Source: Candidatus Woesearchaeota archaeon
Lineage (GTDB): Archaea; Nanobdellota; Nanobdellia; Pacearchaeales; GW2011-AR1
Length of the DNA stretch: 46,342 nucleotides
Direction: 5' to 3'
NCBI GenBank assembly: GCA_964360755.1
Contig: CAYHYE010000002.1
Location: forward strand, 1 to 46,342
In this document: positions 1 through 46,342 of the stretch, piece by piece
Numbering within the stretch: position 1 is the stretch's first letter
How the letters are laid out: each line of letters starts with the position of its first letter
Program-made: the position numbers and the translations under genes
The notes under the pieces: model-generated
The model's database searches: none
What the model was told of the DNA's origin: nothing
What the model saw: the letters and a program-made list of their open reading frames with translations, nothing else

Positions 1-45
1 AGCGGGGCCTTTACAGGCCTCCCGGTTCGATTCCGGGCGTCGGCG
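1..45 (+). tRNA. 3' portion of a class-II (long variable arm) tRNA, possibly tRNA-Ser; 5' part lies outside the window
   Basis: A GC-rich island in an AT-rich genome. T-arm is CCCGG-TTCGATT-CCGGG (21-37), followed by a 7-nt acceptor 3' strand CGTCGGC (38-44) and discriminator G45. Positions 4/5-20/21 form a GGGGCC(T)-TTAC-(A)GGCCT(C) hairpin, consistent with a long variable arm. CCA is not encoded. Confidence 0.6.
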
Positions 46-90
46 TGCCTTGCCCCCGGAATAAATTTATTTCTTAGCAATTTTCCAAAA

Positions 91-101
91 GATTTAAAAA
101 T
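91..101 (+). promoter_or_regulatory. putative TATA-box promoter of ORF 122
   Basis: GATTTAAAAAT is centred about 26 nt upstream of ATG 122. Spacing and motif match the other first genes in this window. Confidence 0.35.
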
Positions 102-121
102 GTATTTTTTTAACATAGTTC

Positions 122-832
122 ATGACTAAAGATGTAATTAAACTTGCAAGAACTAGCTTAGCTGAATATGGTCCTTTAGAAGAAAGGAGTTTTTCAAGCC
201 AAGAATTTTTAGATTTATTAGCTTATGCAGAGCTTTTACATAGGGCTGATCAAAGAGAATTGCTTAGAGAACAGCAAAGCGCACATCTAACAGAATTAGG
301 TTTAGAGCTTCCTGGAACTATTTCTCTTTCAGATGTTTATGATATTGCTAAAACAACACAAATACCTAGGCAATATCTAGAAAGAGCTTTAACCACTAAG
401 TTTCCTTCTCCAGAAGACCAATTAGAAGACTTAAAACATGCTGGTGCAGAACCTTCTACTGGAACTATTTTAAATGCTTATAGTAAATATTTAATTAGGT
501 CGCTTCAAGAATCGTTCCCACTTTACTTCTTTGAAAGTCAAAGTTCTTTCGGCTCCTTTCTTATTTATCGTATTATTAAAGAAAAGGAGGAAGATTATTC
601 TTTTTTTAGGCAATTCTTTAAGGGATTTAAGAATGATGAAGCTAATAAAGAAAGAATTACATATTTTTATTTTAATGACTATTATCGTACTATTACCATT
701 AGGACATATTCTCCATTATTTTTACGAGTAGCTGAAAAAACATTGGATAAGTTAAATAAATTTTTTAACATGGCTCCGAAAATAATACAAGCCTATGATG
801 TTGATTTAGATCATGCATTAAAAGCAAAGTAA
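122..832 (+). CDS. hypothetical protein (no recognisable family)
   Basis: 236-aa ORF with its own upstream TATA-like box. The N-terminal half is visibly GC-richer and acidic. I recognise no motif. Confidence 0.55.
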   Translation: MTKDVIKLARTSLAEYGPLEERSFSSQEFLDLLAYAELLHRADQRELLREQQSAHLTELGLELPGTISLSDVYDIAKTTQIPRQYLERALTTKFPSPEDQLEDLKHAGAEPSTGTILNAYSKYLIRSLQESFPLYFFESQSSFGSFLIYRIIKEKEEDYSFFRQFFKGFKNDEANKERITYFYFNDYYRTITIRTYSPLFLRVAEKTLDKLNKFFNMAPKIIQAYDVDLDHALKAK

Positions 833-844
833 GAAAATAAATAA

Positions 845-1864
845 TCAACTAGGCTTTTTGTTTTCTATATATAATTCAAATAATACTGAAAGATAGGCCA
901 TTACTAAAGGTCCTAGGATAAGTCCGAATATTCCGAATACTAGTAATCCTCCAATAATTCCTATTAAAGCTAAGGAAGTAGATATTTTGGATGTTCTAGA
1001 GACAAAAATAGGATGTAAAATATTTTCAAATAAAGTTACAATAATTCCACCATATAAAAATAAAAATATTCCAGCATAGACTCTATCGACAATAAAAAGA
1101 CTTATTACAACTGGAATCCAAACAATCCATGGACCAATTAATGGAATGATGCTTGCAATAATAGATAAAAAAGTTAAAAGCAATGAATTTTCAATTCCTA
1201 CAATAAAAAAACCAACTCCCGTCAGTAATCCACTTAAAATACCTACGATAATTCTTCCAAATATAACAGAGAATGTAACTTGTTTAGATTTTGTTATGAA
1301 TCTATTGGTGGTATTTTTATTAAATGGCAATGATTCTCTTAGCAAATCTACTATTTTATCCCCATCTCTTAATCCATAAAAGAAGACAATTATTATTACT
1401 AATAAATTTAATACTAAAGATGGTAAATTTGAAACAATTTCTGTGAATCTTTTTAAAGATGAATTTGCTGTTGATGATAAGAAAGTAGAATAAACTGCTT
1501 CAACATTTTTTGATATTTCTGGATTTGAAAAAAGAAAAGGAAGATTCTTTTTCATAATTGAGATAATATCTAATGATTGAATGGCTAAATAAGTATCAAA
1601 TGTTTGAGATATTAGTGTTGGTAAAAGAAACCATAGGGATAAAATCATTATAATTAATACTATACTACAAGTTATACTAGCTGTGAATGTAGGGTTTTTT
1701 ATTTTTTTTAGTAGCCACCTATTAATAGGATTAAAAGAATAAGCTAATAATAGACCAAAGATTATTGCAAAGAAAATTGGTCTTATTATAAAAAAAGCAA
1801 ATACTATAATAACAATTATAAAAGCTGCTGCAAAAACTTGTTTGATAGATTCTTCATTAAACAT
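845..1864 (-). CDS. AI-2E family (PerM/UPF0118) transporter-like membrane protein
   Basis: 339 aa with about 8 predicted TM segments. The C-terminal GIIGGLLVFGIFGLILGPLVMA-type helix and overall layout are typical of AI-2E/UPF0118 permeases. Confidence 0.7.
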   Translation of the reverse strand: MFNEESIKQVFAAAFIIVIIVFAFFIIRPIFFAIIFGLLLAYSFNPINRWLLKKIKNPTFTASITCSIVLIIMILSLWFLLPTLISQTFDTYLAIQSLDIISIMKKNLPFLFSNPEISKNVEAVYSTFLSSTANSSLKRFTEIVSNLPSLVLNLLVIIIVFFYGLRDGDKIVDLLRESLPFNKNTTNRFITKSKQVTFSVIFGRIIVGILSGLLTGVGFFIVGIENSLLLTFLSIIASIIPLIGPWIVWIPVVISLFIVDRVYAGIFLFLYGGIIVTLFENILHPIFVSRTSKISTSLALIGIIGGLLVFGIFGLILGPLVMAYLSVLFELYIENKKPS

Positions 1865-1883
1865 ATAATAAATTAATTGTCAT

Positions 1884-1898
1884 ATTATATAAAACTTT
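1884..1898 (-). promoter_or_regulatory. putative BRE/TATA promoter for the AI-2E-like gene
   Basis: The minus strand reads AAAGTTTTATATAAT, 20-34 nt upstream of the ATG at 1864. Confidence 0.4.
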
Positions 1899-1907
1899 AG
1901 CTCTCAA

Positions 1908-1920
1908 AAAGTTTAAATAA
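1908..1920 (+). promoter_or_regulatory. putative BRE/TATA promoter for ORF 1942
   Basis: AAAGTTTAAATAA is centred about 27 nt upstream of ATG 1942. It mirrors the divergent element at 1884-1898. Confidence 0.4.
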
Positions 1921-1941
1921 TAATTATTCAAACTAGATATT

Positions 1942-2643
1942 ATGGATTCATTTATAAAAAAAGTTTTCAATGGAAAAAGCGATGAACATGTACATTTGCA
2001 ATTTATGAGGTTTTCTCGTGGAGAATTTAAAGATAAGGCCCTTATAATTGCAAAAAAAACTAATAAAAATTTTTCTATAGCAACTAGTTATGAATATGCC
2101 AATGAACTTGTTAAAAATATTGCTGAAAAGTTAAAAGGTAACGAGAAAACAAGAATTACAGGAGCTATAATCTCAACTAGAGATTTAACTAATGAAATTA
2201 ACTTTAAAGAAAAAAAGCAATTTCAAGGAGTTAAAAAATACATTATTGATGAAGAAATGCCTAAGGAGCAAATAATTAATATTTGTGACAAATTTCCTAA
2301 GGCTTTTCTTGCTTTAAGTTTTAGTGTTGGGGACAATGAGTTAAAAATTAAGCCAAAGGCTCCCAAATCTTCAAAACCAAAAAAGGGAGATGATAAACCA
2401 AAAGTAGATTTTTGTAAATTAAAAACTTCTGATGAAAGTCTAGTTAAATTGCTTATATTTGATGTTAATGATTTTAAGAATGTTAATATTGTACATGATT
2501 TTATAATTGATGAAATTATAATACCTAAAAATGAAAGTGATCCTGTTAAAATGAGAGAAAATGCTATTAGGAAAGGTAAAATTATAAGATATTTAGATAT
2601 TGATGGAAAAAAAGAAGTTAGAGAGGCTAAATTTTCTATTTGA
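1942..2643 (+). CDS. hypothetical two-domain protein with a Lys/Pro-rich linker
   Basis: 233-aa ORF immediately upstream of rpl3 on the same strand. The linker is KPKAPKSSKPKKGDDKPK. No family recognised. Confidence 0.55.
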   Translation: MDSFIKKVFNGKSDEHVHLQFMRFSRGEFKDKALIIAKKTNKNFSIATSYEYANELVKNIAEKLKGNEKTRITGAIISTRDLTNEINFKEKKQFQGVKKYIIDEEMPKEQIINICDKFPKAFLALSFSVGDNELKIKPKAPKSSKPKKGDDKPKVDFCKLKTSDESLVKLLIFDVNDFKNVNIVHDFIIDEIIIPKNESDPVKMRENAIRKGKIIRYLDIDGKKEVREAKFSI

Positions 2644-2653
2644 TTAACACAGC

Positions 2654-2666
2654 AAGTTTTATAAAT
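2654..2666 (+). promoter_or_regulatory. putative BRE/TATA promoter of the ribosomal superoperon
   Basis: AAGTTTTATAAAT lies about 60 nt upstream of the rpl3 ATG. This implies a roughly 30-nt leader, unlike the leaderless-type spacing seen elsewhere in the window. Confidence 0.4.
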
Positions 2667-2722
2667 GCATTTTTTCTGGTTAATTTACCGTAAGATGGTA
2701 ATCTACTTCGTAAAAGAAAACT

Positions 2723-3679
2723 ATGGCAAAATTATCAAGACCCCGAAGAGGGAGTTTGCAATATTGGCCTCGAAAGAGAGCACTAAAGACTTTACCTAGT
2801 GTAAACTGGGACGGTATAATAAAAGCTAATTCTGATAAAAAAATTTTAGGATTTATAGGTTATAAAGTTGGTATGAAGAGCCTTTATGTTAAAGATAACA
2901 CCCCTGATTCTATGACGAAAAATAAGCGTATTGTTATCCCAATTACGATCCTCGAGTGCCCCCCGATGAAAATTCTTTCTGTTAGATTTTATAAAAATAA
3001 AAAAGTTGTTTCAGATGTACTATTAAATGATCTTGATAAAAGCTTAAAAAGAAAAATAAAAATTCCTGGTAAAATAACCAAAAAAATTGAAGATATTAAG
3101 GATTTTGATGATGTTAGAATTTTAGCTTATTCTCTTGTTAATAATACTAGTATTAAAAAAAGACCTGATATTGTTGAAATTGCCCTTTCAGGGACTAAAG
3201 AAGATAAATTGAATTTTATTAAAGAAAATCTTAACAAGGAAATTAATCCACAAGATGTTTTTAAATTGAAAGATTTAGTAGATACACATGGTCTAACAAA
3301 AGGAAAGGGACTGCAAGGACCTGTTAAAAGATTTGGAATAGGATTAAGACAACATAAATCAGAAAAAGGCCAGAGAAAAGTCGGTTCAATTGGACCTTGG
3401 CATCCTGCACGTGTTACATTTAGGACTCCAATGGCTGGACAACTTGGAATGTTTACAAGGGTTATTTATAATAATAAAATAATAGTGATCGGAAATGTTT
3501 CTAAAAATGATATAAATTTAAAATCAGGATTTAACAATTATGGGAAGATAAGTACAAATTATATTATTATTAATGGAAGTATCCAGGGTCCGCCAAAAAG
3601 ATCTTTAATTTTAACACATGCTTTAAGAAAAACAAGAAAACAAGAAAAGAAAAGTTATGAATTTATTGAATTAAGATGA
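2723..3679 (+). CDS. rpl3: 50S ribosomal protein uL3
   Basis: RPRRGSLQYWPRKRA N-terminus plus GKGLQGPVKRFG and WHPARV motifs. First gene of the conserved L3-L4-L23-L2 order. Confidence 0.95.
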   Translation: MAKLSRPRRGSLQYWPRKRALKTLPSVNWDGIIKANSDKKILGFIGYKVGMKSLYVKDNTPDSMTKNKRIVIPITILECPPMKILSVRFYKNKKVVSDVLLNDLDKSLKRKIKIPGKITKKIEDIKDFDDVRILAYSLVNNTSIKKRPDIVEIALSGTKEDKLNFIKENLNKEINPQDVFKLKDLVDTHGLTKGKGLQGPVKRFGIGLRQHKSEKGQRKVGSIGPWHPARVTFRTPMAGQLGMFTRVIYNNKIIVIGNVSKNDINLKSGFNNYGKISTNYIIINGSIQGPPKRSLILTHALRKTRKQEKKSYEFIELR

Positions 3680-4455
3680 AAGCGGATTTATTAAACATAA
3701 ATGGAGAAAAACAAGAAGAAATTGATTTGCCTAAAATCTTTTCCACTAAAATTAGACCAGATATAGTAAAAAAAGTTTATGATGCAGAAAGAACTTGGCA
3801 ACCTTATGGAAATGATCCAGAAGCTGGTAAAAAACATTCAGCATCAGGAGTAATAAGACATAAAAGACATGCATGGAAAGCCCATTATGGTAGAGGAATA
3901 TCTAGAGTACCTAGGAAAACCATGTGGCGTCGTGGGACGCAATTTTATTGGATAGGTGCAGAAATTTCAAGTGCTAGAGGTGGAAGAAGAGCCCATGGAC
4001 CAAAAAGATATATTCCTAATAAAAAGATAAATAAAAAAGAACGTAAAATTGCTTTGAATTCTAGTATAGCTTCAACAATAAATAAAAATTTTATAATGAA
4101 AAGATATTCAACTATTGACCAAGTTAAAAATAATCTTCCTTTAATTGTCAGTTCAAAGATTTTTGAATTAAAAACTAAGGAATTAGTTAATTCTATAGAT
4201 AAAATATTAGGAGATTTAAAAATTATCTCTAAGCAAGAGAAGGTTATAAGGGCAGGCAAGGGTAAGTTAAGGAATAGAAAATACAAAAAATCTTCTAGGA
4301 TTTTAATTGTTATGGGAAATGATGAAAAATTAAAAACAAAAATATTTGAGCAGGTTAAAGTTAATGATTTGAAAATTAGTTATTTGTATCCATTAGGTAG
4401 AATTGTAATTTATACTAAAAATGCAATAAATGATTTGGAGGAAAAAGAAAAATGA
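3676..4455 (+). CDS. rpl4: 50S ribosomal protein uL4
   Basis: AHYGRGISRVPR motif. ATGA overlap with the rpl3 stop. Conserved position. Confidence 0.93.
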   Translation: MKADLLNINGEKQEEIDLPKIFSTKIRPDIVKKVYDAERTWQPYGNDPEAGKKHSASGVIRHKRHAWKAHYGRGISRVPRKTMWRRGTQFYWIGAEISSARGGRRAHGPKRYIPNKKINKKERKIALNSSIASTINKNFIMKRYSTIDQVKNNLPLIVSSKIFELKTKELVNSIDKILGDLKIISKQEKVIRAGKGKLRNRKYKKSSRILIVMGNDEKLKTKIFEQVKVNDLKISYLYPLGRIVIYTKNAINDLEEKEK

Positions 4456-5105
4456 TTTCATTAGATATTGAAACAAGCGGTTTAGATTCAGGAAAATGTG
4501 GAATATGGCAAATAGGTGCTTTGGAAATTGAAAGTCCTGAAAATTATTTTTTAGAAGAAGGAAGAATAGATAACGAAGATATTGTTGAAAGTGGAGCTTT
4601 AAAAATAACGGGAAAAACAGAACTGGAATTGCGAGACCCACAAAAACAGTTACAGAAAGAAATGATAATGAATTTTCTTAAATGGGCAGAAACTTGTAAG
4701 GAAAGAATTCCTATTGGACAAAATGTTGGATGGGATATTACATTCATACAAAATAAAATATTAAGATATGGATTAAATAATGTATTTATAGAAGTAATGA
4801 ACCAAAGATCCATTGATGTTCATACTTTAGCTCAAGATAGATATCGCAAAATAAATGATGTGTATTTTATAGATGAAAAAGGAGCAAGCAAAATGAATAT
4901 GACAGAAACTTTAAAACTTTGTGGAATTCCAGACCATAGAATTGGATTAACTAAAGATGAGATGGTAAAAAAAGGAAAACCTCATAATGCTTTAGAAGAT
5001 GCAAGACTTAGTGCAGAATGTATTTCAAGATTGATTTATGGAAGAAATTTATTGCCAGAATATGTTAAATTTGAAATTCCACGGGAGCTAAAAAATGATA
5101 ATTAA
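4452..5105 (+). CDS. DEDDh-type (DnaQ/RNase T-like) 3'-5' exonuclease
   Basis: ExoI is SLDIETSGL, ExoII is GQNVGWDITFI and ExoIII is HNALEDARL (H-x4-D). The start overlaps the rpl4 stop (ATGA). The 3' end overlaps the rpl23 start by 11 nt. Confidence 0.8.
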   Translation: MISLDIETSGLDSGKCGIWQIGALEIESPENYFLEEGRIDNEDIVESGALKITGKTELELRDPQKQLQKEMIMNFLKWAETCKERIPIGQNVGWDITFIQNKILRYGLNNVFIEVMNQRSIDVHTLAQDRYRKINDVYFIDEKGASKMNMTETLKLCGIPDHRIGLTKDEMVKKGKPHNALEDARLSAECISRLIYGRNLLPEYVKFEIPRELKNDN

Positions 5106-5337
5106 ACCAATAGCAACTGAAAAAGCAATTCGTCTTATAGAATTGGAAAATATAATTATTTTTGAAGTAGATGGAAGGGCAAATAAAAAGCAAATACACG
5201 AAGAAATTGAGAAGATTTTTAATGTAAAAGTAGAGAAAGTTAATATAAATAATAAGGGAACAAAAAAAATTGCATATATTAAATTAAAAAAAGAAAATCC
5301 TGCAATAGATGTTGCAACAAAATTAGGAGTAATTTAA
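5095..5337 (+). CDS. rpl23: 50S ribosomal protein uL23
   Basis: IIKPIATEKAIRLIE N-terminus, 80 aa, positioned before L2. Confidence 0.92.
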   Translation: MIIKPIATEKAIRLIELENIIIFEVDGRANKKQIHEEIEKIFNVKVEKVNINNKGTKKIAYIKLKKENPAIDVATKLGVI

Positions 5338-5346
5338 GGACTTGAC

Positions 5347-6063
5347 ATGGGAAAATCATTAATACAACAAGCAAGAGGGCGAGGAAGTATGACTTATAGA
5401 GTCAGAAGAAGAGCTTTTAGATATAAAATTGGATATCCTCCTAATTTATCTGGTGACGGAGAAATTGTGAAATTAATTCATTCTGCTGGGCATAATGCAC
5501 CATTAGCAAAGGTTCTCTTTAATGGTAATGTATTTTATAACTTAGCTTCAAAAGGAATGTATCAAGGGCAAAAAATAGTTATTGGATCAAGTAAAGATAT
5601 TGGAGATATTTCACCATTAAAAGATATTCCTATTAGAACTCAAGTATATAATATTGAATCAAGACCATATGACGGAGGAAAATTTATTAGAAGTGCTGGA
5701 TCTTATGTTATAATATTAAAAAAAGAGCAAGGCAAAGTTATAGTATTAATGCCTTCTAAACAAGAAAAGGTTTTTAATGAAGCCTGTAGAGCAACTATAG
5801 GAGTTATTGCTGGGTCTGGAAGAAAAGATAAACCTATAATTAAAGCTGGAAAAAATTATTATATTAAAAAAGCAAAGAACAAACTTTGGCCTAGAACATC
5901 TGCTGTTGCAATGAATGTTGTTGATCATCCATTTGGAAGTGGAAGAGGCAAAAACTTGTCACATGGAGGCTTAGGAAAAGTTCCTAAAAGAAATGCTCCG
6001 CCTGGTGCGTTAGTTGGTTCAATAAGGGCTAAAAGAACAGGAAGAAAAAGAGGTAAGGAATAA
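5347..6063 (+). CDS. rpl2: 50S ribosomal protein uL2
   Basis: QQARGRGS N-terminus, VDHPFGSGRGK loop, basic RAKRTGRKRG tail, conserved position. Confidence 0.95.
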   Translation: MGKSLIQQARGRGSMTYRVRRRAFRYKIGYPPNLSGDGEIVKLIHSAGHNAPLAKVLFNGNVFYNLASKGMYQGQKIVIGSSKDIGDISPLKDIPIRTQVYNIESRPYDGGKFIRSAGSYVIILKKEQGKVIVLMPSKQEKVFNEACRATIGVIAGSGRKDKPIIKAGKNYYIKKAKNKLWPRTSAVAMNVVDHPFGSGRGKNLSHGGLGKVPKRNAPPGALVGSIRAKRTGRKRGKE

Positions 6064-6064
6064 A

Positions 6065-6478
6065 ATGTTAGAAAAAAAATTAAAGATTGAAAAGAAAAAG
6101 GAATTTACATATAGAGGCAAAAGTCTTGAAGAACTTAAACTTTTAGATATTAGGGAGTTTTCTAAACTTATTTCATCAAGGGAAAGAAGAACTATTTTAA
6201 GAAATACAGATATTATCGAAAATTTTTTATCTAGATGTAGGAAAAAAATTGATATGAAGAAACCAATTAAAACTCATAATAGGTCTTTAGTTATTGTACC
6301 TTTAATGATAGGAATGAATATAGGAATACATAATGGAAAAGGCTTTGAAAAAATTGAAATTATTCCAGAAATGCTTGGACATAGATTGGGAGAATTTGCA
6401 GTAACTAGATCATTAGTAAAACATGGAGCTGCAGGAATTGGAGCAACAAGAAGTTCTGCTTCTAGAAGTGTAAAATAA
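6065..6478 (+). CDS. rps19: 30S ribosomal protein uS19
   Basis: GHRLGEFAVTR motif; positioned after L2. Confidence 0.93.
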   Translation: MLEKKLKIEKKKEFTYRGKSLEELKLLDIREFSKLISSRERRTILRNTDIIENFLSRCRKKIDMKKPIKTHNRSLVIVPLMIGMNIGIHNGKGFEKIEIIPEMLGHRLGEFAVTRSLVKHGAAGIGATRSSASRSVK

Positions 6479-6479
6479 A

Positions 6480-7067
6480 ATGGCAGATGAGCAATTAAGA
6501 CAAATTGAAAAAACAAAAACAAAGAAATCAGAAAAAATTATAGTTCAAACTCCAAAAGAAGCTACAAAAGAAAAAGATAAAATTGAAAATAAGAAAGATG
6601 TAGAAGAAATTAAAGAAAACGAAATTAAAAATGTTGAAAAAAAAGAAAAAACTATTGTTAAAGCTCTAAAAAAAACAGAGTCTACCGTCTATGGTAAAAA
6701 TATTCCAATCTCTTTGAAGCATAGTGTTTACATAGGGAAATTTATAAAAGGTAAAAAAATTGATAATGCAATTATAGATTTACAAGAAGTAATTAAAAAG
6801 AGGAGAGCAATACCAATGTCTGGAGAAATGGCTCACAAAAGAGGAGCGGGAATGGCAACTGGTAAATATCCTTTTAAAGCTTCTAAAAATTTTATTAAAC
6901 TTTTGAAATCTCTTTCTGCAAATAGTATAAATCATGGGATGGATTTAGAAAAAACTAGAATTTATACAGTTATCCCTAACAAATCTTCTAAACAAATGCA
7001 TAGATTTGGAAGAACAATATTTAAGAAGACAGATATTAAAATTATAGCTAAGGAGGTTATTAAATAA
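6480..7067 (+). CDS. rpl22: 50S ribosomal protein uL22 with a Lys/Glu-rich N-terminal extension
   Basis: The uL22 core starts near aa 65 (VYGKNIPISLKHS...MAHKRGAGMATGKYP). It is preceded by about 60 aa of K/E low complexity. Position is S19-L22-S3. Confidence 0.9.
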   Translation: MADEQLRQIEKTKTKKSEKIIVQTPKEATKEKDKIENKKDVEEIKENEIKNVEKKEKTIVKALKKTESTVYGKNIPISLKHSVYIGKFIKGKKIDNAIIDLQEVIKKRRAIPMSGEMAHKRGAGMATGKYPFKASKNFIKLLKSLSANSINHGMDLEKTRIYTVIPNKSSKQMHRFGRTIFKKTDIKIIAKEVIK

Positions 7068-7070
7068 AAA

Positions 7071-7700
7071 ATGGAAGAAAGAAAGTTCGTAGCATTAAAA
7101 AAAGAAGAATATACAATTAAGGAATTTGTAAAAAAATATTTAGGAAAGGGGAAATTTAGTAAAGTTCGTGTTGATTATACTCCAATTGGGGAGAAGATAA
7201 TTATAGTTACAAGCAAACCAGGACTTATAATTGGTCGTGGTGGAGAAAAAATAAATAGTTTAACTGATGTATTAAAAAAGAAATTTAAATTTGAGAATCC
7301 ACATATTGAAATTCAAGAGATTAAAAATCAAAATCTTGATGCTCAATCTATTGCCGATGAAATTGCAATAAATATTGAAACTAGGGGTTCTTTAAAATTT
7401 AAGATAATTGCTTATAGATTATTAAAACAAATTATTGATTCTGGTGCTTTAGGAGTTGAATTAAAATTAAGCGGTAGATTACCAAGTGCAAGAGCTCGTT
7501 CATGGAGATTTAAGAAAGGTTATTTAAAAAAAGTTGGTGATAGCTCAAAAATTGTTGATAGAGCAAGTTCTATTGCTGAGACAAATATGGGAACTGTTGG
7601 AATACAAGTTAGTATATTACACCCAGATGCAAAAATACATGATATTATTAATCTAAAAAATAAAAAATTAAAATTAAGTGAGGAAAAAAATAATGAATAA
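7071..7700 (+). CDS. rps3: 30S ribosomal protein uS3
   Basis: KH-domain motif GLIIGRGGEKI plus SGRLPSARARSW; conserved position. Confidence 0.94.
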   Translation: MEERKFVALKKEEYTIKEFVKKYLGKGKFSKVRVDYTPIGEKIIIVTSKPGLIIGRGGEKINSLTDVLKKKFKFENPHIEIQEIKNQNLDAQSIADEIAINIETRGSLKFKIIAYRLLKQIIDSGALGVELKLSGRLPSARARSWRFKKGYLKKVGDSSKIVDRASSIAETNMGTVGIQVSILHPDAKIHDIINLKNKKLKLSEEKNNE

Positions 7701-7893
7701 AAAATTTTTAGAATTAAAAAAATTATCAAAAAATGAAATCGATAAAGGAATTGAAAATATACGTTTTGATTTAATTAAAGCAAAAGTCACGGTAGCTAAA
7801 GGCGGTAAAGTAAAAATGAGAGAGCTTAAAAAGGCATTAGCTAGATTTATTATGCTCCAATCTAGTAAAAAAACTAGTGGGGGTAATAAATAG
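7693..7893 (+). CDS. rpl29: 50S ribosomal protein uL29
   Basis: Small helical protein (LKKLSKNEIDKGIENIRFDLIKAK) directly after S3. I place the start at ATG 7693 rather than the track's GTG 7678. It overlaps the rps3 end by 8 nt. Confidence 0.85.
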   Translation: MNKKFLELKKLSKNEIDKGIENIRFDLIKAKVTVAKGGKVKMRELKKALARFIMLQSSKKTSGGNK

Positions 7894-8196
7894 ATGGATA
7901 TATGTCCAAAATGTGGCTTGCCTATGCAAGCTTGTGTATGTGAAGAAATCGCGAAGAGTGAACAACAAATCCACGTGAAAATAGCTAAGAAGAAATTTGG
8001 CAAATTTGCCACTATAGTATCTGGATTTGATAAGGGCCTTGACATAAGTAAAATTGCAAAAAGCCTTAAGGCAGAACTTGGATGTGGAGGGACTATCAAG
8101 AGTGGAGAAATAGAACTTCAAGGAGATCATAGAAAAAAAATCAAACAGATTTTAGTTTCTCTTGGGTTTGATGAAAATTCAATAGTAAGCGATTAA
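7894..8196 (+). CDS. translation initiation factor aSUI1 (eIF1 family)
   Basis: N-terminal CPKCGLP..CVC zinc knuckle and GCGGTIKSGEIELQGDHRKKI SUI1 core. Canonical archaeal position after L29. Confidence 0.9.
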   Translation: MDICPKCGLPMQACVCEEIAKSEQQIHVKIAKKKFGKFATIVSGFDKGLDISKIAKSLKAELGCGGTIKSGEIELQGDHRKKIKQILVSLGFDENSIVSD

Positions 8197-8207
8197 ACAT
8201 AAAGAAA

Positions 8208-8552
8208 ATGGCAAGAGTAAAAGAAAGAATAGATAGTAGAAAAAATGAAATTTTAGAAGGAACTATAAATCCTAGGGGCAGAAGATTTGAAGGTACTGTA
8301 ATAAAGAAATTTGATAAGAGGGTTGTAATTGAATTTGAAAGAGTTAAATTTGTAAGGAAATATGAAAGGTATGCTAAAACAAAAACTAGAATGCATGCAA
8401 GGCTTCCTGAAAAATTAAAAAATGAAATTAATATTGGAGATTATATCCAAATTCAAGAATGTAGACCATTAAGTAAAATTTTACATCATATGGTTATTAA
8501 AAAAATTAGGAGTTCTAATATCAAATCAGTGATAAAAAATGAAAGCAATTAA
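8208..8552 (+). CDS. rps17: 30S ribosomal protein uS17
   Basis: GRRFEGTVIKK and IGDYIQIQECRPLSK motifs; positioned before L14. Confidence 0.92.
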   Translation: MARVKERIDSRKNEILEGTINPRGRRFEGTVIKKFDKRVVIEFERVKFVRKYERYAKTKTRMHARLPEKLKNEINIGDYIQIQECRPLSKILHHMVIKKIRSSNIKSVIKNESN

Positions 8553-8940
8553 TGCAAAAGCTACTAGGGGATTAAATATAGGAAGTTTAGTAATTGCAAC
8601 TGATAATAGCGGAGCAAATATAGTTAGAATTGTTTCTGTGAAGGGTGGTAAATCAGTTAAAAAAAGACAGCAATACGCAAAAATTTCTGATTTAGTAAAA
8701 GTTTCTGTTAGAAAAGGAAAACCAGATATGGTAGGACAAGTTTTTGAGGCAGTTATTGTAAGGCAAAGAAAAGTTTATAGAAGGAAGGATGGTGAAAGAA
8801 TTGCATTTAATGATAACGCTGTTGTATTATTAAAAGATGAAAAAGGAAATCCAAAAGGAACTCAAATTAAAGGGCCTATTGCCAAAGAAGTAATGGAGAG
8901 ATGGGTAAGTGTAGGAAAAATAGCGAGGATAATAGTTTAA
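8539..8940 (+). CDS. rpl14: 50S ribosomal protein uL14
   Basis: GLNIGSLVIATDNSGA N-terminus and GPIAKE C-terminal region; conserved position. Confidence 0.94.
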   Translation: MKAINAKATRGLNIGSLVIATDNSGANIVRIVSVKGGKSVKKRQQYAKISDLVKVSVRKGKPDMVGQVFEAVIVRQRKVYRRKDGERIAFNDNAVVLLKDEKGNPKGTQIKGPIAKEVMERWVSVGKIARIIV

Positions 8941-8941
8941 A

Positions 8942-9367
8942 ATGAAAAAGAAATTTTCACTTAAATGGAAATCGAGTAGTCAAATTAGAAAGCAAAGAAA
9001 ATATAGGACTAATGCTCCTTTGCATATAAAGAGCAATATGATGAAATCACATTTAAGTAAAGAGCTTAGAAAAAAATACAATCTTAGGAGTATAAGGATA
9101 AGGAAAGGAGATGAAGTGAAGGTTTTTAAAGGCAGTTTCAAGAGAAAAACTGGAAAAATTTCAAATATTAACATTAAAAGACAAAGACTGACAATTGAGG
9201 GAATTCAAAGAAAAAAGAAAGATGGAACTAAACTTGAAGTTTATTTTGATCCTTCGAATTTAATGGCAATATCTTTAAATACTGATGATAAAAAACGATT
9301 TAAAAATAAAGAAAAATCTAAAATAGTGGTAAAAGAAAATGCACCAAAAAAGACTATCGATGAATAA
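8942..9367 (+). CDS. rpl24: 50S ribosomal protein uL24
   Basis: KOW motif IRKGDEVKVFKGSFKRKTGKI; conserved position. Confidence 0.9.
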   Translation: MKKKFSLKWKSSSQIRKQRKYRTNAPLHIKSNMMKSHLSKELRKKYNLRSIRIRKGDEVKVFKGSFKRKTGKISNINIKRQRLTIEGIQRKKKDGTKLEVYFDPSNLMAISLNTDDKKRFKNKEKSKIVVKENAPKKTIDE

Positions 9368-9980
9368 ACTTTGGCCAATACCAAAGAAAGGGAAAAAATT
9401 TGTAGTTGTACCGAGAAATAATGGGAAACTTGGAATTCCAGTTTTAGTTGCTATGAGAGATATATTAAAACATGTTGAAACTAGAAAAGAATTAAAAAAA
9501 GTACTTTTAGAAGGGAAAATAGAAGTTAATGGTTATCCAATAAAGGATGAAAGATATTCATTAGTTTTATTTGACTCGTTATCAATACCAGTATTAAATA
9601 AGTACTATAAAGTTTCTTTGTCAAAATCTGGAAAAATTATATTTGAAGAATCTAACGAAAAAGAAGCTAATAGGAAAATAACTAAAGTAGTTAATAAAAA
9701 ATTGCTTTCTGAAAATAAGATGCAATTTAACATGATTGATGGTATAAATATCATATCTAAAGAAAAAATTAATATTTGTGATTCAGTAATTATTAATTTA
9801 AAAGATAAGAAAATTGAAAAGATACTACCAATAAAAGAAAAGTCTGAAATAATTATTATTAAAGGAAAGCATTTGGGCCATAAAGGCAAGGTTTTAAAAA
9901 TTTCTAATGGTATCGTCAAAATCTCTTTAGATAGTGGCGAGGTTAATCTAAATAAAGACGCTATTATGGTACTAGATTAA
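9339..9980 (+). CDS. rps4e: 30S ribosomal protein eS4
   Basis: HQKRLSMNKLWPIPKKG N-terminus matches the eS4 HLKRL..P..WPI.RK signature. KOW-like IIIKGKHLGHKGKV. 29-nt overlap with rpl24. Confidence 0.9.
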   Translation: MHQKRLSMNKLWPIPKKGKKFVVVPRNNGKLGIPVLVAMRDILKHVETRKELKKVLLEGKIEVNGYPIKDERYSLVLFDSLSIPVLNKYYKVSLSKSGKIIFEESNEKEANRKITKVVNKKLLSENKMQFNMIDGINIISKEKINICDSVIINLKDKKIEKILPIKEKSEIIIIKGKHLGHKGKVLKISNGIVKISLDSGEVNLNKDAIMVLD

Positions 9981-10493
9981 ATGGAAGATAAAAAAGATAA
10001 TGAAATGAGAGAAGTAAAAATTGAAAGAGTTGTTGTTTCATTTTCTGGGGTAAAGGAGACTTTAGATAAGGGAATTAAACTTCTTGAAAAAATTACTAAA
10101 AAGAAAGCCTCTAAAAGAAAAACTAGTAAAAGAATTCCTGAATTTGGTATAAGACCTGGACTGGAAGTTGGATGTATAGTTACTATAAGAGGAGAAGAAG
10201 CTGAAAGATTATTAGGAAAATTGTTGGCTGCAATTAATAATAAATTAGATAAAAAACAAATTGTAAATAATCATTTCTCATTTGGTATAGAAGAGTATAT
10301 TGAAATTCCTGGTGAGGAATATGATAGGGAAATTGGAATTACTGGATTTAAAGTAAGTGTAGTTTTTAAAAGAAAGGGAAAAAGAGTTAAAAAAAAGAAA
10401 ATAAAATACAGCAAACTTCCTAAAAAACAGGAGGTTACAAAAGACGAAATAATTGATTATATGATAAATAAATTTGAAACTGAAATTGAATAA
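9981..10493 (+). CDS. rpl5: 50S ribosomal protein uL5
   Basis: IERVVVSFSG, EFGIRPG and FSFGIEEYIE motifs; conserved position. Confidence 0.92.
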   Translation: MEDKKDNEMREVKIERVVVSFSGVKETLDKGIKLLEKITKKKASKRKTSKRIPEFGIRPGLEVGCIVTIRGEEAERLLGKLLAAINNKLDKKQIVNNHFSFGIEEYIEIPGEEYDREIGITGFKVSVVFKRKGKRVKKKKIKYSKLPKKQEVTKDEIIDYMINKFETEIE

Positions 10494-10494
10494 A

Positions 10495-10725
10495 ATGACA
10501 GCAAGTGATTGGAGAAAACTTTATAAACAATTGAAGAACAAGCCAGCTATAGCTAGAAAATTCTTAAAGCATAATAAGCCAAAAGATAGGAAATTTGGAA
10601 TCGCAAAGAAGAAATGTGGAAGATGTGGAAGATATGGGGCTATGGTTGGACAATATAAATTAAATTATTGTAGACAATGTTTTAGAGATATAGCGGAGGA
10701 AATAGGATTTAAAAAATATAGTTAA
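10495..10725 (+). CDS. rps14: 30S ribosomal protein uS14 (zinc-ribbon type)
   Basis: CGRCGR...CRQCFR zinc ribbon and GFKKYS C-terminus. I use ATG 10495, just after the rpl5 stop, instead of the track's 10474. Confidence 0.9.
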   Translation: MTASDWRKLYKQLKNKPAIARKFLKHNKPKDRKFGIAKKKCGRCGRYGAMVGQYKLNYCRQCFRDIAEEIGFKKYS

Positions 10726-10726
10726 A

Positions 10727-11101
10727 ATGTCACATGATGTAATTGCTGATGGTTTGAATAACATAATGAATGCTAAAAGGTCTAGAAAAGATTCTTTAGT
10801 TTTAACTAGATATTCTAAATTGTTTATTGGTATTTTGGAGATTGCAAAAAACCTAGGATATATTGAAAATTATAATTTACACGAAAAAAAATTAATAATA
10901 AAATTTGGAAAATTTATGAAATGCGGTGCTATAAAACCAAGATTTAATGTTTCAGTTAATAATATTGAAAAATATATGAAGCGCTATCTTCCAGGAAGAG
11001 GAATAGGAGTAATAATAATTTCAACTAATAAAGGACTTGTTACACATATTGAAGCTATTGAAAAAAATTTTGGAGGGGCTCTTATAGCTTATTTCTATTA
11101 A
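10727..11101 (+). CDS. rps8: 30S ribosomal protein uS8
   Basis: DVIADGLNNIMNAKRSRK N-terminus and GGALIAYFY C-terminus; conserved position. Confidence 0.93.
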   Translation: MSHDVIADGLNNIMNAKRSRKDSLVLTRYSKLFIGILEIAKNLGYIENYNLHEKKLIIKFGKFMKCGAIKPRFNVSVNNIEKYMKRYLPGRGIGVIIISTNKGLVTHIEAIEKNFGGALIAYFY

Positions 11102-11102
11102 A

Positions 11103-11651
11103 ATGAAACAAAAAATAGTTGAAAAAATTTTAATTCCAGAAGACATAGAATTAAATGTTGAAAACAATAAAGTAACTTTAAAATTTGATAATAGAGAAAA
11201 TTCTCGCAGATTCAACTTCTATGGAGTTGAATTACGAAAAGAAGACAATGAAATTTTAGTTGAATCTAAAAAATCTAATAAAAAAGAGTTAAAGATTATT
11301 TTTTCAACAATCGCCCATATAAAAAATATGATCAGGGGTTTAAAAGAAAGTTTTGAATATAAACTTGAAATAGCATTTGTACATTTTCCAATTAATGTAG
11401 AATATGATAAAACAAATAATAAATTAATAATAAAAAATTTTCTTGGTGAGAAAAAAAATAGAATTGCAGAAATATATTCAGATGTTGATTTAGAGATAAA
11501 TAAAAATATAATTTCATTAAAATCATACAATATAGAATCTGCTGGACAAACTGCAGCAAACATTGAGAAAGCTACACATGTAAAAAATAGGGATAGGAGA
11601 AAATTCCAAGATGGTATTTACATAATTAAAAAACCTAAAGGAGAAATATAA
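11103..11651 (+). CDS. rpl6: 50S ribosomal protein uL6
   Basis: 182 aa with two-repeat uL6 architecture; position S8-L6-L32e. Confidence 0.88.
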   Translation: MKQKIVEKILIPEDIELNVENNKVTLKFDNRENSRRFNFYGVELRKEDNEILVESKKSNKKELKIIFSTIAHIKNMIRGLKESFEYKLEIAFVHFPINVEYDKTNNKLIIKNFLGEKKNRIAEIYSDVDLEINKNIISLKSYNIESAGQTAANIEKATHVKNRDRRKFQDGIYIIKKPKGEI

Positions 11652-12016
11652 TGGATAAGAAATTTTTAAGAAGAAATACAGACAGATATTTGCGTTTGGG
11701 ACGTAGAAGAAAGAAGCTACAAAGATGGCGTCGACCAAGAGGAAAGGATAACAAAATGAGACTTAAAGAGAAAGGTAGACCAAGCATTGTCAAAATAGGT
11801 TATAAACAAGCTAGTAGTACTAGGGGAAAAATTAATGGAAAGAATATAAATTTGATTAAAAACTTAAATGATTTAAAAAATTTACAAAATGGCTCTTTAA
11901 TTGTTCTTGGAAGATTTGGAAAAAAGAAAAAGCTAGAAATATTTAAAATAATTAAAGAAAAGAATTTGACATTAGTAAATTTTTCAAATAAACATAAATT
12001 AAATGGGGATAAATAA
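11651..12016 (+). CDS. rpl32e: 50S ribosomal protein eL32
   Basis: WRRPRGKDNKMR motif; an archaeal/eukaryotic-only protein in its canonical slot. Confidence 0.92.
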   Translation: MDKKFLRRNTDRYLRLGRRRKKLQRWRRPRGKDNKMRLKEKGRPSIVKIGYKQASSTRGKINGKNINLIKNLNDLKNLQNGSLIVLGRFGKKKKLEIFKIIKEKNLTLVNFSNKHKLNGDK

Positions 12017-12426
12017 TGAAACTAGATCTAAAAAAAATATTGGCTGCTAAAACACTTAATGTTGGAAAGGAAAGAATTATTTTTAATAACTATAGATTAG
12101 ACGAGATTAAAGAAGCAATAACAAGGCAAGACATAAAAGATCTTTTTAAAAGTGGAGCTATAATAATTAAAGAAATAAAAGGTAGAAGGAAAAACATTAA
12201 AAGAAAAAATAAAAGAGGACATGGAAAAATTAAAAAGAGAGTTAAGGACAAAAAAAAGGAATATGTTAAAATTACAAGAAAATTAAGAAGTTATTTGAAA
12301 GAATTAAAAAAACAAAATAAAATAACTAAAGATAAATATTATGAAATAAGGAGTTATGTAAAGAATAGGAAATTTAAAAATAAAAAAAGTCTTAAGGAGT
12401 ACCTTCAACAATATAATCAAAAATGA
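12016..12426 (+). CDS. rpl19e: 50S ribosomal protein eL19
   Basis: LKKILAAKTLNVGKERI N-terminus and a very basic body; canonical slot. Confidence 0.92.
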   Translation: MKLDLKKILAAKTLNVGKERIIFNNYRLDEIKEAITRQDIKDLFKSGAIIIKEIKGRRKNIKRKNKRGHGKIKKRVKDKKKEYVKITRKLRSYLKELKKQNKITKDKYYEIRSYVKNRKFKNKKSLKEYLQQYNQK

Positions 12427-12926
12427 AAACTTTAAATAAAAGAAAAAGACAAAGAAAAACGAATTATAGAAAGAGATTTAAACTTTTGAAGGCAGGACTT
12501 TCTAGGGTTGTTATACGTAAAACAAATAAATATATCAATATACAATTTGTTTCTTCATATGAGGCTAAGGACAAAGTAATTATTGGAGTTTCTTCAATAG
12601 ATTTATTAAAATATGGTTGGCCAAAAGAAAAGAAAGGTTCTTTAAAATCAATTCCAGCTTCCTATCTTACAGGATATTTAGCTGGCAAAAAAACATTAAA
12701 TGGGAAACGTGACAAATTTATTTTAGATATAGGATTACAGAGAAATGTGCATGGGGGAAGAATTTATGCTGCTCTTAAAGGTGTTATAGACTCTGGTGTT
12801 AATATAGCTTATAATAAAGATGTATTTCCTAGTGACGAGAGAATAAAGGGCAAACATTTAAATTATCAATTTGAGAAAGAATTTCAATTAATTTTAAATT
12901 CATTAGAAAAAATTAAAAAAATATAA
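12423..12926 (+). CDS. rpl18: 50S ribosomal protein uL18
   Basis: RKRQRKTNYRKR...RKTNKYINIQFV motif; ATGA overlap with rpl19e. Confidence 0.92.
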   Translation: MKTLNKRKRQRKTNYRKRFKLLKAGLSRVVIRKTNKYINIQFVSSYEAKDKVIIGVSSIDLLKYGWPKEKKGSLKSIPASYLTGYLAGKKTLNGKRDKFILDIGLQRNVHGGRIYAALKGVIDSGVNIAYNKDVFPSDERIKGKHLNYQFEKEFQLILNSLEKIKKI

Positions 12927-12932
12927 AATAAA

Positions 12933-13679
12933 ATGGTAGAACAAAAGAAAGAAGTTGAGGAATTAGAGAAAGATTCTGTAGAAGACATAGTTAAAAGTAT
13001 GGATGAACTTAAAACTAAATCAAAAAAAACTGAAGTAGAAATTTTTGAAGAGCAGTTGAAAGTATGGAACCCTAAAACAAAGCTTGGAATAGCAGTTAAA
13101 ACTGGAAAAATAAAAGATTTAGATGAGATATTGGATAATAATATAAAAATTCTTGAACCTGAAGTTGTTGATTCATTAACAAAAATTGAAAGTGACTTGT
13201 TATTATCTGGACAAGCGAAAGGAAAATTTGGCGGTGGTAAAAGACGTGCATGGAGACAATCTCAAAAGAAAACGGAAGAAGGAAATATAGTTACATTTTC
13301 TGCTTTAGTTGTAATAGGAGATAAAAATGGACATGTAGGAATAGGTTTAGGAAAAGCAAAAGAAACTCTTCCTGCAAGAGAAAAAGCCTTAAGAAAAGCG
13401 AAATTAAATATTATTAAGGTAAATCGTGGAAGTGGGAGTTTTGAAGGAAGTTCTAAGGAACCCCATAGCATTCCATTTAAAGTAGAAGGAAAATGTGGGA
13501 GTGTTAGTATTAAATTAATACCAGCCCCACAAGGAACTGGTTTAGTAATAGGAAATGAAGGAAAAAAAATTTTAAGGTTAGCTGGAATTAAAGATATTTA
13601 TAGTAAATCATTTGGACAGACAAGAACCACAATAAATTATGCTAAGGCTATAATTTTTGCCTTGAAAAAATTAAAATGA
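12933..13679 (+). CDS. rps5: 30S ribosomal protein uS5
   Basis: GGGKRRAWRQ and VVIGDKNGHVGIGLGKAKE motifs; conserved position. Confidence 0.93.
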   Translation: MVEQKKEVEELEKDSVEDIVKSMDELKTKSKKTEVEIFEEQLKVWNPKTKLGIAVKTGKIKDLDEILDNNIKILEPEVVDSLTKIESDLLLSGQAKGKFGGGKRRAWRQSQKKTEEGNIVTFSALVVIGDKNGHVGIGLGKAKETLPAREKALRKAKLNIIKVNRGSGSFEGSSKEPHSIPFKVEGKCGSVSIKLIPAPQGTGLVIGNEGKKILRLAGIKDIYSKSFGQTRTTINYAKAIIFALKKLK

Positions 13680-14098
13680 TAGCTATTATAAGAATATCTG
13701 GTATAGTTAATAGAAAAGAAGAAATAGAGAATACTTTAAATAGGTTAAGGTTAAGGAGAAAATATTCTTGTGTTGTATTAGATAAAACCAAAGAAATAAT
13801 GGGGATGGTAGAAAAAGTTAGGAGTAATGTGGCTTATGGAGAGATTAACGAAAAAACCCTTGAAGAATTAGTTGAAAAAAGAGCAAAACCATTGTCTTTG
13901 ATTAATTCAAAAAAAATTGATACTAAAAAAATTGTTAAAGAAATACTGGATAAAAAAACAGTGGAAAGTCTTGAAATAAAACCATTTTTTAGATTACATC
14001 CACCATTAAAAGGGATTAATACTAAACAACATTTTCCAAAAGGAGTTTTAGGAGATAATAAGGATAAAATAAATAATTTAATTTTGAGGATGTTATAA
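13676..14098 (+). CDS. rpl30: 50S ribosomal protein uL30
   Basis: IAIIRISG...LNRLRLRRKYS motif; ATGA overlap with rps5. Confidence 0.9.
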   Translation: MIAIIRISGIVNRKEEIENTLNRLRLRRKYSCVVLDKTKEIMGMVEKVRSNVAYGEINEKTLEELVEKRAKPLSLINSKKIDTKKIVKEILDKKTVESLEIKPFFRLHPPLKGINTKQHFPKGVLGDNKDKINNLILRML

Positions 14099-14148
14099 AT
14101 AAAACTTTTAAAAGAAATTTTAGATCAAAATAATAAAAAAATAGAAAA

Positions 14149-14589
14149 ATGAACATAAGAAAAAAACGAAAAAAAGTTTCTAGAATGCGAGGAAGTAAGA
14201 CTCATGGAATTGGATTTATGAAAAAGGGACGAGGTTCTGGACATAGGGGTGGAAAAGGAATGGCTGGAACAGGAAAAAGAGCAGATCATAGAAAAACCCT
14301 TATATTAAATATGGAAGAAGAATATTTTGGAAAAGAAAGTTTAAAAGCAAAGCCTAAAAATTATACAATTATCAATGTTTCTGATTTAGAAAGACTTGCT
14401 GATGGAAAGAATGAATTAAACATTAATAAATATAAGATTCTTGGAAATGGAGAAATTAAAAGTGCTTTAATAATACATGCAAAAAGTGCTTCTAAGAAAG
14501 CAATTGTGAAAGTTGAGAAAGCAGGCGGAAAAATTTTATTTGATAATGGCAGACCTAACAAATTTAATGAAACATCTCCCAGAAGTTGA
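14149..14589 (+). CDS. rpl15: 50S ribosomal protein uL15
   Basis: MRGSKTHGIGFMKKGRGSGHRGGKGMAGTGKR glycine/basic N-terminus; positioned before secY. Confidence 0.92.
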   Translation: MNIRKKRKKVSRMRGSKTHGIGFMKKGRGSGHRGGKGMAGTGKRADHRKTLILNMEEEYFGKESLKAKPKNYTIINVSDLERLADGKNELNINKYKILGNGEIKSALIIHAKSASKKAIVKVEKAGGKILFDNGRPNKFNETSPRS

Positions 14590-15931
14590 ACGTCCAAAAG
14601 AAAAGCTAGGGTTTAAAGAAAAAGCTAAATGGACTTTAATTATTTTATCTGCATTTTTCATTCTTTCAAATATCTCTCTTTATGGATTAGGACCGAGTTT
14701 CCTTACAAGATTTGATCAGTTAGCTGTTCTTCTAGGAACTGATTTTGGAAGCATTATTTCTTTAGGAATAGGTCCTATTGTCACAGCTTCAATAATATTA
14801 CAATTATTAGTTGGAAGTAAAATACTTAATATTGATGTACATACATCAGAAGGAAAAAAATATTTTCAAGGTTTACAAAAACTATTAGTTTTATTTTTTA
14901 TATTGTTTGAATCAATAATTTTTGTTGTTATGGGGGGATTTTCTCCAGACTCTTCTTTAGGTAATTTAGGAATTTGGATTTTAACTATACAACTAATTCT
15001 TGGAGGACTAGCTATATTATTTATGGATGAAGTTATTCAGAAATGGGGATTTGGGTCTGGAATTAGCTTATTTATAGCAGCAGGAGTTTCTTTAAGTTTG
15101 TTTACTAGTTTATTTCAGTTCCTTGGCACTGAGGGAATTTCTGGAGGGTTTCAGCCAGTTGGAAGAATTTGGATTTTAATTACAAGTCTAATAAATAATA
15201 ATCTTATAGGAGCTGTAACAGCTGGTGCGGGGATTTTAGTAACAGCTATTATTTTCTTAATTGTTGTATGGACACAAAGTTTGAAAGTTGAAATTCCATT
15301 ATCCTATGATAGATTAAGAGGTTATGGAATTAAATGGCCACTTGCATTCTTTTATACCTCTGTTATACCAGTTATCTTAGTTTCAGCTTTAGCAGCAAAT
15401 GTGCAATTAGTTGGAGGATTATTGGAAAATTGGCTTGGAAGACCGACAATTCTTGGTGGTTTTAATCAAGGAGTGGCTATTAGCGGATTTGCTGCATGGG
15501 TTGGAGGAGTTGATTTGTTAAATGCTTTAATTACAAAAAGCTATACTAATTTTATGATAATTCAGTCAATTGGTCATATAATATTTTATGTTTTTTTTAG
15601 CATTTTATTCGGAGTCTTTTGGGTTAAAACTGCTGGAATGGATGCACAATCTCAAGCCAAAAATATTATGCAATCTGGTTTAACTATTCCAGGATTTAGA
15701 AAAGATGAAAGAATTTTAGAATCTGTATTAGATAGATATATTTTACCATTAACAATTATGGGAGGAGCTGCTATAGGATTATTAGCAAGCTTTTCAAACA
15801 TTGCTGGTACTTTCGTTGGGGGAACTTCTATATTACTAGTAATTATGATTACATTTCAATTGTACCAAAGCATTGCACAACAACATGCAAGCGATATACC
15901 TCATGCTTTAAAAAGATTCGTTAAGATTTAA
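14546..15931 (+). CDS. secY: preprotein translocase subunit SecY
   Basis: LPEVERPKEKLGFKEKAKWTL N-terminus typical of archaeal SecY, with about 10 TM segments. I use ATG 14546 (MADLTN...), so the gene overlaps the rpl15 tail by 44 nt. The track's 14513 start is less likely. Confidence 0.93.
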   Translation: MADLTNLMKHLPEVERPKEKLGFKEKAKWTLIILSAFFILSNISLYGLGPSFLTRFDQLAVLLGTDFGSIISLGIGPIVTASIILQLLVGSKILNIDVHTSEGKKYFQGLQKLLVLFFILFESIIFVVMGGFSPDSSLGNLGIWILTIQLILGGLAILFMDEVIQKWGFGSGISLFIAAGVSLSLFTSLFQFLGTEGISGGFQPVGRIWILITSLINNNLIGAVTAGAGILVTAIIFLIVVWTQSLKVEIPLSYDRLRGYGIKWPLAFFYTSVIPVILVSALAANVQLVGGLLENWLGRPTILGGFNQGVAISGFAAWVGGVDLLNALITKSYTNFMIIQSIGHIIFYVFFSILFGVFWVKTAGMDAQSQAKNIMQSGLTIPGFRKDERILESVLDRYILPLTIMGGAAIGLLASFSNIAGTFVGGTSILLVIMITFQLYQSIAQQHASDIPHALKRFVKI

Positions 15932-15955
15932 AAACGAACTTCTCTTAATAAATTT

Positions 15956-16507
15956 ATGACTAAGGAGACTAAGGAAAGCGGATTTGGTCTTATATTTATT
16001 GTTTTAATAGCTTCTATAGCTATAGCTTCTCTTTGGGATAAAGTACAGATAATTAGTGAAAGCATTCATTATATATTTGATCCTACAATAGGAAAGCTTC
16101 TTGATTGGAATTTAACAATAGGAATGACACTACTTGTGATTATTATTACAATTATTATGACCTTAGTTCAAAAATATGGAACTGATCAAGAAAAACTAAA
16201 AAGTCTAAAAGAAGAACAAAAAATTATGAATGAAGAAATGAAAAAATTTAAAGATAATCCTCAAAAAGTTCTTGAATTACAAAAAAAACAATTTGAATTT
16301 TTACCAATAATGATGAAGCATTCTATGAGACCTATTGTATATACAGGAATACCATTAATTTTATTATTTAGGTGGTTCATGGATTATTTTTCATCAGTTA
16401 GTTTAGAAGGGTTTAAATTTTTCGGATTTTTTAGTTGGTTTTGGTATTATTTAGTAGCTTCAATAATTTTTAGTATTATAATAAGAAAGATTTTTAATGT
16501 TCATTAA
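15956..16507 (+). CDS. DUF106 / EMC3-TMCO1-like membrane protein (archaeal YidC/Oxa1-like insertase candidate)
   Basis: 183 aa. TM1 is followed by a charged coiled-coil hairpin (KLKSLKEEQKIMNEEMKKFKDNPQKVLELQKKQ) and then two more TMs. It sits in the secY-(adk)-DUF106 neighbourhood known from other archaea, for example the M. jannaschii MJ0478-MJ0480 arrangement. Confidence 0.6.
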   Translation: MTKETKESGFGLIFIVLIASIAIASLWDKVQIISESIHYIFDPTIGKLLDWNLTIGMTLLVIIITIIMTLVQKYGTDQEKLKSLKEEQKIMNEEMKKFKDNPQKVLELQKKQFEFLPIMMKHSMRPIVYTGIPLILLFRWFMDYFSSVSLEGFKFFGFFSWFWYYLVASIIFSIIIRKIFNVH

Positions 16508-16518
16508 TATATAATAAT

Positions 16519-16531
16519 AAAGTTTTTAAAC
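16519..16531 (+). promoter_or_regulatory. putative BRE/TATA promoter of pfdA
   Basis: AAAGTTTTTAAAC is centred about 27 nt upstream of ATG 16552. Confidence 0.4.
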
Positions 16532-16551
16532 ATAAAACTTTCATCTAAAAT

Positions 16552-16968
16552 ATGGAACAGCAAGAGTATTTAATAAGATTGCAAATGCTTGAACAGCAAG
16601 CTAGTCAATTTGGAGAACAATTAAGAATAATAGATCAGCAGGTTTCCGAACTTGCTAATTTAAAGGAAGATATTATAAATTTAGAAAAAACAAATGAGGG
16701 TGAAATGTTCTCTGAAATTGGAAAAGGAATTTATATTAAAGGTAAGCTGGATAAAAAACAAATATTAGTTGATGTTGGAAATAAAATATTAATTCCTAAA
16801 AACAATAAAGAAATTCAATCAGTCATAGCTTATCAAATAAAAAAATTTGATGAAGTAAAAAAAGAAATTTCTAATAAAATTAATCAAATTAATAAAGATG
16901 TTGATTCTTTAATAAAAGAAGTAAAATACCCAAAGAAAAATGCTATTATAAAAAAGAGCAAAAAATAA
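16552..16968 (+). CDS. pfdA: prefoldin alpha subunit
   Basis: 138 aa. N- and C-terminal heptad coiled coils flank two beta-hairpin segments (EMFSEIGKGIYIKGKL and ILVDVGNKILIPKNNKE). This is the alpha-class architecture. Confidence 0.6.
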   Translation: MEQQEYLIRLQMLEQQASQFGEQLRIIDQQVSELANLKEDIINLEKTNEGEMFSEIGKGIYIKGKLDKKQILVDVGNKILIPKNNKEIQSVIAYQIKKFDEVKKEISNKINQINKDVDSLIKEVKYPKKNAIIKKSKK

Positions 16969-16980
16969 TTTTTACTAAAA

Positions 16981-16993
16981 ATCTTTATATATT
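16981..16993 (+). promoter_or_regulatory. putative TATA promoter of the SpoIIM-like gene
   Basis: ATCTTTATATATT is centred about 26 nt upstream of ATG 17013. Confidence 0.4.
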
Positions 16994-17012
16994 ATGTTCT
17001 TCTAGCTATTAA

Positions 17013-17867
17013 ATGGTATTTGAGTCAATATTAAACCCTAAAAGATCAGAAAGGCGACCTTGGGAAATGTTATTTGTTGGTTTTGTGTACGCTTCTTTAT
17101 CAGTTTTATTAGTTACATGGGTTTTTTCTGGCGATATAGTTCTTGTAAAATATTCGGGGATTTTTATTGTTACATTTACAGTAATGTTTTCAATACCGTT
17201 TTTTTATTTTATGTTGAAGGTTGAGGAGCAAAAGGATTCCCAGATTGAGGAAAGTTTTTCTCTTTTAAGAGAACATTGGAGGGCAGTTCATAGTCTTTTA
17301 TGGCTTTTTATAGGATTTGTTATAGGATTTTCATTATTATTTATACTAGTAGGAAATACAGACAATTTTAGAGCACAAATAGAGACATTTTGTGTTATTA
17401 ACAGTCCAAATAATTTTGAAAGCTGTATCTCTCAGTATGGAGTACGCCCTTCTACAACTGGATTTGTGGCAGGTTTAGATATATTGGGCGGGATATTTAC
17501 TAATAATTTATATGTTTTGATTTTTACAATACTTTTTTCTGTATTATTTGGAGCTGGAGGGATATTTATTTTAGCTTGGAACGCTACAGTTATTTCTGCT
17601 GCAGTTGTTATCTTCTCTAAATCAGACTTATTAAAATTACCACTTGCTTTATCAAGATATTTAATCCATGGAATTCCAGAAATTGCAGCTTATTTTGTAG
17701 GAACTTTAGCAGGAGGAATATTTGGAATGGCTATAATAAGAAAAGAATTTAAAACCGAAAAATTTTGGAATATACTATACGACTCTTTATTATTAATTCT
17801 TGTAGCTATAATGATACTTTTAGTGGCTGCATTAATTGAAGTTTATATTACACCGAAAATATTTTAA
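17013..17867 (+). CDS. SpoIIM-like (DUF95) integral membrane protein
   Basis: 284 aa, multi-TM. The IHGIPEIAAYFVGTLAGG motif is characteristic of the stage-II-sporulation-M/DUF95 family. Confidence 0.6.
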   Translation: MVFESILNPKRSERRPWEMLFVGFVYASLSVLLVTWVFSGDIVLVKYSGIFIVTFTVMFSIPFFYFMLKVEEQKDSQIEESFSLLREHWRAVHSLLWLFIGFVIGFSLLFILVGNTDNFRAQIETFCVINSPNNFESCISQYGVRPSTTGFVAGLDILGGIFTNNLYVLIFTILFSVLFGAGGIFILAWNATVISAAVVIFSKSDLLKLPLALSRYLIHGIPEIAAYFVGTLAGGIFGMAIIRKEFKTEKFWNILYDSLLLILVAIMILLVAALIEVYITPKIF

Positions 17868-17888
17868 TACCCATTTACTATAATTTTC

Positions 17889-18029
17889 ATGGCAAAATTT
17901 AGATGTCAAAGGTGCAATTACCAATTTGAGTTAAATATGAAAACTCTTCCAAGAGTTTGTCCCAATTGCGGAGAATTTGGTTCATGTAGGGAAGAAAAAA
18001 GTGCAGATGAACTTATAAAGGATATTTAA
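17889..18029 (+). CDS. 46-aa zinc-ribbon protein (not in the supplied ORF track)
   Basis: Hand translation gives MAKFRCQRCNYQFELNMKTLPRVCPNCGEFGSCREEKSADELIKDI*. It has two CxxC knuckles (CQRC...CPNC). It fills an otherwise empty 173-nt gap and ends 11 nt before the aglB ATG. Confidence 0.55.
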   Translation: MAKFRCQRCNYQFELNMKTLPRVCPNCGEFGSCREEKSADELIKDI

Positions 18030-18040
18030 TAAAAAATTGC

Positions 18041-20848
18041 ATGGAAGGCGAATCTATTATCAAAGATAATATATCAATATCGAGAGAAAATAATTTAACT
18101 AATAATTCTAGTGAAATTAAAGATGTTATAGAAATAAGAAAAGAGAGTTTAATTAATTTTTTTAAAAAAAGCAGTGATTGGATTTTCTATTTTTTATTAT
18201 TAATAATAGTTTTTATTACAGTATTTATTCGCACTAGAAATATTCCAAATTTAAAAGATATTACAACAAATAGTTGGACTCTAGGTCCTGATTTGGACCC
18301 ATTTTTATTTTTAAGATGGGCTGAATATATAGTTGAAAATGGTGAATTATTTAGTGTAGATAATATGAGATATGTACCATTAGGGTATAATACTGGCGGG
18401 GAATTTAAATTATTGTCTTATTTAATCGCTTGGTTTCATCAAATTATTTCATCTTTATCTTTAAGTAGTGATGTTACATATTCTGCTATAATTTTTCCGG
18501 TTTTTATGTTTGCAATAACAGTTGTGGCTTTTTATTTTTTTATAAATGAGGTTTTTAGAGATGTTTTTAGTGACAAAAAATATCAAAAAATAATCGCACT
18601 TATTTCAACTTTTTTTCTTGCTGTAATACCAGTTATTTTACCAAGAACTATTGCAGGCATTCCAGAAAAAGAATCTGCAAGTTTTTTGTTTATCTTTTTA
18701 TCTTTTTATTTTTTCATAAAGTCATTTAAATCAAATGAAGCTAAATTTATTGTAATTTATAGCATTCTTGCTGGAATTTCTACAGCAGTTTTAGGCCTTA
18801 TTTGGGGAGGAGTAACTTTTGTATTTATGACAATAAGTATATCAATGTTTATAATTTCAATAGCTGGTTTTATTAATAAAAAGAAGTTTTTGTCATATAC
18901 TATTTGGATATTTATTTTTACTCCAATAATGATGTTTTTCTCAACTAGGTATTTTGATCCTATTAATCCAATCGGAAGTATCATAAGCTTTATTTCTTCA
19001 ACATCAACAATTCCAATATTTGGAACATGGTTTTTTATACTATTTGACTTATTCTTATATGATAAAGCAAGTAATTTAGCTATTATAAATAATATACATA
19101 AGAATTATCATTTTCCAAAGGAGTTAATTTCACTGTTAATAGTAATAATATTTTTATTTATAGTCTCTATATTTGTAAATGGTATAAATTTTATTCCAGA
19201 TCAAATAAAAGATATTTTAAGCCAATTAGTCCATCCATTTGCAACAGATAGATTTTCTCTTACTGTTGCTGAAAATAAGCAACCATATTTTGACGAATGG
19301 GCAGGTGCTTTTGGGCCTATTTATAAAGGTGTGCCTTTTTTCTTTTGGCTTTTTATTTTAGGATCTGTATTATTATTTTACAGATTGGTTAGAAACTTTG
19401 AAATAAGAGATAGAAAAATTATAACTTTATTTTATTTTATTTTTATTCTATCTTTAATATTTAGCAGATATTCGCCAAATAGTTCTTTAAATGGAGACAG
19501 TATAAATAGTTTATTTATTTATTTTGGGGGCATGGTTCTTTTTTTTGCATACATTGTTTTCTTGTGGTTTAAATACAATAAAAAACATGAGAAGGAAAGG
19601 CTGAATTTAGATTTTAGTCTTATTTTATTATTTTCATTATTTTTTATAACTATTGTTGCTGCTAGGGGAGGAGTTAGATTAATGATGGTTTTAGTTCCAT
19701 CCTCAAGTGTAATGGCTAGTTATTTATTAGTCTCTATATTTAAAAATACCAAAGATGCAAAGGACGAGGTTTTTAAAGCATTTTTATTTGCAGTTGTTTT
19801 GCTAATTTTATTCATGACTATTTTTTCTGGATATACTTTCTATAAAATTAGTGAAGGGCAAGCTTATTTATTTTACCCTAGCCAATATAATCAACAATGG
19901 CAAAGTGCAATGGCTTGGGTTAGGAATAGTACTCCAGAAAATTCTGTATTTGGACATTGGTGGGATTATGGCTATTGGGTTCAAAGCATTGGAAAACGAG
20001 CTACTATTTTAGATGGTGGAAATGCAATAGTTTATTGGGATCATTTAATGGGAAGAACAGTATTGACTGCTAGCGATGATTCTAAAGGATTAGAATATTT
20101 ATATGCACATAATACAACACATTTCTTAATAGATTCTACAGATATAGGAAAATATTCTGCTTATGCCAGTATAGGGTCTGGAATAGAATTAGATAGAATT
20201 AGTTATTTACCAACTTTTATAATAAATAATAAAGAAACTCAAGAATTAAATGATAGCAGCCTAGTTTATGCTTATAGCGGATCTTCTTCATTAGATGAAG
20301 ATATAGTATTTGAAGAAAATGCATCGAAAAAAATATTTATAAAAGAAAATTCTGGAATATTTAAAGTATTTATCCAAGAAAATCCTGATGGAAAGTTATT
20401 ACAGCCAAATATTCTAATTTTGGAAAACAATGGGCAACAAAGTTTAGTTCCAATTAGATTTTTATATTATGATGGAAAATTAATTGATTTTAATTCTGGT
20501 ATTGAAGCTGGTTTTTTTACATTTGATTTGTTAAATCAAGAAAGTTCTGGGTTAAGTTTAGATCGTAAAGGTGCTGGAATTTATTTAAGTAAAAGAACTG
20601 TAAATTCTTTTCTTGCTAGGAAATATTTATTTGGAGATGAAAGTAACTTTAAACTAGTACATAGCGAAGACGCTATATTAGTGGAAGAAATTAGATTACA
20701 AGGGGCAGATATTGGAGAATTTGTTTACTTTCAAGGAAATATATTCGGTCCAATAAAAATTTGGGAAATAAAATATCCTAAAAATATCGTGTTTAATAAG
20801 AGTTATTTGGAATTAGATTATCCAGATAAGAGGCTTAGGTGGGGGTAA
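18041..20848 (+). CDS. aglB: dolichyl-(mono/di)phosphooligosaccharide-protein glycosyltransferase AglB (STT3 family)
   Basis: 935 aa. It has a multi-TM N-terminal half and a soluble C-terminal domain. The STT3 signature WWDYGYW is encoded at 19958-19978 (aa 640-646). Confidence 0.92.
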   Translation: MEGESIIKDNISISRENNLTNNSSEIKDVIEIRKESLINFFKKSSDWIFYFLLLIIVFITVFIRTRNIPNLKDITTNSWTLGPDLDPFLFLRWAEYIVENGELFSVDNMRYVPLGYNTGGEFKLLSYLIAWFHQIISSLSLSSDVTYSAIIFPVFMFAITVVAFYFFINEVFRDVFSDKKYQKIIALISTFFLAVIPVILPRTIAGIPEKESASFLFIFLSFYFFIKSFKSNEAKFIVIYSILAGISTAVLGLIWGGVTFVFMTISISMFIISIAGFINKKKFLSYTIWIFIFTPIMMFFSTRYFDPINPIGSIISFISSTSTIPIFGTWFFILFDLFLYDKASNLAIINNIHKNYHFPKELISLLIVIIFLFIVSIFVNGINFIPDQIKDILSQLVHPFATDRFSLTVAENKQPYFDEWAGAFGPIYKGVPFFFWLFILGSVLLFYRLVRNFEIRDRKIITLFYFIFILSLIFSRYSPNSSLNGDSINSLFIYFGGMVLFFAYIVFLWFKYNKKHEKERLNLDFSLILLFSLFFITIVAARGGVRLMMVLVPSSSVMASYLLVSIFKNTKDAKDEVFKAFLFAVVLLILFMTIFSGYTFYKISEGQAYLFYPSQYNQQWQSAMAWVRNSTPENSVFGHWWDYGYWVQSIGKRATILDGGNAIVYWDHLMGRTVLTASDDSKGLEYLYAHNTTHFLIDSTDIGKYSAYASIGSGIELDRISYLPTFIINNKETQELNDSSLVYAYSGSSSLDEDIVFEENASKKIFIKENSGIFKVFIQENPDGKLLQPNILILENNGQQSLVPIRFLYYDGKLIDFNSGIEAGFFTFDLLNQESSGLSLDRKGAGIYLSKRTVNSFLARKYLFGDESNFKLVHSEDAILVEEIRLQGADIGEFVYFQGNIFGPIKIWEIKYPKNIVFNKSYLELDYPDKRLRWG

Positions 20849-20879
20849 TAATATTTTTAAAACGTGAACATCTCTTATT

Positions 20880-21884
20880 ATGGTGAAATTGCTTTTATTA
20901 ATATCAATTTTAGTATCTTTTTTAGCTAGTCTTACAACTATTCCTTTTTGGATTAGAAAAGCTAAACAAATTAAACTTGAATGGAAAGATATGAATAAGC
21001 TTGGATCTAAAAAAATTCCAGGGGCAGGAGGGGTAACTGTTGTTTTTGGATTTATCTTAGGAGTTCTTTTTTATATAGCAATAAATACTTTTTACTTTAA
21101 ATCAATTGACAATATAGTAGAAATATTGGCCCTTACTACAAGTATACTAATTGTTTCCGGAATTGGTATTATAGATGATTTATTAGGATGGCAGCATGGC
21201 GGGTTAAGCAAAAAAAATCGTTTAATAATTTTATTCTTTGCTGCTGTACCATTAATGGTTATTAATGCTGGAGTTCATACAGTTTCTATACCTTTTATAT
21301 ATCAATTTGATATAGGTCTTTTATATCCATTAATTGTAATACCTATAGGAATTGTTGGAGCAACAGCAACTTTTAATTTTCTTGCCGGGTATAATGGTTT
21401 AGAAGCTGGGCAGGGGATATTAATTTTATCTTCATTAGCAATATTTTCTTGGCTTAATGGGACTAATTGGTTAAGTCTTATTATTATTTGTATGGTAGTC
21501 TCACTAATGGCTTTTATGTTCTATAATAAATATCCCTCTAAAATATTTCCTGGAGATGTTTTAACTTATCCTATTGGATGCTTGATAGCAATAATCGCTA
21601 TTTTGGGTAATATGGAGTTATTTACAGTGTTTATATTTATACCATATATAATTGAAGCAGGATTGAAACTAAGGGGCAAATTAGAAAAACAATCGTTTGG
21701 AATACCTGAAAAAGACGGATCTATAAAGATGCCATATGAAAAAATATATGGTTTAGAACACCTTGCAATATTTTTAATCAAAAAATTTAAAAAAAATGGA
21801 AAAGCTTATGAGATAGAAGTTACTTTAGCAATTTATCTATTTCAGGCAAGCATAATATTAATTGGTTTTTTATTACTTACATAA
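20880..21884 (+). CDS. polyprenyl-phosphate HexNAc-1-phosphate transferase (GT4 MraY/WecA/GPT family, AglH-like)
   Basis: Multi-TM protein with GIGIIDDLLGW and FNFLAGYNGLEAGQG motifs typical of GPT/WecA-type priming transferases. It lies directly downstream of aglB. Confidence 0.8.
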   Translation: MVKLLLLISILVSFLASLTTIPFWIRKAKQIKLEWKDMNKLGSKKIPGAGGVTVVFGFILGVLFYIAINTFYFKSIDNIVEILALTTSILIVSGIGIIDDLLGWQHGGLSKKNRLIILFFAAVPLMVINAGVHTVSIPFIYQFDIGLLYPLIVIPIGIVGATATFNFLAGYNGLEAGQGILILSSLAIFSWLNGTNWLSLIIICMVVSLMAFMFYNKYPSKIFPGDVLTYPIGCLIAIIAILGNMELFTVFIFIPYIIEAGLKLRGKLEKQSFGIPEKDGSIKMPYEKIYGLEHLAIFLIKKFKKNGKAYEIEVTLAIYLFQASIILIGFLLLT

Positions 21885-21932
21885 ATTAAGAGTAATTTTA
21901 TATAAAAGTAAAAAATTAATGGATTGTTAATA

Positions 21933-23165
21933 ATGATAAAGAAAATTTTATCTGATGAAATGGTGAAGGGAGGAATTGTATTATTCATAATGATAAGTAT
22001 TTTTAATTTTTTAAATTATTTATTTCATTTCATAACTGCTAGAATGTTGGATCCTTCACAATACGGAGTTCTTGTGACATTAATGTCTATAATTTATATT
22101 ATAACTATTCCAAGTGAAGCTATACAAACAATAGTGACTAAGTATACTTCAAATTTTTATAAATATAAACAATATGGTAAAATAAGAACTTTATTTAATA
22201 AGTTTTTTAATAAGGGTCTTAAGATATCTTTATTTGTCTTTTTAATATATATACTTTTTACACCAATAATTTCTAATTTGCTAAAAATAGAAATTAGCTT
22301 GTTAGTAATAAGCGGTTTTGCTATATTTATTGTTTTTATTATGCCTGTTGGAAGAGGAATATTACAGGGTACTAAAAAATTTTATCTTCTTGGTATAAAT
22401 TATCTTTCAGAAGGGATAATAAAACTTTTTTTAACAGTTATTTTAATATCACTTGGTTTATCAATATTTGGAGCAATTTCTTCTGTAATAATTGCAGCTT
22501 TAGCAGCTTTTTTTATATCTATATTTAGTTATATTGATATTTACAAGTATAAAAAAGAACGTCTTAAAATCGATGGTTTATATAGTTATAGTCTGAATGT
22601 ATTTTTACTTTTTGCTTCCATAATAGTTATTTTAAGCACGGATATTATTATTGCAAGAATGATTTTTCCTCCTGATGTTGTAGGTAAATATGCTGTAGCA
22701 TCAACAATAGGAAAAATGATATTCTTTTCTACACTTCCAATAAGCAAAGTTATGTTCCCATTAACTTCTGAAAAGACTGGAGATAAAGGAAACACAATCA
22801 TTTTGTTTGTTAAGTCTTTAGTATTAATACTTATCATTTCTTTTACAGCATTATTAATATTTTGGTTGTTTCCGCAACAGTTTATTTCTATATTATTTAG
22901 TGATAAATATATAGATGTATCTGGAATTATTATATATACAGGAATTTCATTCACTATTTTATCAATTTCAAATTTATTATTAACTTATTATTTATCACAA
23001 AATGAAAAAATATCAGTTATTAGAGTAATTTTCTTTATGATGATTATATTTATTATACAATTTAGTTTATTATTTCATACAGATTCTATAAAAGAATTTG
23101 CACTGTTTCTCTTATTTTCTAATATAATAATATTTATTATTGCTCTTTTTTTCATAAATAAATGA
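21933..23165 (+). CDS. oligosaccharide/polysaccharide flippase (MOP/Wzx-like)
   Basis: About 410 aa with 12-14 TM segments in a Wzx-like layout. ATG 21933 is preferred to the track's TTG 21924. ATTTTATATAAAAG at 21896-21909 sits about 30 nt upstream. Confidence 0.65.
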   Translation: MIKKILSDEMVKGGIVLFIMISIFNFLNYLFHFITARMLDPSQYGVLVTLMSIIYIITIPSEAIQTIVTKYTSNFYKYKQYGKIRTLFNKFFNKGLKISLFVFLIYILFTPIISNLLKIEISLLVISGFAIFIVFIMPVGRGILQGTKKFYLLGINYLSEGIIKLFLTVILISLGLSIFGAISSVIIAALAAFFISIFSYIDIYKYKKERLKIDGLYSYSLNVFLLFASIIVILSTDIIIARMIFPPDVVGKYAVASTIGKMIFFSTLPISKVMFPLTSEKTGDKGNTIILFVKSLVLILIISFTALLIFWLFPQQFISILFSDKYIDVSGIIIYTGISFTILSISNLLLTYYLSQNEKISVIRVIFFMMIIFIIQFSLLFHTDSIKEFALFLLFSNIIIFIIALFFINK

Positions 23166-23938
23166 AATCTATAAGCATTGTTATTCCTGCATATAATGAA
23201 GAGAAGAGAATAGGCAAAACACTTGAATGCTATTGTAAATTCTTTGATAATAAATTAAAAAATAATTATCAAATTTTGATAGTTATAAATGGTACGACTG
23301 ATGATACTGAAAAAATTGTTAAAAACTATCAAAAATACTATAAATCAATTAAATACATTATATTAAAAGAAGCTGGTAAGGGGTTGGCTGTTAATACTGG
23401 CTTAAAGGAATCTTTAACTAGCAGATTTGATTTAATTGGTTTTGTTGATGCTGATCTTGCAACATCGCCTTTAGAATATTATAAATTAATTGAAAATATA
23501 GATAATTATGATGGAATTATTGCTGACAGATATATAAAAGGTGCTAAAATAACTCCTAAATTCAGTTTTAGAAGATTAGTAGTTAGTAGAATTTTTAATA
23601 TAATAGTTAGATCATTGTTTTTTTTACCTTATAAAGATACACAATGTGGAGCTAAAATCTTTAAGAAAGAAGTAATTAAAAGTGTAATAAATGAGCTTAC
23701 GATGACACAATGGGCTTATGATATTGATTTGTTGTACTCTTGTAAAAAATATGGTTTACATATCAAATCTTTACCAACAAATTGGATTGAGGCTAAGGGT
23801 AGTACTTTAAATCTGAAAAAAGCTTCAATACAAATGTTTTTTTCAATCATACAGCTTAGGATAGCTAAATCTAAATTTAATAAATTAATAAAATTATTTG
23901 AACCAATAATTAGAATGATTTATAAAGCAGTTAAATAA
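23162..23938 (+). CDS. GT2 polyprenyl-phosphate glycosyltransferase (ALG5/DPM1-like)
   Basis: SIVIPAYNEE, VDADL and DTQCGAKIF motifs (ALG5/Dol-P-Glc synthase-like). ATGA overlap with the flippase. Confidence 0.8.
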   Translation: MKSISIVIPAYNEEKRIGKTLECYCKFFDNKLKNNYQILIVINGTTDDTEKIVKNYQKYYKSIKYIILKEAGKGLAVNTGLKESLTSRFDLIGFVDADLATSPLEYYKLIENIDNYDGIIADRYIKGAKITPKFSFRRLVVSRIFNIIVRSLFFLPYKDTQCGAKIFKKEVIKSVINELTMTQWAYDIDLLYSCKKYGLHIKSLPTNWIEAKGSTLNLKKASIQMFFSIIQLRIAKSKFNKLIKLFEPIIRMIYKAVK

Positions 23939-23946
23939 ATTAATAT

Positions 23947-25776
23947 ATGGAAAATAATACAATTAAAAATAGATTATTAATTAATAAGGTGAAGATATAT
24001 ATTATATTATTAGTTATTTTTGGTTTTATATTGAGAATAATATCTGCGATAAATTTAGGTGTTTCTGCAGACGATGTTAATCATGGAGTTAGACCTTATG
24101 GAATTTTTAATTCTGGTAAATTAGTTATATGGGACCAATCAACTTCTCTTTGGTATTACATTGAAGGGGTTTTTTATAAGTATTTTGGAGTTAGTTTGTT
24201 AGTATCTAGGTTTTCAGCAGTTATATTCGGAAGCTTAATGATTATTTTGGTTTATATTTTTACGAAAAGGTTATTTAAATCTGAAAGACCAGCTATAATT
24301 GCTAGTACACTTATTGCTTTTTCTCCTATGTTAATAAAAAGTACACTCCCTGAAATGGATATAGCTACAAGTTTTTTTGCTTTGTTTAGTGCTTATTTTA
24401 TTTTATTATATTTTGAATCTAAATCTAATATTAATTTATTTTTTTCAGCTATAATGATTGGCATTGCTACAATGATAAAACTTTATGCTTTATTTTTTGC
24501 ATTTTCTTTCCTATTACTTTTATTATATAAAGAACTAGTAAATAATACTTATGATAAAAAAATTATTAAAAAATTTATATTATTTATTTTTATTTTACTC
24601 ATTTTAGTTTTACCTACACTAATTCATAATTTTCTTTTGTACAAAAATAATGGATTTATGGATCTTATATTTACAAATGTTTTAGGATTAGGTGTTGAAA
24701 AGTCTAAACAGTTTTATTCTTGGGGAGCTGGATGGATGGCATATACTGATTATAAAGGTTTTTTTCTTGGAAATCAAAGGAATTTTGGTGATAACGATTT
24801 ACCAGGGTTTTTGATAGTTTTGAATTTCTTATTTAAGGGAGATCCTATATTATTCATATTTGGGATTTTAGGATTAATACTTTTTTTTATCAGGCGTAAA
24901 GATTACTCTTTATTTTTTATAATAACATTTTTACCGGCGTTTATTTATTTAGGAGCTCAAATTCCCATGTCTAAACATTTTATATGGGTATTAGTTTTCA
25001 TCTCTCCTTGTTCAGGATTTGTATTAGATGAGATAATTAATAAAACTAAAAAAATAAAATTAAATTATATTTTAGTTATAATTATTTTATTTAACCTTGT
25101 TTTTTTAGGTATGGCTAAAGATGTTGTCCATTCGCATTTCTACGGTGAGTCTTCATTTGGAAAATTACTAGATTACAAACAAAAAAATATTCCAAAGGAA
25201 GCAGTTATTATTGTAGATAATAGGATATATAGTGGTAATATGCATTTTGGATTTATTGGAACAAACTATGTAGATGCCATAACTTATGCTACAGAACTGG
25301 ATCAAAAACTTACAAAAAATAATTTAGAAGTAGTTGATGTATATTTTGTCGAATGTGTAATTGATGATTGTGGTTGGGGAACTATAGAAAAAAATCCATT
25401 AGTTAATAATACTATGGAACAAATAGTTGCAGTATTTAATCAAACAGCGGTACTAAAAAAAGATTTTTTTGGACCGAATCAAAAGAAATTTTATTTGCCT
25501 TTTAATTTATATGGAGAAGAAATTTTAGAATATAGGATATATAAAACTCAACTCTTGTTAAATCCTACGATTAAAGCAATTATTAGAGAAAAACATCAGT
25601 GGTATTTATATCCAATAGGATATGATAGAAGTATTTCTACTATTTTCGACGATTATGAATTAAAAAATAATTTAGATAAGATTTTAAATAGTTTAGGATT
25701 TTTTATATTGTATTTGGAATTAATATTATCATATGCTACAATACTTTATATACTATATTTCTTCGTAAAAGAATAA
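23947..25776 (+). CDS. GT-C fold membrane glycosyltransferase (ArnT/PMT, GT39/83-like)
   Basis: 609 aa. An acidic first-loop motif (VSADDVNHG) follows TM1, then about 11 TMs and a soluble C-terminal domain. It lies next to a polyprenyl-P-sugar synthase. Confidence 0.65.
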   Translation: MENNTIKNRLLINKVKIYIILLVIFGFILRIISAINLGVSADDVNHGVRPYGIFNSGKLVIWDQSTSLWYYIEGVFYKYFGVSLLVSRFSAVIFGSLMIILVYIFTKRLFKSERPAIIASTLIAFSPMLIKSTLPEMDIATSFFALFSAYFILLYFESKSNINLFFSAIMIGIATMIKLYALFFAFSFLLLLLYKELVNNTYDKKIIKKFILFIFILLILVLPTLIHNFLLYKNNGFMDLIFTNVLGLGVEKSKQFYSWGAGWMAYTDYKGFFLGNQRNFGDNDLPGFLIVLNFLFKGDPILFIFGILGLILFFIRRKDYSLFFIITFLPAFIYLGAQIPMSKHFIWVLVFISPCSGFVLDEIINKTKKIKLNYILVIIILFNLVFLGMAKDVVHSHFYGESSFGKLLDYKQKNIPKEAVIIVDNRIYSGNMHFGFIGTNYVDAITYATELDQKLTKNNLEVVDVYFVECVIDDCGWGTIEKNPLVNNTMEQIVAVFNQTAVLKKDFFGPNQKKFYLPFNLYGEEILEYRIYKTQLLLNPTIKAIIREKHQWYLYPIGYDRSISTIFDDYELKNNLDKILNSLGFFILYLELILSYATILYILYFFVKE

Positions 25777-25777
25777 T

Positions 25778-26458
25778 ATGAAACTATCAATAATTATCCC
25801 ATCATATAATGAGGAATCAACTATTTTAGATTTAATAGATATAGTTAAGCGTCAAGATATTGGAAAAATAATTAAGGAGATAATAGTTGTTGACGACGGG
25901 AGTAAAGATAATACTTATAATTTATTAAAGACGATAGATGGAATAAAATTAGTAAAACATGATAAAAATTTTGGGAAAGGCAGAGCAATTAGAACTGGAT
26001 TGGAGAAATCTACTGGGGACATTATATTAATACAAGATGCTGATTTAGAACTTAGTCCTTCAGATTATCCAGCTCTTATAAAGCCAATTATAGACGGGAA
26101 AGCAGAGGTTGTTTATGGTTCTAGGATACTAGGTAAAAATATTAAACATTCTTTATTATATTATACTGGTGGTAGAATAATTACTTTTGTTGCAAATTTA
26201 TTATATGGAATAAATATTACTGATGAACCTATAGGATATAAAGTTTTTAAGGCAGACTTGTTAAAAAAATTGAATCTTGAATGTAATAGATTTGAATTTT
26301 GCCCAGAAGTTACTGCGAAAATAGCTAAAAAAAAGATAAAAATTCATGAAGTTCCAGTTAAATATAATCCTAGGACTGTTAGTGAAGGAAAGAAATTAAG
26401 ATTTAATGATGGAATACAGGCAATATTGACATTAATTAAATATAGGTTTAAGAAATGA
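25778..26458 (+). CDS. GT2 polyprenyl-phosphate glycosyltransferase (ArnC/GtrB/DPM1-like)
   Basis: LSIIIPSYNEE, VVDDGSKDNT, QDADLE and PVKYNPRTVSEGKK motifs. Confidence 0.8.
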   Translation: MKLSIIIPSYNEESTILDLIDIVKRQDIGKIIKEIIVVDDGSKDNTYNLLKTIDGIKLVKHDKNFGKGRAIRTGLEKSTGDIILIQDADLELSPSDYPALIKPIIDGKAEVVYGSRILGKNIKHSLLYYTGGRIITFVANLLYGINITDEPIGYKVFKADLLKKLNLECNRFEFCPEVTAKIAKKKIKIHEVPVKYNPRTVSEGKKLRFNDGIQAILTLIKYRFKK

Positions 26459-27546
26459 GAATATTAATTTTAAGTTGGCGATGTTTAAAAAATCCTGATT
26501 CTGGAGGGTCAGAGTTATATTTTCATGAATTATCAAAAAGATGGGCAAAAAATGGACATGAAATTGTTTGGTTCTCACCACAATTTTCTGGAGGATTAAG
26601 AGAAGAATATTGTGATGGAATAAAAATAATAAGAAAAGGAAATAGGTTTAGTGTTTATTTACATTCTTTTTTAAAATATGTAAAAAATGATTTTGGAAAT
26701 TTTGATGTAATAATAGATGTTGAAAATGGTATACCATTTTTTTCTCCTTTATATATAAAAAAGGGTGAGATTTTTCTTCATATACAACATATTCATAAAA
26801 ATGTATGGGTTAAGGAGATGCCTATACATTTAGCTATTATTGGAAAATTTTTAGAATCAGTGATTATGCCATTAATATACAAAAAAAATAAAATTATAAC
26901 TATATCAAATAGTTCTTTTGAAGAAATAAAAAATGATAAATTGTCTAATAATGATGTTTATATAGTTAATCCAGGTATAGAGTTCTATAAATTTAAAAAA
27001 TATAAAAAAAATAAAAAGGCGACAGTCTTATTTTTAAATAGGATTAAAAAATATAAAGGTATAATGCATTTATTAATGGCTGCAAAAGAGTTAAAAAATC
27101 AAAATATTGATTTTTGGATTGTTGGTTCTGGGGAGTATCTTGATAAAGCTGTTGATTATGCAAAAAGAGAAAAATTAAATAATGTAATTTTTTTTGGTAA
27201 AGTTGATGAAGAAAGAAAAAAAGAAATTATGCAAAAATCTTGGATTTTAGTTAACCCTAGTTATAAAGAAGGTTGGGGTATAGTTAACATAGAAGCAAAT
27301 TATTTTGGCATTCCAGTTATAGGCAGTAATGTTTCTGGCATTAAAGACTCTGTTATAGATAGAAGAACTGGTTTATTATTTGAATATGGAAATCATAAAG
27401 AATTAGCAAATAAAATAAACTTTTTAGTTGATAATTACAAAGAAAGAAAATATATGGGAAAGGAAGCAAAGATTTGGGCAAAAAAATTTGATTGGGATTC
27501 TAAAGCTATGGAATATTTGAAAATTTTAGAAAAATTTAAAAATTAG
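26455..27546 (+). CDS. GT4 (GT-B) glycosyltransferase
   Basis: The C-terminal EGWGIVNIEANYFGIPVIGSNVSGIKDSV matches the E-x7-E GT4 signature. ATGA overlap with the upstream GT2. Confidence 0.8.
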   Translation: MRILILSWRCLKNPDSGGSELYFHELSKRWAKNGHEIVWFSPQFSGGLREEYCDGIKIIRKGNRFSVYLHSFLKYVKNDFGNFDVIIDVENGIPFFSPLYIKKGEIFLHIQHIHKNVWVKEMPIHLAIIGKFLESVIMPLIYKKNKIITISNSSFEEIKNDKLSNNDVYIVNPGIEFYKFKKYKKNKKATVLFLNRIKKYKGIMHLLMAAKELKNQNIDFWIVGSGEYLDKAVDYAKREKLNNVIFFGKVDEERKKEIMQKSWILVNPSYKEGWGIVNIEANYFGIPVIGSNVSGIKDSVIDRRTGLLFEYGNHKELANKINFLVDNYKERKYMGKEAKIWAKKFDWDSKAMEYLKILEKFKN

Positions 27547-29038
27547 TTTTGTAAATAACAACTAGCGGTTTTTCTTCAGGGAAAGTTTTAACTAATTCTA
27601 GCCCATATTTTTGAGTATCAATATTATAGGCCCACCAGTCATTGTTTAATGGAGAATCGAATATAGAAATAACTACGTATTTTGGCCTAATTTCCGTAAA
27701 ATTAGATTTGAAGTCTTTTTCATCTATAGGAATGGAATAACTTTCCCTTTCAGAATAATAAGTATTTTGTGGATGGCTTCTTATCATAATTTTATCTTCT
27801 GATAGACTATTTTCCTTTATCCAAATCCCTGCATCTTTAAGTTGAGAGAAACTGTCTATTTTTGACTTAATTATCGAATCAGATGTTTTAATCATTTGAT
27901 AACTACCAAAAACTATTATCAAGAAAACAATTAACATTGCTAACTCCCCATTATATTTAATAAAAAATTTATAGATAGTTAATATTGAAACACTTATTAT
28001 GAAAAATATTGCGGGAAAAGTCATAAAGATATATCTGTCCTCGTAGTGGCTGACAAAAAATCCAAAATAAATTAGTGGAATAATTAACCAAATTAATGTA
28101 AAAAATTTCATTGCTAGTTTATTATTCTTTTTTTTCAAAATTAAATCAAATCCTAAAATAATATCCATAAATAAAAGAAAACCAAAAATAAAAACAATCA
28201 GCAAAACCCATTGAAAATAAAGCGGAAATGTCAATAAATATTGCTTTAGTTGCAATATTCCTAAAGAGATATTTGTTCCTGAAACAGCTCCACCGCCTGC
28301 AACTTTAACTGTATATAGTGGGTCCCCAAATTTAATTTTTGACCAATAAAAATATATCAAGCCTATAATCATTCCAAGTATTAAAGATATCCAATAATCC
28401 TTATTCTTCAAGGCTGATAATTTTTCTGTAAAAGCAACATAAATAACTAAAATAACAAAAAAGAAAAATACTGGAAATCTTATTAATGTGTTAACTGCAA
28501 GTAATGGAACAACAAGCCAGATTAATTTTTTCTTTTCTGTAAGAAAAAAATAAAATGCTAGTAGCCCTATAGTAAGTGTTAAAACATCATTCATAATTCT
28601 CATAGAGTAGAATAAATTAATATAAACAAAAGAATAAAGAAGTGCTGAAATTAATGCTACTTTTTCATCAAACATTTTTCTTCCAACAAGATAAATAAGA
28701 TAAATAGAGAAAACAGATACAATTATTAAAGAAAATCTAATTGCTGTCTCATCAAGTCCTAAAAAATAAAATCCAGATAAAATTATTGGAAATAAAATTG
28801 GTCTGCCATACCAAAAGCCAGTTTCTGGTGTTCCTAAAGCAATATTTTTAGCTTTTAACAAATATTCTGCTTCATCCCACCATACTGCTTGATCTTTTGT
28901 TAAAAAGAAATAATAAAGCCGTATAATAAAGGCAAATATTAAAATTAATATCAAGACTGTTTTATGCCAATCATAAAAAGTAATTTCTTCTTTTTTTATT
29001 CCTAATTTTTCTTGAGACAATTCTTCATTATTTTCCAT
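27536..29038 (-). CDS. GT-C fold membrane glycosyltransferase (ArnT/PMT-like)
   Basis: 500 aa. The WWDEAEY motif in the first external loop is the GT-C DE..Y type. There are more than 10 TMs and a small C-terminal soluble domain. Confidence 0.7.
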   Translation of the reverse strand: MENNEELSQEKLGIKKEEITFYDWHKTVLILILIFAFIIRLYYFFLTKDQAVWWDEAEYLLKAKNIALGTPETGFWYGRPILFPIILSGFYFLGLDETAIRFSLIIVSVFSIYLIYLVGRKMFDEKVALISALLYSFVYINLFYSMRIMNDVLTLTIGLLAFYFFLTEKKKLIWLVVPLLAVNTLIRFPVFFFFVILVIYVAFTEKLSALKNKDYWISLILGMIIGLIYFYWSKIKFGDPLYTVKVAGGGAVSGTNISLGILQLKQYLLTFPLYFQWVLLIVFIFGFLLFMDIILGFDLILKKKNNKLAMKFFTLIWLIIPLIYFGFFVSHYEDRYIFMTFPAIFFIISVSILTIYKFFIKYNGELAMLIVFLIIVFGSYQMIKTSDSIIKSKIDSFSQLKDAGIWIKENSLSEDKIMIRSHPQNTYYSERESYSIPIDEKDFKSNFTEIRPKYVVISIFDSPLNNDWWAYNIDTQKYGLELVKTFPEEKPLVVIYKTNF

Positions 29039-29074
29039 AATAATATAAATAAATTAAGTTTTTATTATTTGTTA

Positions 29075-30055
29075 TTATATAAATTTTAAAACTTCATCAA
29101 CTGAAATGCTTTTTGTTAAAGCTTCGTCATATTGATCCATTTTAGCAGGGAAAAAGTCAAAAAGCATTGGTGATGTTATTTTTTTAAGCATACTATATCC
29201 CTCTATTTCATAAGAAGAAGTGCAAAAAAATAAACCAATAACTATTTTATTTAATCCTAGGGCTACATGAAGGGCTAAAGTATCTGCACAAATTATTATA
29301 TTACATATATTAATTAAGGCAAAAAAATCTTTTAAAGAATTTGAAGTATTTTTTGAATATATTTTAATGTTATTATTTAAAAGGTCTTTTTCTATTTCAT
29401 TCATTTTTTCTTTTTCATCCAATCCACCAAGCAAAATTATTTCATAACCTCTTTCTTTAACTTTCATAATAAATTCTATGATATTATATTTATGCCAGGC
29501 TTTTGATGGCCATTTTTTGGATGAACCGATGTTAAGTCCTAAAATTTTTTTATTTTTTAAATTATTTTCAATTAAAAAATTATTTATTATATGTTTAGAA
29601 TTTTCTGGAATAAATAGGCTCATTTTCTGTTTTTTCCATGGTAATTTACATATTTCAAAAATCATTTCTTGATATGTTTTTCTGTTAGATTTTTTTAAAT
29701 CATCATCGAAAACAGTGTTCAAATAATAATTTGCCTCTTCATTAAAAGCAGATGGAAATCCACCATTATCATAATAACCAAATTTTTCTTTAGCATTTAT
29801 TTTTAAAGCTAATTTAGTCGCTTCTTCTTCAATATCTAAACTATAAAGAATATCAAATTCCCCTAAATTATCAAGATCTAAAGGTAATGTCAGTATTTTA
29901 TTTATATAATGATTTCCTTCCAAAATCTCATAAGATGATTTTATAGTTATCCAAATTATTTTAGAATCTGGATATTTTTCTTTAACAGCTAATAAGATTG
30001 GTGTGGTTCTAACTACATCGCCTAAAGCCCCTAATTTAATTATACAGATTTTCAT
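29075..30055 (-). CDS. glycosyltransferase family 9 (heptosyltransferase family)
   Basis: N-terminal KICIIKLGALGDVVRTTPIL, central NIGSSKKWPSKAW and C-terminal CADTLALHVALGL. These are the three hallmark GT9 (RfaC/RfaF-like) blocks. Confidence 0.8.
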   Translation of the reverse strand: MKICIIKLGALGDVVRTTPILLAVKEKYPDSKIIWITIKSSYEILEGNHYINKILTLPLDLDNLGEFDILYSLDIEEEATKLALKINAKEKFGYYDNGGFPSAFNEEANYYLNTVFDDDLKKSNRKTYQEMIFEICKLPWKKQKMSLFIPENSKHIINNFLIENNLKNKKILGLNIGSSKKWPSKAWHKYNIIEFIMKVKERGYEIILLGGLDEKEKMNEIEKDLLNNNIKIYSKNTSNSLKDFFALINICNIIICADTLALHVALGLNKIVIGLFFCTSSYEIEGYSMLKKITSPMLFDFFPAKMDQYDEALTKSISVDEVLKFI

Positions 30056-30058
30056 GAT

Positions 30059-30072
30059 AAGGTTTAAAACTA
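30059..30072 (+). promoter_or_regulatory. putative TATA promoter for the 30092 gene pair
   Basis: AAGGTTTAAAACTA is centred about 26 nt upstream of ATG 30092. Confidence 0.35.
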
Positions 30073-30076
30073 TAAG

Positions 30077-30091
30077 CTTTATTTAAAGATT
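30077..30091 (-). promoter_or_regulatory. putative TATA promoter for the GT9 gene
   Basis: The minus strand reads AATCTTTAAATAAAGC, centred about 29 nt upstream of the ATG at 30055. It shares the 36-bp divergent spacer with the 30059-30072 element. Confidence 0.35.
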
Positions 30092-30514
30092 ATGAAAGCA
30101 TATATAGCTGGAAAAATAGGAACTGAAATTGAAAAAGAAGAACTTGAAAAAATTGATAAAATATCTAAAGAATTAGGATTTGGAACATTTCTTCCACATA
30201 GAGATGTAGGAGTTGCAAAAAATATGGATGACGTAACAAGAATATTTGAAGGTGATATAATTAAAGGTTTTAAAGATATTAAATTAGTTATAGCTAATTT
30301 AAACGGTTTGCATGTTGGAGCAGGAACAGCTTGGGAGTTAGGATATGCTTATGCAAATAAGATTCCAGTAATTGGATTAAAAACAGATGAGTCTATCGGA
30401 GAAGCGTTTGACCAATTAAGCGCTATTTTAATTGGTAGTATGAAAATTGTAACAAGTTTTGACGAATTAAAAAAGGAACTTATAAAGTTTAAAAACAAAT
30501 GGAAAATAAATTAA
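30092..30514 (+). CDS. nucleoside 2-deoxyribosyltransferase-family (NDT/Rcl-like) protein
   Basis: KAYIAGKI start and GAGTAWELGYAYANKIPVIGL block (conserved Glu in G-T-x-x-E-x-G-Y). 140 aa with a Rossmann-like pattern. Confidence 0.65.
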   Translation: MKAYIAGKIGTEIEKEELEKIDKISKELGFGTFLPHRDVGVAKNMDDVTRIFEGDIIKGFKDIKLVIANLNGLHVGAGTAWELGYAYANKIPVIGLKTDESIGEAFDQLSAILIGSMKIVTSFDELKKELIKFKNKWKIN

Positions 30515-30984
30515 AGCAGATAGGTGATTTAGAAAAAATTGTTGATACCTTAAGACAAGATAAGAAATTAATCGTAACAACAAATGGAACTTTTGATATA
30601 CTTCATTATGCACATGTTATCTTACTTCAAAAAGCAAAAAATCAAGGAGATGTTTTGATTGTTTTATTAAATAGTGATGCCTCTGTTAAAAAAAATAAAG
30701 GTGAAAAAAGACCAATAATCAACCAATATGAAAGAGCTATGATGCTTTCATCATTACAATGTATAGATTATGTAACAATTTTTAATGAAGACACTCCATT
30801 AAAATACTTGGAAATTATAAAACCTGAGTTTCATGTTAAGGGCGGGAGTTTTATTAAAGAAAGAATAAATCAAGAAAAAAATCTAGTTGAAAGAAATAAA
30901 GGAGTTTATATTGTTTTTGAACTAGAAGAAGGGTTTTCAACAACTGGTATAATTGATAAGATTATGGCTTCTTATAATAGTTAA
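30499..30984 (+). CDS. heptose-1-phosphate nucleotidyltransferase, HldE/RfaE domain-II-like (cytidylyltransferase fold)
   Basis: NGTFDILHYAHV...LNSDASVKKNKGEKRPI...NEDTP...HVKGG...GFSTTGIIDKI runs colinear with the C-terminal adenylyltransferase domain of E. coli HldE, compared from memory. 16-nt overlap with the upstream NDT-like gene. Confidence 0.7.
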   Translation: MENKLKQIGDLEKIVDTLRQDKKLIVTTNGTFDILHYAHVILLQKAKNQGDVLIVLLNSDASVKKNKGEKRPIINQYERAMMLSSLQCIDYVTIFNEDTPLKYLEIIKPEFHVKGGSFIKERINQEKNLVERNKGVYIVFELEEGFSTTGIIDKIMASYNS

Positions 30985-30989
30985 GTAAT

Positions 30990-31895
30990 TTAATCCAAAG
31001 GTTTAGTAGAATTTATTTCAGTTTCTCTCCAACCATCAGAATAACTTTTTTTAGACTTTAACTCTTTAAATGCTTTATAATAAATATATAGCCTAGCAAA
31101 ATACATTTCAATTGTCCAGATAAACTCTTTAAAACTTTTGGGCTGTGAAAGTGCAAAAATAGCTCCATATTTAATTTCATTCCAGAAAGATTTTGTTCTT
31201 GGAATATCTGGAGCTATTTTATTAAGATTTTCATGTGATTTTATGTTTCTTACTTTCTGATTTATATAATCTTTCCAGTTATCCGGGTTCTTCACATAAA
31301 CTTCTGCTTTATCACAATAAAATATTTTATAGCCTTTTTCCCAAAATAAATAAGGAATTATACTATCTTCTGAGGTATCTAATGGAAATTCTTTTATAAC
31401 TCCGTTTCTTATAGCAAATAAATATCCAGAACATTCAAAGAATTTTTTTTCATCTGAAAGTTTTTTTCTTACTTTATCTATTCCTGCAAATAATACTGAA
31501 AACCAATATCCATATTTTGTATCTTTTTTGTCTATTGAAACAGGTTTTCCAGTTATGCATCCTATTTCTTTATTTTCAAAAGCTTTTATTATTTCATTTA
31601 AACAATTATCTGAAACATATACATCGCCGTCGGTAAAAATAAGCAAATCATTTTTATTATCATTGTATAATCTTTCCAATAATAAATTAAGAGCATAACT
31701 CTTACCTTCGCCTGGATCAAGGAAAAAATCAACTCTTTTATCTTTAATTTGTTTTTTTAAATATTTTTCAACTTCTGGAAAAGGATCAACGACAATTATT
31801 TTAAACTTTTGTTTCATTTTTTGATTTAAAAATACTTTAATAGCCCTTTCAGTTGCTTTTGGTTCATTATAAGAAGTTATAATAATTGTAATCAT
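30990..31895 (-). CDS. GT2 glycosyltransferase
   Basis: ITIIITSYNEP start, FTDGDVYV (DxD) motif, 301 aa. Confidence 0.75.
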   Translation of the reverse strand: MITIIITSYNEPKATERAIKVFLNQKMKQKFKIIVVDPFPEVEKYLKKQIKDKRVDFFLDPGEGKSYALNLLLERLYNDNKNDLLIFTDGDVYVSDNCLNEIIKAFENKEIGCITGKPVSIDKKDTKYGYWFSVLFAGIDKVRKKLSDEKKFFECSGYLFAIRNGVIKEFPLDTSEDSIIPYLFWEKGYKIFYCDKAEVYVKNPDNWKDYINQKVRNIKSHENLNKIAPDIPRTKSFWNEIKYGAIFALSQPKSFKEFIWTIEMYFARLYIYYKAFKELKSKKSYSDGWRETEINSTKPLD

Positions 31896-32002
31896 TTTAA
31901 CAAACCTCCAGCGGGTTTCTTAGAGTTCCAGCAACCTTTCATTTTAACAAACCTCCAGCGGGTTTCTTAGAGTTCCAGCAACCTTTCATTTTAACAAACC
32001 TC
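31892..32002. repeat. perfect 47-bp direct tandem repeat (2 full copies plus a 13-nt third start and a 4-nt lead-in)
   Basis: Unit TTTAACAAACCTCCAGCGGGTTTCTTAGAGTTCCAGCAACCTTTCAT occurs at 31896-31942 and 31943-31989 with 100% identity. 31990-32002 repeats the first 13 nt. On the minus strand each unit carries GGAGGT-N8-ATG. Confidence 0.95.
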
Positions 32003-32182
32003 AAAGGGATATTCTGATGGCCTTATTATAGCTATTTTTTCTTTCTCAGAAGAAATTTCTAGGCGACATTTTTTAGATCCTTGTTTTCCAATATCAGAAA
32101 TTTCAATATTTTCCACTTTCCAAATTTTTCCTGAGATTTTTATTTTATCGTCTTTTACAAGATCTTTAGCTTTCTTTTTCAT
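31991..32182 (-). CDS. small protein resembling the N-terminal SH3/KOW-like domain of aIF5A
   Basis: 63 aa from ATG 32182; the track's 32197 start is TTG. ...KISGKIWKVENIEISDIGKQGSKKCRLEIS...PFEVC aligns by eye with the aIF5A segment ...IDG.PC.IVDISVSKPGKHGGAKARV...KVEVP. The C-terminal OB domain is absent. Confidence 0.4.
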   Translation of the reverse strand: MKKKAKDLVKDDKIKISGKIWKVENIEISDIGKQGSKKCRLEISSEKEKIAIIRPSEYPFEVC

Positions 32183-32191
32183 AGCAGATAG

Positions 32192-32219
32192 GAACAAATT
32201 AAACTTATAAAGTTTGTTC
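32192..32219. promoter_or_regulatory. 28-bp near-perfect palindrome containing a shared TATA box for two divergent genes
   Basis: The sequence is GAACAAATTAAACTTATAAAGTTTGTTC. The 7-bp arms GAACAAA/TTTGTTC are extendable by G:U and A:T pairs. Its centre (about 32205-32206) is 23-24 nt from ATG 32182 (-) and 27-28 nt from ATG 32233 (+). Confidence 0.5.
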
Positions 32220-32232
32220 TATTTTAGTTTAA

Positions 32233-32946
32233 ATGAAAAATAAGAAAAAAGCTATAATTTTATGCTCTGGTGGATTAGATAGTGTTGTGACTGCCCACTA
32301 TGTTAAAAATAGACTGAAATATAAAAAATTAATTATCTTATTTTTTAATTATGGACAAAGAACTGTGAAACAGGAAAGGTATTTTTCTAAAAAATGTGCT
32401 AAAAATTTAAATGCTGAGTTTGAAGAAGCAATTTTACCAGAATTAAAAAAATTATCAACTTCATTGTTAAATTCTAATGTAAAAGCAAAAACAATTAAGA
32501 GAAATCAATTAAAAAATACGTCAAAAGAATCATTAAAATGGTATGTTCCTTGCAGAAATTTAATTTTTCTAAGTTATGCTTTGGCTCTTGCAGAATCGTT
32601 ATATATAAAAAATAAAGAAAAATATGGTATTTTTATTGGTTTTAAAAATGAGGGCAAAGAATTTTATCCAGATGCAACATCTAAATTTATAGAACAAATC
32701 AATAACCTTCAAAAAACAGTGACTAACAAAGGCATAAAAATTATTGCTCCTTTAATTAATAAAGATAAAGAAGAGATTATCAAAATAGGTAAAAAATTAG
32801 ATATTAATTTTAATGAGACATATAGTTGTTATTCAGGAGCTAAAACTAATAATATTCATTGTGGCTATTGTTTGTCATGTAGATTAAGAAAAGAAGGATT
32901 TTACTGGTCTGGGATAAAAGACCCAACAATTTATGCAAAAAAATAA
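32233..32946 (+). CDS. queC: 7-cyano-7-deazaguanine (preQ0) synthase QueC
   Basis: AIILCSGGLDSVV PP-loop, NYGQR, WYVPCRNLIFLSYA, and the C-terminal Zn cluster SCYSG...HCGYCLSCRLR. Confidence 0.85.
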   Translation: MKNKKKAIILCSGGLDSVVTAHYVKNRLKYKKLIILFFNYGQRTVKQERYFSKKCAKNLNAEFEEAILPELKKLSTSLLNSNVKAKTIKRNQLKNTSKESLKWYVPCRNLIFLSYALALAESLYIKNKEKYGIFIGFKNEGKEFYPDATSKFIEQINNLQKTVTNKGIKIIAPLINKDKEEIIKIGKKLDINFNETYSCYSGAKTNNIHCGYCLSCRLRKEGFYWSGIKDPTIYAKK

Positions 32947-32953
32947 CTTCGTA

Positions 32954-34084
32954 TTATTTTAAGATTAATTTATTTAAATCATTTATTAAATCATTCCATA
33001 AAAATCTTTTTGAGCTTTTTTTTGCCATTATTTTAATTTTATTTAATTCAATCTTATTTTTTTCACTTAAGACATAGTTAATTTTCTCTGCTAGCTCATT
33101 TTGATTATTATTTTTAAACAAATAACCGTTTTTTTCATTTTCTATTAAATCCATATTTCCAGTATTATTACTTGCAATAACAATTTTTTTCCTTGCCATT
33201 GCTTCAATTAGTGACTGTGGCATTCCCTCGCTTTTACTCGGTAAAACGAATATCTTACATGAATCTATTTTTTTTATTTTTTCTTTAAGATCATATATAG
33301 GATTAGAAAAAATTACCATATTGTTTAATTTAAGGTCGTCTATCAATTTTTTTAAATAATTTAAATAACTTTCTTCACCAGGCCCTAAAATTTCAAGCAT
33401 TATTTTTTTATCTTCTATCTTTTCAAATGCATTAATTATAACTTCTAAATTTTTTATTGGTGAAATTCTGCCTAAAAATAATATTTTGTTTTCTTCTTTT
33501 GATTTTTTTTGAGTAAAAAATTCATCTTGCAAACCATTAGGAATATAAACAATATTTTCTTTATTTACCATTAATTTTTCCAAATATGGAATTTCCCATT
33601 TAGTTATAGCAATAATTTTGTCAAATTTATTTAATATTATTTTACCAATGAAATTATCATATATCCAAACAATGAAATTTTGTATTAATCCCCTATTTCT
33701 TTCGAAGGGAGCATGGGTTACAAGAAAGACTTTTACATTTTTCTTTGTTTCTTTTAATTTTTTAGCTAATTTTAAAGCTTTTGTTGTGTGTAAGTGCCTA
33801 TATGAATGTGCAATAATTAAATCTGGTTGAAATTTTAAAGCTTCATTTTCAAAATTCCATGACATAAAGCTTTCTCCACCAAGTTTTTTAAATGGGAATC
33901 GTTTTATTTCTACAATACCTATTTTTTCTTCATTATTAGCTATTTCATTGCTATTTTTAACTGCATTAGAAGAAAAAATCTTAACTTCATGTCCTTTTTT
34001 AGCTAGTAATAAAGATTCTTGTTTAACTCTCTGCCAAACTCCGCAAATACCTGCTGAAAAATTTGTAAGTTCTAAGATTTTCAT
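32954..34084 (-). CDS. GT4 (GT-B) glycosyltransferase
   Basis: The SEGMPQSLIEAMARKKIVIASN block is the GT4 E-x7-E signature. 376 aa. Confidence 0.8.
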   Translation of the reverse strand: MKILELTNFSAGICGVWQRVKQESLLLAKKGHEVKIFSSNAVKNSNEIANNEEKIGIVEIKRFPFKKLGGESFMSWNFENEALKFQPDLIIAHSYRHLHTTKALKLAKKLKETKKNVKVFLVTHAPFERNRGLIQNFIVWIYDNFIGKIILNKFDKIIAITKWEIPYLEKLMVNKENIVYIPNGLQDEFFTQKKSKEENKILFLGRISPIKNLEVIINAFEKIEDKKIMLEILGPGEESYLNYLKKLIDDLKLNNMVIFSNPIYDLKEKIKKIDSCKIFVLPSKSEGMPQSLIEAMARKKIVIASNNTGNMDLIENEKNGYLFKNNNQNELAEKINYVLSEKNKIELNKIKIMAKKSSKRFLWNDLINDLNKLILK

Positions 34085-34818
34085 TTTTTTAAGCTTAAAA
34101 TATAATCGAGTTTTTTTATGAAATTTTTATGTGGAAATAATTTATCTATTTTGCTATTTGGCATCCTTATAAAATCCCATGAATGCGCATAAAATATAGG
34201 TTGTTTGTAAAAGATTTTTATTAAATTAACATAGATTCTTAATAAAAACTTTGGTAAAATCCTTACAGTTAATGATACAAAAGGAATTAGCAGCGAAGAT
34301 GTAGGAACTTCTTTTAAATTTTGTCTTATCTTATAAGTGTTTAATGGAGAGAAAAAACTTGTAAGATTTAACCTTATTTTTTTTGGAAAGAAAAAAAATT
34401 GTAATAAGTTTAAAGGAGTATAGCTAGAATCATATTTGAAGTTATATTTTTGCAATAAATTTAAAGTATTGTCATTAATTGAATGCTGGGGCGCTCTAAA
34501 TCCTATTGGTTTAAAACCCAAACAATTATCAAAAGTATAAATTGCCTTTTTTAGCTGATCTTCTATTTCACCAATTGTTAGCTCATCATACCTTACATGA
34601 TTATATCCATGCAATGCTATTTCATGACCGTTATTTTTTAAATTTATAAATATGTTAGGATGTTTCTCAATGCAATCACAAGTTGTAAAAAATATGCCTT
34701 TCTTTTCATGCTTTTTTAAAATATCTACGATTTTTTTTATACCAATTACAACACCTTTATACTTATTTGTATGTAAATCAGGTTCAATATCAAAAGTCAT
34801 TAAAAATGCCATAACCAA
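34081..34818 (-). CDS. polysaccharide deacetylase (CE4/NodB-like)
   Basis: TFDIEPD, the HGYNH metal-binding motif and FRAPQHS. ATGA-type 4-nt overlap with the downstream GT4. Confidence 0.65.
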   Translation of the reverse strand: MVMAFLMTFDIEPDLHTNKYKGVVIGIKKIVDILKKHEKKGIFFTTCDCIEKHPNIFINLKNNGHEIALHGYNHVRYDELTIGEIEDQLKKAIYTFDNCLGFKPIGFRAPQHSINDNTLNLLQKYNFKYDSSYTPLNLLQFFFFPKKIRLNLTSFFSPLNTYKIRQNLKEVPTSSLLIPFVSLTVRILPKFLLRIYVNLIKIFYKQPIFYAHSWDFIRMPNSKIDKLFPHKNFIKKLDYILSLKK

Positions 34819-34867
34819 TAATAGATAAATCAGTTAAAAGGTTATCTATATTATAATTAAAATAAGT

Positions 34868-34880
34868 AATCTTTAAAAAT
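34868..34880 (+). promoter_or_regulatory. putative TATA promoter of the methyltransferase gene
   Basis: AATCTTTAAAAAT is centred about 26 nt upstream of ATG 34901. Confidence 0.4.
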
Positions 34881-34900
34881 AAACTAAACATATAAAGGAA

Positions 34901-35542
34901 ATGGAAAGTGAAGATGCAAATAAATTCAGCAATTACTATAAGCAAAGAATAGTTACTAGCACTTATGACAAGCAGAGAGAGGGCACAAAATATAGAAGAG
35001 AAAAAAGAAAAAGAGAGCTGAAGTATTTCTTAGAGCTGATTGATAAGAATCTTAAAGATAAAGTTCTTGAGTTAGGATGTAGCAGCGGTTTTCTAACAAA
35101 ACACTTAGGCAAGGTAACTGCAATAGATACTGCAAAAAGTATGTTAGAAATTGCAAGACAAAAAAATCCTATTGGAAAGTACGTATGTGCTAGCATGTTT
35201 AATTTGCCTTTTAAAAATAATTCATTTGATAAAGTTATAACAATGAGGGTCTGGGTTCATTTAAATGAAAGAGATTTAAGAAAAGCCATAAGAGAGGCAA
35301 GAAGAGTTTTGAAAAATAAAGGGAAGCTAATTTTTGACGTTGAAGATGACTCTAGATTAAGAAGAATTGTCTCTGTTATTTATAAGATAATTTTTAGACC
35401 TACAGGATATAAAGTTTATCAGTATTCTTTGAAAAGAATAGGAAAGATTTTACAAGAAGAGGGCTTTAAAATAGAAAAAGTAAGGTTTTTGTACCATAGA
35501 GTAGGAAGACAGATAATTTTAAGGGCTAAAAATAACAAATAA
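34901..35542 (+). CDS. class I SAM-dependent methyltransferase
   Basis: VLELGCSSGFLT (motif I), FDKVITMRV and GKLIFDV blocks. Confidence 0.75.
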   Translation: MESEDANKFSNYYKQRIVTSTYDKQREGTKYRREKRKRELKYFLELIDKNLKDKVLELGCSSGFLTKHLGKVTAIDTAKSMLEIARQKNPIGKYVCASMFNLPFKNNSFDKVITMRVWVHLNERDLRKAIREARRVLKNKGKLIFDVEDDSRLRRIVSVIYKIIFRPTGYKVYQYSLKRIGKILQEEGFKIEKVRFLYHRVGRQIILRAKNNK

Positions 35543-35607
35543 ATGTTTATATTTTATACACTTCTTTAAGATATAAATGCTTATAAAAGTATAAAAAGAG
35601 TATTTTT

Positions 35608-36492
35608 ATGGAAGGGGATATAAAAAATAAAAAAATCTTAATAACTGGATGTTCTGGACAAATAGGTAGAGGAGTAATTAGTGAATTAGAGAATATTTTT
35701 AGTAGTGAAGAAGAAATCCACTTATTACAGAACAGAAATTCAATAAATGATATAGTTTCTAAAAAAAGAAAAGTAAACGTAAAAATAACAGAAAATCCAT
35801 TTGGAGAGAAATATGACTTTATTTTACATTTAGCAGCAATTACAGATACTAGCTATTCTGAAAGAGAGGAAAATAAAGATGAAGTAAGAAAGATAAATGT
35901 AGAATTAACGAGGAGATTATGTGATATATCTGATAAATTAATTTTAGTATCAACAGATCATGTGACTGGCAATACCTCATCTGAATCAAAAGAGTATGAT
36001 AACCCTAATCCTTGCAGTTTTTATGGTTTAACAAAACTAGAAGCAGAAAGGATAGTATTGGATAAGGAAGGATCAGTAATAAGAATTCAAACAATGCTTG
36101 GAGTAGATAATAAAATAATAAATGCTGCAGTACAAGCTTTACAAGATAAGGAACATGTTCCTTTTTCGATAGATGATTATGTAAGACCAAGTTATTTTGG
36201 TGATTTTTTAAAAGTATTGAAAAGAATTTATAGTTCTAATTTAGAAGGGATGTTTCATTTATCTTGTAATGGAAGAGCTTTTTCAAGGTATGAATTAGCC
36301 ACGAAATTTTTGCAAATATGGACAGAAGCAGGTCTTCCAACAAAAGTTGGAGAGTTAAAATATGAAAATAGAAAATCTGGTCCGAGAAGACTCGTTCTTA
36401 ATACTGAATATACAGAAAAAACATTAAATGTAACTTTTACGAATTCTTTAGATGCATTAACTAGTCATTTGAGATTATTTTTACATAAATGA
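35608..36492 (+). CDS. extended-SDR NAD(P)-dependent sugar reductase/epimerase, RmlD-like
   Basis: ILITGCSGQIGR (GxxGxxG), LVSTDHV, and PCSFYGLTKLEAE (YxxxK) in RmlD-like spacing. TGCTTATAAAAGT at 35578-35590 sits about 24 nt upstream. Confidence 0.7.
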   Translation: MEGDIKNKKILITGCSGQIGRGVISELENIFSSEEEIHLLQNRNSINDIVSKKRKVNVKITENPFGEKYDFILHLAAITDTSYSEREENKDEVRKINVELTRRLCDISDKLILVSTDHVTGNTSSESKEYDNPNPCSFYGLTKLEAERIVLDKEGSVIRIQTMLGVDNKIINAAVQALQDKEHVPFSIDDYVRPSYFGDFLKVLKRIYSSNLEGMFHLSCNGRAFSRYELATKFLQIWTEAGLPTKVGELKYENRKSGPRRLVLNTEYTEKTLNVTFTNSLDALTSHLRLFLHK

Positions 36493-36537
36493 GAAAAGGG
36501 TTGTTATTAATATATTATATATTCTTTTCAATAATAC

Positions 36538-36552
36538 AAATCTTTTTATAGT
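36538..36552 (+). promoter_or_regulatory. putative TATA promoter of ORF 36572
   Basis: AAATCTTTTTATAGT is centred about 26 nt upstream of ATG 36572. This argues for that ATG rather than the track's GTG 36563. Confidence 0.4.
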
Positions 36553-36571
36553 CAATGATAATGTGGCTTTC

Positions 36572-37702
36572 ATGCCACAAACAGATATATACCATTTCAA
36601 AGTTTTCAAAGCAGATGCTCGTCTTAAAGATAAAACAGCTCCAGAAAAAGGCATGGTTTTAAGGTTATTTTATCCAGAAAACCAGGAAGATGTTCATGGA
36701 AGATTCCCAGAAAGCCAGGAAAGCTTAAGATTTGGAATAAACTCTTTGGAAGAATTATTAAATCATGGATTTGCTGAAATAGCAGATCAAAACAATCCTG
36801 TAAAGCCTGCTTCTGCTGGTTCTATTTATGTCTTAAACGATGATGTGATTATATGTCATAGAAGGGACAAATTTGCACCAACCCATAAAATGTATCATAG
36901 TGCATACGCAGGATATACTCACTCAAAAGAATTTACTTTTAGCGGAGAAGGTTTAGTTCAAACTGGACTTCGTGAAACAGCAGAAGAAGTTTTGATAATG
37001 ACAAATGAAGCAAAACCGAAACTTATAGTTCCAAATGATTCAAAGGAATATACTATTGAATCTGCAAAAAGGATAGGAATAGATATAGATAAAGTTAAAC
37101 CAATGTTTATTGATGTTGAAGAATTAGAGCCTAGTGATGAATTAGAAGTTTATTGGGAAAATGGAGAATTAATTTATAAAGTAAAAGCTTTTTTAGACAT
37201 AATAAGAGAATCTCAAACAAGTATTAATTCATTGCAAATAAGAAAACTTCCATTTAGTTCTGAAGAAGTAGTTCCCGTAGATGCAGAGGGAACACCAAAA
37301 AAAGATGGTGGATGGAATTGGTTTAATAGAGAATCTTATATGATTCCAATTTCGAGCATTGAAAATAGACCATTTGGTTCAATATTAGAAAATCCAAGAG
37401 TTTATCAAACAAGAATAGTTAATGGAATTCCAGAAGTTTATACTCCAGAATACAACCCTCCTTATTTAGGGCCAGGTATTGAATTAGTATTAAAGGATGG
37501 TTCTTCATTGCCAGGAATTAGAGCTCCTGTAGAAGTTACTCATCCACATCTCTTTGCTCCAGAAAATTTATTAGCAACTGTATTAGATGGGTTAGGAGTT
37601 GGTGGATATAAAGGAAGAAAGGTTCATATTGAAAAATGGAAAGAGGAATGTATGTTAAATAAAATTCCCTTGCTTCCACATAGTGTTCTAAAAAAGAAAT
37701 AA
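36572..37702 (+). CDS. hypothetical protein with a degenerate Nudix-like segment
   Basis: 376 aa. ...SGEGLVQTGLRETAEEVLIM resembles the RE..EE half of a Nudix box, but the upstream G-x5-E is not intact. The gene is visibly GC-richer than its neighbours. Confidence 0.5.
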   Translation: MPQTDIYHFKVFKADARLKDKTAPEKGMVLRLFYPENQEDVHGRFPESQESLRFGINSLEELLNHGFAEIADQNNPVKPASAGSIYVLNDDVIICHRRDKFAPTHKMYHSAYAGYTHSKEFTFSGEGLVQTGLRETAEEVLIMTNEAKPKLIVPNDSKEYTIESAKRIGIDIDKVKPMFIDVEELEPSDELEVYWENGELIYKVKAFLDIIRESQTSINSLQIRKLPFSSEEVVPVDAEGTPKKDGGWNWFNRESYMIPISSIENRPFGSILENPRVYQTRIVNGIPEVYTPEYNPPYLGPGIELVLKDGSSLPGIRAPVEVTHPHLFAPENLLATVLDGLGVGGYKGRKVHIEKWKEECMLNKIPLLPHSVLKKK

Positions 37703-37743
37703 ATAATAGGGGAGTTTATCATTCCACGCAATTAGTATAAAAG

Positions 37744-37758
37744 ATATCTTTATAATAT
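37744..37758 (+). promoter_or_regulatory. putative TATA promoter of the FemAB-like gene
   Basis: ATATCTTTATAATAT is centred about 26 nt upstream of ATG 37778. Confidence 0.4.
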
Positions 37759-37777
37759 TAATTATATTTTAAAACAT

Positions 37778-38377
37778 ATGAAAGACACCAATGCAACAGT
37801 AATTGTAGATTTAAATCAAACTGAAGAAGAAATACTAAAAAATTTACATAAAGATGCTAGATGGGGAATTGGAAGAGCTAAAAAGGAAAATTTGAATGTT
37901 GAAATTTCTAATAACAAAAAAGATTGGGAAGAATTCTATGAAATTTATAAAAATACAATCTCTAAAGGCGGAGCAAATATAGAAACTTTAGAGCATGTTA
38001 AAGAGCATGGGCAGATATTCTTTACATGTAAAAAAAATGGTAAACTTGTAGCAGGAGCTACACTTGAAATAATTAAAGGACAACCTCCAAGACTTTCAAG
38101 AAATGCTTCATTAAATGAATATCAAAAAATGCAACCAAATAATTTATTATACTGGGAGTGTATAAAATGGAGCAAATCTAATGGTTATAAAAGATTAGAC
38201 CTTGGAGGGTATCAAATTAATCCAATTGGACATATAAAAGGGGTTAATAAATTCAAGGAAAAATGGGGCAGAATAGTTTATTATTATAAAGATTATCCTA
38301 TACATATTGCAATAGGAAGAAAGCTTTTTAGAAAATCTAAGCTTGCAAGGATTATAAAAAATAAAATTAGAGGATAA
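37778..38377 (+). CDS. GNAT-fold FemAB-like / Acetyltransf_6-type acyl- or aminoacyl-transferase
   Basis: EEILKNLHKDARWGIGRAKKENLNVE and NLLYWECIKWSKSNGYKRLDLGG blocks resemble single-domain FemAB-family proteins from exopolysaccharide loci. Confidence 0.55.
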   Translation: MKDTNATVIVDLNQTEEEILKNLHKDARWGIGRAKKENLNVEISNNKKDWEEFYEIYKNTISKGGANIETLEHVKEHGQIFFTCKKNGKLVAGATLEIIKGQPPRLSRNASLNEYQKMQPNNLLYWECIKWSKSNGYKRLDLGGYQINPIGHIKGVNKFKEKWGRIVYYYKDYPIHIAIGRKLFRKSKLARIIKNKIRG

Positions 38378-38378
38378 A

Positions 38379-39737
38379 TTGATAAAAGGAAAAAAAGAGA
38401 CTGTTTTTGCTTTTGGTTATAGCATAGCATCAAAAGTAATAGTTTATTTAGTATTGCTAGTTTTTGCTAATCTTTATCTTCCAAGTGAATATGGAATGGG
38501 AAGTTTTGTATTTAATATTAGGAATTTAATAATGTTATTTGTATTTTTAGGATTGCCAGACGCTTTAATTCCTTTATTAGTTAAAAAAAAGAAAATTGGG
38601 TCAATATTTGGGATATTATCTATAATAACCTGTTTTATATTTGGTATTGGATTAATATTAACAATAAAATTCCCGTGGATATTTCCTTTAGTTATAACCT
38701 TCCCACTAATTATGTTAACTTCTATTGCAATGGCTTTTTGGAGAGCTAAATCGAAATATGATTATCCAATTAAAGTTGGATTGTTTTCAATTATACTAAC
38801 TTTAATTTTTGCTTATCTTTTGAAAGACTACGGAAAATTTGGAGTTATAACAGCTTATTCAATAGGAAATTTATTTTCTTTTATCGCTATTGCATATCCT
38901 ATTAGAAAAGAGCTTATTTTAAATTTTAAAGAAAAAAATAATTTCAATCTAAGTAAAGCTTATTTTAAATCAGCTCTGACAATTACAATGATTGGAAGTA
39001 TATTTACTCTTTTTAATTGGGTGAATTCTACATTATTAGGATTTTTTGGCAAATTTGAATCTGTGGCTGAATTCAGCATTGCAAGTTCAATTGCAGGAGT
39101 AGTTGCAATAATTCCTTTTACCCTATCCATGTTTATGATAACAAGGGCTGGGCAGATAGCAAGCATTAAAAAATCAAAAAGAGTTCTACATAGGGTTACA
39201 AGAATATCCTTTTTTTGCACCCTTTTATTATCATCTATACTAATTTCATTTATTTTTCCAATAATCAAAATATTTTTCTCTCAGTATGTTGGAAGTGAAA
39301 TTTACATTGCTATATTAACCATAGGGATGGTGTTTTTTTCATCATATTATATAATATATTCCTATTATGTCGGAAAATTAAAGTCTGAAAAAGCACTATT
39401 TCCTGTAATACTAGGAATAATGATAAATCTAATATTAGGAGTAATCTTAATTCCTATAATATCAGTATTAGGTGTTGTAATAGCTATTTCTCTAGCACAC
39501 TTTATTATACTTTTAATAATTAGCAAAAACGAAGAGATAAAAAAGATCTTATTGATGTCTTTTTTTAGTGTGTTTTTTATACTAATTGTATTTAAATTAA
39601 GGTATTTTGGAATAATTTTTTCAGCATTACTTACTCCTTTATGCTTATTTTTTAAAATAATAACAAAAGAGGATTTATTAGTCATAAAAAATACTATTTA
39701 TGAGATTATTACTAATAAAAAAGATAATAAAAATTGA
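38379..39737 (+). CDS. polysaccharide flippase (MOP/Wzx-like)
   Basis: 452 aa with about 12-14 TMs. It appears to use a TTG start 1 nt after the upstream stop, because the first in-frame ATG would delete TM1. Confidence 0.65.
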   Translation: MIKGKKETVFAFGYSIASKVIVYLVLLVFANLYLPSEYGMGSFVFNIRNLIMLFVFLGLPDALIPLLVKKKKIGSIFGILSIITCFIFGIGLILTIKFPWIFPLVITFPLIMLTSIAMAFWRAKSKYDYPIKVGLFSIILTLIFAYLLKDYGKFGVITAYSIGNLFSFIAIAYPIRKELILNFKEKNNFNLSKAYFKSALTITMIGSIFTLFNWVNSTLLGFFGKFESVAEFSIASSIAGVVAIIPFTLSMFMITRAGQIASIKKSKRVLHRVTRISFFCTLLLSSILISFIFPIIKIFFSQYVGSEIYIAILTIGMVFFSSYYIIYSYYVGKLKSEKALFPVILGIMINLILGVILIPIISVLGVVIAISLAHFIILLIISKNEEIKKILLMSFFSVFFILIVFKLRYFGIIFSALLTPLCLFFKIITKEDLLVIKNTIYEIITNKKDNKN

Positions 39738-39740
39738 TTT

Positions 39741-40013
39741 TTAATCTGGTCTAATTTTAACTTCTCCATTTTTTATTTTACATTGACATAGTAATCTATA
39801 AGGTCCATTGATATTTGGAAATTCTATCTCGTTTTTTGTTAGTTTTGTTAAATTTTTCATGCCATCTATGATTTCAACTCTGCATGAGCCACATTTACCA
39901 TCTTCACACCCAAATAAAACGTTTAATTGTTCTGCTGCATTTTTAAGTGAATCATTATCATTATCTATTACTTCTCTTTCTTCTTTAGAAACAACATTTA
40001 TTATTTTTGCCAT
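39741..40013 (-). CDS. plant-type [2Fe-2S] ferredoxin-like protein
   Basis: C-x4-C-x2-C (CEDGKCGSC) plus a distal Cys (LLCQC). 90 aa. Confidence 0.7.
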   Translation of the reverse strand: MAKIINVVSKEEREVIDNDNDSLKNAAEQLNVLFGCEDGKCGSCRVEIIDGMKNLTKLTKNEIEFPNINGPYRLLCQCKIKNGEVKIRPD

Positions 40014-40043
40014 GTTTATATAATTTTCATCAATATTAACTAT

Positions 40044-41450
40044 TTAAGATTTTGCCCAGATTTCTACAAAAGACTCACCAATATTATCAAATTTTTTTTC
40101 TAATTGAAAATTTTCTTTTATACATTCTAAATTTTCTTCACCAAGAAATTTTTTTCTATGTGTTAAGATTAAATAATCCTGCATCTTTGAGAATTTGCAA
40201 AAGTCCGTTAAATCAAAAACAGATACTACGCTTGGAGCTATAAAAAAAAGTTTATAGTTATTTTCATAATTACCTAAAAAATAATATATTGGATTATCTG
40301 AAAAGACTTCAGAGTTTTTTGGTATTAGTAAGTTAATTTGTTCTATAATTGTTTCAGGACTATTAGATCTATTTTTTATAAATTCATTTAAAAATGTCAA
40401 AGAGGAATATATAAAAAATATAATGATTAATACTGAAAGTATTTTATTTAGTTCTTTGTTTTTTATATATGAAAAAGAATATACTACATAAATTGATATA
40501 AATGGAATAAATTGAAATAAATGTTGCTCAAATATCTCTTTACTTAAAACTAAAAAGATTAACATTATAATAAAGTAATTTATGAAAAAACTTTCTAGTT
40601 TTTTTTCTTTACCTTGCTTAATAAATATAAATGGAATTAATAATCCAAACATTGAGATAATTAATAAAAAAAGCTTCCCTATAACTAAGATTTTACTCGA
40701 AGAACCTGTGAATAAAATATTGAAAGTAATAATAGAATAAAAAAATTTACTAAAACCTATTGTGTATAAAAAATAAGAGAGTAATGGTATACTAATAACA
40801 ATTATTCCTAAGATTATAAGAATATTATTTCTTAAAATATTTTTAAACAATTCATGTTTTTTATGATACAAATAAATTTGATGTGTTAAGATACTAATAA
40901 AGAATATGATTCCTGGTTGTTTGAACCATATAGAAAAACCAATAAAAATTCCAGATAATAGTAATAAAATTGGTTTTTCTTTGTTAAGGTGAGATAAATA
41001 AAAATAAACGCCCCAAAGTCCAAAAATTATCATGGGGATTTCCATTGCAGGAATATTTGTAATAAAAAAAACAGATGAAATTGCTGTTGAGATAATTGCT
41101 AGTTTGTAGCTTAACATAAGTTTTGTTACAATAAAAATAGATATTAATAAAATAACTCCTATGAAAAATGAAAACACATTAGTTGAGATAATAGACTCTC
41201 CAAAAAGTTTAAAAAATAATGCTAAGGAATAATAAGTTAGTGGTGGTTTATGGTCAAAAAGGTCTATATATGGTAACTTGCCATTATTAATTTCTTTTGC
41301 AATATATGATAATGCTCCAGTATCAAATCCTGGTGGTTGTGAAAAAATTAAATATATCTTGAAAGATAAAACAAAAATTAAAACAAAAACTGAAATAATT
41401 AAAGTAAGGTTTTTAATAAATATATTTTCATTTGTAAGTTTATTTTCCAT
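40044..41450 (-). CDS. GT-C fold membrane glycosyltransferase (ArnT/PMT-like)
   Basis: 468 aa. The first loop, PPGFDTGALSYIAKEINNGKLPYIDLFDHKPPL, matches the ArnT/PMT_2 pattern, and there are more than 10 TMs. The minus-strand AGCTTATAAATAAAT (41467-41481) sits about 24 nt upstream. Confidence 0.7.
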   Translation of the reverse strand: MENKLTNENIFIKNLTLIISVFVLIFVLSFKIYLIFSQPPGFDTGALSYIAKEINNGKLPYIDLFDHKPPLTYYSLALFFKLFGESIISTNVFSFFIGVILLISIFIVTKLMLSYKLAIISTAISSVFFITNIPAMEIPMIIFGLWGVYFYLSHLNKEKPILLLLSGIFIGFSIWFKQPGIIFFISILTHQIYLYHKKHELFKNILRNNILIILGIIVISIPLLSYFLYTIGFSKFFYSIITFNILFTGSSSKILVIGKLFLLIISMFGLLIPFIFIKQGKEKKLESFFINYFIIMLIFLVLSKEIFEQHLFQFIPFISIYVVYSFSYIKNKELNKILSVLIIIFFIYSSLTFLNEFIKNRSNSPETIIEQINLLIPKNSEVFSDNPIYYFLGNYENNYKLFFIAPSVVSVFDLTDFCKFSKMQDYLILTHRKKFLGEENLECIKENFQLEKKFDNIGESFVEIWAKS

Positions 41451-41500
41451 TAACCAAATCTTTTTGATTTATTTATAAGCTTTTATATAGTTTTACTTAA

Positions 41501-41516
41501 GAACCTTTATATATAT
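41501..41516 (+). promoter_or_regulatory. putative TATA promoter of the FAD-oxidoreductase gene
   Basis: GAACCTTTATATATAT is centred about 25 nt upstream of ATG 41535. Confidence 0.4.
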
Positions 41517-41534
41517 GGGATTATCTAAAGAAAA

Positions 41535-42839
41535 ATGGCAAAAATAGGAATAATTGGTGGAGGATATACTGGACTTGGAGTAGGATATTACTTAAAAGAC
41601 TTAACTAATCATGAAGTAACAATTATTGAGCATAATAATTTTGTTGGAGGATTAGCTTCTGGAATAAAAGTTAAAGAATGGGAATGGCCTGTTGATAAAG
41701 TTATTCATCATTTTTTTACAAGCGATAGCTATGCACTAGGTATCGCCAAAGAAATTGGAATGGGTGATAAATTAATCATAAAAGATACTAAATCTTCATG
41801 TTATTATAATGGTAAAATAGCAGAACTAGATTCTCCATTTTCATTATTAAAATTTCCATTTATTTCTTTCATAAATAGGTTGAGAACAGGACTTGTTATG
41901 TTTTGGATAAGATTAGACAAAAATTATTTAAAATATGAAAAAATTACGTCTTTTAATTTTATAAAAAAGTATATGGGCAAGAATTCTTTTGAAGTTATTT
42001 GGAAACCTCTTTTTAATGGGAAATTTGGAAAATATGCTGAACAGATTAATGCTGCCTGGTTTTGGGCTAGAATACATCCACGTACAAAGAATTTAGCTTA
42101 TATTGGTGGAGGATTTCAAACATATGCTGATAAAATTGCAGATGAAATTAAAAAATCTAATGCTAAGATTATGCTAAACTCAAAAATTAGAAAAATTAAG
42201 CACAATAATGGGAAATTTGAAGTATTTATTGGAAAGAAAAAATTTATTTTTGATATAATTGTATTTGCTGTACCACTACAAGTTGCTCTTAAATTATTTA
42301 AATTTCCTAAAGAATATTATGAAAATCATAGCCAATTAAAGTCAATTGGCGCTCAATATTTTGTTTTAGAATTAAATCATAGTTTTCTTGATGATGGGAC
42401 TTATTGGTTAAATGTTAATGACGAAACTTTTCCATTTATGATGGTGGCAGAACACACAAATTTTATTGATAAAAAATATTATAATAATAAACACATTATT
42501 TGGGTTGGAAAATATCTTGATTATGATGATAAATTATGGCAGCTTAGTGAAGATAAATTCCTTGAAATGATTATCCCTTGTTTGAAAAAAATTAATCCTA
42601 GGTTTGAACGTTCTTGGATTAATAGGAGTTTTTTTACTCGTTTTACAAATGCTCAGCCAATACTCCCACTGAATTATTCTAAGATGATTCCGCCTATAGA
42701 AACACCAATAAAAAATTTATTTATAGCAAATATGAATCATATATATCCTTGGGATAGGGGAACTAACCAAGCACTTTGGTTAGGAGAGAAAGTAGCTAAT
42801 ATACTTAAAAATAATGTTCTTTTAAAAAATAATAAATAA
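41535..42839 (+). CDS. FAD/NAD(P)-binding oxidoreductase (amine-oxidase / phytoene-desaturase / PPO-like fold)
   Basis: KIGIIGGGYTGLGVGYYL dinucleotide-binding motif, followed by EHNNFVGGLASG and a C-terminal WDRGTN region. 434 aa. Confidence 0.65.
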   Translation: MAKIGIIGGGYTGLGVGYYLKDLTNHEVTIIEHNNFVGGLASGIKVKEWEWPVDKVIHHFFTSDSYALGIAKEIGMGDKLIIKDTKSSCYYNGKIAELDSPFSLLKFPFISFINRLRTGLVMFWIRLDKNYLKYEKITSFNFIKKYMGKNSFEVIWKPLFNGKFGKYAEQINAAWFWARIHPRTKNLAYIGGGFQTYADKIADEIKKSNAKIMLNSKIRKIKHNNGKFEVFIGKKKFIFDIIVFAVPLQVALKLFKFPKEYYENHSQLKSIGAQYFVLELNHSFLDDGTYWLNVNDETFPFMMVAEHTNFIDKKYYNNKHIIWVGKYLDYDDKLWQLSEDKFLEMIIPCLKKINPRFERSWINRSFFTRFTNAQPILPLNYSKMIPPIETPIKNLFIANMNHIYPWDRGTNQALWLGEKVANILKNNVLLKNNK

Positions 42840-42845
42840 AATAAT

Positions 42846-43757
42846 TTAATTAATATTTCGATATGAATCTGCAGCTTCTTCAAAGTCTTTTAATGTAATA
42901 TGGGTCATTGGATGAGATAATGAATTGCCTATTATCACATTATTAGTTTTAATAGTTCGTAGAGTTTTTTTAATTTCTGGGATATTGTTTAAGCCTTCTA
43001 CAATTTTCTTAGGAATTGTTATAACTTGTGGTCTACATAAAGCGATTTTGTAAATGTCTTCCGGTAACCTAATACTTCCAACAATTAAAGAACTACTAGT
43101 ATCATCAAGTTTTTTAGCAACATAAGCTATTTGTTCTAATGTTCTACTCCAAGCTTGATCAAGAAATTTATCTTTTTCTACTTTTATAATATCTTTCCAA
43201 TTTCCATTATTGCTAATTGTATTTAAGCTTCCTGTTGCAAGCTCAACTATGTGGCCATCTAACATTCTATTTGCAAATAAACTTACATAAGTAGCTCCAG
43301 CTTTTGCAGCTTCCAATGCTTGATATGGAGTCATACAAGCTGTAACATTTGTTTTTATTCCTATCTTTGAAAGATATTCAGTAGCAATAATACCACCTCT
43401 AGATATTGGTATTTTTACAACAACTCTAGGACTTAAACTTGAAAGAACATTTGCTTGTTGTAATAAAGTTAATTTTACATCATCTACTCTTGAATCTAGA
43501 TCAGATAAATTAATTCCATTATGTGGAGGTTTAGTTTTATTTGGTTCTCTTAAATCAGTTTCAAGACTTACATCTATATTAGTATATCTTTCTAAAATAG
43601 ATTTACATGCTTGTTCAAAATTTGTAATTCCTGCGTTTTTCATTATTCTGGGATTTGTTGTTATACCGTCATTTACTCCTTTAGAAAAACAATAGTCTAT
43701 TTCAGAATGATCCGCTGTATCTGCAAAAAATTTAATATATGATTTCATTATTCCCAT
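42846..43757 (-). CDS. transaldolase / fructose-6-phosphate-aldolase family protein
   Basis: FFADTADHSEI...GVNDGITTNPRIM N-terminal block and VVVKIPISRGG (Schiff-base Lys context). At 303 aa it is longer than the minimal TalC/FSA type. 26-nt overlap with gmhA. Confidence 0.7.
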   Translation of the reverse strand: MGIMKSYIKFFADTADHSEIDYCFSKGVNDGITTNPRIMKNAGITNFEQACKSILERYTNIDVSLETDLREPNKTKPPHNGINLSDLDSRVDDVKLTLLQQANVLSSLSPRVVVKIPISRGGIIATEYLSKIGIKTNVTACMTPYQALEAAKAGATYVSLFANRMLDGHIVELATGSLNTISNNGNWKDIIKVEKDKFLDQAWSRTLEQIAYVAKKLDDTSSSLIVGSIRLPEDIYKIALCRPQVITIPKKIVEGLNNIPEIKKTLRTIKTNNVIIGNSLSHPMTHITLKDFEEAADSYRNIN

Positions 43758-44457
43758 TAATATTTTGTTTTTTTAGTATATCATTCAATTGAATTTTAAT
43801 TATAGGGTCTTCAGATTCATCTGCTAGAGATTTTATTTTATTAATTACATCTTTTTTTGAGTAATCATTAATTAAATCTACTAGTCTAAAAATGATTAAA
43901 TGCTGTAAAACTCCATGAAATCCTTCAACATGTGGAGTAGAATCTTTTGGTACAACAATACAAGCATCAGCCATCTCTTTTAATTTTCCACCATTAAAGC
44001 CAGATAATCCTAAAATTTTAGCTCCCCTTTCTTTTGCTAATTGCATTGCTTGGACAATATTACCAGACCATCCTGAACCACCATGAACTGAAATTAATAG
44101 AACTACATCGTCTTTGTCCAATAAAGTATTTAATAATCCAGTATAAGCATTGTCCCATCCAGAATCATTTGTCCAAGCAGTTAATGAAGCTACATTATCA
44201 TTTAAACAAATAGATTTAAATCCCTTTACTTTACTAATTTCTTTCATAGAACTGGTATTTGCAACAGTTTTTAGTAAATCTCCTGTAAAATGAGATGCTG
44301 TGCTTGAGGATCCACCATTTCCAACAGTAATAATTTTATTATTATTTTTCCAGGCATCAAATAATATTTTTATAAATTTATCAATGTCTTCTTTATTGAT
44401 AATTTGAGCTATTTCTTGAGTTTCTTTCAAATATTTTTCTATATATTCTTTATTCAT
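43732..44457 (-). CDS. gmhA: SIS-domain phosphoheptose (sedoheptulose-7-P) isomerase, GmhA-like
   Basis: KIITVGNGGSSSTASHFTGDL, NDSGWDNAY, DVVLLISVHGGS, GLSGFNGGKL..ADACIVVP and EGFHGVLQH run colinear with E. coli GmhA blocks, compared from memory. Confidence 0.7.
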   Translation of the reverse strand: MNKEYIEKYLKETQEIAQIINKEDIDKFIKILFDAWKNNNKIITVGNGGSSSTASHFTGDLLKTVANTSSMKEISKVKGFKSICLNDNVASLTAWTNDSGWDNAYTGLLNTLLDKDDVVLLISVHGGSGWSGNIVQAMQLAKERGAKILGLSGFNGGKLKEMADACIVVPKDSTPHVEGFHGVLQHLIIFRLVDLINDYSKKDVINKIKSLADESEDPIIKIQLNDILKKQNINGNNEIIY

Positions 44458-45440
44458 CTTACATCCAGCATAATTTTACTTCCATCCATATCAAATCTAA
44501 AAGGAACGTACATTAATCCTTTACTAGTCATTGCTCTAATAAACTCTTTTATATTTGTATCACAATAAAACAATAAAAATCCTCCACCTCCAGCCCCCAT
44601 AATTTTCCCACCAAGGGCTCCATTTTTTAAACCAATCTCATACAAATTATCTATTCTTTCATCAGACATTTTATCTGATGTTTTCTTTTTTGTTTCCCAA
44701 TGTAAATTCATTAATCTTCCAAATTTTTTTGTATCGCCTTTTTCAAGTGTATTTTTTATATCAAGGCCTATTTGCTTAATTTGTTTCATGCTCTCTAGTT
44801 TAGCTTCATCACTTAACACGGATTTGCTTTGATCTTTTAAAATTTCTATAGAATCTCTTATTATTCCTGTAAAAAACATATGTAAATTAACTTCTAAATC
44901 CCTAATAGTTTCATATGATAAATTTAATGGACTTACAAAAACAGTTCCTTCTTTATTTATTTTTAAATGATTTAACCCGCCTATTGCTGATGCATATTGG
45001 TCTTGTTTTCCAATAGGCTCTTTTAAGATTTCAATTTCTATTTTAGCAGCTTCTTCTGCTAAAGTTTTAGAGCTTACATTTTCTCCTTTATATGCGTGAA
45101 GGGCTTTTAGCAACCCAACTGTAAATGCTCCAGAACTACCTAAACCAGAACTTCCAGGAACTTCAGATATTGTAGAGATTTCAAGAGTGTCATTAATATT
45201 GAGAAGTTTTAAAGCCTCTCTAACTCTATCATTCTCTATTTCGTTAATTTTATCAACATTCTCTGTTTTTGAATAAGCTATCCTATATTTATCATGAAAA
45301 TGTCTTCTTGATACTGTTACATAAATATATTTTGAAAAGGCTGCAGTTACTAGTTCTCCACCAAATTTTGGATAAAAAAATGGTAAATCAGTGCCACCTC
45401 CACCTAAAGGAAGTCTTAAAGGAGTTTTAGTAATTATCAT
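44454..45440 (-). CDS. GHMP-family sugar kinase, HddA-like (D-glycero-D-manno-heptose-7-P 1-kinase candidate)
   Basis: TKTPLRLPLGGGGTDLP, PGSSGLGSSGAF, GKQDQYASAIGG and GAGGGGFLLFY motifs. 4-nt overlap with gmhA. Confidence 0.65.
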   Translation of the reverse strand: MIITKTPLRLPLGGGGTDLPFFYPKFGGELVTAAFSKYIYVTVSRRHFHDKYRIAYSKTENVDKINEIENDRVREALKLLNINDTLEISTISEVPGSSGLGSSGAFTVGLLKALHAYKGENVSSKTLAEEAAKIEIEILKEPIGKQDQYASAIGGLNHLKINKEGTVFVSPLNLSYETIRDLEVNLHMFFTGIIRDSIEILKDQSKSVLSDEAKLESMKQIKQIGLDIKNTLEKGDTKKFGRLMNLHWETKKKTSDKMSDERIDNLYEIGLKNGALGGKIMGAGGGGFLLFYCDTNIKEFIRAMTSKGLMYVPFRFDMDGSKIMLDVR

Positions 45441-45511
45441 CTTCTTTTTAGGCTAGAAATCCTAGCTAAGAGATAAAATATAATTAATATATAAACATTT
45501 CGGCAAAAGAT

Positions 45512-46342
45512 TTATAAATAGGAAGTGGTAACACCTCGTCTCTTTTGGAAATCAGCTTTTATCGATATTAATTCAAGAACCTCTTTTATTAAAGCTTTAA
45601 TAATTTCTGGTTTTATTTTAACAAAAAAGCCTTTCGAAGATGATTCAGCTTCTGAAACTCCTGCAATTCTTGGCCTATGGGTTACTGGAAGCTCTTTAAT
45701 TCTAAACCCCAGTGATTTAGCTTTTACAAGAAATTCTGCATCTCCACCTCTATCATGAACTATGGGTTTTATTTTATTAACAACTTGTTTTTTGCAAAGC
45801 TTGAAAGCGCAGTCAACATCTTTAAAATTTAACCCTAATAAAAATCTTAAAGTTAGATTATACAATTTTGAATATACTATCCTCATAAAAGGATCTTGTC
45901 TTTTTTCCCTATATCCTATCACAATATCATAATTTTTTATATAAGGCATAAATTTATTCAATTCATTAACATTAAACTGCCTATCTGAATCTGTGTAAAA
46001 AATAATATCATTTTTTGCATTTTCCCAACCTGTTCCTATTTGTTTTCCATAACCAACAAATTTTTTCTGTTCAACAACTCTTATATTTTTATGTTTTTTT
46101 TCCAATTCTTCAGCAATTTTTAAAGTATTGTCTTTTGAAACATTAATCACAAGAATTAATTCATAGGTTAAAAAATTATTTTCTAAAAACTTTAAAATAT
46201 CTTCTGAAACTTCTTTTAGATTTCCTTCTTCATTATAAGCAGGAATAAAAAAAGAAATTGGTATTTCATATTTTTTTTTATTTTCTTCAATTCTTAATTT
46301 TACTTTTCCAGATTCTATTTCATTTTTAGCATTTAAATAACG
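45512..46342 (-). CDS. GT2 polyprenyl-phosphate glycosyltransferase (DPM1/ArnC-like); 5' end runs off the window
   Basis: The track starts it at GTG 46150, but the same frame stays open to the window edge. That upstream frame encodes the canonical N-terminus IPISFFIPAYNEEGNL...YELILVINVSKDN. Downstream motifs are TDSDRQ, VDCAFKL and ELPVTHRPRIAGVS. Confidence 0.75.
   Translation of the reverse strand, partial: RYLNAKNEIESGKVKLRIEENKKKYEIPISFFIPAYNEEGNLKEVSEDILKFLENNFLTYELILVINVSKDNTLKIAEELEKKHKNIRVVEQKKFVGYGKQIGTGWENAKNDIIFYTDSDRQFNVNELNKFMPYIKNYDIVIGYREKRQDPFMRIVYSKLYNLTLRFLLGLNFKDVDCAFKLCKKQVVNKIKPIVHDRGGDAEFLVKAKSLGFRIKELPVTHRPRIAGVSEAESSSKGFFVKIKPEIIKALIKEVLELISIKADFQKRRGVTTSYL

What the first reader, a model, noticed from the sequence alone, without database searches (positions are those of the whole stretch)
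29075..30984. GT9 heptosyltransferase-family gene divergent from an overlapping NDT-like / HldE-domain-II pair
Seen: a GT9 protein (ALGDVVRTTPIL, SSKKWP and ADTLALHVALGL blocks) shares a 36-bp divergent promoter spacer with two co-oriented genes that overlap by 16 nt. The first is a nucleoside-2-deoxyribosyltransferase-family protein (GTAWELGYAYANKIPVIGL). The second is a 161-aa protein colinear with the adenylyltransferase half of bacterial HldE/RfaE (NGTFDILHYAHV, NSDAS, EDTP, VKGG, STTGII).
Established: GT9 enzymes use ADP-heptose to build LPS cores and glycosylate some autotransporters. HldE domain II makes ADP-D-glycero-beta-D-manno-heptose.
Inference: together with the tal-gmhA-kinase operon 12-15 kb away, this points to a heptose-containing envelope glycan or glycolipid in an archaeon, probably built from laterally acquired bacterial parts.
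Tight coupling of an NDT/Rcl-fold protein to a heptose nucleotidyltransferase is not part of any heptose pathway I know. Speculatively, it could stand in for a missing step, edit or salvage the nucleotide moiety, or regulate the pathway.
Basis: partly seen in the sequence, partly recalled or inferred. Interest (0 to 1): 0.7.

Follow-up and report, generated by a model that had tools for sequence, protein, structure and literature searches.

The report
Archaeal heptose genes beside a salvage enzyme
A tiny DPANN archaeon carries a likely heptose-adding glycosyltransferase and an ADP-heptose-making enzyme inside its surface-glycan gene island. The nucleoside-salvage-type gene wedged between them looks like an inherited neighbour, not a new pathway step.

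Summary
There is a GT9 gene at 29075-30055 (-), then a 36-bp spacer. An NDT-family gene follows at 30092-30514 (+), and an HldE-domain-II/HldC-type heptose nucleotidyltransferase (HENase) at 30499-30984 (+) overlaps it by 16 nt.

The heptose reading is well supported. The HENase scores far better against rfaE_dom_II than against TagD or FAD synthetase models. The GT9 keeps the HepI Asp13, Lys192 and Asp261 equivalents. Its orthologs in related Pacearchaeota/Woesearchaeota genomes are fused to, or share operons with, GmhA, GmhB, HldA-type kinase, HENase and NUDIX.

The proposed NDT-HENase coupling is not a general feature.
- Among 73 species-level relatives, the HENase directly follows NDT in 2. 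These belong to a single HENase clade, which fits one old insertion.
- An HENase lies within 10 kb in 15 of the 73, in at least five arrangements centred on GT9.
- The constant feature is the block PMT2-GT9<>NDT-GT2-QueC. The unrelated pair GT2-QueC is conserved just as strongly as GT9-NDT.

NDT keeps a Tyr/Asp/Glu triad typical of 2'-deoxyribosyl enzymes. Its wider family is fused to nucleoside or nucleotide kinases. It is most likely a salvage enzyme. Archaeal HENases and an archaeal heptose N-glycan are already known, so interest is modest.

The parts
29075..30055 (-). GT9-family glycosyltransferase, probably an ADP-heptose-dependent heptosyltransferase.
   Evidence: It matches PF01075 at 55.3 bits. 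The AF2 model has pLDDT 96, and its top Foldseek hits are GT9 structures: 3tov (TM 0.79), WaaF 1psw (0.70) and WaaC (0.63-0.66). The equivalents of HepI D13, K192 and D261 are D13, K185 and D258, which are invariant or nearly so in the family. Orthologs are fused to NUDIX, GmhA, GmhB, HENase or GT2.
30056..30091 (.). 36-bp divergent spacer with two TATA-like boxes. Each box lies about 26 nt from the opposite start codon, which would give interleaved promoters for two leaderless mRNAs (inferred).
   Evidence: The sequence is. The same 36-bp architecture, TTTAAAAC...TTT(T/A)TTTAA, is seen in 8 related species. The function is inferred from archaeal promoter geometry and was not tested.
30092..30514 (+). 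NDT/DNPH1-fold protein (nucleoside 2-deoxyribosyltransferase family) with an intact catalytic triad. It is probably a deoxynucleoside or deoxynucleotide salvage enzyme.
   Evidence: It matches PF05014 at 45.8 bits. The family profile hits solved NDTs at 8e-17 and 5e-15. The AF2 model has pLDDT 90.4, and its top Foldseek hit is D. psychrophila NDT at TM 0.73-0.80. Y4, D55 and E82 are invariant. G76 replaces the Asp of NDTs and the Ser of DNPH1/MilB.
30499..30984 (+). Monodomain HldC/HldE-domain-II-type heptose-1-phosphate nucleotidyltransferase (HENase). It overlaps the NDT gene by 16 nt.
   Evidence: TIGR02199 scores 164.7 bits, against 48.3 for TagD and 25-27 for FAD synthetase models. The best PDB match is 5x9q at 88.5 bits, which I recall to be B. 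pseudomallei HldC. The HYAH and FSTT motifs are present. Orthologs sit next to rfaE_dom_I-type kinases, GmhA and GmhB.
30990..31895 (-). GT2 glycosyltransferase, convergent on the NDT-HENase pair and a constant member of the block.
   Evidence: It matches PF00535 at 58.2 bits. It is present in 64 of 73 loci. In L167 it is fused to the GT9 ortholog.
31991..32197 (-). Conserved 68-aa ORF upstream of the GT2 gene, function unknown.
   Evidence: tblastn finds it in 62 related loci at 53-75% identity. It has no Pfam or PDB match.
32233..32946 (+). QueC (7-cyano-7-deazaguanine synthase). It is a syntenic neighbour, used here as a control pair for conservation of gene order.
   Evidence: It matches PF06508 at 165.9 bits. 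It lies within 300 bp of the GT2 gene in 49 of 57 loci.
27536..29038 (-). PMT_2 (GT-C, ArnT/PMT-like) membrane glycosyltransferase downstream of GT9.
   Evidence: It matches PF13231 at 45.7 bits. It recurs downstream of GT9 in most related loci.
42846..45440 (-). Operon of a GHMP kinase (HddA-like, 44454-45440), a GmhA-like SIS isomerase (43732-44457) and a transaldolase-family protein (42846-43757). It is a sedoheptulose-7-P-to-heptose-phosphate module.
   Evidence: NF049969 HddA scores 188.5 bits (cut-off 600), TIGR00441 gmhA scores 97.6 bits (cut-off 209), and PF00923 scores 112 bits.
18041..20848 (+). AglB/STT3 oligosaccharyltransferase at the head of the glycosylation island (context).
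   Evidence: It matches PF02516 at 50.9 bits. It is followed by a GT4-family phosphotransferase (PF00953), a flippase-like Polysacc_synt protein, and GT2, PMT and GT4 genes.

Best explanation
The window is a complete 46-kb contig of a DPANN archaeon of the Pacearchaeota/Woesearchaeota type. Positions 18-35 kb hold a surface-glycan island: AglB, a Dol-P-type priming transferase, a flippase-like protein, and several GT2, GT4 and GT-C enzymes. Within the island, the GT9 protein most likely adds heptose from ADP-heptose to a lipid-linked glycan at the cytoplasmic face. The 161-aa protein is the HldC-type nucleotidyltransferase that makes the NDP-heptose donor, most likely ADP-heptose. In one lineage this gene was inserted just downstream of the resident NDT-family gene. 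It is now probably co-transcribed and translationally coupled with it (11-16 nt overlap) from the compact bidirectional promoter shared with GT9, which places donor synthesis and transfer under one control region. The NDT-family gene itself is most likely a 2'-deoxyribosyl N-glycosyl enzyme for deoxynucleoside or deoxynucleotide salvage. It would be a long-standing syntenic resident of the block, not a step in heptose metabolism. Shown here: gene identities, folds, catalytic residues, gene-order statistics and fusions. Inferred: the donor and acceptor, co-transcription, promoter layout and the salvage role.
For: Identity of the HENase: rfaE_dom_II scores 164.7 bits against 48.3 for TagD, and the best PDB match is 5x9q.

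Identity of the GT9: Pfam match, GT9 fold, and the D13, K185 and D258 equivalents of HepI D13, K192 and D261.

Link between GT9 and heptose:
- Orthologs at 50-58% identity are fused to NUDIX (13 of the top 120 clusters), SIS/GmhA (P0178), HAD/GmhB (P0189), HENase+NUDIX (L064) and GT2 (L167).
- Other orthologs head operons of the form GT9-GmhA-HldA(PfkB)-HENase-GmhB.
- The PfkB kinases in those operons score 236-256 bits on rfaE_dom_I.

HENase gathers around GT9. Of 15 loci out of 73 that have an HENase domain, 14 place it within 2.8 kb of GT9, in at least five arrangements.

NDT-HENase is a derived arrangement. It occurs in 2 of 73 species loci plus L165 and L171, and all of these HENases form one clade in an NJ tree.

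Block synteny is general. GT9<>NDT lie within 300 bp in 52 of 62 loci, NDT-GT2 in 45 of 64, and GT2-QueC in 49 of 57.

NDT as a salvage enzyme:
- It has the NDT fold.
- Y4, D55 and E82 are invariant and match the DNPH1 Y24/D80/E104 triad, where Tyr versus Phe sets the deoxyribose preference (PMC10603095).
- Relatives are fused to dNK- or thymidylate-kinase-like kinases and to PfkB kinases that are not HldE-like.
- NDT also occurs outside the block in housekeeping contexts.
- L167 has GT9-GT2 and HENase but no NDT.
Against: - NDT sits between GT9 and GT2, two genes that are themselves functionally linked, since they are fused in L167. It also shares a conserved 36-bp bidirectional promoter with GT9. 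A functional tie therefore cannot be excluded.
- The archaeal clade has changed two substrate-pocket motifs. It has AGK in place of AGPLF, and Gly at the position six residues before the catalytic Glu, where NDTs have Asp and DNPH1/MilB have Ser. Its substrate may be unusual.
- The contig has no HldA-type kinase and no GmhB. Its only heptose kinase candidate is a GHMP (HddA-like) enzyme, so the donor pathway in this genome is incomplete as seen.
- The HENase score is below the TIGR02199 trusted cut-off (164.7 against 181.5).
- No biochemical data exist for any of these proteins.
Confidence: 0.62

Rival explanations
1. The NDT-family protein is a true functional partner of the GT9 heptosyltransferase. 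One version copies the septacidin route: heptose is put on a nucleotide base and an N-glycosidase then removes the (deoxy)ribose phosphate. Another version has NDT break down the nucleotide by-product of the transfer, working with the NUDIX domain found fused to many GT9 orthologs.
For: The divergent GT9<>NDT pair is kept within 300 bp in 52 of 62 loci, with a conserved 36-bp promoter class. The pair survives when GT9 is fused to GmhA or GmhB, and it is present in the distant locus L083, where NDT identity is 38%. In septacidin biosynthesis, ADP-heptose is transferred to N6 of AMP and the ribosyl-5-phosphate is then removed, by SepE and SepF (PMC9978623). The archaeal clade has an altered substrate pocket.
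Against: The functionally unrelated GT2-QueC pair is conserved just as well. No NDT fusion to any heptose or glycosyl enzyme appeared among the top hits. The fusions that were found are to nucleoside or nucleotide kinases. The invariant Tyr4 favours 2'-deoxyribose substrates, not ribo-AMP or ADP-heptose. NDT occurs without GT9 nearby, and GT9-GT2 plus HENase occur without NDT. The protein families of SepE and SepF could not be checked here.
Confidence: 0.13
2. This genome runs a hybrid heptose pathway. The HddA-like GHMP kinase (normally alpha-anomer, GDP-heptose route) would feed the HldC-type nucleotidyltransferase (normally beta-anomer, ADP-heptose route), giving an unusual NDP-heptose.
For: The 46-kb contig holds GmhA-like, GHMP kinase, HENase and GT9 genes. 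It has no PfkB/HldA kinase, no HddC-type NTP_transferase and no GmhB.
Against: The contig is only a part of the genome. In relatives the GHMP kinase is fused to an NTP_transferase (L049, L058), while orthologous monodomain HENases sit next to rfaE_dom_I-type PfkB kinases (L014, L021). Each module therefore has its own partner.
Confidence: 0.1
3. The 161-aa enzyme and the GT9 do not handle heptose in this lineage. The nucleotidyltransferase would activate another phospho-compound, and the GT9 would use another donor.
For: Scores are below the equivalog cut-offs: TIGR02199 gives 164.7 against 181.5, and the HepI/II/III models give 60-66 bits against 135-185. Most loci (58 of 73) have no HENase within 10 kb of GT9. 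Three of seven sampled HENase orthologs lie in unrelated contexts.
Against: The GT9 orthogroup shows repeated fusions and operons with GmhA, GmhB, HldA-type kinase and HENase. The margin of rfaE_dom_II over every other cytidylyltransferase model is large.
Confidence: 0.08

Closest known systems
HldC / HldE domain II heptose-1-phosphate nucleotidyltransferases (HENases). Monodomain archaeal examples were described by Tang et al. 2024, as summarised in PMC11573728 and PMC11461863.
   Same: The size is the same (161 aa). The cytidylyltransferase fold signature HxxH and the C-terminal xSTT motif are present. The best family model is rfaE_dom_II and the best solved relative is 5x9q. Orthologs lie next to GmhA, HldA and GmhB.
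   Different: Position 5 of the STT motif is Phe, and it is Phe or Tyr throughout the orthogroup. The Arg ('STTR5') that Tang et al. link to CTP/UTP promiscuity is absent. In this genome the gene is uncoupled from any PfkB kinase and overlaps an NDT-family gene instead.
Bacterial GT9 heptosyltransferases (WaaC/HepI, WaaF/HepII, Veillonella GT9 3tov, TibC).
   Same: It has the GT-B fold with GT9 structures as top structural matches, and it conserves the Asp13, Lys192 and Asp261 equivalents.
   Different: It is archaeal, with no lipid A/Kdo acceptor available. It fits none of the HepI, HepII or HepIII equivalog models. It lies in an AglB-linked island, and orthologs carry C-terminal NUDIX, GmhA, GmhB, HENase or GT2 fusions.
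Nucleoside 2'-deoxyribosyltransferases (D. psychrophila NDT 7o62, C. thermalis NDT, B. psychrosaccharolyticus NDT 6evs) and the nucleotide N-glycosidases DNPH1/Rcl and MilB.
   Same: The fold is the same, and the catalytic Tyr, Asp and Glu are conserved.
   Different: The archaeal clade has Gly six residues before the catalytic Glu, where NDTs have Asp and DNPH1/MilB have the phosphate-binding Ser. It has AGK in place of AGPLF, and an invariant LPHRD loop. Its substrate is unassigned.
Septacidin early steps (ADP-heptose, SepE and SepF).
   Same: The septacidin pathway combines ADP-heptose synthesis, transfer of heptose, and an N-glycosidic cleavage that removes ribosyl-5-phosphate (PMC9978623). 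That set of activities resembles a locus holding HENase, GT9 and an NDT-fold protein.
   Different: The protein families of SepE and SepF could not be verified here. The archaeal locus sits in a protein and lipid glycosylation island, and no other septacidin tailoring genes were looked for here. NDT Tyr4 argues for deoxyribose substrates.
Thermoplasma acidophilum N-glycan containing a heptose (reviewed in PMC11407970).
   Same: It is a precedent for heptose in an archaeal N-linked glycan.
   Different: It is a different phylum. No gene-level link to GT9 or HENase is stated in the passage read.

Membership tests
GT9 glycosyltransferase (CAZy GT9 / PF01075) | A significant match to the family model above the curated cut-off. 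| tested here: met
   PF01075 scores 55.3 bits against a cut-off of 22.
GT9 glycosyltransferase (CAZy GT9 / PF01075) | A GT-B fold closest to solved GT9 enzymes. | tested here: met
   The AF2 model has pLDDT 96. Foldseek's top nine hits are all GT9 structures: 3tov, 1psw, 2gt1, 2h1h, 2h1f and 6dfe.
GT9 glycosyltransferase (CAZy GT9 / PF01075) | The catalytic Asp13, the phosphate-binding Lys192 and Asp261 of E. coli HepI. The residue roles are taken from my knowledge of the WaaC literature. | tested here: met
   The profile alignment to 6dfe/2gt1 pairs D13 with D13, K192 with K185 and D261 with D258. D13 and K185 are invariant and D258 is at least 90% conserved in 47 orthologs.
GT9 glycosyltransferase (CAZy GT9 / PF01075) | Use of ADP-heptose as donor. 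| not testable with these tools
   The evidence is only indirect: fusions and operons of orthologs with GmhA, GmhB, HldA and HENase.
LPS heptosyltransferase I/II/III equivalogs (TIGR02193/02195/02201) | A score above the equivalog cut-off. | tested here: not met
   The scores are 66.1, 62.9 and 60.4 bits, against cut-offs of 185.3, 134.6 and 170.2.
HldE domain II / HldC heptose-1-P adenylyltransferase (TIGR02199) | A score above the trusted cut-off of the equivalog-domain model. | tested here: not met
   The score is 164.7 bits against a cut-off of 181.5. It is the best model by more than 100 bits over TagD (48.3), PPAT (32.5) and FAD synthetase (25-27).
HldE domain II / HldC heptose-1-P adenylyltransferase (TIGR02199) | The nucleotidyltransferase HxGH-type motif and the C-terminal (F/L)xxGxSTT motif. 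| tested here: met
   The sequence has FDILHYAHV and LEEGFSTT. The motif definition comes from PMC11573728 and PMC11461863.
HldE domain II / HldC heptose-1-P adenylyltransferase (TIGR02199) | Genomic association with the other heptose enzymes (GmhA, HldA kinase, GmhB). | tested here: inconclusive
   Orthologs and relatives are associated with them. On this contig only a GmhA-like gene and a GHMP kinase are present, 12-15 kb away. There is no PfkB kinase and no GmhB.
STTR5-type promiscuous HENases (Tang et al. 2024) | Arg at position 5 of (F/L)xxGRSTT. | tested here: not met
   The window has Phe. Among 120 orthogroup clusters the counts are F 84, Y 26, L 4, I 1 and R 0.
Nucleoside 2-deoxyribosyltransferase family (PF05014) | A family-model match together with the NDT fold. 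| tested here: met
   PF05014 scores 45.8 bits against a cut-off of 28.8. The family profile hits 7o62 at 8e-17. Foldseek gives TM 0.73-0.80 to 7o62.
Nucleoside 2-deoxyribosyltransferase family (PF05014) | The catalytic Glu nucleophile with its Tyr and Asp partners. | tested here: met
   Y4, D55 and E82 are invariant in 46 sequences and align to the Tyr, Asp and Glu of solved NDTs. The triad definition comes from PMC10603095.
Nucleoside 2-deoxyribosyltransferase family (PF05014) | Asp six residues before the catalytic Glu, as seen in the solved NDTs aligned here. | tested here: not met
   The archaeal clade has the invariant sequence G76-A-G-T-A-W-E. The solved enzymes 7o62, 7m5h and 6evs, and the bacterial cousins L076-L082, have Asp at this position.
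DNPH1/MilB nucleotide N-glycosidases | A phosphate-binding Ser six residues before the catalytic Glu (DNPH1 S98, MilB S97). | tested here: not met
   The window has Gly76 at this position. The residue roles come from PMC10603095.
HddA D-glycero-D-manno-heptose-7-P kinase (NF049969) | A score above the equivalog cut-off, and adjacency to gmhA. | tested here: inconclusive
   The score is 188.5 bits against a cut-off of 600, but it is the best hit by 96 bits. The gene overlaps the gmhA-like gene by 4 nt.
Septacidin-type SepE/SepF pair | Homology of the GT9 to SepE and of the NDT-like protein to SepF. | not testable with these tools
   The SepE and SepF sequences and family assignments were not available. 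Only the reaction scheme is documented.

The most novel reading that the evidence does not exclude
The NDT-fold protein, whose substrate pocket is altered in the archaeal clade, could be a dedicated partner of the archaeal GT9 heptosyltransferase. It might act as a septacidin-like N-glycosidase on a heptosylated (deoxy)nucleotide, or it might clear the nucleotide by-product. In that case GT9<>NDT would be a conserved two-enzyme module in Pacearchaeota/Woesearchaeota, with the HENase recruited into the NDT transcript in one lineage.
Probability: 0.1. Interest if true: 0.7.

Novelty: new member of a known kind. Interest (0 to 1): 0.35.

Why it matters
Commentaries on Tang et al. 2024 state that archaea make NDP-heptose but that the reason is unknown (PMC11573728). 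This locus and its relatives offer a concrete candidate for where the heptose goes. A GT9 orthogroup that is widespread in DPANN archaea is embedded next to AglB and is repeatedly fused to heptose-biosynthesis enzymes. That makes an archaeal heptosylated surface glycan directly testable. The result also removes a tempting but weak idea, that an NDT-fold protein is a new step in the heptose pathway. It does so by showing that the adjacency is an inherited, lineage-specific gene order within a generally syntenic block.

Tried and rejected
1. Conserved NDT-HENase adjacency. I scanned 185,579 GTDB species genomes with NDT as query, which gave 80 loci. The HENase directly follows NDT in only 2 of 73 archaeal loci.
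2. The converse scan. Metagenome contigs were scanned with HENase as query, giving 80 loci. The partners are PfkB kinase and GmhA, and NDT appears only in L083.
3. Fusion (Rosetta-stone) evidence for NDT with heptose enzymes. None appeared among the top 120 homologs of NDT, GT9 or HENase. A profile search of 1.84 billion representatives found NDT fusions only to dNK- or thymidylate-kinase-like kinases and to PfkB kinases that are not HldE-like. I first suspected those PfkB parts might be HldA, but NCBIfam says they are not.
4. Bacterial NDT cousins (Acidimicrobiia, Anaerolineales). Their contexts have no tie to heptose genes: a CoA-transferase, MsrA and CinA-HD, plus a divergent GT2 gene in L076. 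There is no GT9.
5. NDT copies outside the block. Their neighbours are generic housekeeping genes and give no functional hint.
6. A search of the window for HldA/PfkB, NUDIX, GmhB-HAD and HddC-type NTP_transferase found none.
7. The septacidin analogy. The reaction scheme was confirmed from PMC9978623, but the protein families of SepE and SepF could not be retrieved, so it remains a lead.
8. RNA genes and tRNAs in the window: none found.
9. I first thought GxGTxxE might signal a LOG-like protein. Foldseek and profile searches place the protein with NDTs, so I dropped the idea.
10. AlphaFold-multimer co-folding of NDT with HENase was not available.


Full report
**Observation.** One search lists three ORFs at exactly the reported coordinates. 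They are 29075-30055 (-) 326 aa, 30092-30514 (+) 140 aa, and 30499-30984 (+) 161 aa. The divergent spacer is 36 bp and the overlap is 16 nt. All quoted peptide blocks are present. Pfam assigns the three to Glyco_transf_9 (55.3 bits), Nuc_deoxyrib_tr (45.8 bits) and CTP_transf_like (68.6 bits).

An identical HENase protein is on record on a contig of exactly 46,342 bp, so the window is evidently a whole contig. Its G+C content is 23-30%, and the locus itself sits at about 25%, which is no anomaly. The contig carries an archaeal ribosomal-protein/SecY region and AglB/STT3. The nearest relatives of its proteins are Pacearchaeota, Woesearchaeota and Nanoarchaeota MAGs.

**What the three genes are: the nucleotidyltransferase.** The 161-aa protein scores 164.7 bits on TIGR02199 (rfaE_dom_II). 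It scores 48.3 on TagD, 32.5 on PPAT and 25-27 on FAD synthetase models. Its best solved relative is 5x9q at 88.5 bits, deposited as a putative cytidylyltransferase. I recall that entry to be Burkholderia pseudomallei HldC.

The C-terminal motif is LEEGFSTT. Across 120 orthologous clusters, position 5 is F (84), Y (26), L (4) or I (1), and never R. Arg at that position is what Tang et al. associate with CTP/UTP promiscuity (PMC11573728, PMC11461863). ADP-heptose is therefore the default prediction. Those commentaries note that the Arg is not strictly required.

**What the three genes are: the GT9.** The GT9 model has pLDDT 96. Its first nine Foldseek hits are all GT9 structures: 3tov at TM 0.79, WaaF at 0.70 and WaaC at 0.63-0.66. 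A family profile aligns D13, K185 and D258 with HepI D13, K192 and D261, and these residues are invariant or nearly so. The second refutation test also fails. The protein does not reach any HepI, HepII or HepIII equivalog cut-off.

**What the three genes are: the NDT-like protein.** Its model has pLDDT 90.4. It is closest to true NDTs, with 7o62 at TM 0.73-0.80, followed by C. thermalis NDT, PDT and DNPH1. The family profile hits 7o62 at 8e-17 and 7m5h at 5e-15.

**Does the gene pairing recur?** I scanned one genome per GTDB species with the NDT protein and fetched 80 loci with 10-kb flanks. I annotated them by tblastn and blastp against the window's genes and against reference heptose enzymes. 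Seventy-three loci are archaeal and non-redundant.

The conserved pattern is PMT2(-) GT9(-) <> NDT(+) GT2(-) [68-aa ORF(-)] QueC(+).
- GT9 is present in 66 loci and is divergent-upstream of NDT in 62. The gap is at most 300 bp in 52 of these, with a median of 50.5 bp, and the commonest exact gap is 36 bp (7 loci).
- An HENase domain lies within 10 kb in 15 loci. It directly follows NDT on the same strand in 2 (L005 and L075, with an 11-nt overlap).
- Look-ups of HENase orthologs added two more cases. L165 has an HENase identical to that of L075. L171 has a toxin-antitoxin module inserted between GT9 and NDT.
- In a rough NJ tree without support values, the 'after-NDT' HENases (window, L005, L075/L165, L171; 57-75% identity) form one clade. 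This fits a single old insertion that was then inherited.

Other orthologous HENases take several positions:
- convergent on GT9 (L003, L004, L169);
- inverted after NDT (L014, L021);
- divergent from a GT9-GT2 fusion with no NDT present (L167);
- inside GT9 operons (L011, L015, L024, L044, L048, L059, L062, L064);
- in unrelated housekeeping contexts (L166, L168, L170).

The pairing is therefore not unique, so the third refutation test fails in its literal sense. But it is a lineage-specific variant and not a conserved module.

**What HENase and GT9 are really linked to.** I also conditioned on HENase, using 80 metagenome loci. There the immediate partners are PfkB kinases and GmhA, and NDT appears only in L083, which carries the same archaeal block.

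Orthologs of the window's GT9, at 50-58% identity, are fused in several ways:
- to NUDIX at the C-terminus, in 13 of the top 120 clusters;
- to SIS/GmhA (P0178);
- to a HAD phosphatase that JGI annotated as GmhB (P0189);
- to HENase plus NUDIX (L064, 655 aa);
- to the neighbouring GT2 (L167, 634 aa).

In L011, L062, L044, L059 and others the GT9 gene heads an operon with GmhA, a PfkB kinase, HENase and GmhB. Those PfkB kinases score 236-256 bits on rfaE_dom_I. Of the 15 loci with an HENase, 14 place it within 2.8 kb of GT9. This is strong comparative evidence that the GT9 orthogroup consumes the product of the ADP-heptose pathway.

The island around it holds AglB, a PF00953 phosphotransferase, flippase-like proteins, and GT2, GT4 and GT-C enzymes. 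That suggests a lipid-linked surface glycan as the acceptor, which is an inference.

**Is NDT part of it?** Adjacency alone does not say so. The pair GT2-QueC has no evident functional relation, yet it lies within 300 bp in 49 of 57 loci. That is as conserved as GT9<>NDT at 52 of 62. The whole block is syntenic across the clade.

Evidence against a role in heptose metabolism:
- NDT is never fused to heptose or glycosyl enzymes among the best hits of four large searches.
- The multi-domain relatives that exist are fused to dNK- or thymidylate-kinase-like P-loop kinases, or to PfkB kinases resembling ribokinases or nucleoside kinases. The PfkB parts score at most 36 bits on rfaE_dom_I.
- NDT also occurs away from GT9, next to a P-type ATPase, an H+-PPase, or L15e and MetRS.
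- Bacterial cousins show no tie to heptose genes.
- The invariant Y4/D55/E82 triad matches DNPH1 Y24/D80/E104. In this fold a Tyr at that position, as opposed to Phe, goes with deoxyribose preference (PMC10603095). That argues against ribo-substrates such as AMP or ADP-heptose.

Evidence that keeps a role open:
- NDT lies between two functionally linked transferases.
- It shares a conserved 36-bp spacer with GT9. The spacer has two TATA-like boxes, each about 26 nt from the opposite start codon.
- The archaeal clade has replaced AGPLF by AGK.
- It has also replaced the Asp (in NDTs) or Ser (in DNPH1/MilB) six residues before the catalytic Glu with an invariant Gly.

**Pathway completeness in this genome.** The contig has a transaldolase-family gene, a divergent GmhA-like SIS protein and a GHMP kinase. 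The kinase's best match is HddA, at 188.5 bits against a cut-off of 600. The contig has no PfkB/HldA kinase, no NUDIX, no HAD-type GmhB and no HddC-type NTP_transferase.

In relatives, GHMP kinases of this kind are fused to an NTP_transferase-CBS module (L049, L058). The monodomain HENase orthologs sit next to HldA-type kinases (L014, L021). Two separate modules are therefore more likely than a hybrid, and the missing genes are probably on other contigs. This is unresolved.

**Comparison with what is known, and novelty.** Archaeal HENases have been described and shown to be active (Tang et al. 2024, via PMC11573728 and PMC11461863). A heptose occurs in the Thermoplasma acidophilum N-glycan (PMC11407970). 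I found no paper in the held library that links GT9 or ADP-heptose to DPANN archaea.

The finding is therefore a new member of known kinds. It adds a useful hypothesis: a DPANN GT9 orthogroup is the consumer of archaeal ADP-heptose. I give a true functional partnership about 10-13%. The septacidin SepE/SepF chemistry (PMC9978623) is the most interesting analogue, and I could not test it.

**Verdict.** Interest is 0.35.

Noticed in passing
window 31991-32197 (-): A 68-aa ORF lies directly upstream of the GT2 gene and is divergent from QueC. It is conserved at 53-75% identity in 62 related loci. It has no Pfam or PDB sequence match. Its GKQGSKK loop reminded me of the a/eIF5A hypusine loop, but that is from memory only.
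   Followed up: partly
L011 6760-8142, L062 7542-8915, L064 7906-9873, L163 568-2106, L164 2420-4084, L167 5002-6906: Orthologs of the window's GT9 are fused to NUDIX, HENase+NUDIX, HAD/GmhB, SIS/GmhA or the neighbouring GT2. The role of the frequent NUDIX domain is unknown. It might hydrolyse ADP-heptose or ADP.
   Followed up: partly
L046 12934-13824; L083 2449-3777; L017 283-1878; L058 17924-19957; L049 17621-19657; L013 146-2269: The related archaea carry unusual heptose-module fusions: RpiB-HENase, PfkB-cupin, PfkB-SIS, NTP_transferase-CBS-GHMP kinase, and epimerase-NTP_transferase-HAD.
   Followed up: partly
window 30056-30091 and the equivalent spacers in L006, L022, L027, L031, L053, L060, L063, L017: A conserved class of spacers, 36 bp (37 bp in L017), has two TATA-like boxes. 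Each box is next to one start codon and about 26 nt from the other. This suggests interleaved promoters for two leaderless divergent genes.
   Followed up: partly
window 32233-32946 (+): QueC is a fixed member of the glycosylation block across the clade. No other 7-deazaguanine genes were seen nearby.
   Followed up: no
window 37778-38377 (+) and 36563-37702 (+): A FemAB-family hit (38.6 bits) appears in an archaeal glycan island. Next to it is a 379-aa ORF with no Pfam or NCBIfam match.
   Followed up: no
L068 (DAOTCN010000002.1) and protein P0201: These records are labelled 'Candidatus Paceibacterota bacterium', yet L068 carries the archaeal PMT2-GT9-NDT-GT2-QueC block and P0201 is a 55%-identical GT9 ortholog. 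The label is probably a taxonomic mix-up between Pacearchaeota and Paceibacterota.
   Followed up: no
L001 7595-9168; L171 4029-4552; L011 8325-8750: Toxin-antitoxin-type genes (ParE, HEPN/nucleotidyltransferase, PIN) are repeatedly inserted into the otherwise syntenic block, including between GT9 and NDT.
   Followed up: no
L166 6270-7492 and L168 4296-5492: HENase orthologs have a second conserved location: after a DNA_alkylation-repair-family gene and before TruB/Cbf5, near RuBisCO and ribosomal protein genes. That is far from any glycosylation gene.
   Followed up: no

Follow-up and report, generated by a model that had tools for sequence, protein, structure and literature searches.

A conserved DPANN gene cluster with a built-in transaldolase, predicted to make nucleotide-activated heptose

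Three overlapping genes of a small-genome DPANN archaeon probably form the heart of a conserved cluster in which central sugar phosphates are turned by the alpha (HddA-type) route into a nucleotide-activated heptose, most likely for use at the cell surface; we put the probability of this reading at about 0.68. The genes lie on the minus strand of a 46,342-nt stretch of DNA, here called the window, which is a single contig whose archaeal origin is supported. They encode a GHMP sugar kinase of the HddA/WcbL (heptose-7-phosphate 1-kinase) family (44454-45440; 328 aa), a GmhA-like SIS isomerase belonging to a separate H-D-E-H subfamily (43732-44457; 241 aa), and a long-form TalC-type transaldolase, or TAL (42846-43757; 303 aa). 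The type of pathway is already known from bacteria. For the built-in transaldolase, the rebuilt isomerase active site and the fusion to a lipid-sugar transferase, no description was found in the literature.

What the analysis shows is the gene content, the relationships of the protein families, their conservation and fusions, and the residues of the active sites. A preliminary description of the window had claimed three overlapping minus-strand genes, and their coordinates, together with overlaps of 4 and 26 nt, were verified at base level. The kinase stop codon and the SIS start codon share the sequence ATGA at 44454-44457, while the longer overlap runs from the TAL ATG at 43757 to the SIS stop codon TAA at 43734-43732; an alternative in-frame TAL ATG at 43748 would shorten it to 17 nt. 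The motifs reported earlier (GKQDQY, GAGGGGF, GNGGS..HF and FFADTAD..TTNP) were all found in the translations. Assignment of the proteins to the GHMP kinase, SIS and transaldolase families holds at the family level with Pfam and NCBIfam profiles, and all three score far under the NCBIfam equivalog cut-offs.

How might these enzymes work together? First, TAL would take a dihydroxyacetone unit off fructose-6-P and place it on erythrose-4-P, yielding sedoheptulose-7-P. Second, the SIS isomerase would convert sedoheptulose-7-P to a heptose-7-P, canonically the D-glycero-D-manno form. Third, the GHMP kinase would add a phosphate at C1. Fourth, a GmhB-like HAD, whose gene is beyond the window and immediately upstream in the same population, would strip the 7-phosphate. 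Fifth, an HddC/ManC-type nucleotidyltransferase would form the NDP-heptose, which a neighboring GalE-like SDR may modify. Use of ATP in the third step and release of pyrophosphate in the fifth would pull the near-equilibrium first two steps forward, and we propose that this is why TAL and SIS are co-transcribed or fused. Given that the nucleotidyltransferase shares one fused protein with a GT2 of the Dpm1/ArnC/GtrB class, the sugar would probably then pass to dolichyl phosphate, and neighboring PMT_2 GT-C enzymes would use it outside the membrane. What each enzyme does, which sugar is made and in which stereochemical form, which nucleotide is used and whether a lipid step follows are all predictions. 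This contig reveals no erythrose-4-P source. An earlier rationale for the operon, namely that its host may lack a full pentose-phosphate pathway, is not supported; in published surveys, many Woese- and Pacearchaeota are recorded with transketolase and transaldolase (PMC8407392).

Conservation of the cluster was counted across 20 species-level genomes or loci with this type of transaldolase. SIS is in one cluster with TAL, or fused to it, in 19 of them; kinase, SIS and TAL occur together in 16; and NTP_transferase and HAD genes are present in at least 12. SIS-TAL fusion proteins account for 14 of the 120 best TAL clusters, with fusions found at loci L001, L013, L015 and L024, and the independent metagenomic loci L002, L003, L006 and L007 have the same pattern. 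The association is kept even at L002 and L028, where TAL is short and distant. The module is not invariant, because L010 has neither an HAD nor an NTP_transferase domain and L022 has TAL and no SIS gene. The kinase-SIS-TAL arrangement is not due to chance. Synteny and repeated gene fusion both support the suggestion of a direct link between the transaldolase and heptose activation. In the window, TAL is followed by a plus-strand gene (41535-42839) for an FAD oxidoreductase (amine-oxidase-like, PRK07233 family), which scores 389 bits against NCBIfam model NF005560, over the cut-off of 252. The same oxidoreductase follows TAL at L005, L006 and L007 with 61-65% identity, and at these three loci it also keeps its neighbor, a gene for a PMT_2-family GT-C membrane glycosyltransferase (40044-41450 in the window, minus strand; Pfam PMT_2, 49.9 bits).

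The kinase matches Pfam GHMP_kinases_N and GHMP_kinases_C. Its top NCBIfam model is HddA (NF049969) at 188.5 bits, below the equivalog cut-off of 600; fucokinase, the runner-up family, reaches about half of that (92 bits), and mevalonate kinase scores 87. Among PDB sequences, heptokinases take the four best places with 154-162 bits, whereas fucokinase scores 64; the solved relatives are WcbL (4usm/4usk), a BT protein (3k85) and Cj HddA (4n3o). There are more than 7,900 homologues of the kinase, and those with names are mostly from Nano- or Pacearchaeota. The kinase is predicted to form the alpha-anomeric 1-phosphate of heptose-7-P. NTP_transferase-fold enzymes of known systems take alpha-sugar-1-phosphates, so the presence of an NTP_transferase-fold partner is consistent with this prediction and does not prove it.

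The isomerase is GmhA-like in its fold and unusual in its active site. It matches SIS_2, its top NCBIfam model is gmhA (TIGR00441; 97.6 bits, cut-off 209.45) with DiaA at 57, and its best PDB sequence matches are GmhA. With an AF2 model (pLDDT 90.9), the Foldseek matches at ranks 1-24 are all GmhA (E about 1e-13, TM 0.82-0.86); DiaA comes after GmhA, and matches to the remaining SIS proteins are weaker by a factor of about 1e5. A grouping with KpsF or DiaA, which had been named as an outcome that would count against a heptose role, was therefore not observed, yet the label of canonical GmhA does not fit the protein either. Its key residues are Thr53, His56, Asp60, Glu178 and His181, together with a loop at S123-N133 (SVHGGSGWSGN). 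The metal/catalytic site is H-D-E-H (His56, Asp60, Glu178, His181) and not the canonical H-E-Q-H. The H-D-E-H tetrad is found in 28/28 cluster-type SIS sequences, and the tetrad is non-canonical in 117 of 120 homologue clusters. In the canonical comparison set, Glu and Gln occupy both switched positions in all 20 sequences and in both PDB sequences, with the full H-E-Q-H in 17 of the 20 and in both PDB sequences. Thr53 is invariant across the subfamily, in which the motif is GGSxSTASH rather than GGSAADAQH, and the phosphate loop is 3-9 residues longer than that of canonical GmhA. Reading the protein as a phosphoheptose isomerase thus stands as far as the GmhA likeness goes, whereas the supposed “Glu/His tail” does not: Asp, Glu and Thr replace the Glu, Gln and Asp61 of GmhA.

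These replacements affect residues that have been described in Burkholderia pseudomallei GmhA. There, the His-Glu-Gln-His zinc/catalytic tetrad has been called completely conserved among orthologues, the Q175E single mutant is inactive, and D61A, which alters a water-channel residue 3 before the first His, keeps 6% activity (PMC5705639). Because Q175E alone kills the canonical enzyme, there must be some difference in how the natural variant works, and because three essential or conserved residues are replaced, its substrate or product could differ. One alternative follows directly: the route is as proposed, and the rebuilt isomerase gives the other C2 epimer, such as D-glycero-D-gluco-heptose-7-P, leading to a heptose outside the known bacterial pathways. 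The coupled Glu-to-Asp, Gln-to-Glu and Asp61-to-Thr changes and the longer loop, with their near-uniform occurrence across cluster-type sequences and homologue clusters, point in this direction, as does the inactivity of the Q175E mutant. We nevertheless consider it unlikely. The fold and best matches of the isomerase are those of GmhA, the kinase and phosphatase do not stand out within their manno-heptose families, and an active site in which the changes compensate one another and the chemistry stays the same is an equal possibility. From its context, that is, fusion to TAL and HddA-, GmhB- and HddC-like neighbors, we infer that the isomerase acts on sedoheptulose-7-P to give D-glycero-D-manno-heptose-7-P.

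Upstream of the kinase is the 3' part of a fused gene (45512-46342, minus strand) that is cut by the contig end. The GT2 ORF had been listed as 45512-46150, but its reading frame continues open to the end of the contig. The GT2 domain, at about 45512-46276, is in frame with the end of a sugar-1-P nucleotidyltransferase of the HddC/ManC type: the window's final 16 codons, at 46295-46342, encode RYLNAKNEIESGKVKL, which is the extreme C-terminus of an HddC-like NTP_transferase and matches C-termini at L001, L003 and L007. The whole gene is found on another contig, L114, which shares 99.92% identity with the window over 3,706 nt and carries the complete 503-aa NTase-GT2 fusion in the gene order HAD, SDR, NTase-GT2, kinase, SIS, TAL. 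The SDR is GalE-like and the HAD is GmhB-like, and both are directly upstream in the same population. No GmhB-type HAD was found within the window by tblastn. It was therefore right to say that a GmhB phosphatase is not visible there; GmhB and HddC seemed to be missing because the contig ends where L114 continues. The related claims, namely that the window shows no transferase of the HddC type and holds its only nucleotidyltransferase candidate at 30499-30984, are overturned by the C-terminal tail in the window and the whole gene on L114. All four alpha-type families (GmhA, HddA, GmhB and HddC) are encoded together on L114, though not within the window alone, and at least 12 of the 20 species-level loci have this set as well. 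For the HAD proteins of relatives, GmhB models score best, and the DRDG and C-x-H...C-x-C motifs are present. None of the HAD or NTase proteins of L114 and its relatives reaches an NCBIfam equivalog cut-off.

The nucleotidyltransferase domain of L114 scores 146 bits for archaeal GlmU, 132 for ManC, 117 for MurU and 115 for HddC (cut-off 300). The nucleotide and the sugar are not fixed by these scores, because the domain does as well on the ManC, archaeal GlmU and MurU models as on HddC. Could the cluster instead serve a hexose? The isomerase would then convert fructose-6-P, fed by TAL, to mannose-6-P, the kinase and HAD would replace phosphomannomutase, and the ManC-like enzyme would make GDP-mannose, from which the GT2 would form dolichyl-phosphate-mannose for PMT_2. 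Mannose-1-P guanylyltransferase is the first or second model for the cluster nucleotidyltransferases, the GT2 resembles Dol-P-mannose/Dol-P-hexose synthases, the GT-C genes are PMT_2, and the isomerase, with its longer phosphate loop, could be suited to a sugar that has one carbon less. Against this, SIS, kinase and HAD independently match heptose-specific families best, and fructose-6-P is a central metabolite that needs no dedicated, often fused transaldolase. To our knowledge, sedoheptulose-7-P is the sole metabolite common to transaldolase and a GmhA-type enzyme, and a role in hexose metabolism is quite improbable.

The window also contains an HldC/RfaE-domain-II-like heptose-1-P nucleotidyltransferase (30499-30984, plus strand) and a GT9 (heptosyltransferase-family) glycosyltransferase (29075-30055, minus strand; Pfam Glyco_transf_9, 55 bits). 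The former scores 164.7 bits against TIGR02199 (cut-off 181.5), and its C-terminus, LEEGFSTT, fits the (F/L)xxG-x-STT motif of heptose nucleotidyltransferases (PMC11573728), with Phe replacing Arg. The GT9 protein scores 60-66 bits with the heptosyltransferase I, II and III models, below their cut-offs. Its gene is divergently transcribed from the NDT-like and HldC-like pair, and L034 has a 46%-identical GT9 near HldC. These genes had been drawn into a hybrid route, in which the HldC-like enzyme takes the product of the GHMP kinase and makes ADP-heptose for GT9, mixing alpha and beta types. The two window genes do lack an adjoining PfkB kinase or HAD, with no PfkB domain among the window ORFs scanned; both branches would have heptose-7-P in common; and a distant GHMP kinase is beside an HldC-like gene at L022. 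The hybrid is highly unlikely all the same, and it is not needed: an HddC-type transferase exists, fused into the operon, and among 42 loci with relatives of the HldC-like gene, not one has it paired with a GHMP kinase. HldC relatives occur in GmhA/PfkB/GmhB clusters, and the closest, at L034-L036, are in PfkB-HAD-HldC arrangements. Moreover, known HldC enzymes take the beta anomer, whereas known HddA enzymes produce the alpha anomer. The HldC-like and GT9 genes, 12 kb from the three-gene operon, are probably a separate beta-type branch outside it.

TAL matches Pfam TAL_FSA (112 bits), scores 100 bits against TIGR00875 (cut-off 246), and has 1vpx, 3r8r and 3s0c as its best PDB sequence matches. 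Foldseek with an AF2 model (pLDDT 92.4) returns the same three decameric TalC-type transaldolases as best. The catalytic set, comprising Schiff-base Lys115, Asp13, Asn35, Glu66, Thr139, Phe161 and Arg164, is invariant in 24 family members; Phe161 aligns with Phe132 of TacTal, a position where FSA aldolases have Tyr. The long subfamily has a conserved C-terminal extension of its own, H282-R300 (HPMT...FE.AA.SYR). TAL may have a dual role, but that it is simply a housekeeping pentose-phosphate enzyme whose position beside heptose genes has no functional meaning is barely credible, given this extension, its association or fusion with SIS in 19 of 20 genomes, and the fusions in 14 of the 120 best clusters.

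The heptose reading can be extended, more speculatively, to the membrane. The best solved relatives of the window GT2 are ArnC, GtrB and Pyrococcus furiosus DPMS (the Dpm1/ArnC/GtrB class), and the top matches of this GT2 and of distant cluster versions are solely polyprenyl-phosphate sugar synthases. The GT2 has no transmembrane segment (maximum hydropathy 1.13). Fusion of the nucleotidyltransferase to such a GT2 suggests a dolichyl-phosphate-heptose donor, of which a limited term search of the literature found no mention. The PMT_2 GT-C gene is a candidate user of a lipid-phosphate-sugar donor. It is a tentative proposal, which we hold at well short of even odds, that in DPANN archaea a fused NDP-heptose synthase/polyprenyl-phosphate glycosyltransferase makes dolichyl-phosphate-heptose for use by a GT-C enzyme outside the membrane, with a TAL-coupled H-D-E-H isomerase that maybe gives a new C2 epimer relative to known heptose pathways.

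What would a heptose cluster mean for these organisms? First, if the reading is true, many DPANN archaea invest in a seven-carbon sugar, with precursor supply wired into the pathway. Surface sugars matter to DPANN archaea because of their lifestyle, in which they are attached to other cells or depend on them. Second, published DPANN reconstructions list this “transaldolase family protein” under the pentose-phosphate pathway, whereas gene order and fusions suggest that heptose supply may be its main job. Third, the “completely conserved” zinc site of GmhA has a natural exception in this isomerase subfamily, which bears a substitution that inactivates the bacterial enzyme and is a useful case for studies of GmhA mechanism and inhibitor design. 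Fourth, the NTase-GT2 fusion leads to a directly testable prediction, a lipid-phosphate-heptose donor.

The closest known system is the bacterial alpha-type NDP-heptose pathway, with which the archaeal cluster has in common a SIS isomerase, a GHMP heptokinase, a HAD-IIIA GmhB-like phosphatase and an NTP_transferase-fold nucleotidyltransferase in one cluster. It differs in its DPANN host, in the TalC-type TAL inside the cluster, often fused to the isomerase, in the H-D-E-H site of that isomerase, in the fusion of the nucleotidyltransferase to a polyprenyl-phosphate-type GT2, and in scores well under equivalog cut-offs. With the beta ADP-heptose pathway and the archaeal heptose enzymes of Tang et al. 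2024, as far as these are presented in PMC11573728, the window shares the HldC-like STT motif and GT9, but that pathway is not the default destination of the three-gene operon. Polyprenyl-phosphate systems (GtrA/GtrB/Gtr*, ArnC/ArnT and DPMS/PMT, and the pentofuranose system of PMC11127046) likewise have a GT2 adjoining a GT-C (PMT_2). The archaeal GT2 differs in being fused to a sugar-1-P nucleotidyltransferase, in having no membrane segment and in its predicted sugar, heptose; compared with the three-component systems, no GtrA-like flippase was found for the archaeal cluster in the window or on L114. Canonical GmhA (PDB 2x3y, 1tk9 and 2i22) and the archaeal isomerase are alike in fold (TM about 0.83, rmsd 2.4-2.9 A), GNGGS motif and both zinc-binding His residues, whereas Asp61, Glu68 and Gln175 of GmhA are Thr, Asp and Glu in the archaeal protein, and the phosphate loop STSGxSxN is SVHGGSGWSGN. 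Finally, the TalC-type subfamily 5 transaldolases of Thermotoga maritima (1vpx), Bacillus subtilis (3r8r) and Thermoplasma acidophilum (3s0c) have the TIM-barrel and the full catalytic set, with its Schiff-base Lys and transaldolase-type Phe, in common with the archaeal TAL, which is about 70-80 residues longer, with an insertion after strand 3 as well as the C-terminal extension, and which, unlike them, is tied to heptose genes through gene order and fusion.

The preliminary description reported three overlapping minus-strand genes, and this observation is confirmed. The ORFs encode a GHMP kinase (44454-45440), a GmhA-like isomerase, or SIS protein (43732-44457), and a TAL_FSA protein, or TAL (42846-43757). 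An ATGA at 44454-44457 is common to the kinase stop codon and the SIS start codon, and the TAL ATG at 43757 overlaps the end of the SIS gene, stop codon included, by 26 nt; with an alternative in-frame ATG at 43748, the overlap is 17 nt. The best NCBIfam model is HddA for the kinase (188.5 bits; fucokinase, 92) and GmhA for the SIS protein (97.6 bits; DiaA, 57), while TAL scores 112 bits (Pfam/NCBIfam). Because all three proteins fall below equivalog cut-offs, these assignments are at the family level. For the kinase, the top four PDB relatives are all heptose-7-P kinases, at 154-162 bits (WcbL, 4usm and 4usk; Bacteroides 3k85; Campylobacter HddA, 4n3o), with fucokinase at 64. Judging by sequence, the host is a DPANN archaeon; the window has a GC content of ~27% and a ribosomal-protein operon of archaeal type (S4e, L19e, archaeal L2, L6, SecY), and the named homologues of the kinase, SIS and TAL are nearly all from Nanoarchaeota, Pacearchaeota or Woesearchaeota. 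An RNase_T-like 3'-5' exonuclease ORF (4452-5105) lies inside that operon, flanked by L4 (3676-4455) and L2 (5347-6063). Scans for tRNAs and Rfam families returned no matches in the window. The part of the window from 18041 onward forms a glycosylation island. It holds genes for AglB/STT3, a MraY/WecA-like GT4 and flippase-like proteins, together with several GT2 and GT1 genes, one GT9 gene, three GT-C genes of the PMT_2 family and an HldC-like gene of the cytidylyltransferase fold.

The kinase-SIS-TAL arrangement is more than chance. The same order is repeated around kinase homologues at 55-79% identity. When a TAL alignment was used to scan species-representative genomes, 20 loci reached ≥41% identity; two of them (L020 and L026) are contigs already sampled as L005 and L001. 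SIS is clustered with or fused to TAL in 19 of these 20 species-level loci, the kinase precedes SIS/TAL in 16, and genes for an HddC/ManC-type nucleotidyltransferase (NTP_transferase) and a GmhB-like HAD phosphatase are also present in at least 12. The association is kept even with the short, distant TAL of two loci (L002 and L028), and in another (L008) the HAD gene lies between SIS and TAL. SIS-TAL fusions occur in 4 of the 20 loci and account for 14 of the 120 top-ranking clusters of TAL proteins; in L001, for example, the two domains are joined in one 493-aa protein. To our knowledge, sedoheptulose-7-P is the only metabolite common to a transaldolase and a GmhA-type enzyme, so these fusions are Rosetta-stone evidence for a supply line from transaldolase to heptose activation. 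Hence, with conserved clustering and fusions behind it, this part of the preliminary description stands, while its claims of missing steps and of a hybrid route do not. DPANN names are attached to 19 of the 20 loci. The exception, L025 (41% GC), is labelled Marinamargulisbacteria and has a full NTP-HAD-KIN-SIS-TAL-GT2 cluster under that bacterial label, which reflects either lateral gene transfer or mis-binning.

Other genes also recur in the cluster. An AAA_33-like P-loop protein and a NUDIX protein are found in L005 (8631-9919), L002 (9221-9847) and L003 (2933-4369); the two are fused in L003, and in L002 the AAA_33-like gene lies between an NTase-HAD fusion and TAL. In several lineages, the heptose cluster is accompanied by B12-binding radical SAM genes and, in one case, by a SPASM radical SAM gene (L001 2551-4065 and 11794-13284; L002 935-6105 and 14229-15359; L003 16414-16984; L114 2340-5049); modification of the sugar or of the lipid that carries it is a possible role.

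The nearest PDB relatives of TAL are decameric TalC-type transaldolases (1vpx, 3r8r, 3s0c), and TalC-type enzymes are the best structural matches of its AF2 model (pLDDT 92.4). TAL keeps the Schiff-base Lys (VVKIP), and Asp13, Asn35, Glu66, Lys115, Thr139, Phe161 and Arg164 are invariant across 24 family members, as is a subfamily-specific C-terminal extension. A reading as an FSA-type aldolase is rejected on account of the Phe at the switch position, where FSA aldolases have Tyr. In DPANN surveys, the transaldolase is assigned to the pentose-phosphate pathway, and transketolase has been recorded for many Woese- and Pacearchaeota (PMC8407392), which makes a supply of erythrose-4-P plausible. 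The earlier rationale that the host may lack a full pentose-phosphate pathway is thus not needed.

What would the isomerase make? For its AF2 model (pLDDT 90.9), the first 24 structural matches are all GmhA, followed by DiaA; all other SIS proteins are about five orders of magnitude weaker. The active site has nonetheless been rebuilt. According to PMC5705639, no GmhA orthologue deviates at H64, E68, Q175 or H183, a Q175E mutant is inactive, and D61A retains 6% activity. In all 28 cluster-type SIS sequences, the GmhA zinc-ligand positions read His-Asp-Glu-His, an invariant Thr replaces the Asp three residues ahead of the first His, and the phosphate loop is SVHGGSGWSGN or longer. By comparison, the two switched positions are Glu and Gln in both PDB sequences and in all of the 20 SIS proteins that adjoin HldC or HldE genes; a short loop of the STSGxSxN type is present in 19 of these 20, and His-Glu-Gln-His is complete in 17. 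Set against the residues defined in PMC5705639, the window's SIS protein therefore fails defining features of canonical GmhA. The D..E..H pattern extends to 117 of 120 SIS homologue clusters, and the protein belongs to a distinct, large, DPANN-centred subfamily, of which no description was found in the literature searched. From its context only, we infer that it acts on sedoheptulose-7-P; with such a site, its product, or even its substrate, could differ.

The preliminary description also stated that the HddC-type and GmhB-type steps are not visible in the window, and the contig end accounts for both. Upstream of the kinase, the GT2 ORF as listed begins at an internal GTG, but its frame is open to the end of the contig. 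From residue 23 on, it is an orthologue of the cluster GT2 in L005, L006 and L007 (50-70% identity), while residues 1-16 of the open frame, RYLNAKNEIESGKVKL, correspond to the very end of the NTP_transferase domain in L001 (232-247 of 248), L003 and L007. An exact look-up of the TAL protein led to other assemblies from the same groundwater site. One of these, L114, is 99.92% identical to the window across 3,706 nt and runs 7.4 kb further, encoding a 197-aa HAD-IIIA/GmhB-like phosphatase, a GalE-like SDR and, directly before the kinase, a 503-aa NTP_transferase-GT2 fusion. The HddC step is thus represented by a C-terminal tail in the window and by a whole gene on L114. The HAD was rightly reported as absent from the window, where tblastn found no real match for the relatives' four GmhB-like HADs, NUDIX, AAA_33 or TPP enzyme, but it is encoded on L114. 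Taken together, the tail and the gene content of L114 place all four alpha-type pathway families (GmhA, HddA, GmhB, HddC) in the organism. L116, from another sample, agrees like L114 with the window as far as its final base and parts from L114 exactly there, which identifies the contig end as an assembly or strain breakpoint (46342 in the window, 7416 in L114, 654 in L116). Past it, L114 enters the NTP_transferase domain, and L116 enters an unrelated adhesin-like ORF, retaining only a 22-residue remnant before GT2; L116 is either a strain variant without the transferase domain or a chimeric assembly. In L010 (5662-7155), an SDR is fused directly to a methyltransferase-like C-terminal domain that in L007 (4008-5300) comes after the NTP_transferase domain. 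The transferase domain therefore seems to have been lost from L010, which has no HAD either.

The HldC-like gene at 30499-30984 had been proposed to join the kinase in a hybrid alpha/beta route. Its product is a good HldC candidate, with 164.7 bits on TIGR02199 (cut-off 181.5) and a C-terminal LEEGFSTT that corresponds to the heptose-nucleotidyltransferase motif (F/L)xxGRSTT (PMC11573728) with Phe replacing Arg. It adjoins a GT9 gene; within 29075-30984, this heptosyltransferase-like gene is divergent from an overlapping pair made up of a nucleoside 2-deoxyribosyltransferase-like (NDT-like) gene and the HldC-like gene. Neither a PfkB kinase nor a HAD lies beside them in the window. Relatives of the HldC-like protein are at most ~52% identical (55% over one partial match), and their genes adjoin canonical GmhA-type SIS genes or GmhB-like HADs, or sit within HldE-length ORFs. 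The three best loci (L034-L036) have PfkB-HAD-HldC, and L034 also has the NDT-like (38%) and GT9 (46%) neighbours. The CTP_transf_like genes of L005 and L007 were rejected as orthologues of the HldC-like gene (35% identity; 82-89 bits on the HldC model vs 165 for the window's protein). The hybrid route is not needed and is rejected as improbable, given the HddC tail, its continuation on L114 and the lack of any HldC relative paired with a GHMP kinase (0 of 42 loci with adequate flanks). The simplest reading is that the HldC-like gene belongs to a second, beta-type branch, with its kinase and phosphatase elsewhere in the genome. Among the closest HldC-type clusters, L034 (2449-3777) has a PfkB kinase with a C-terminal cupin (lyxose/mannose-6-P isomerase-like) domain, and L036 (7205-7567), which lacks a SIS gene in the vicinity, has a stand-alone cupin before SDR-PfkB-HAD-HldC; in these clusters, GmhA may be replaced by an isomerase of the cupin type. 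In L022 (5849-7268), a Woesearchaeota MAG, the gene for a distant GHMP kinase (90 bits on the HddA model) overlaps one with an HldC-like cytidylyltransferase fold (82 bits), followed by a GT2, with a long-form TAL 3 kb off and no SIS gene. This is a kinase-transferase pairing of a different kind.

Where might the activated heptose go? Among solved structures, the fused GT2 is closest to ArnC, GtrB and the Dol-P-mannose synthase of P. furiosus (E 1e-11 to 3e-13), with other GT2s at 1e-5 or worse, and the embedded GT2s of distant clusters (L001, L003, L007, L008, L025) are closest to PgfS, Dol-P-hexose transferase, AglJ, ArnC and PpgS. The NTP_transferase-GT2 fusion has no membrane segment. These relationships suggest that activated heptose would be handed to dolichyl phosphate and then used outside the membrane. 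A GtrA-like flippase had no match in the window or L114 (tblastn, L001 GtrA-like query). A PRK07233-family FAD oxidoreductase gene (41535-42839; 389 bits, above the cut-off) pairs with a PMT_2 GT-C gene (40044-41450), and this pair is conserved right after TAL in the closest relatives L005, L006 and L007.

All enzymatic activities named for the cluster are predictions. JGI automatic annotation already calls these proteins heptose kinase and sedoheptulose-7-P isomerase. The literature searched described neither a transaldolase within a heptose cluster nor SIS-TAL fusions, and it contained nothing relevant on lipid-phosphate-heptose or on heptose in DPANN. The cluster is of interest chiefly for its rebuilt isomerase site, for the fusions as Rosetta-stone evidence and for a predicted step to lipid-phosphate-heptose. 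Heptose in archaea is itself not new: the Thermoplasma N-glycan contains one (PMC11407970), an ADP-heptose cluster has been noted in 'Iplasma' (PMC3750248), and beta-type heptose enzymes have been reported across archaea (PMC11573728).
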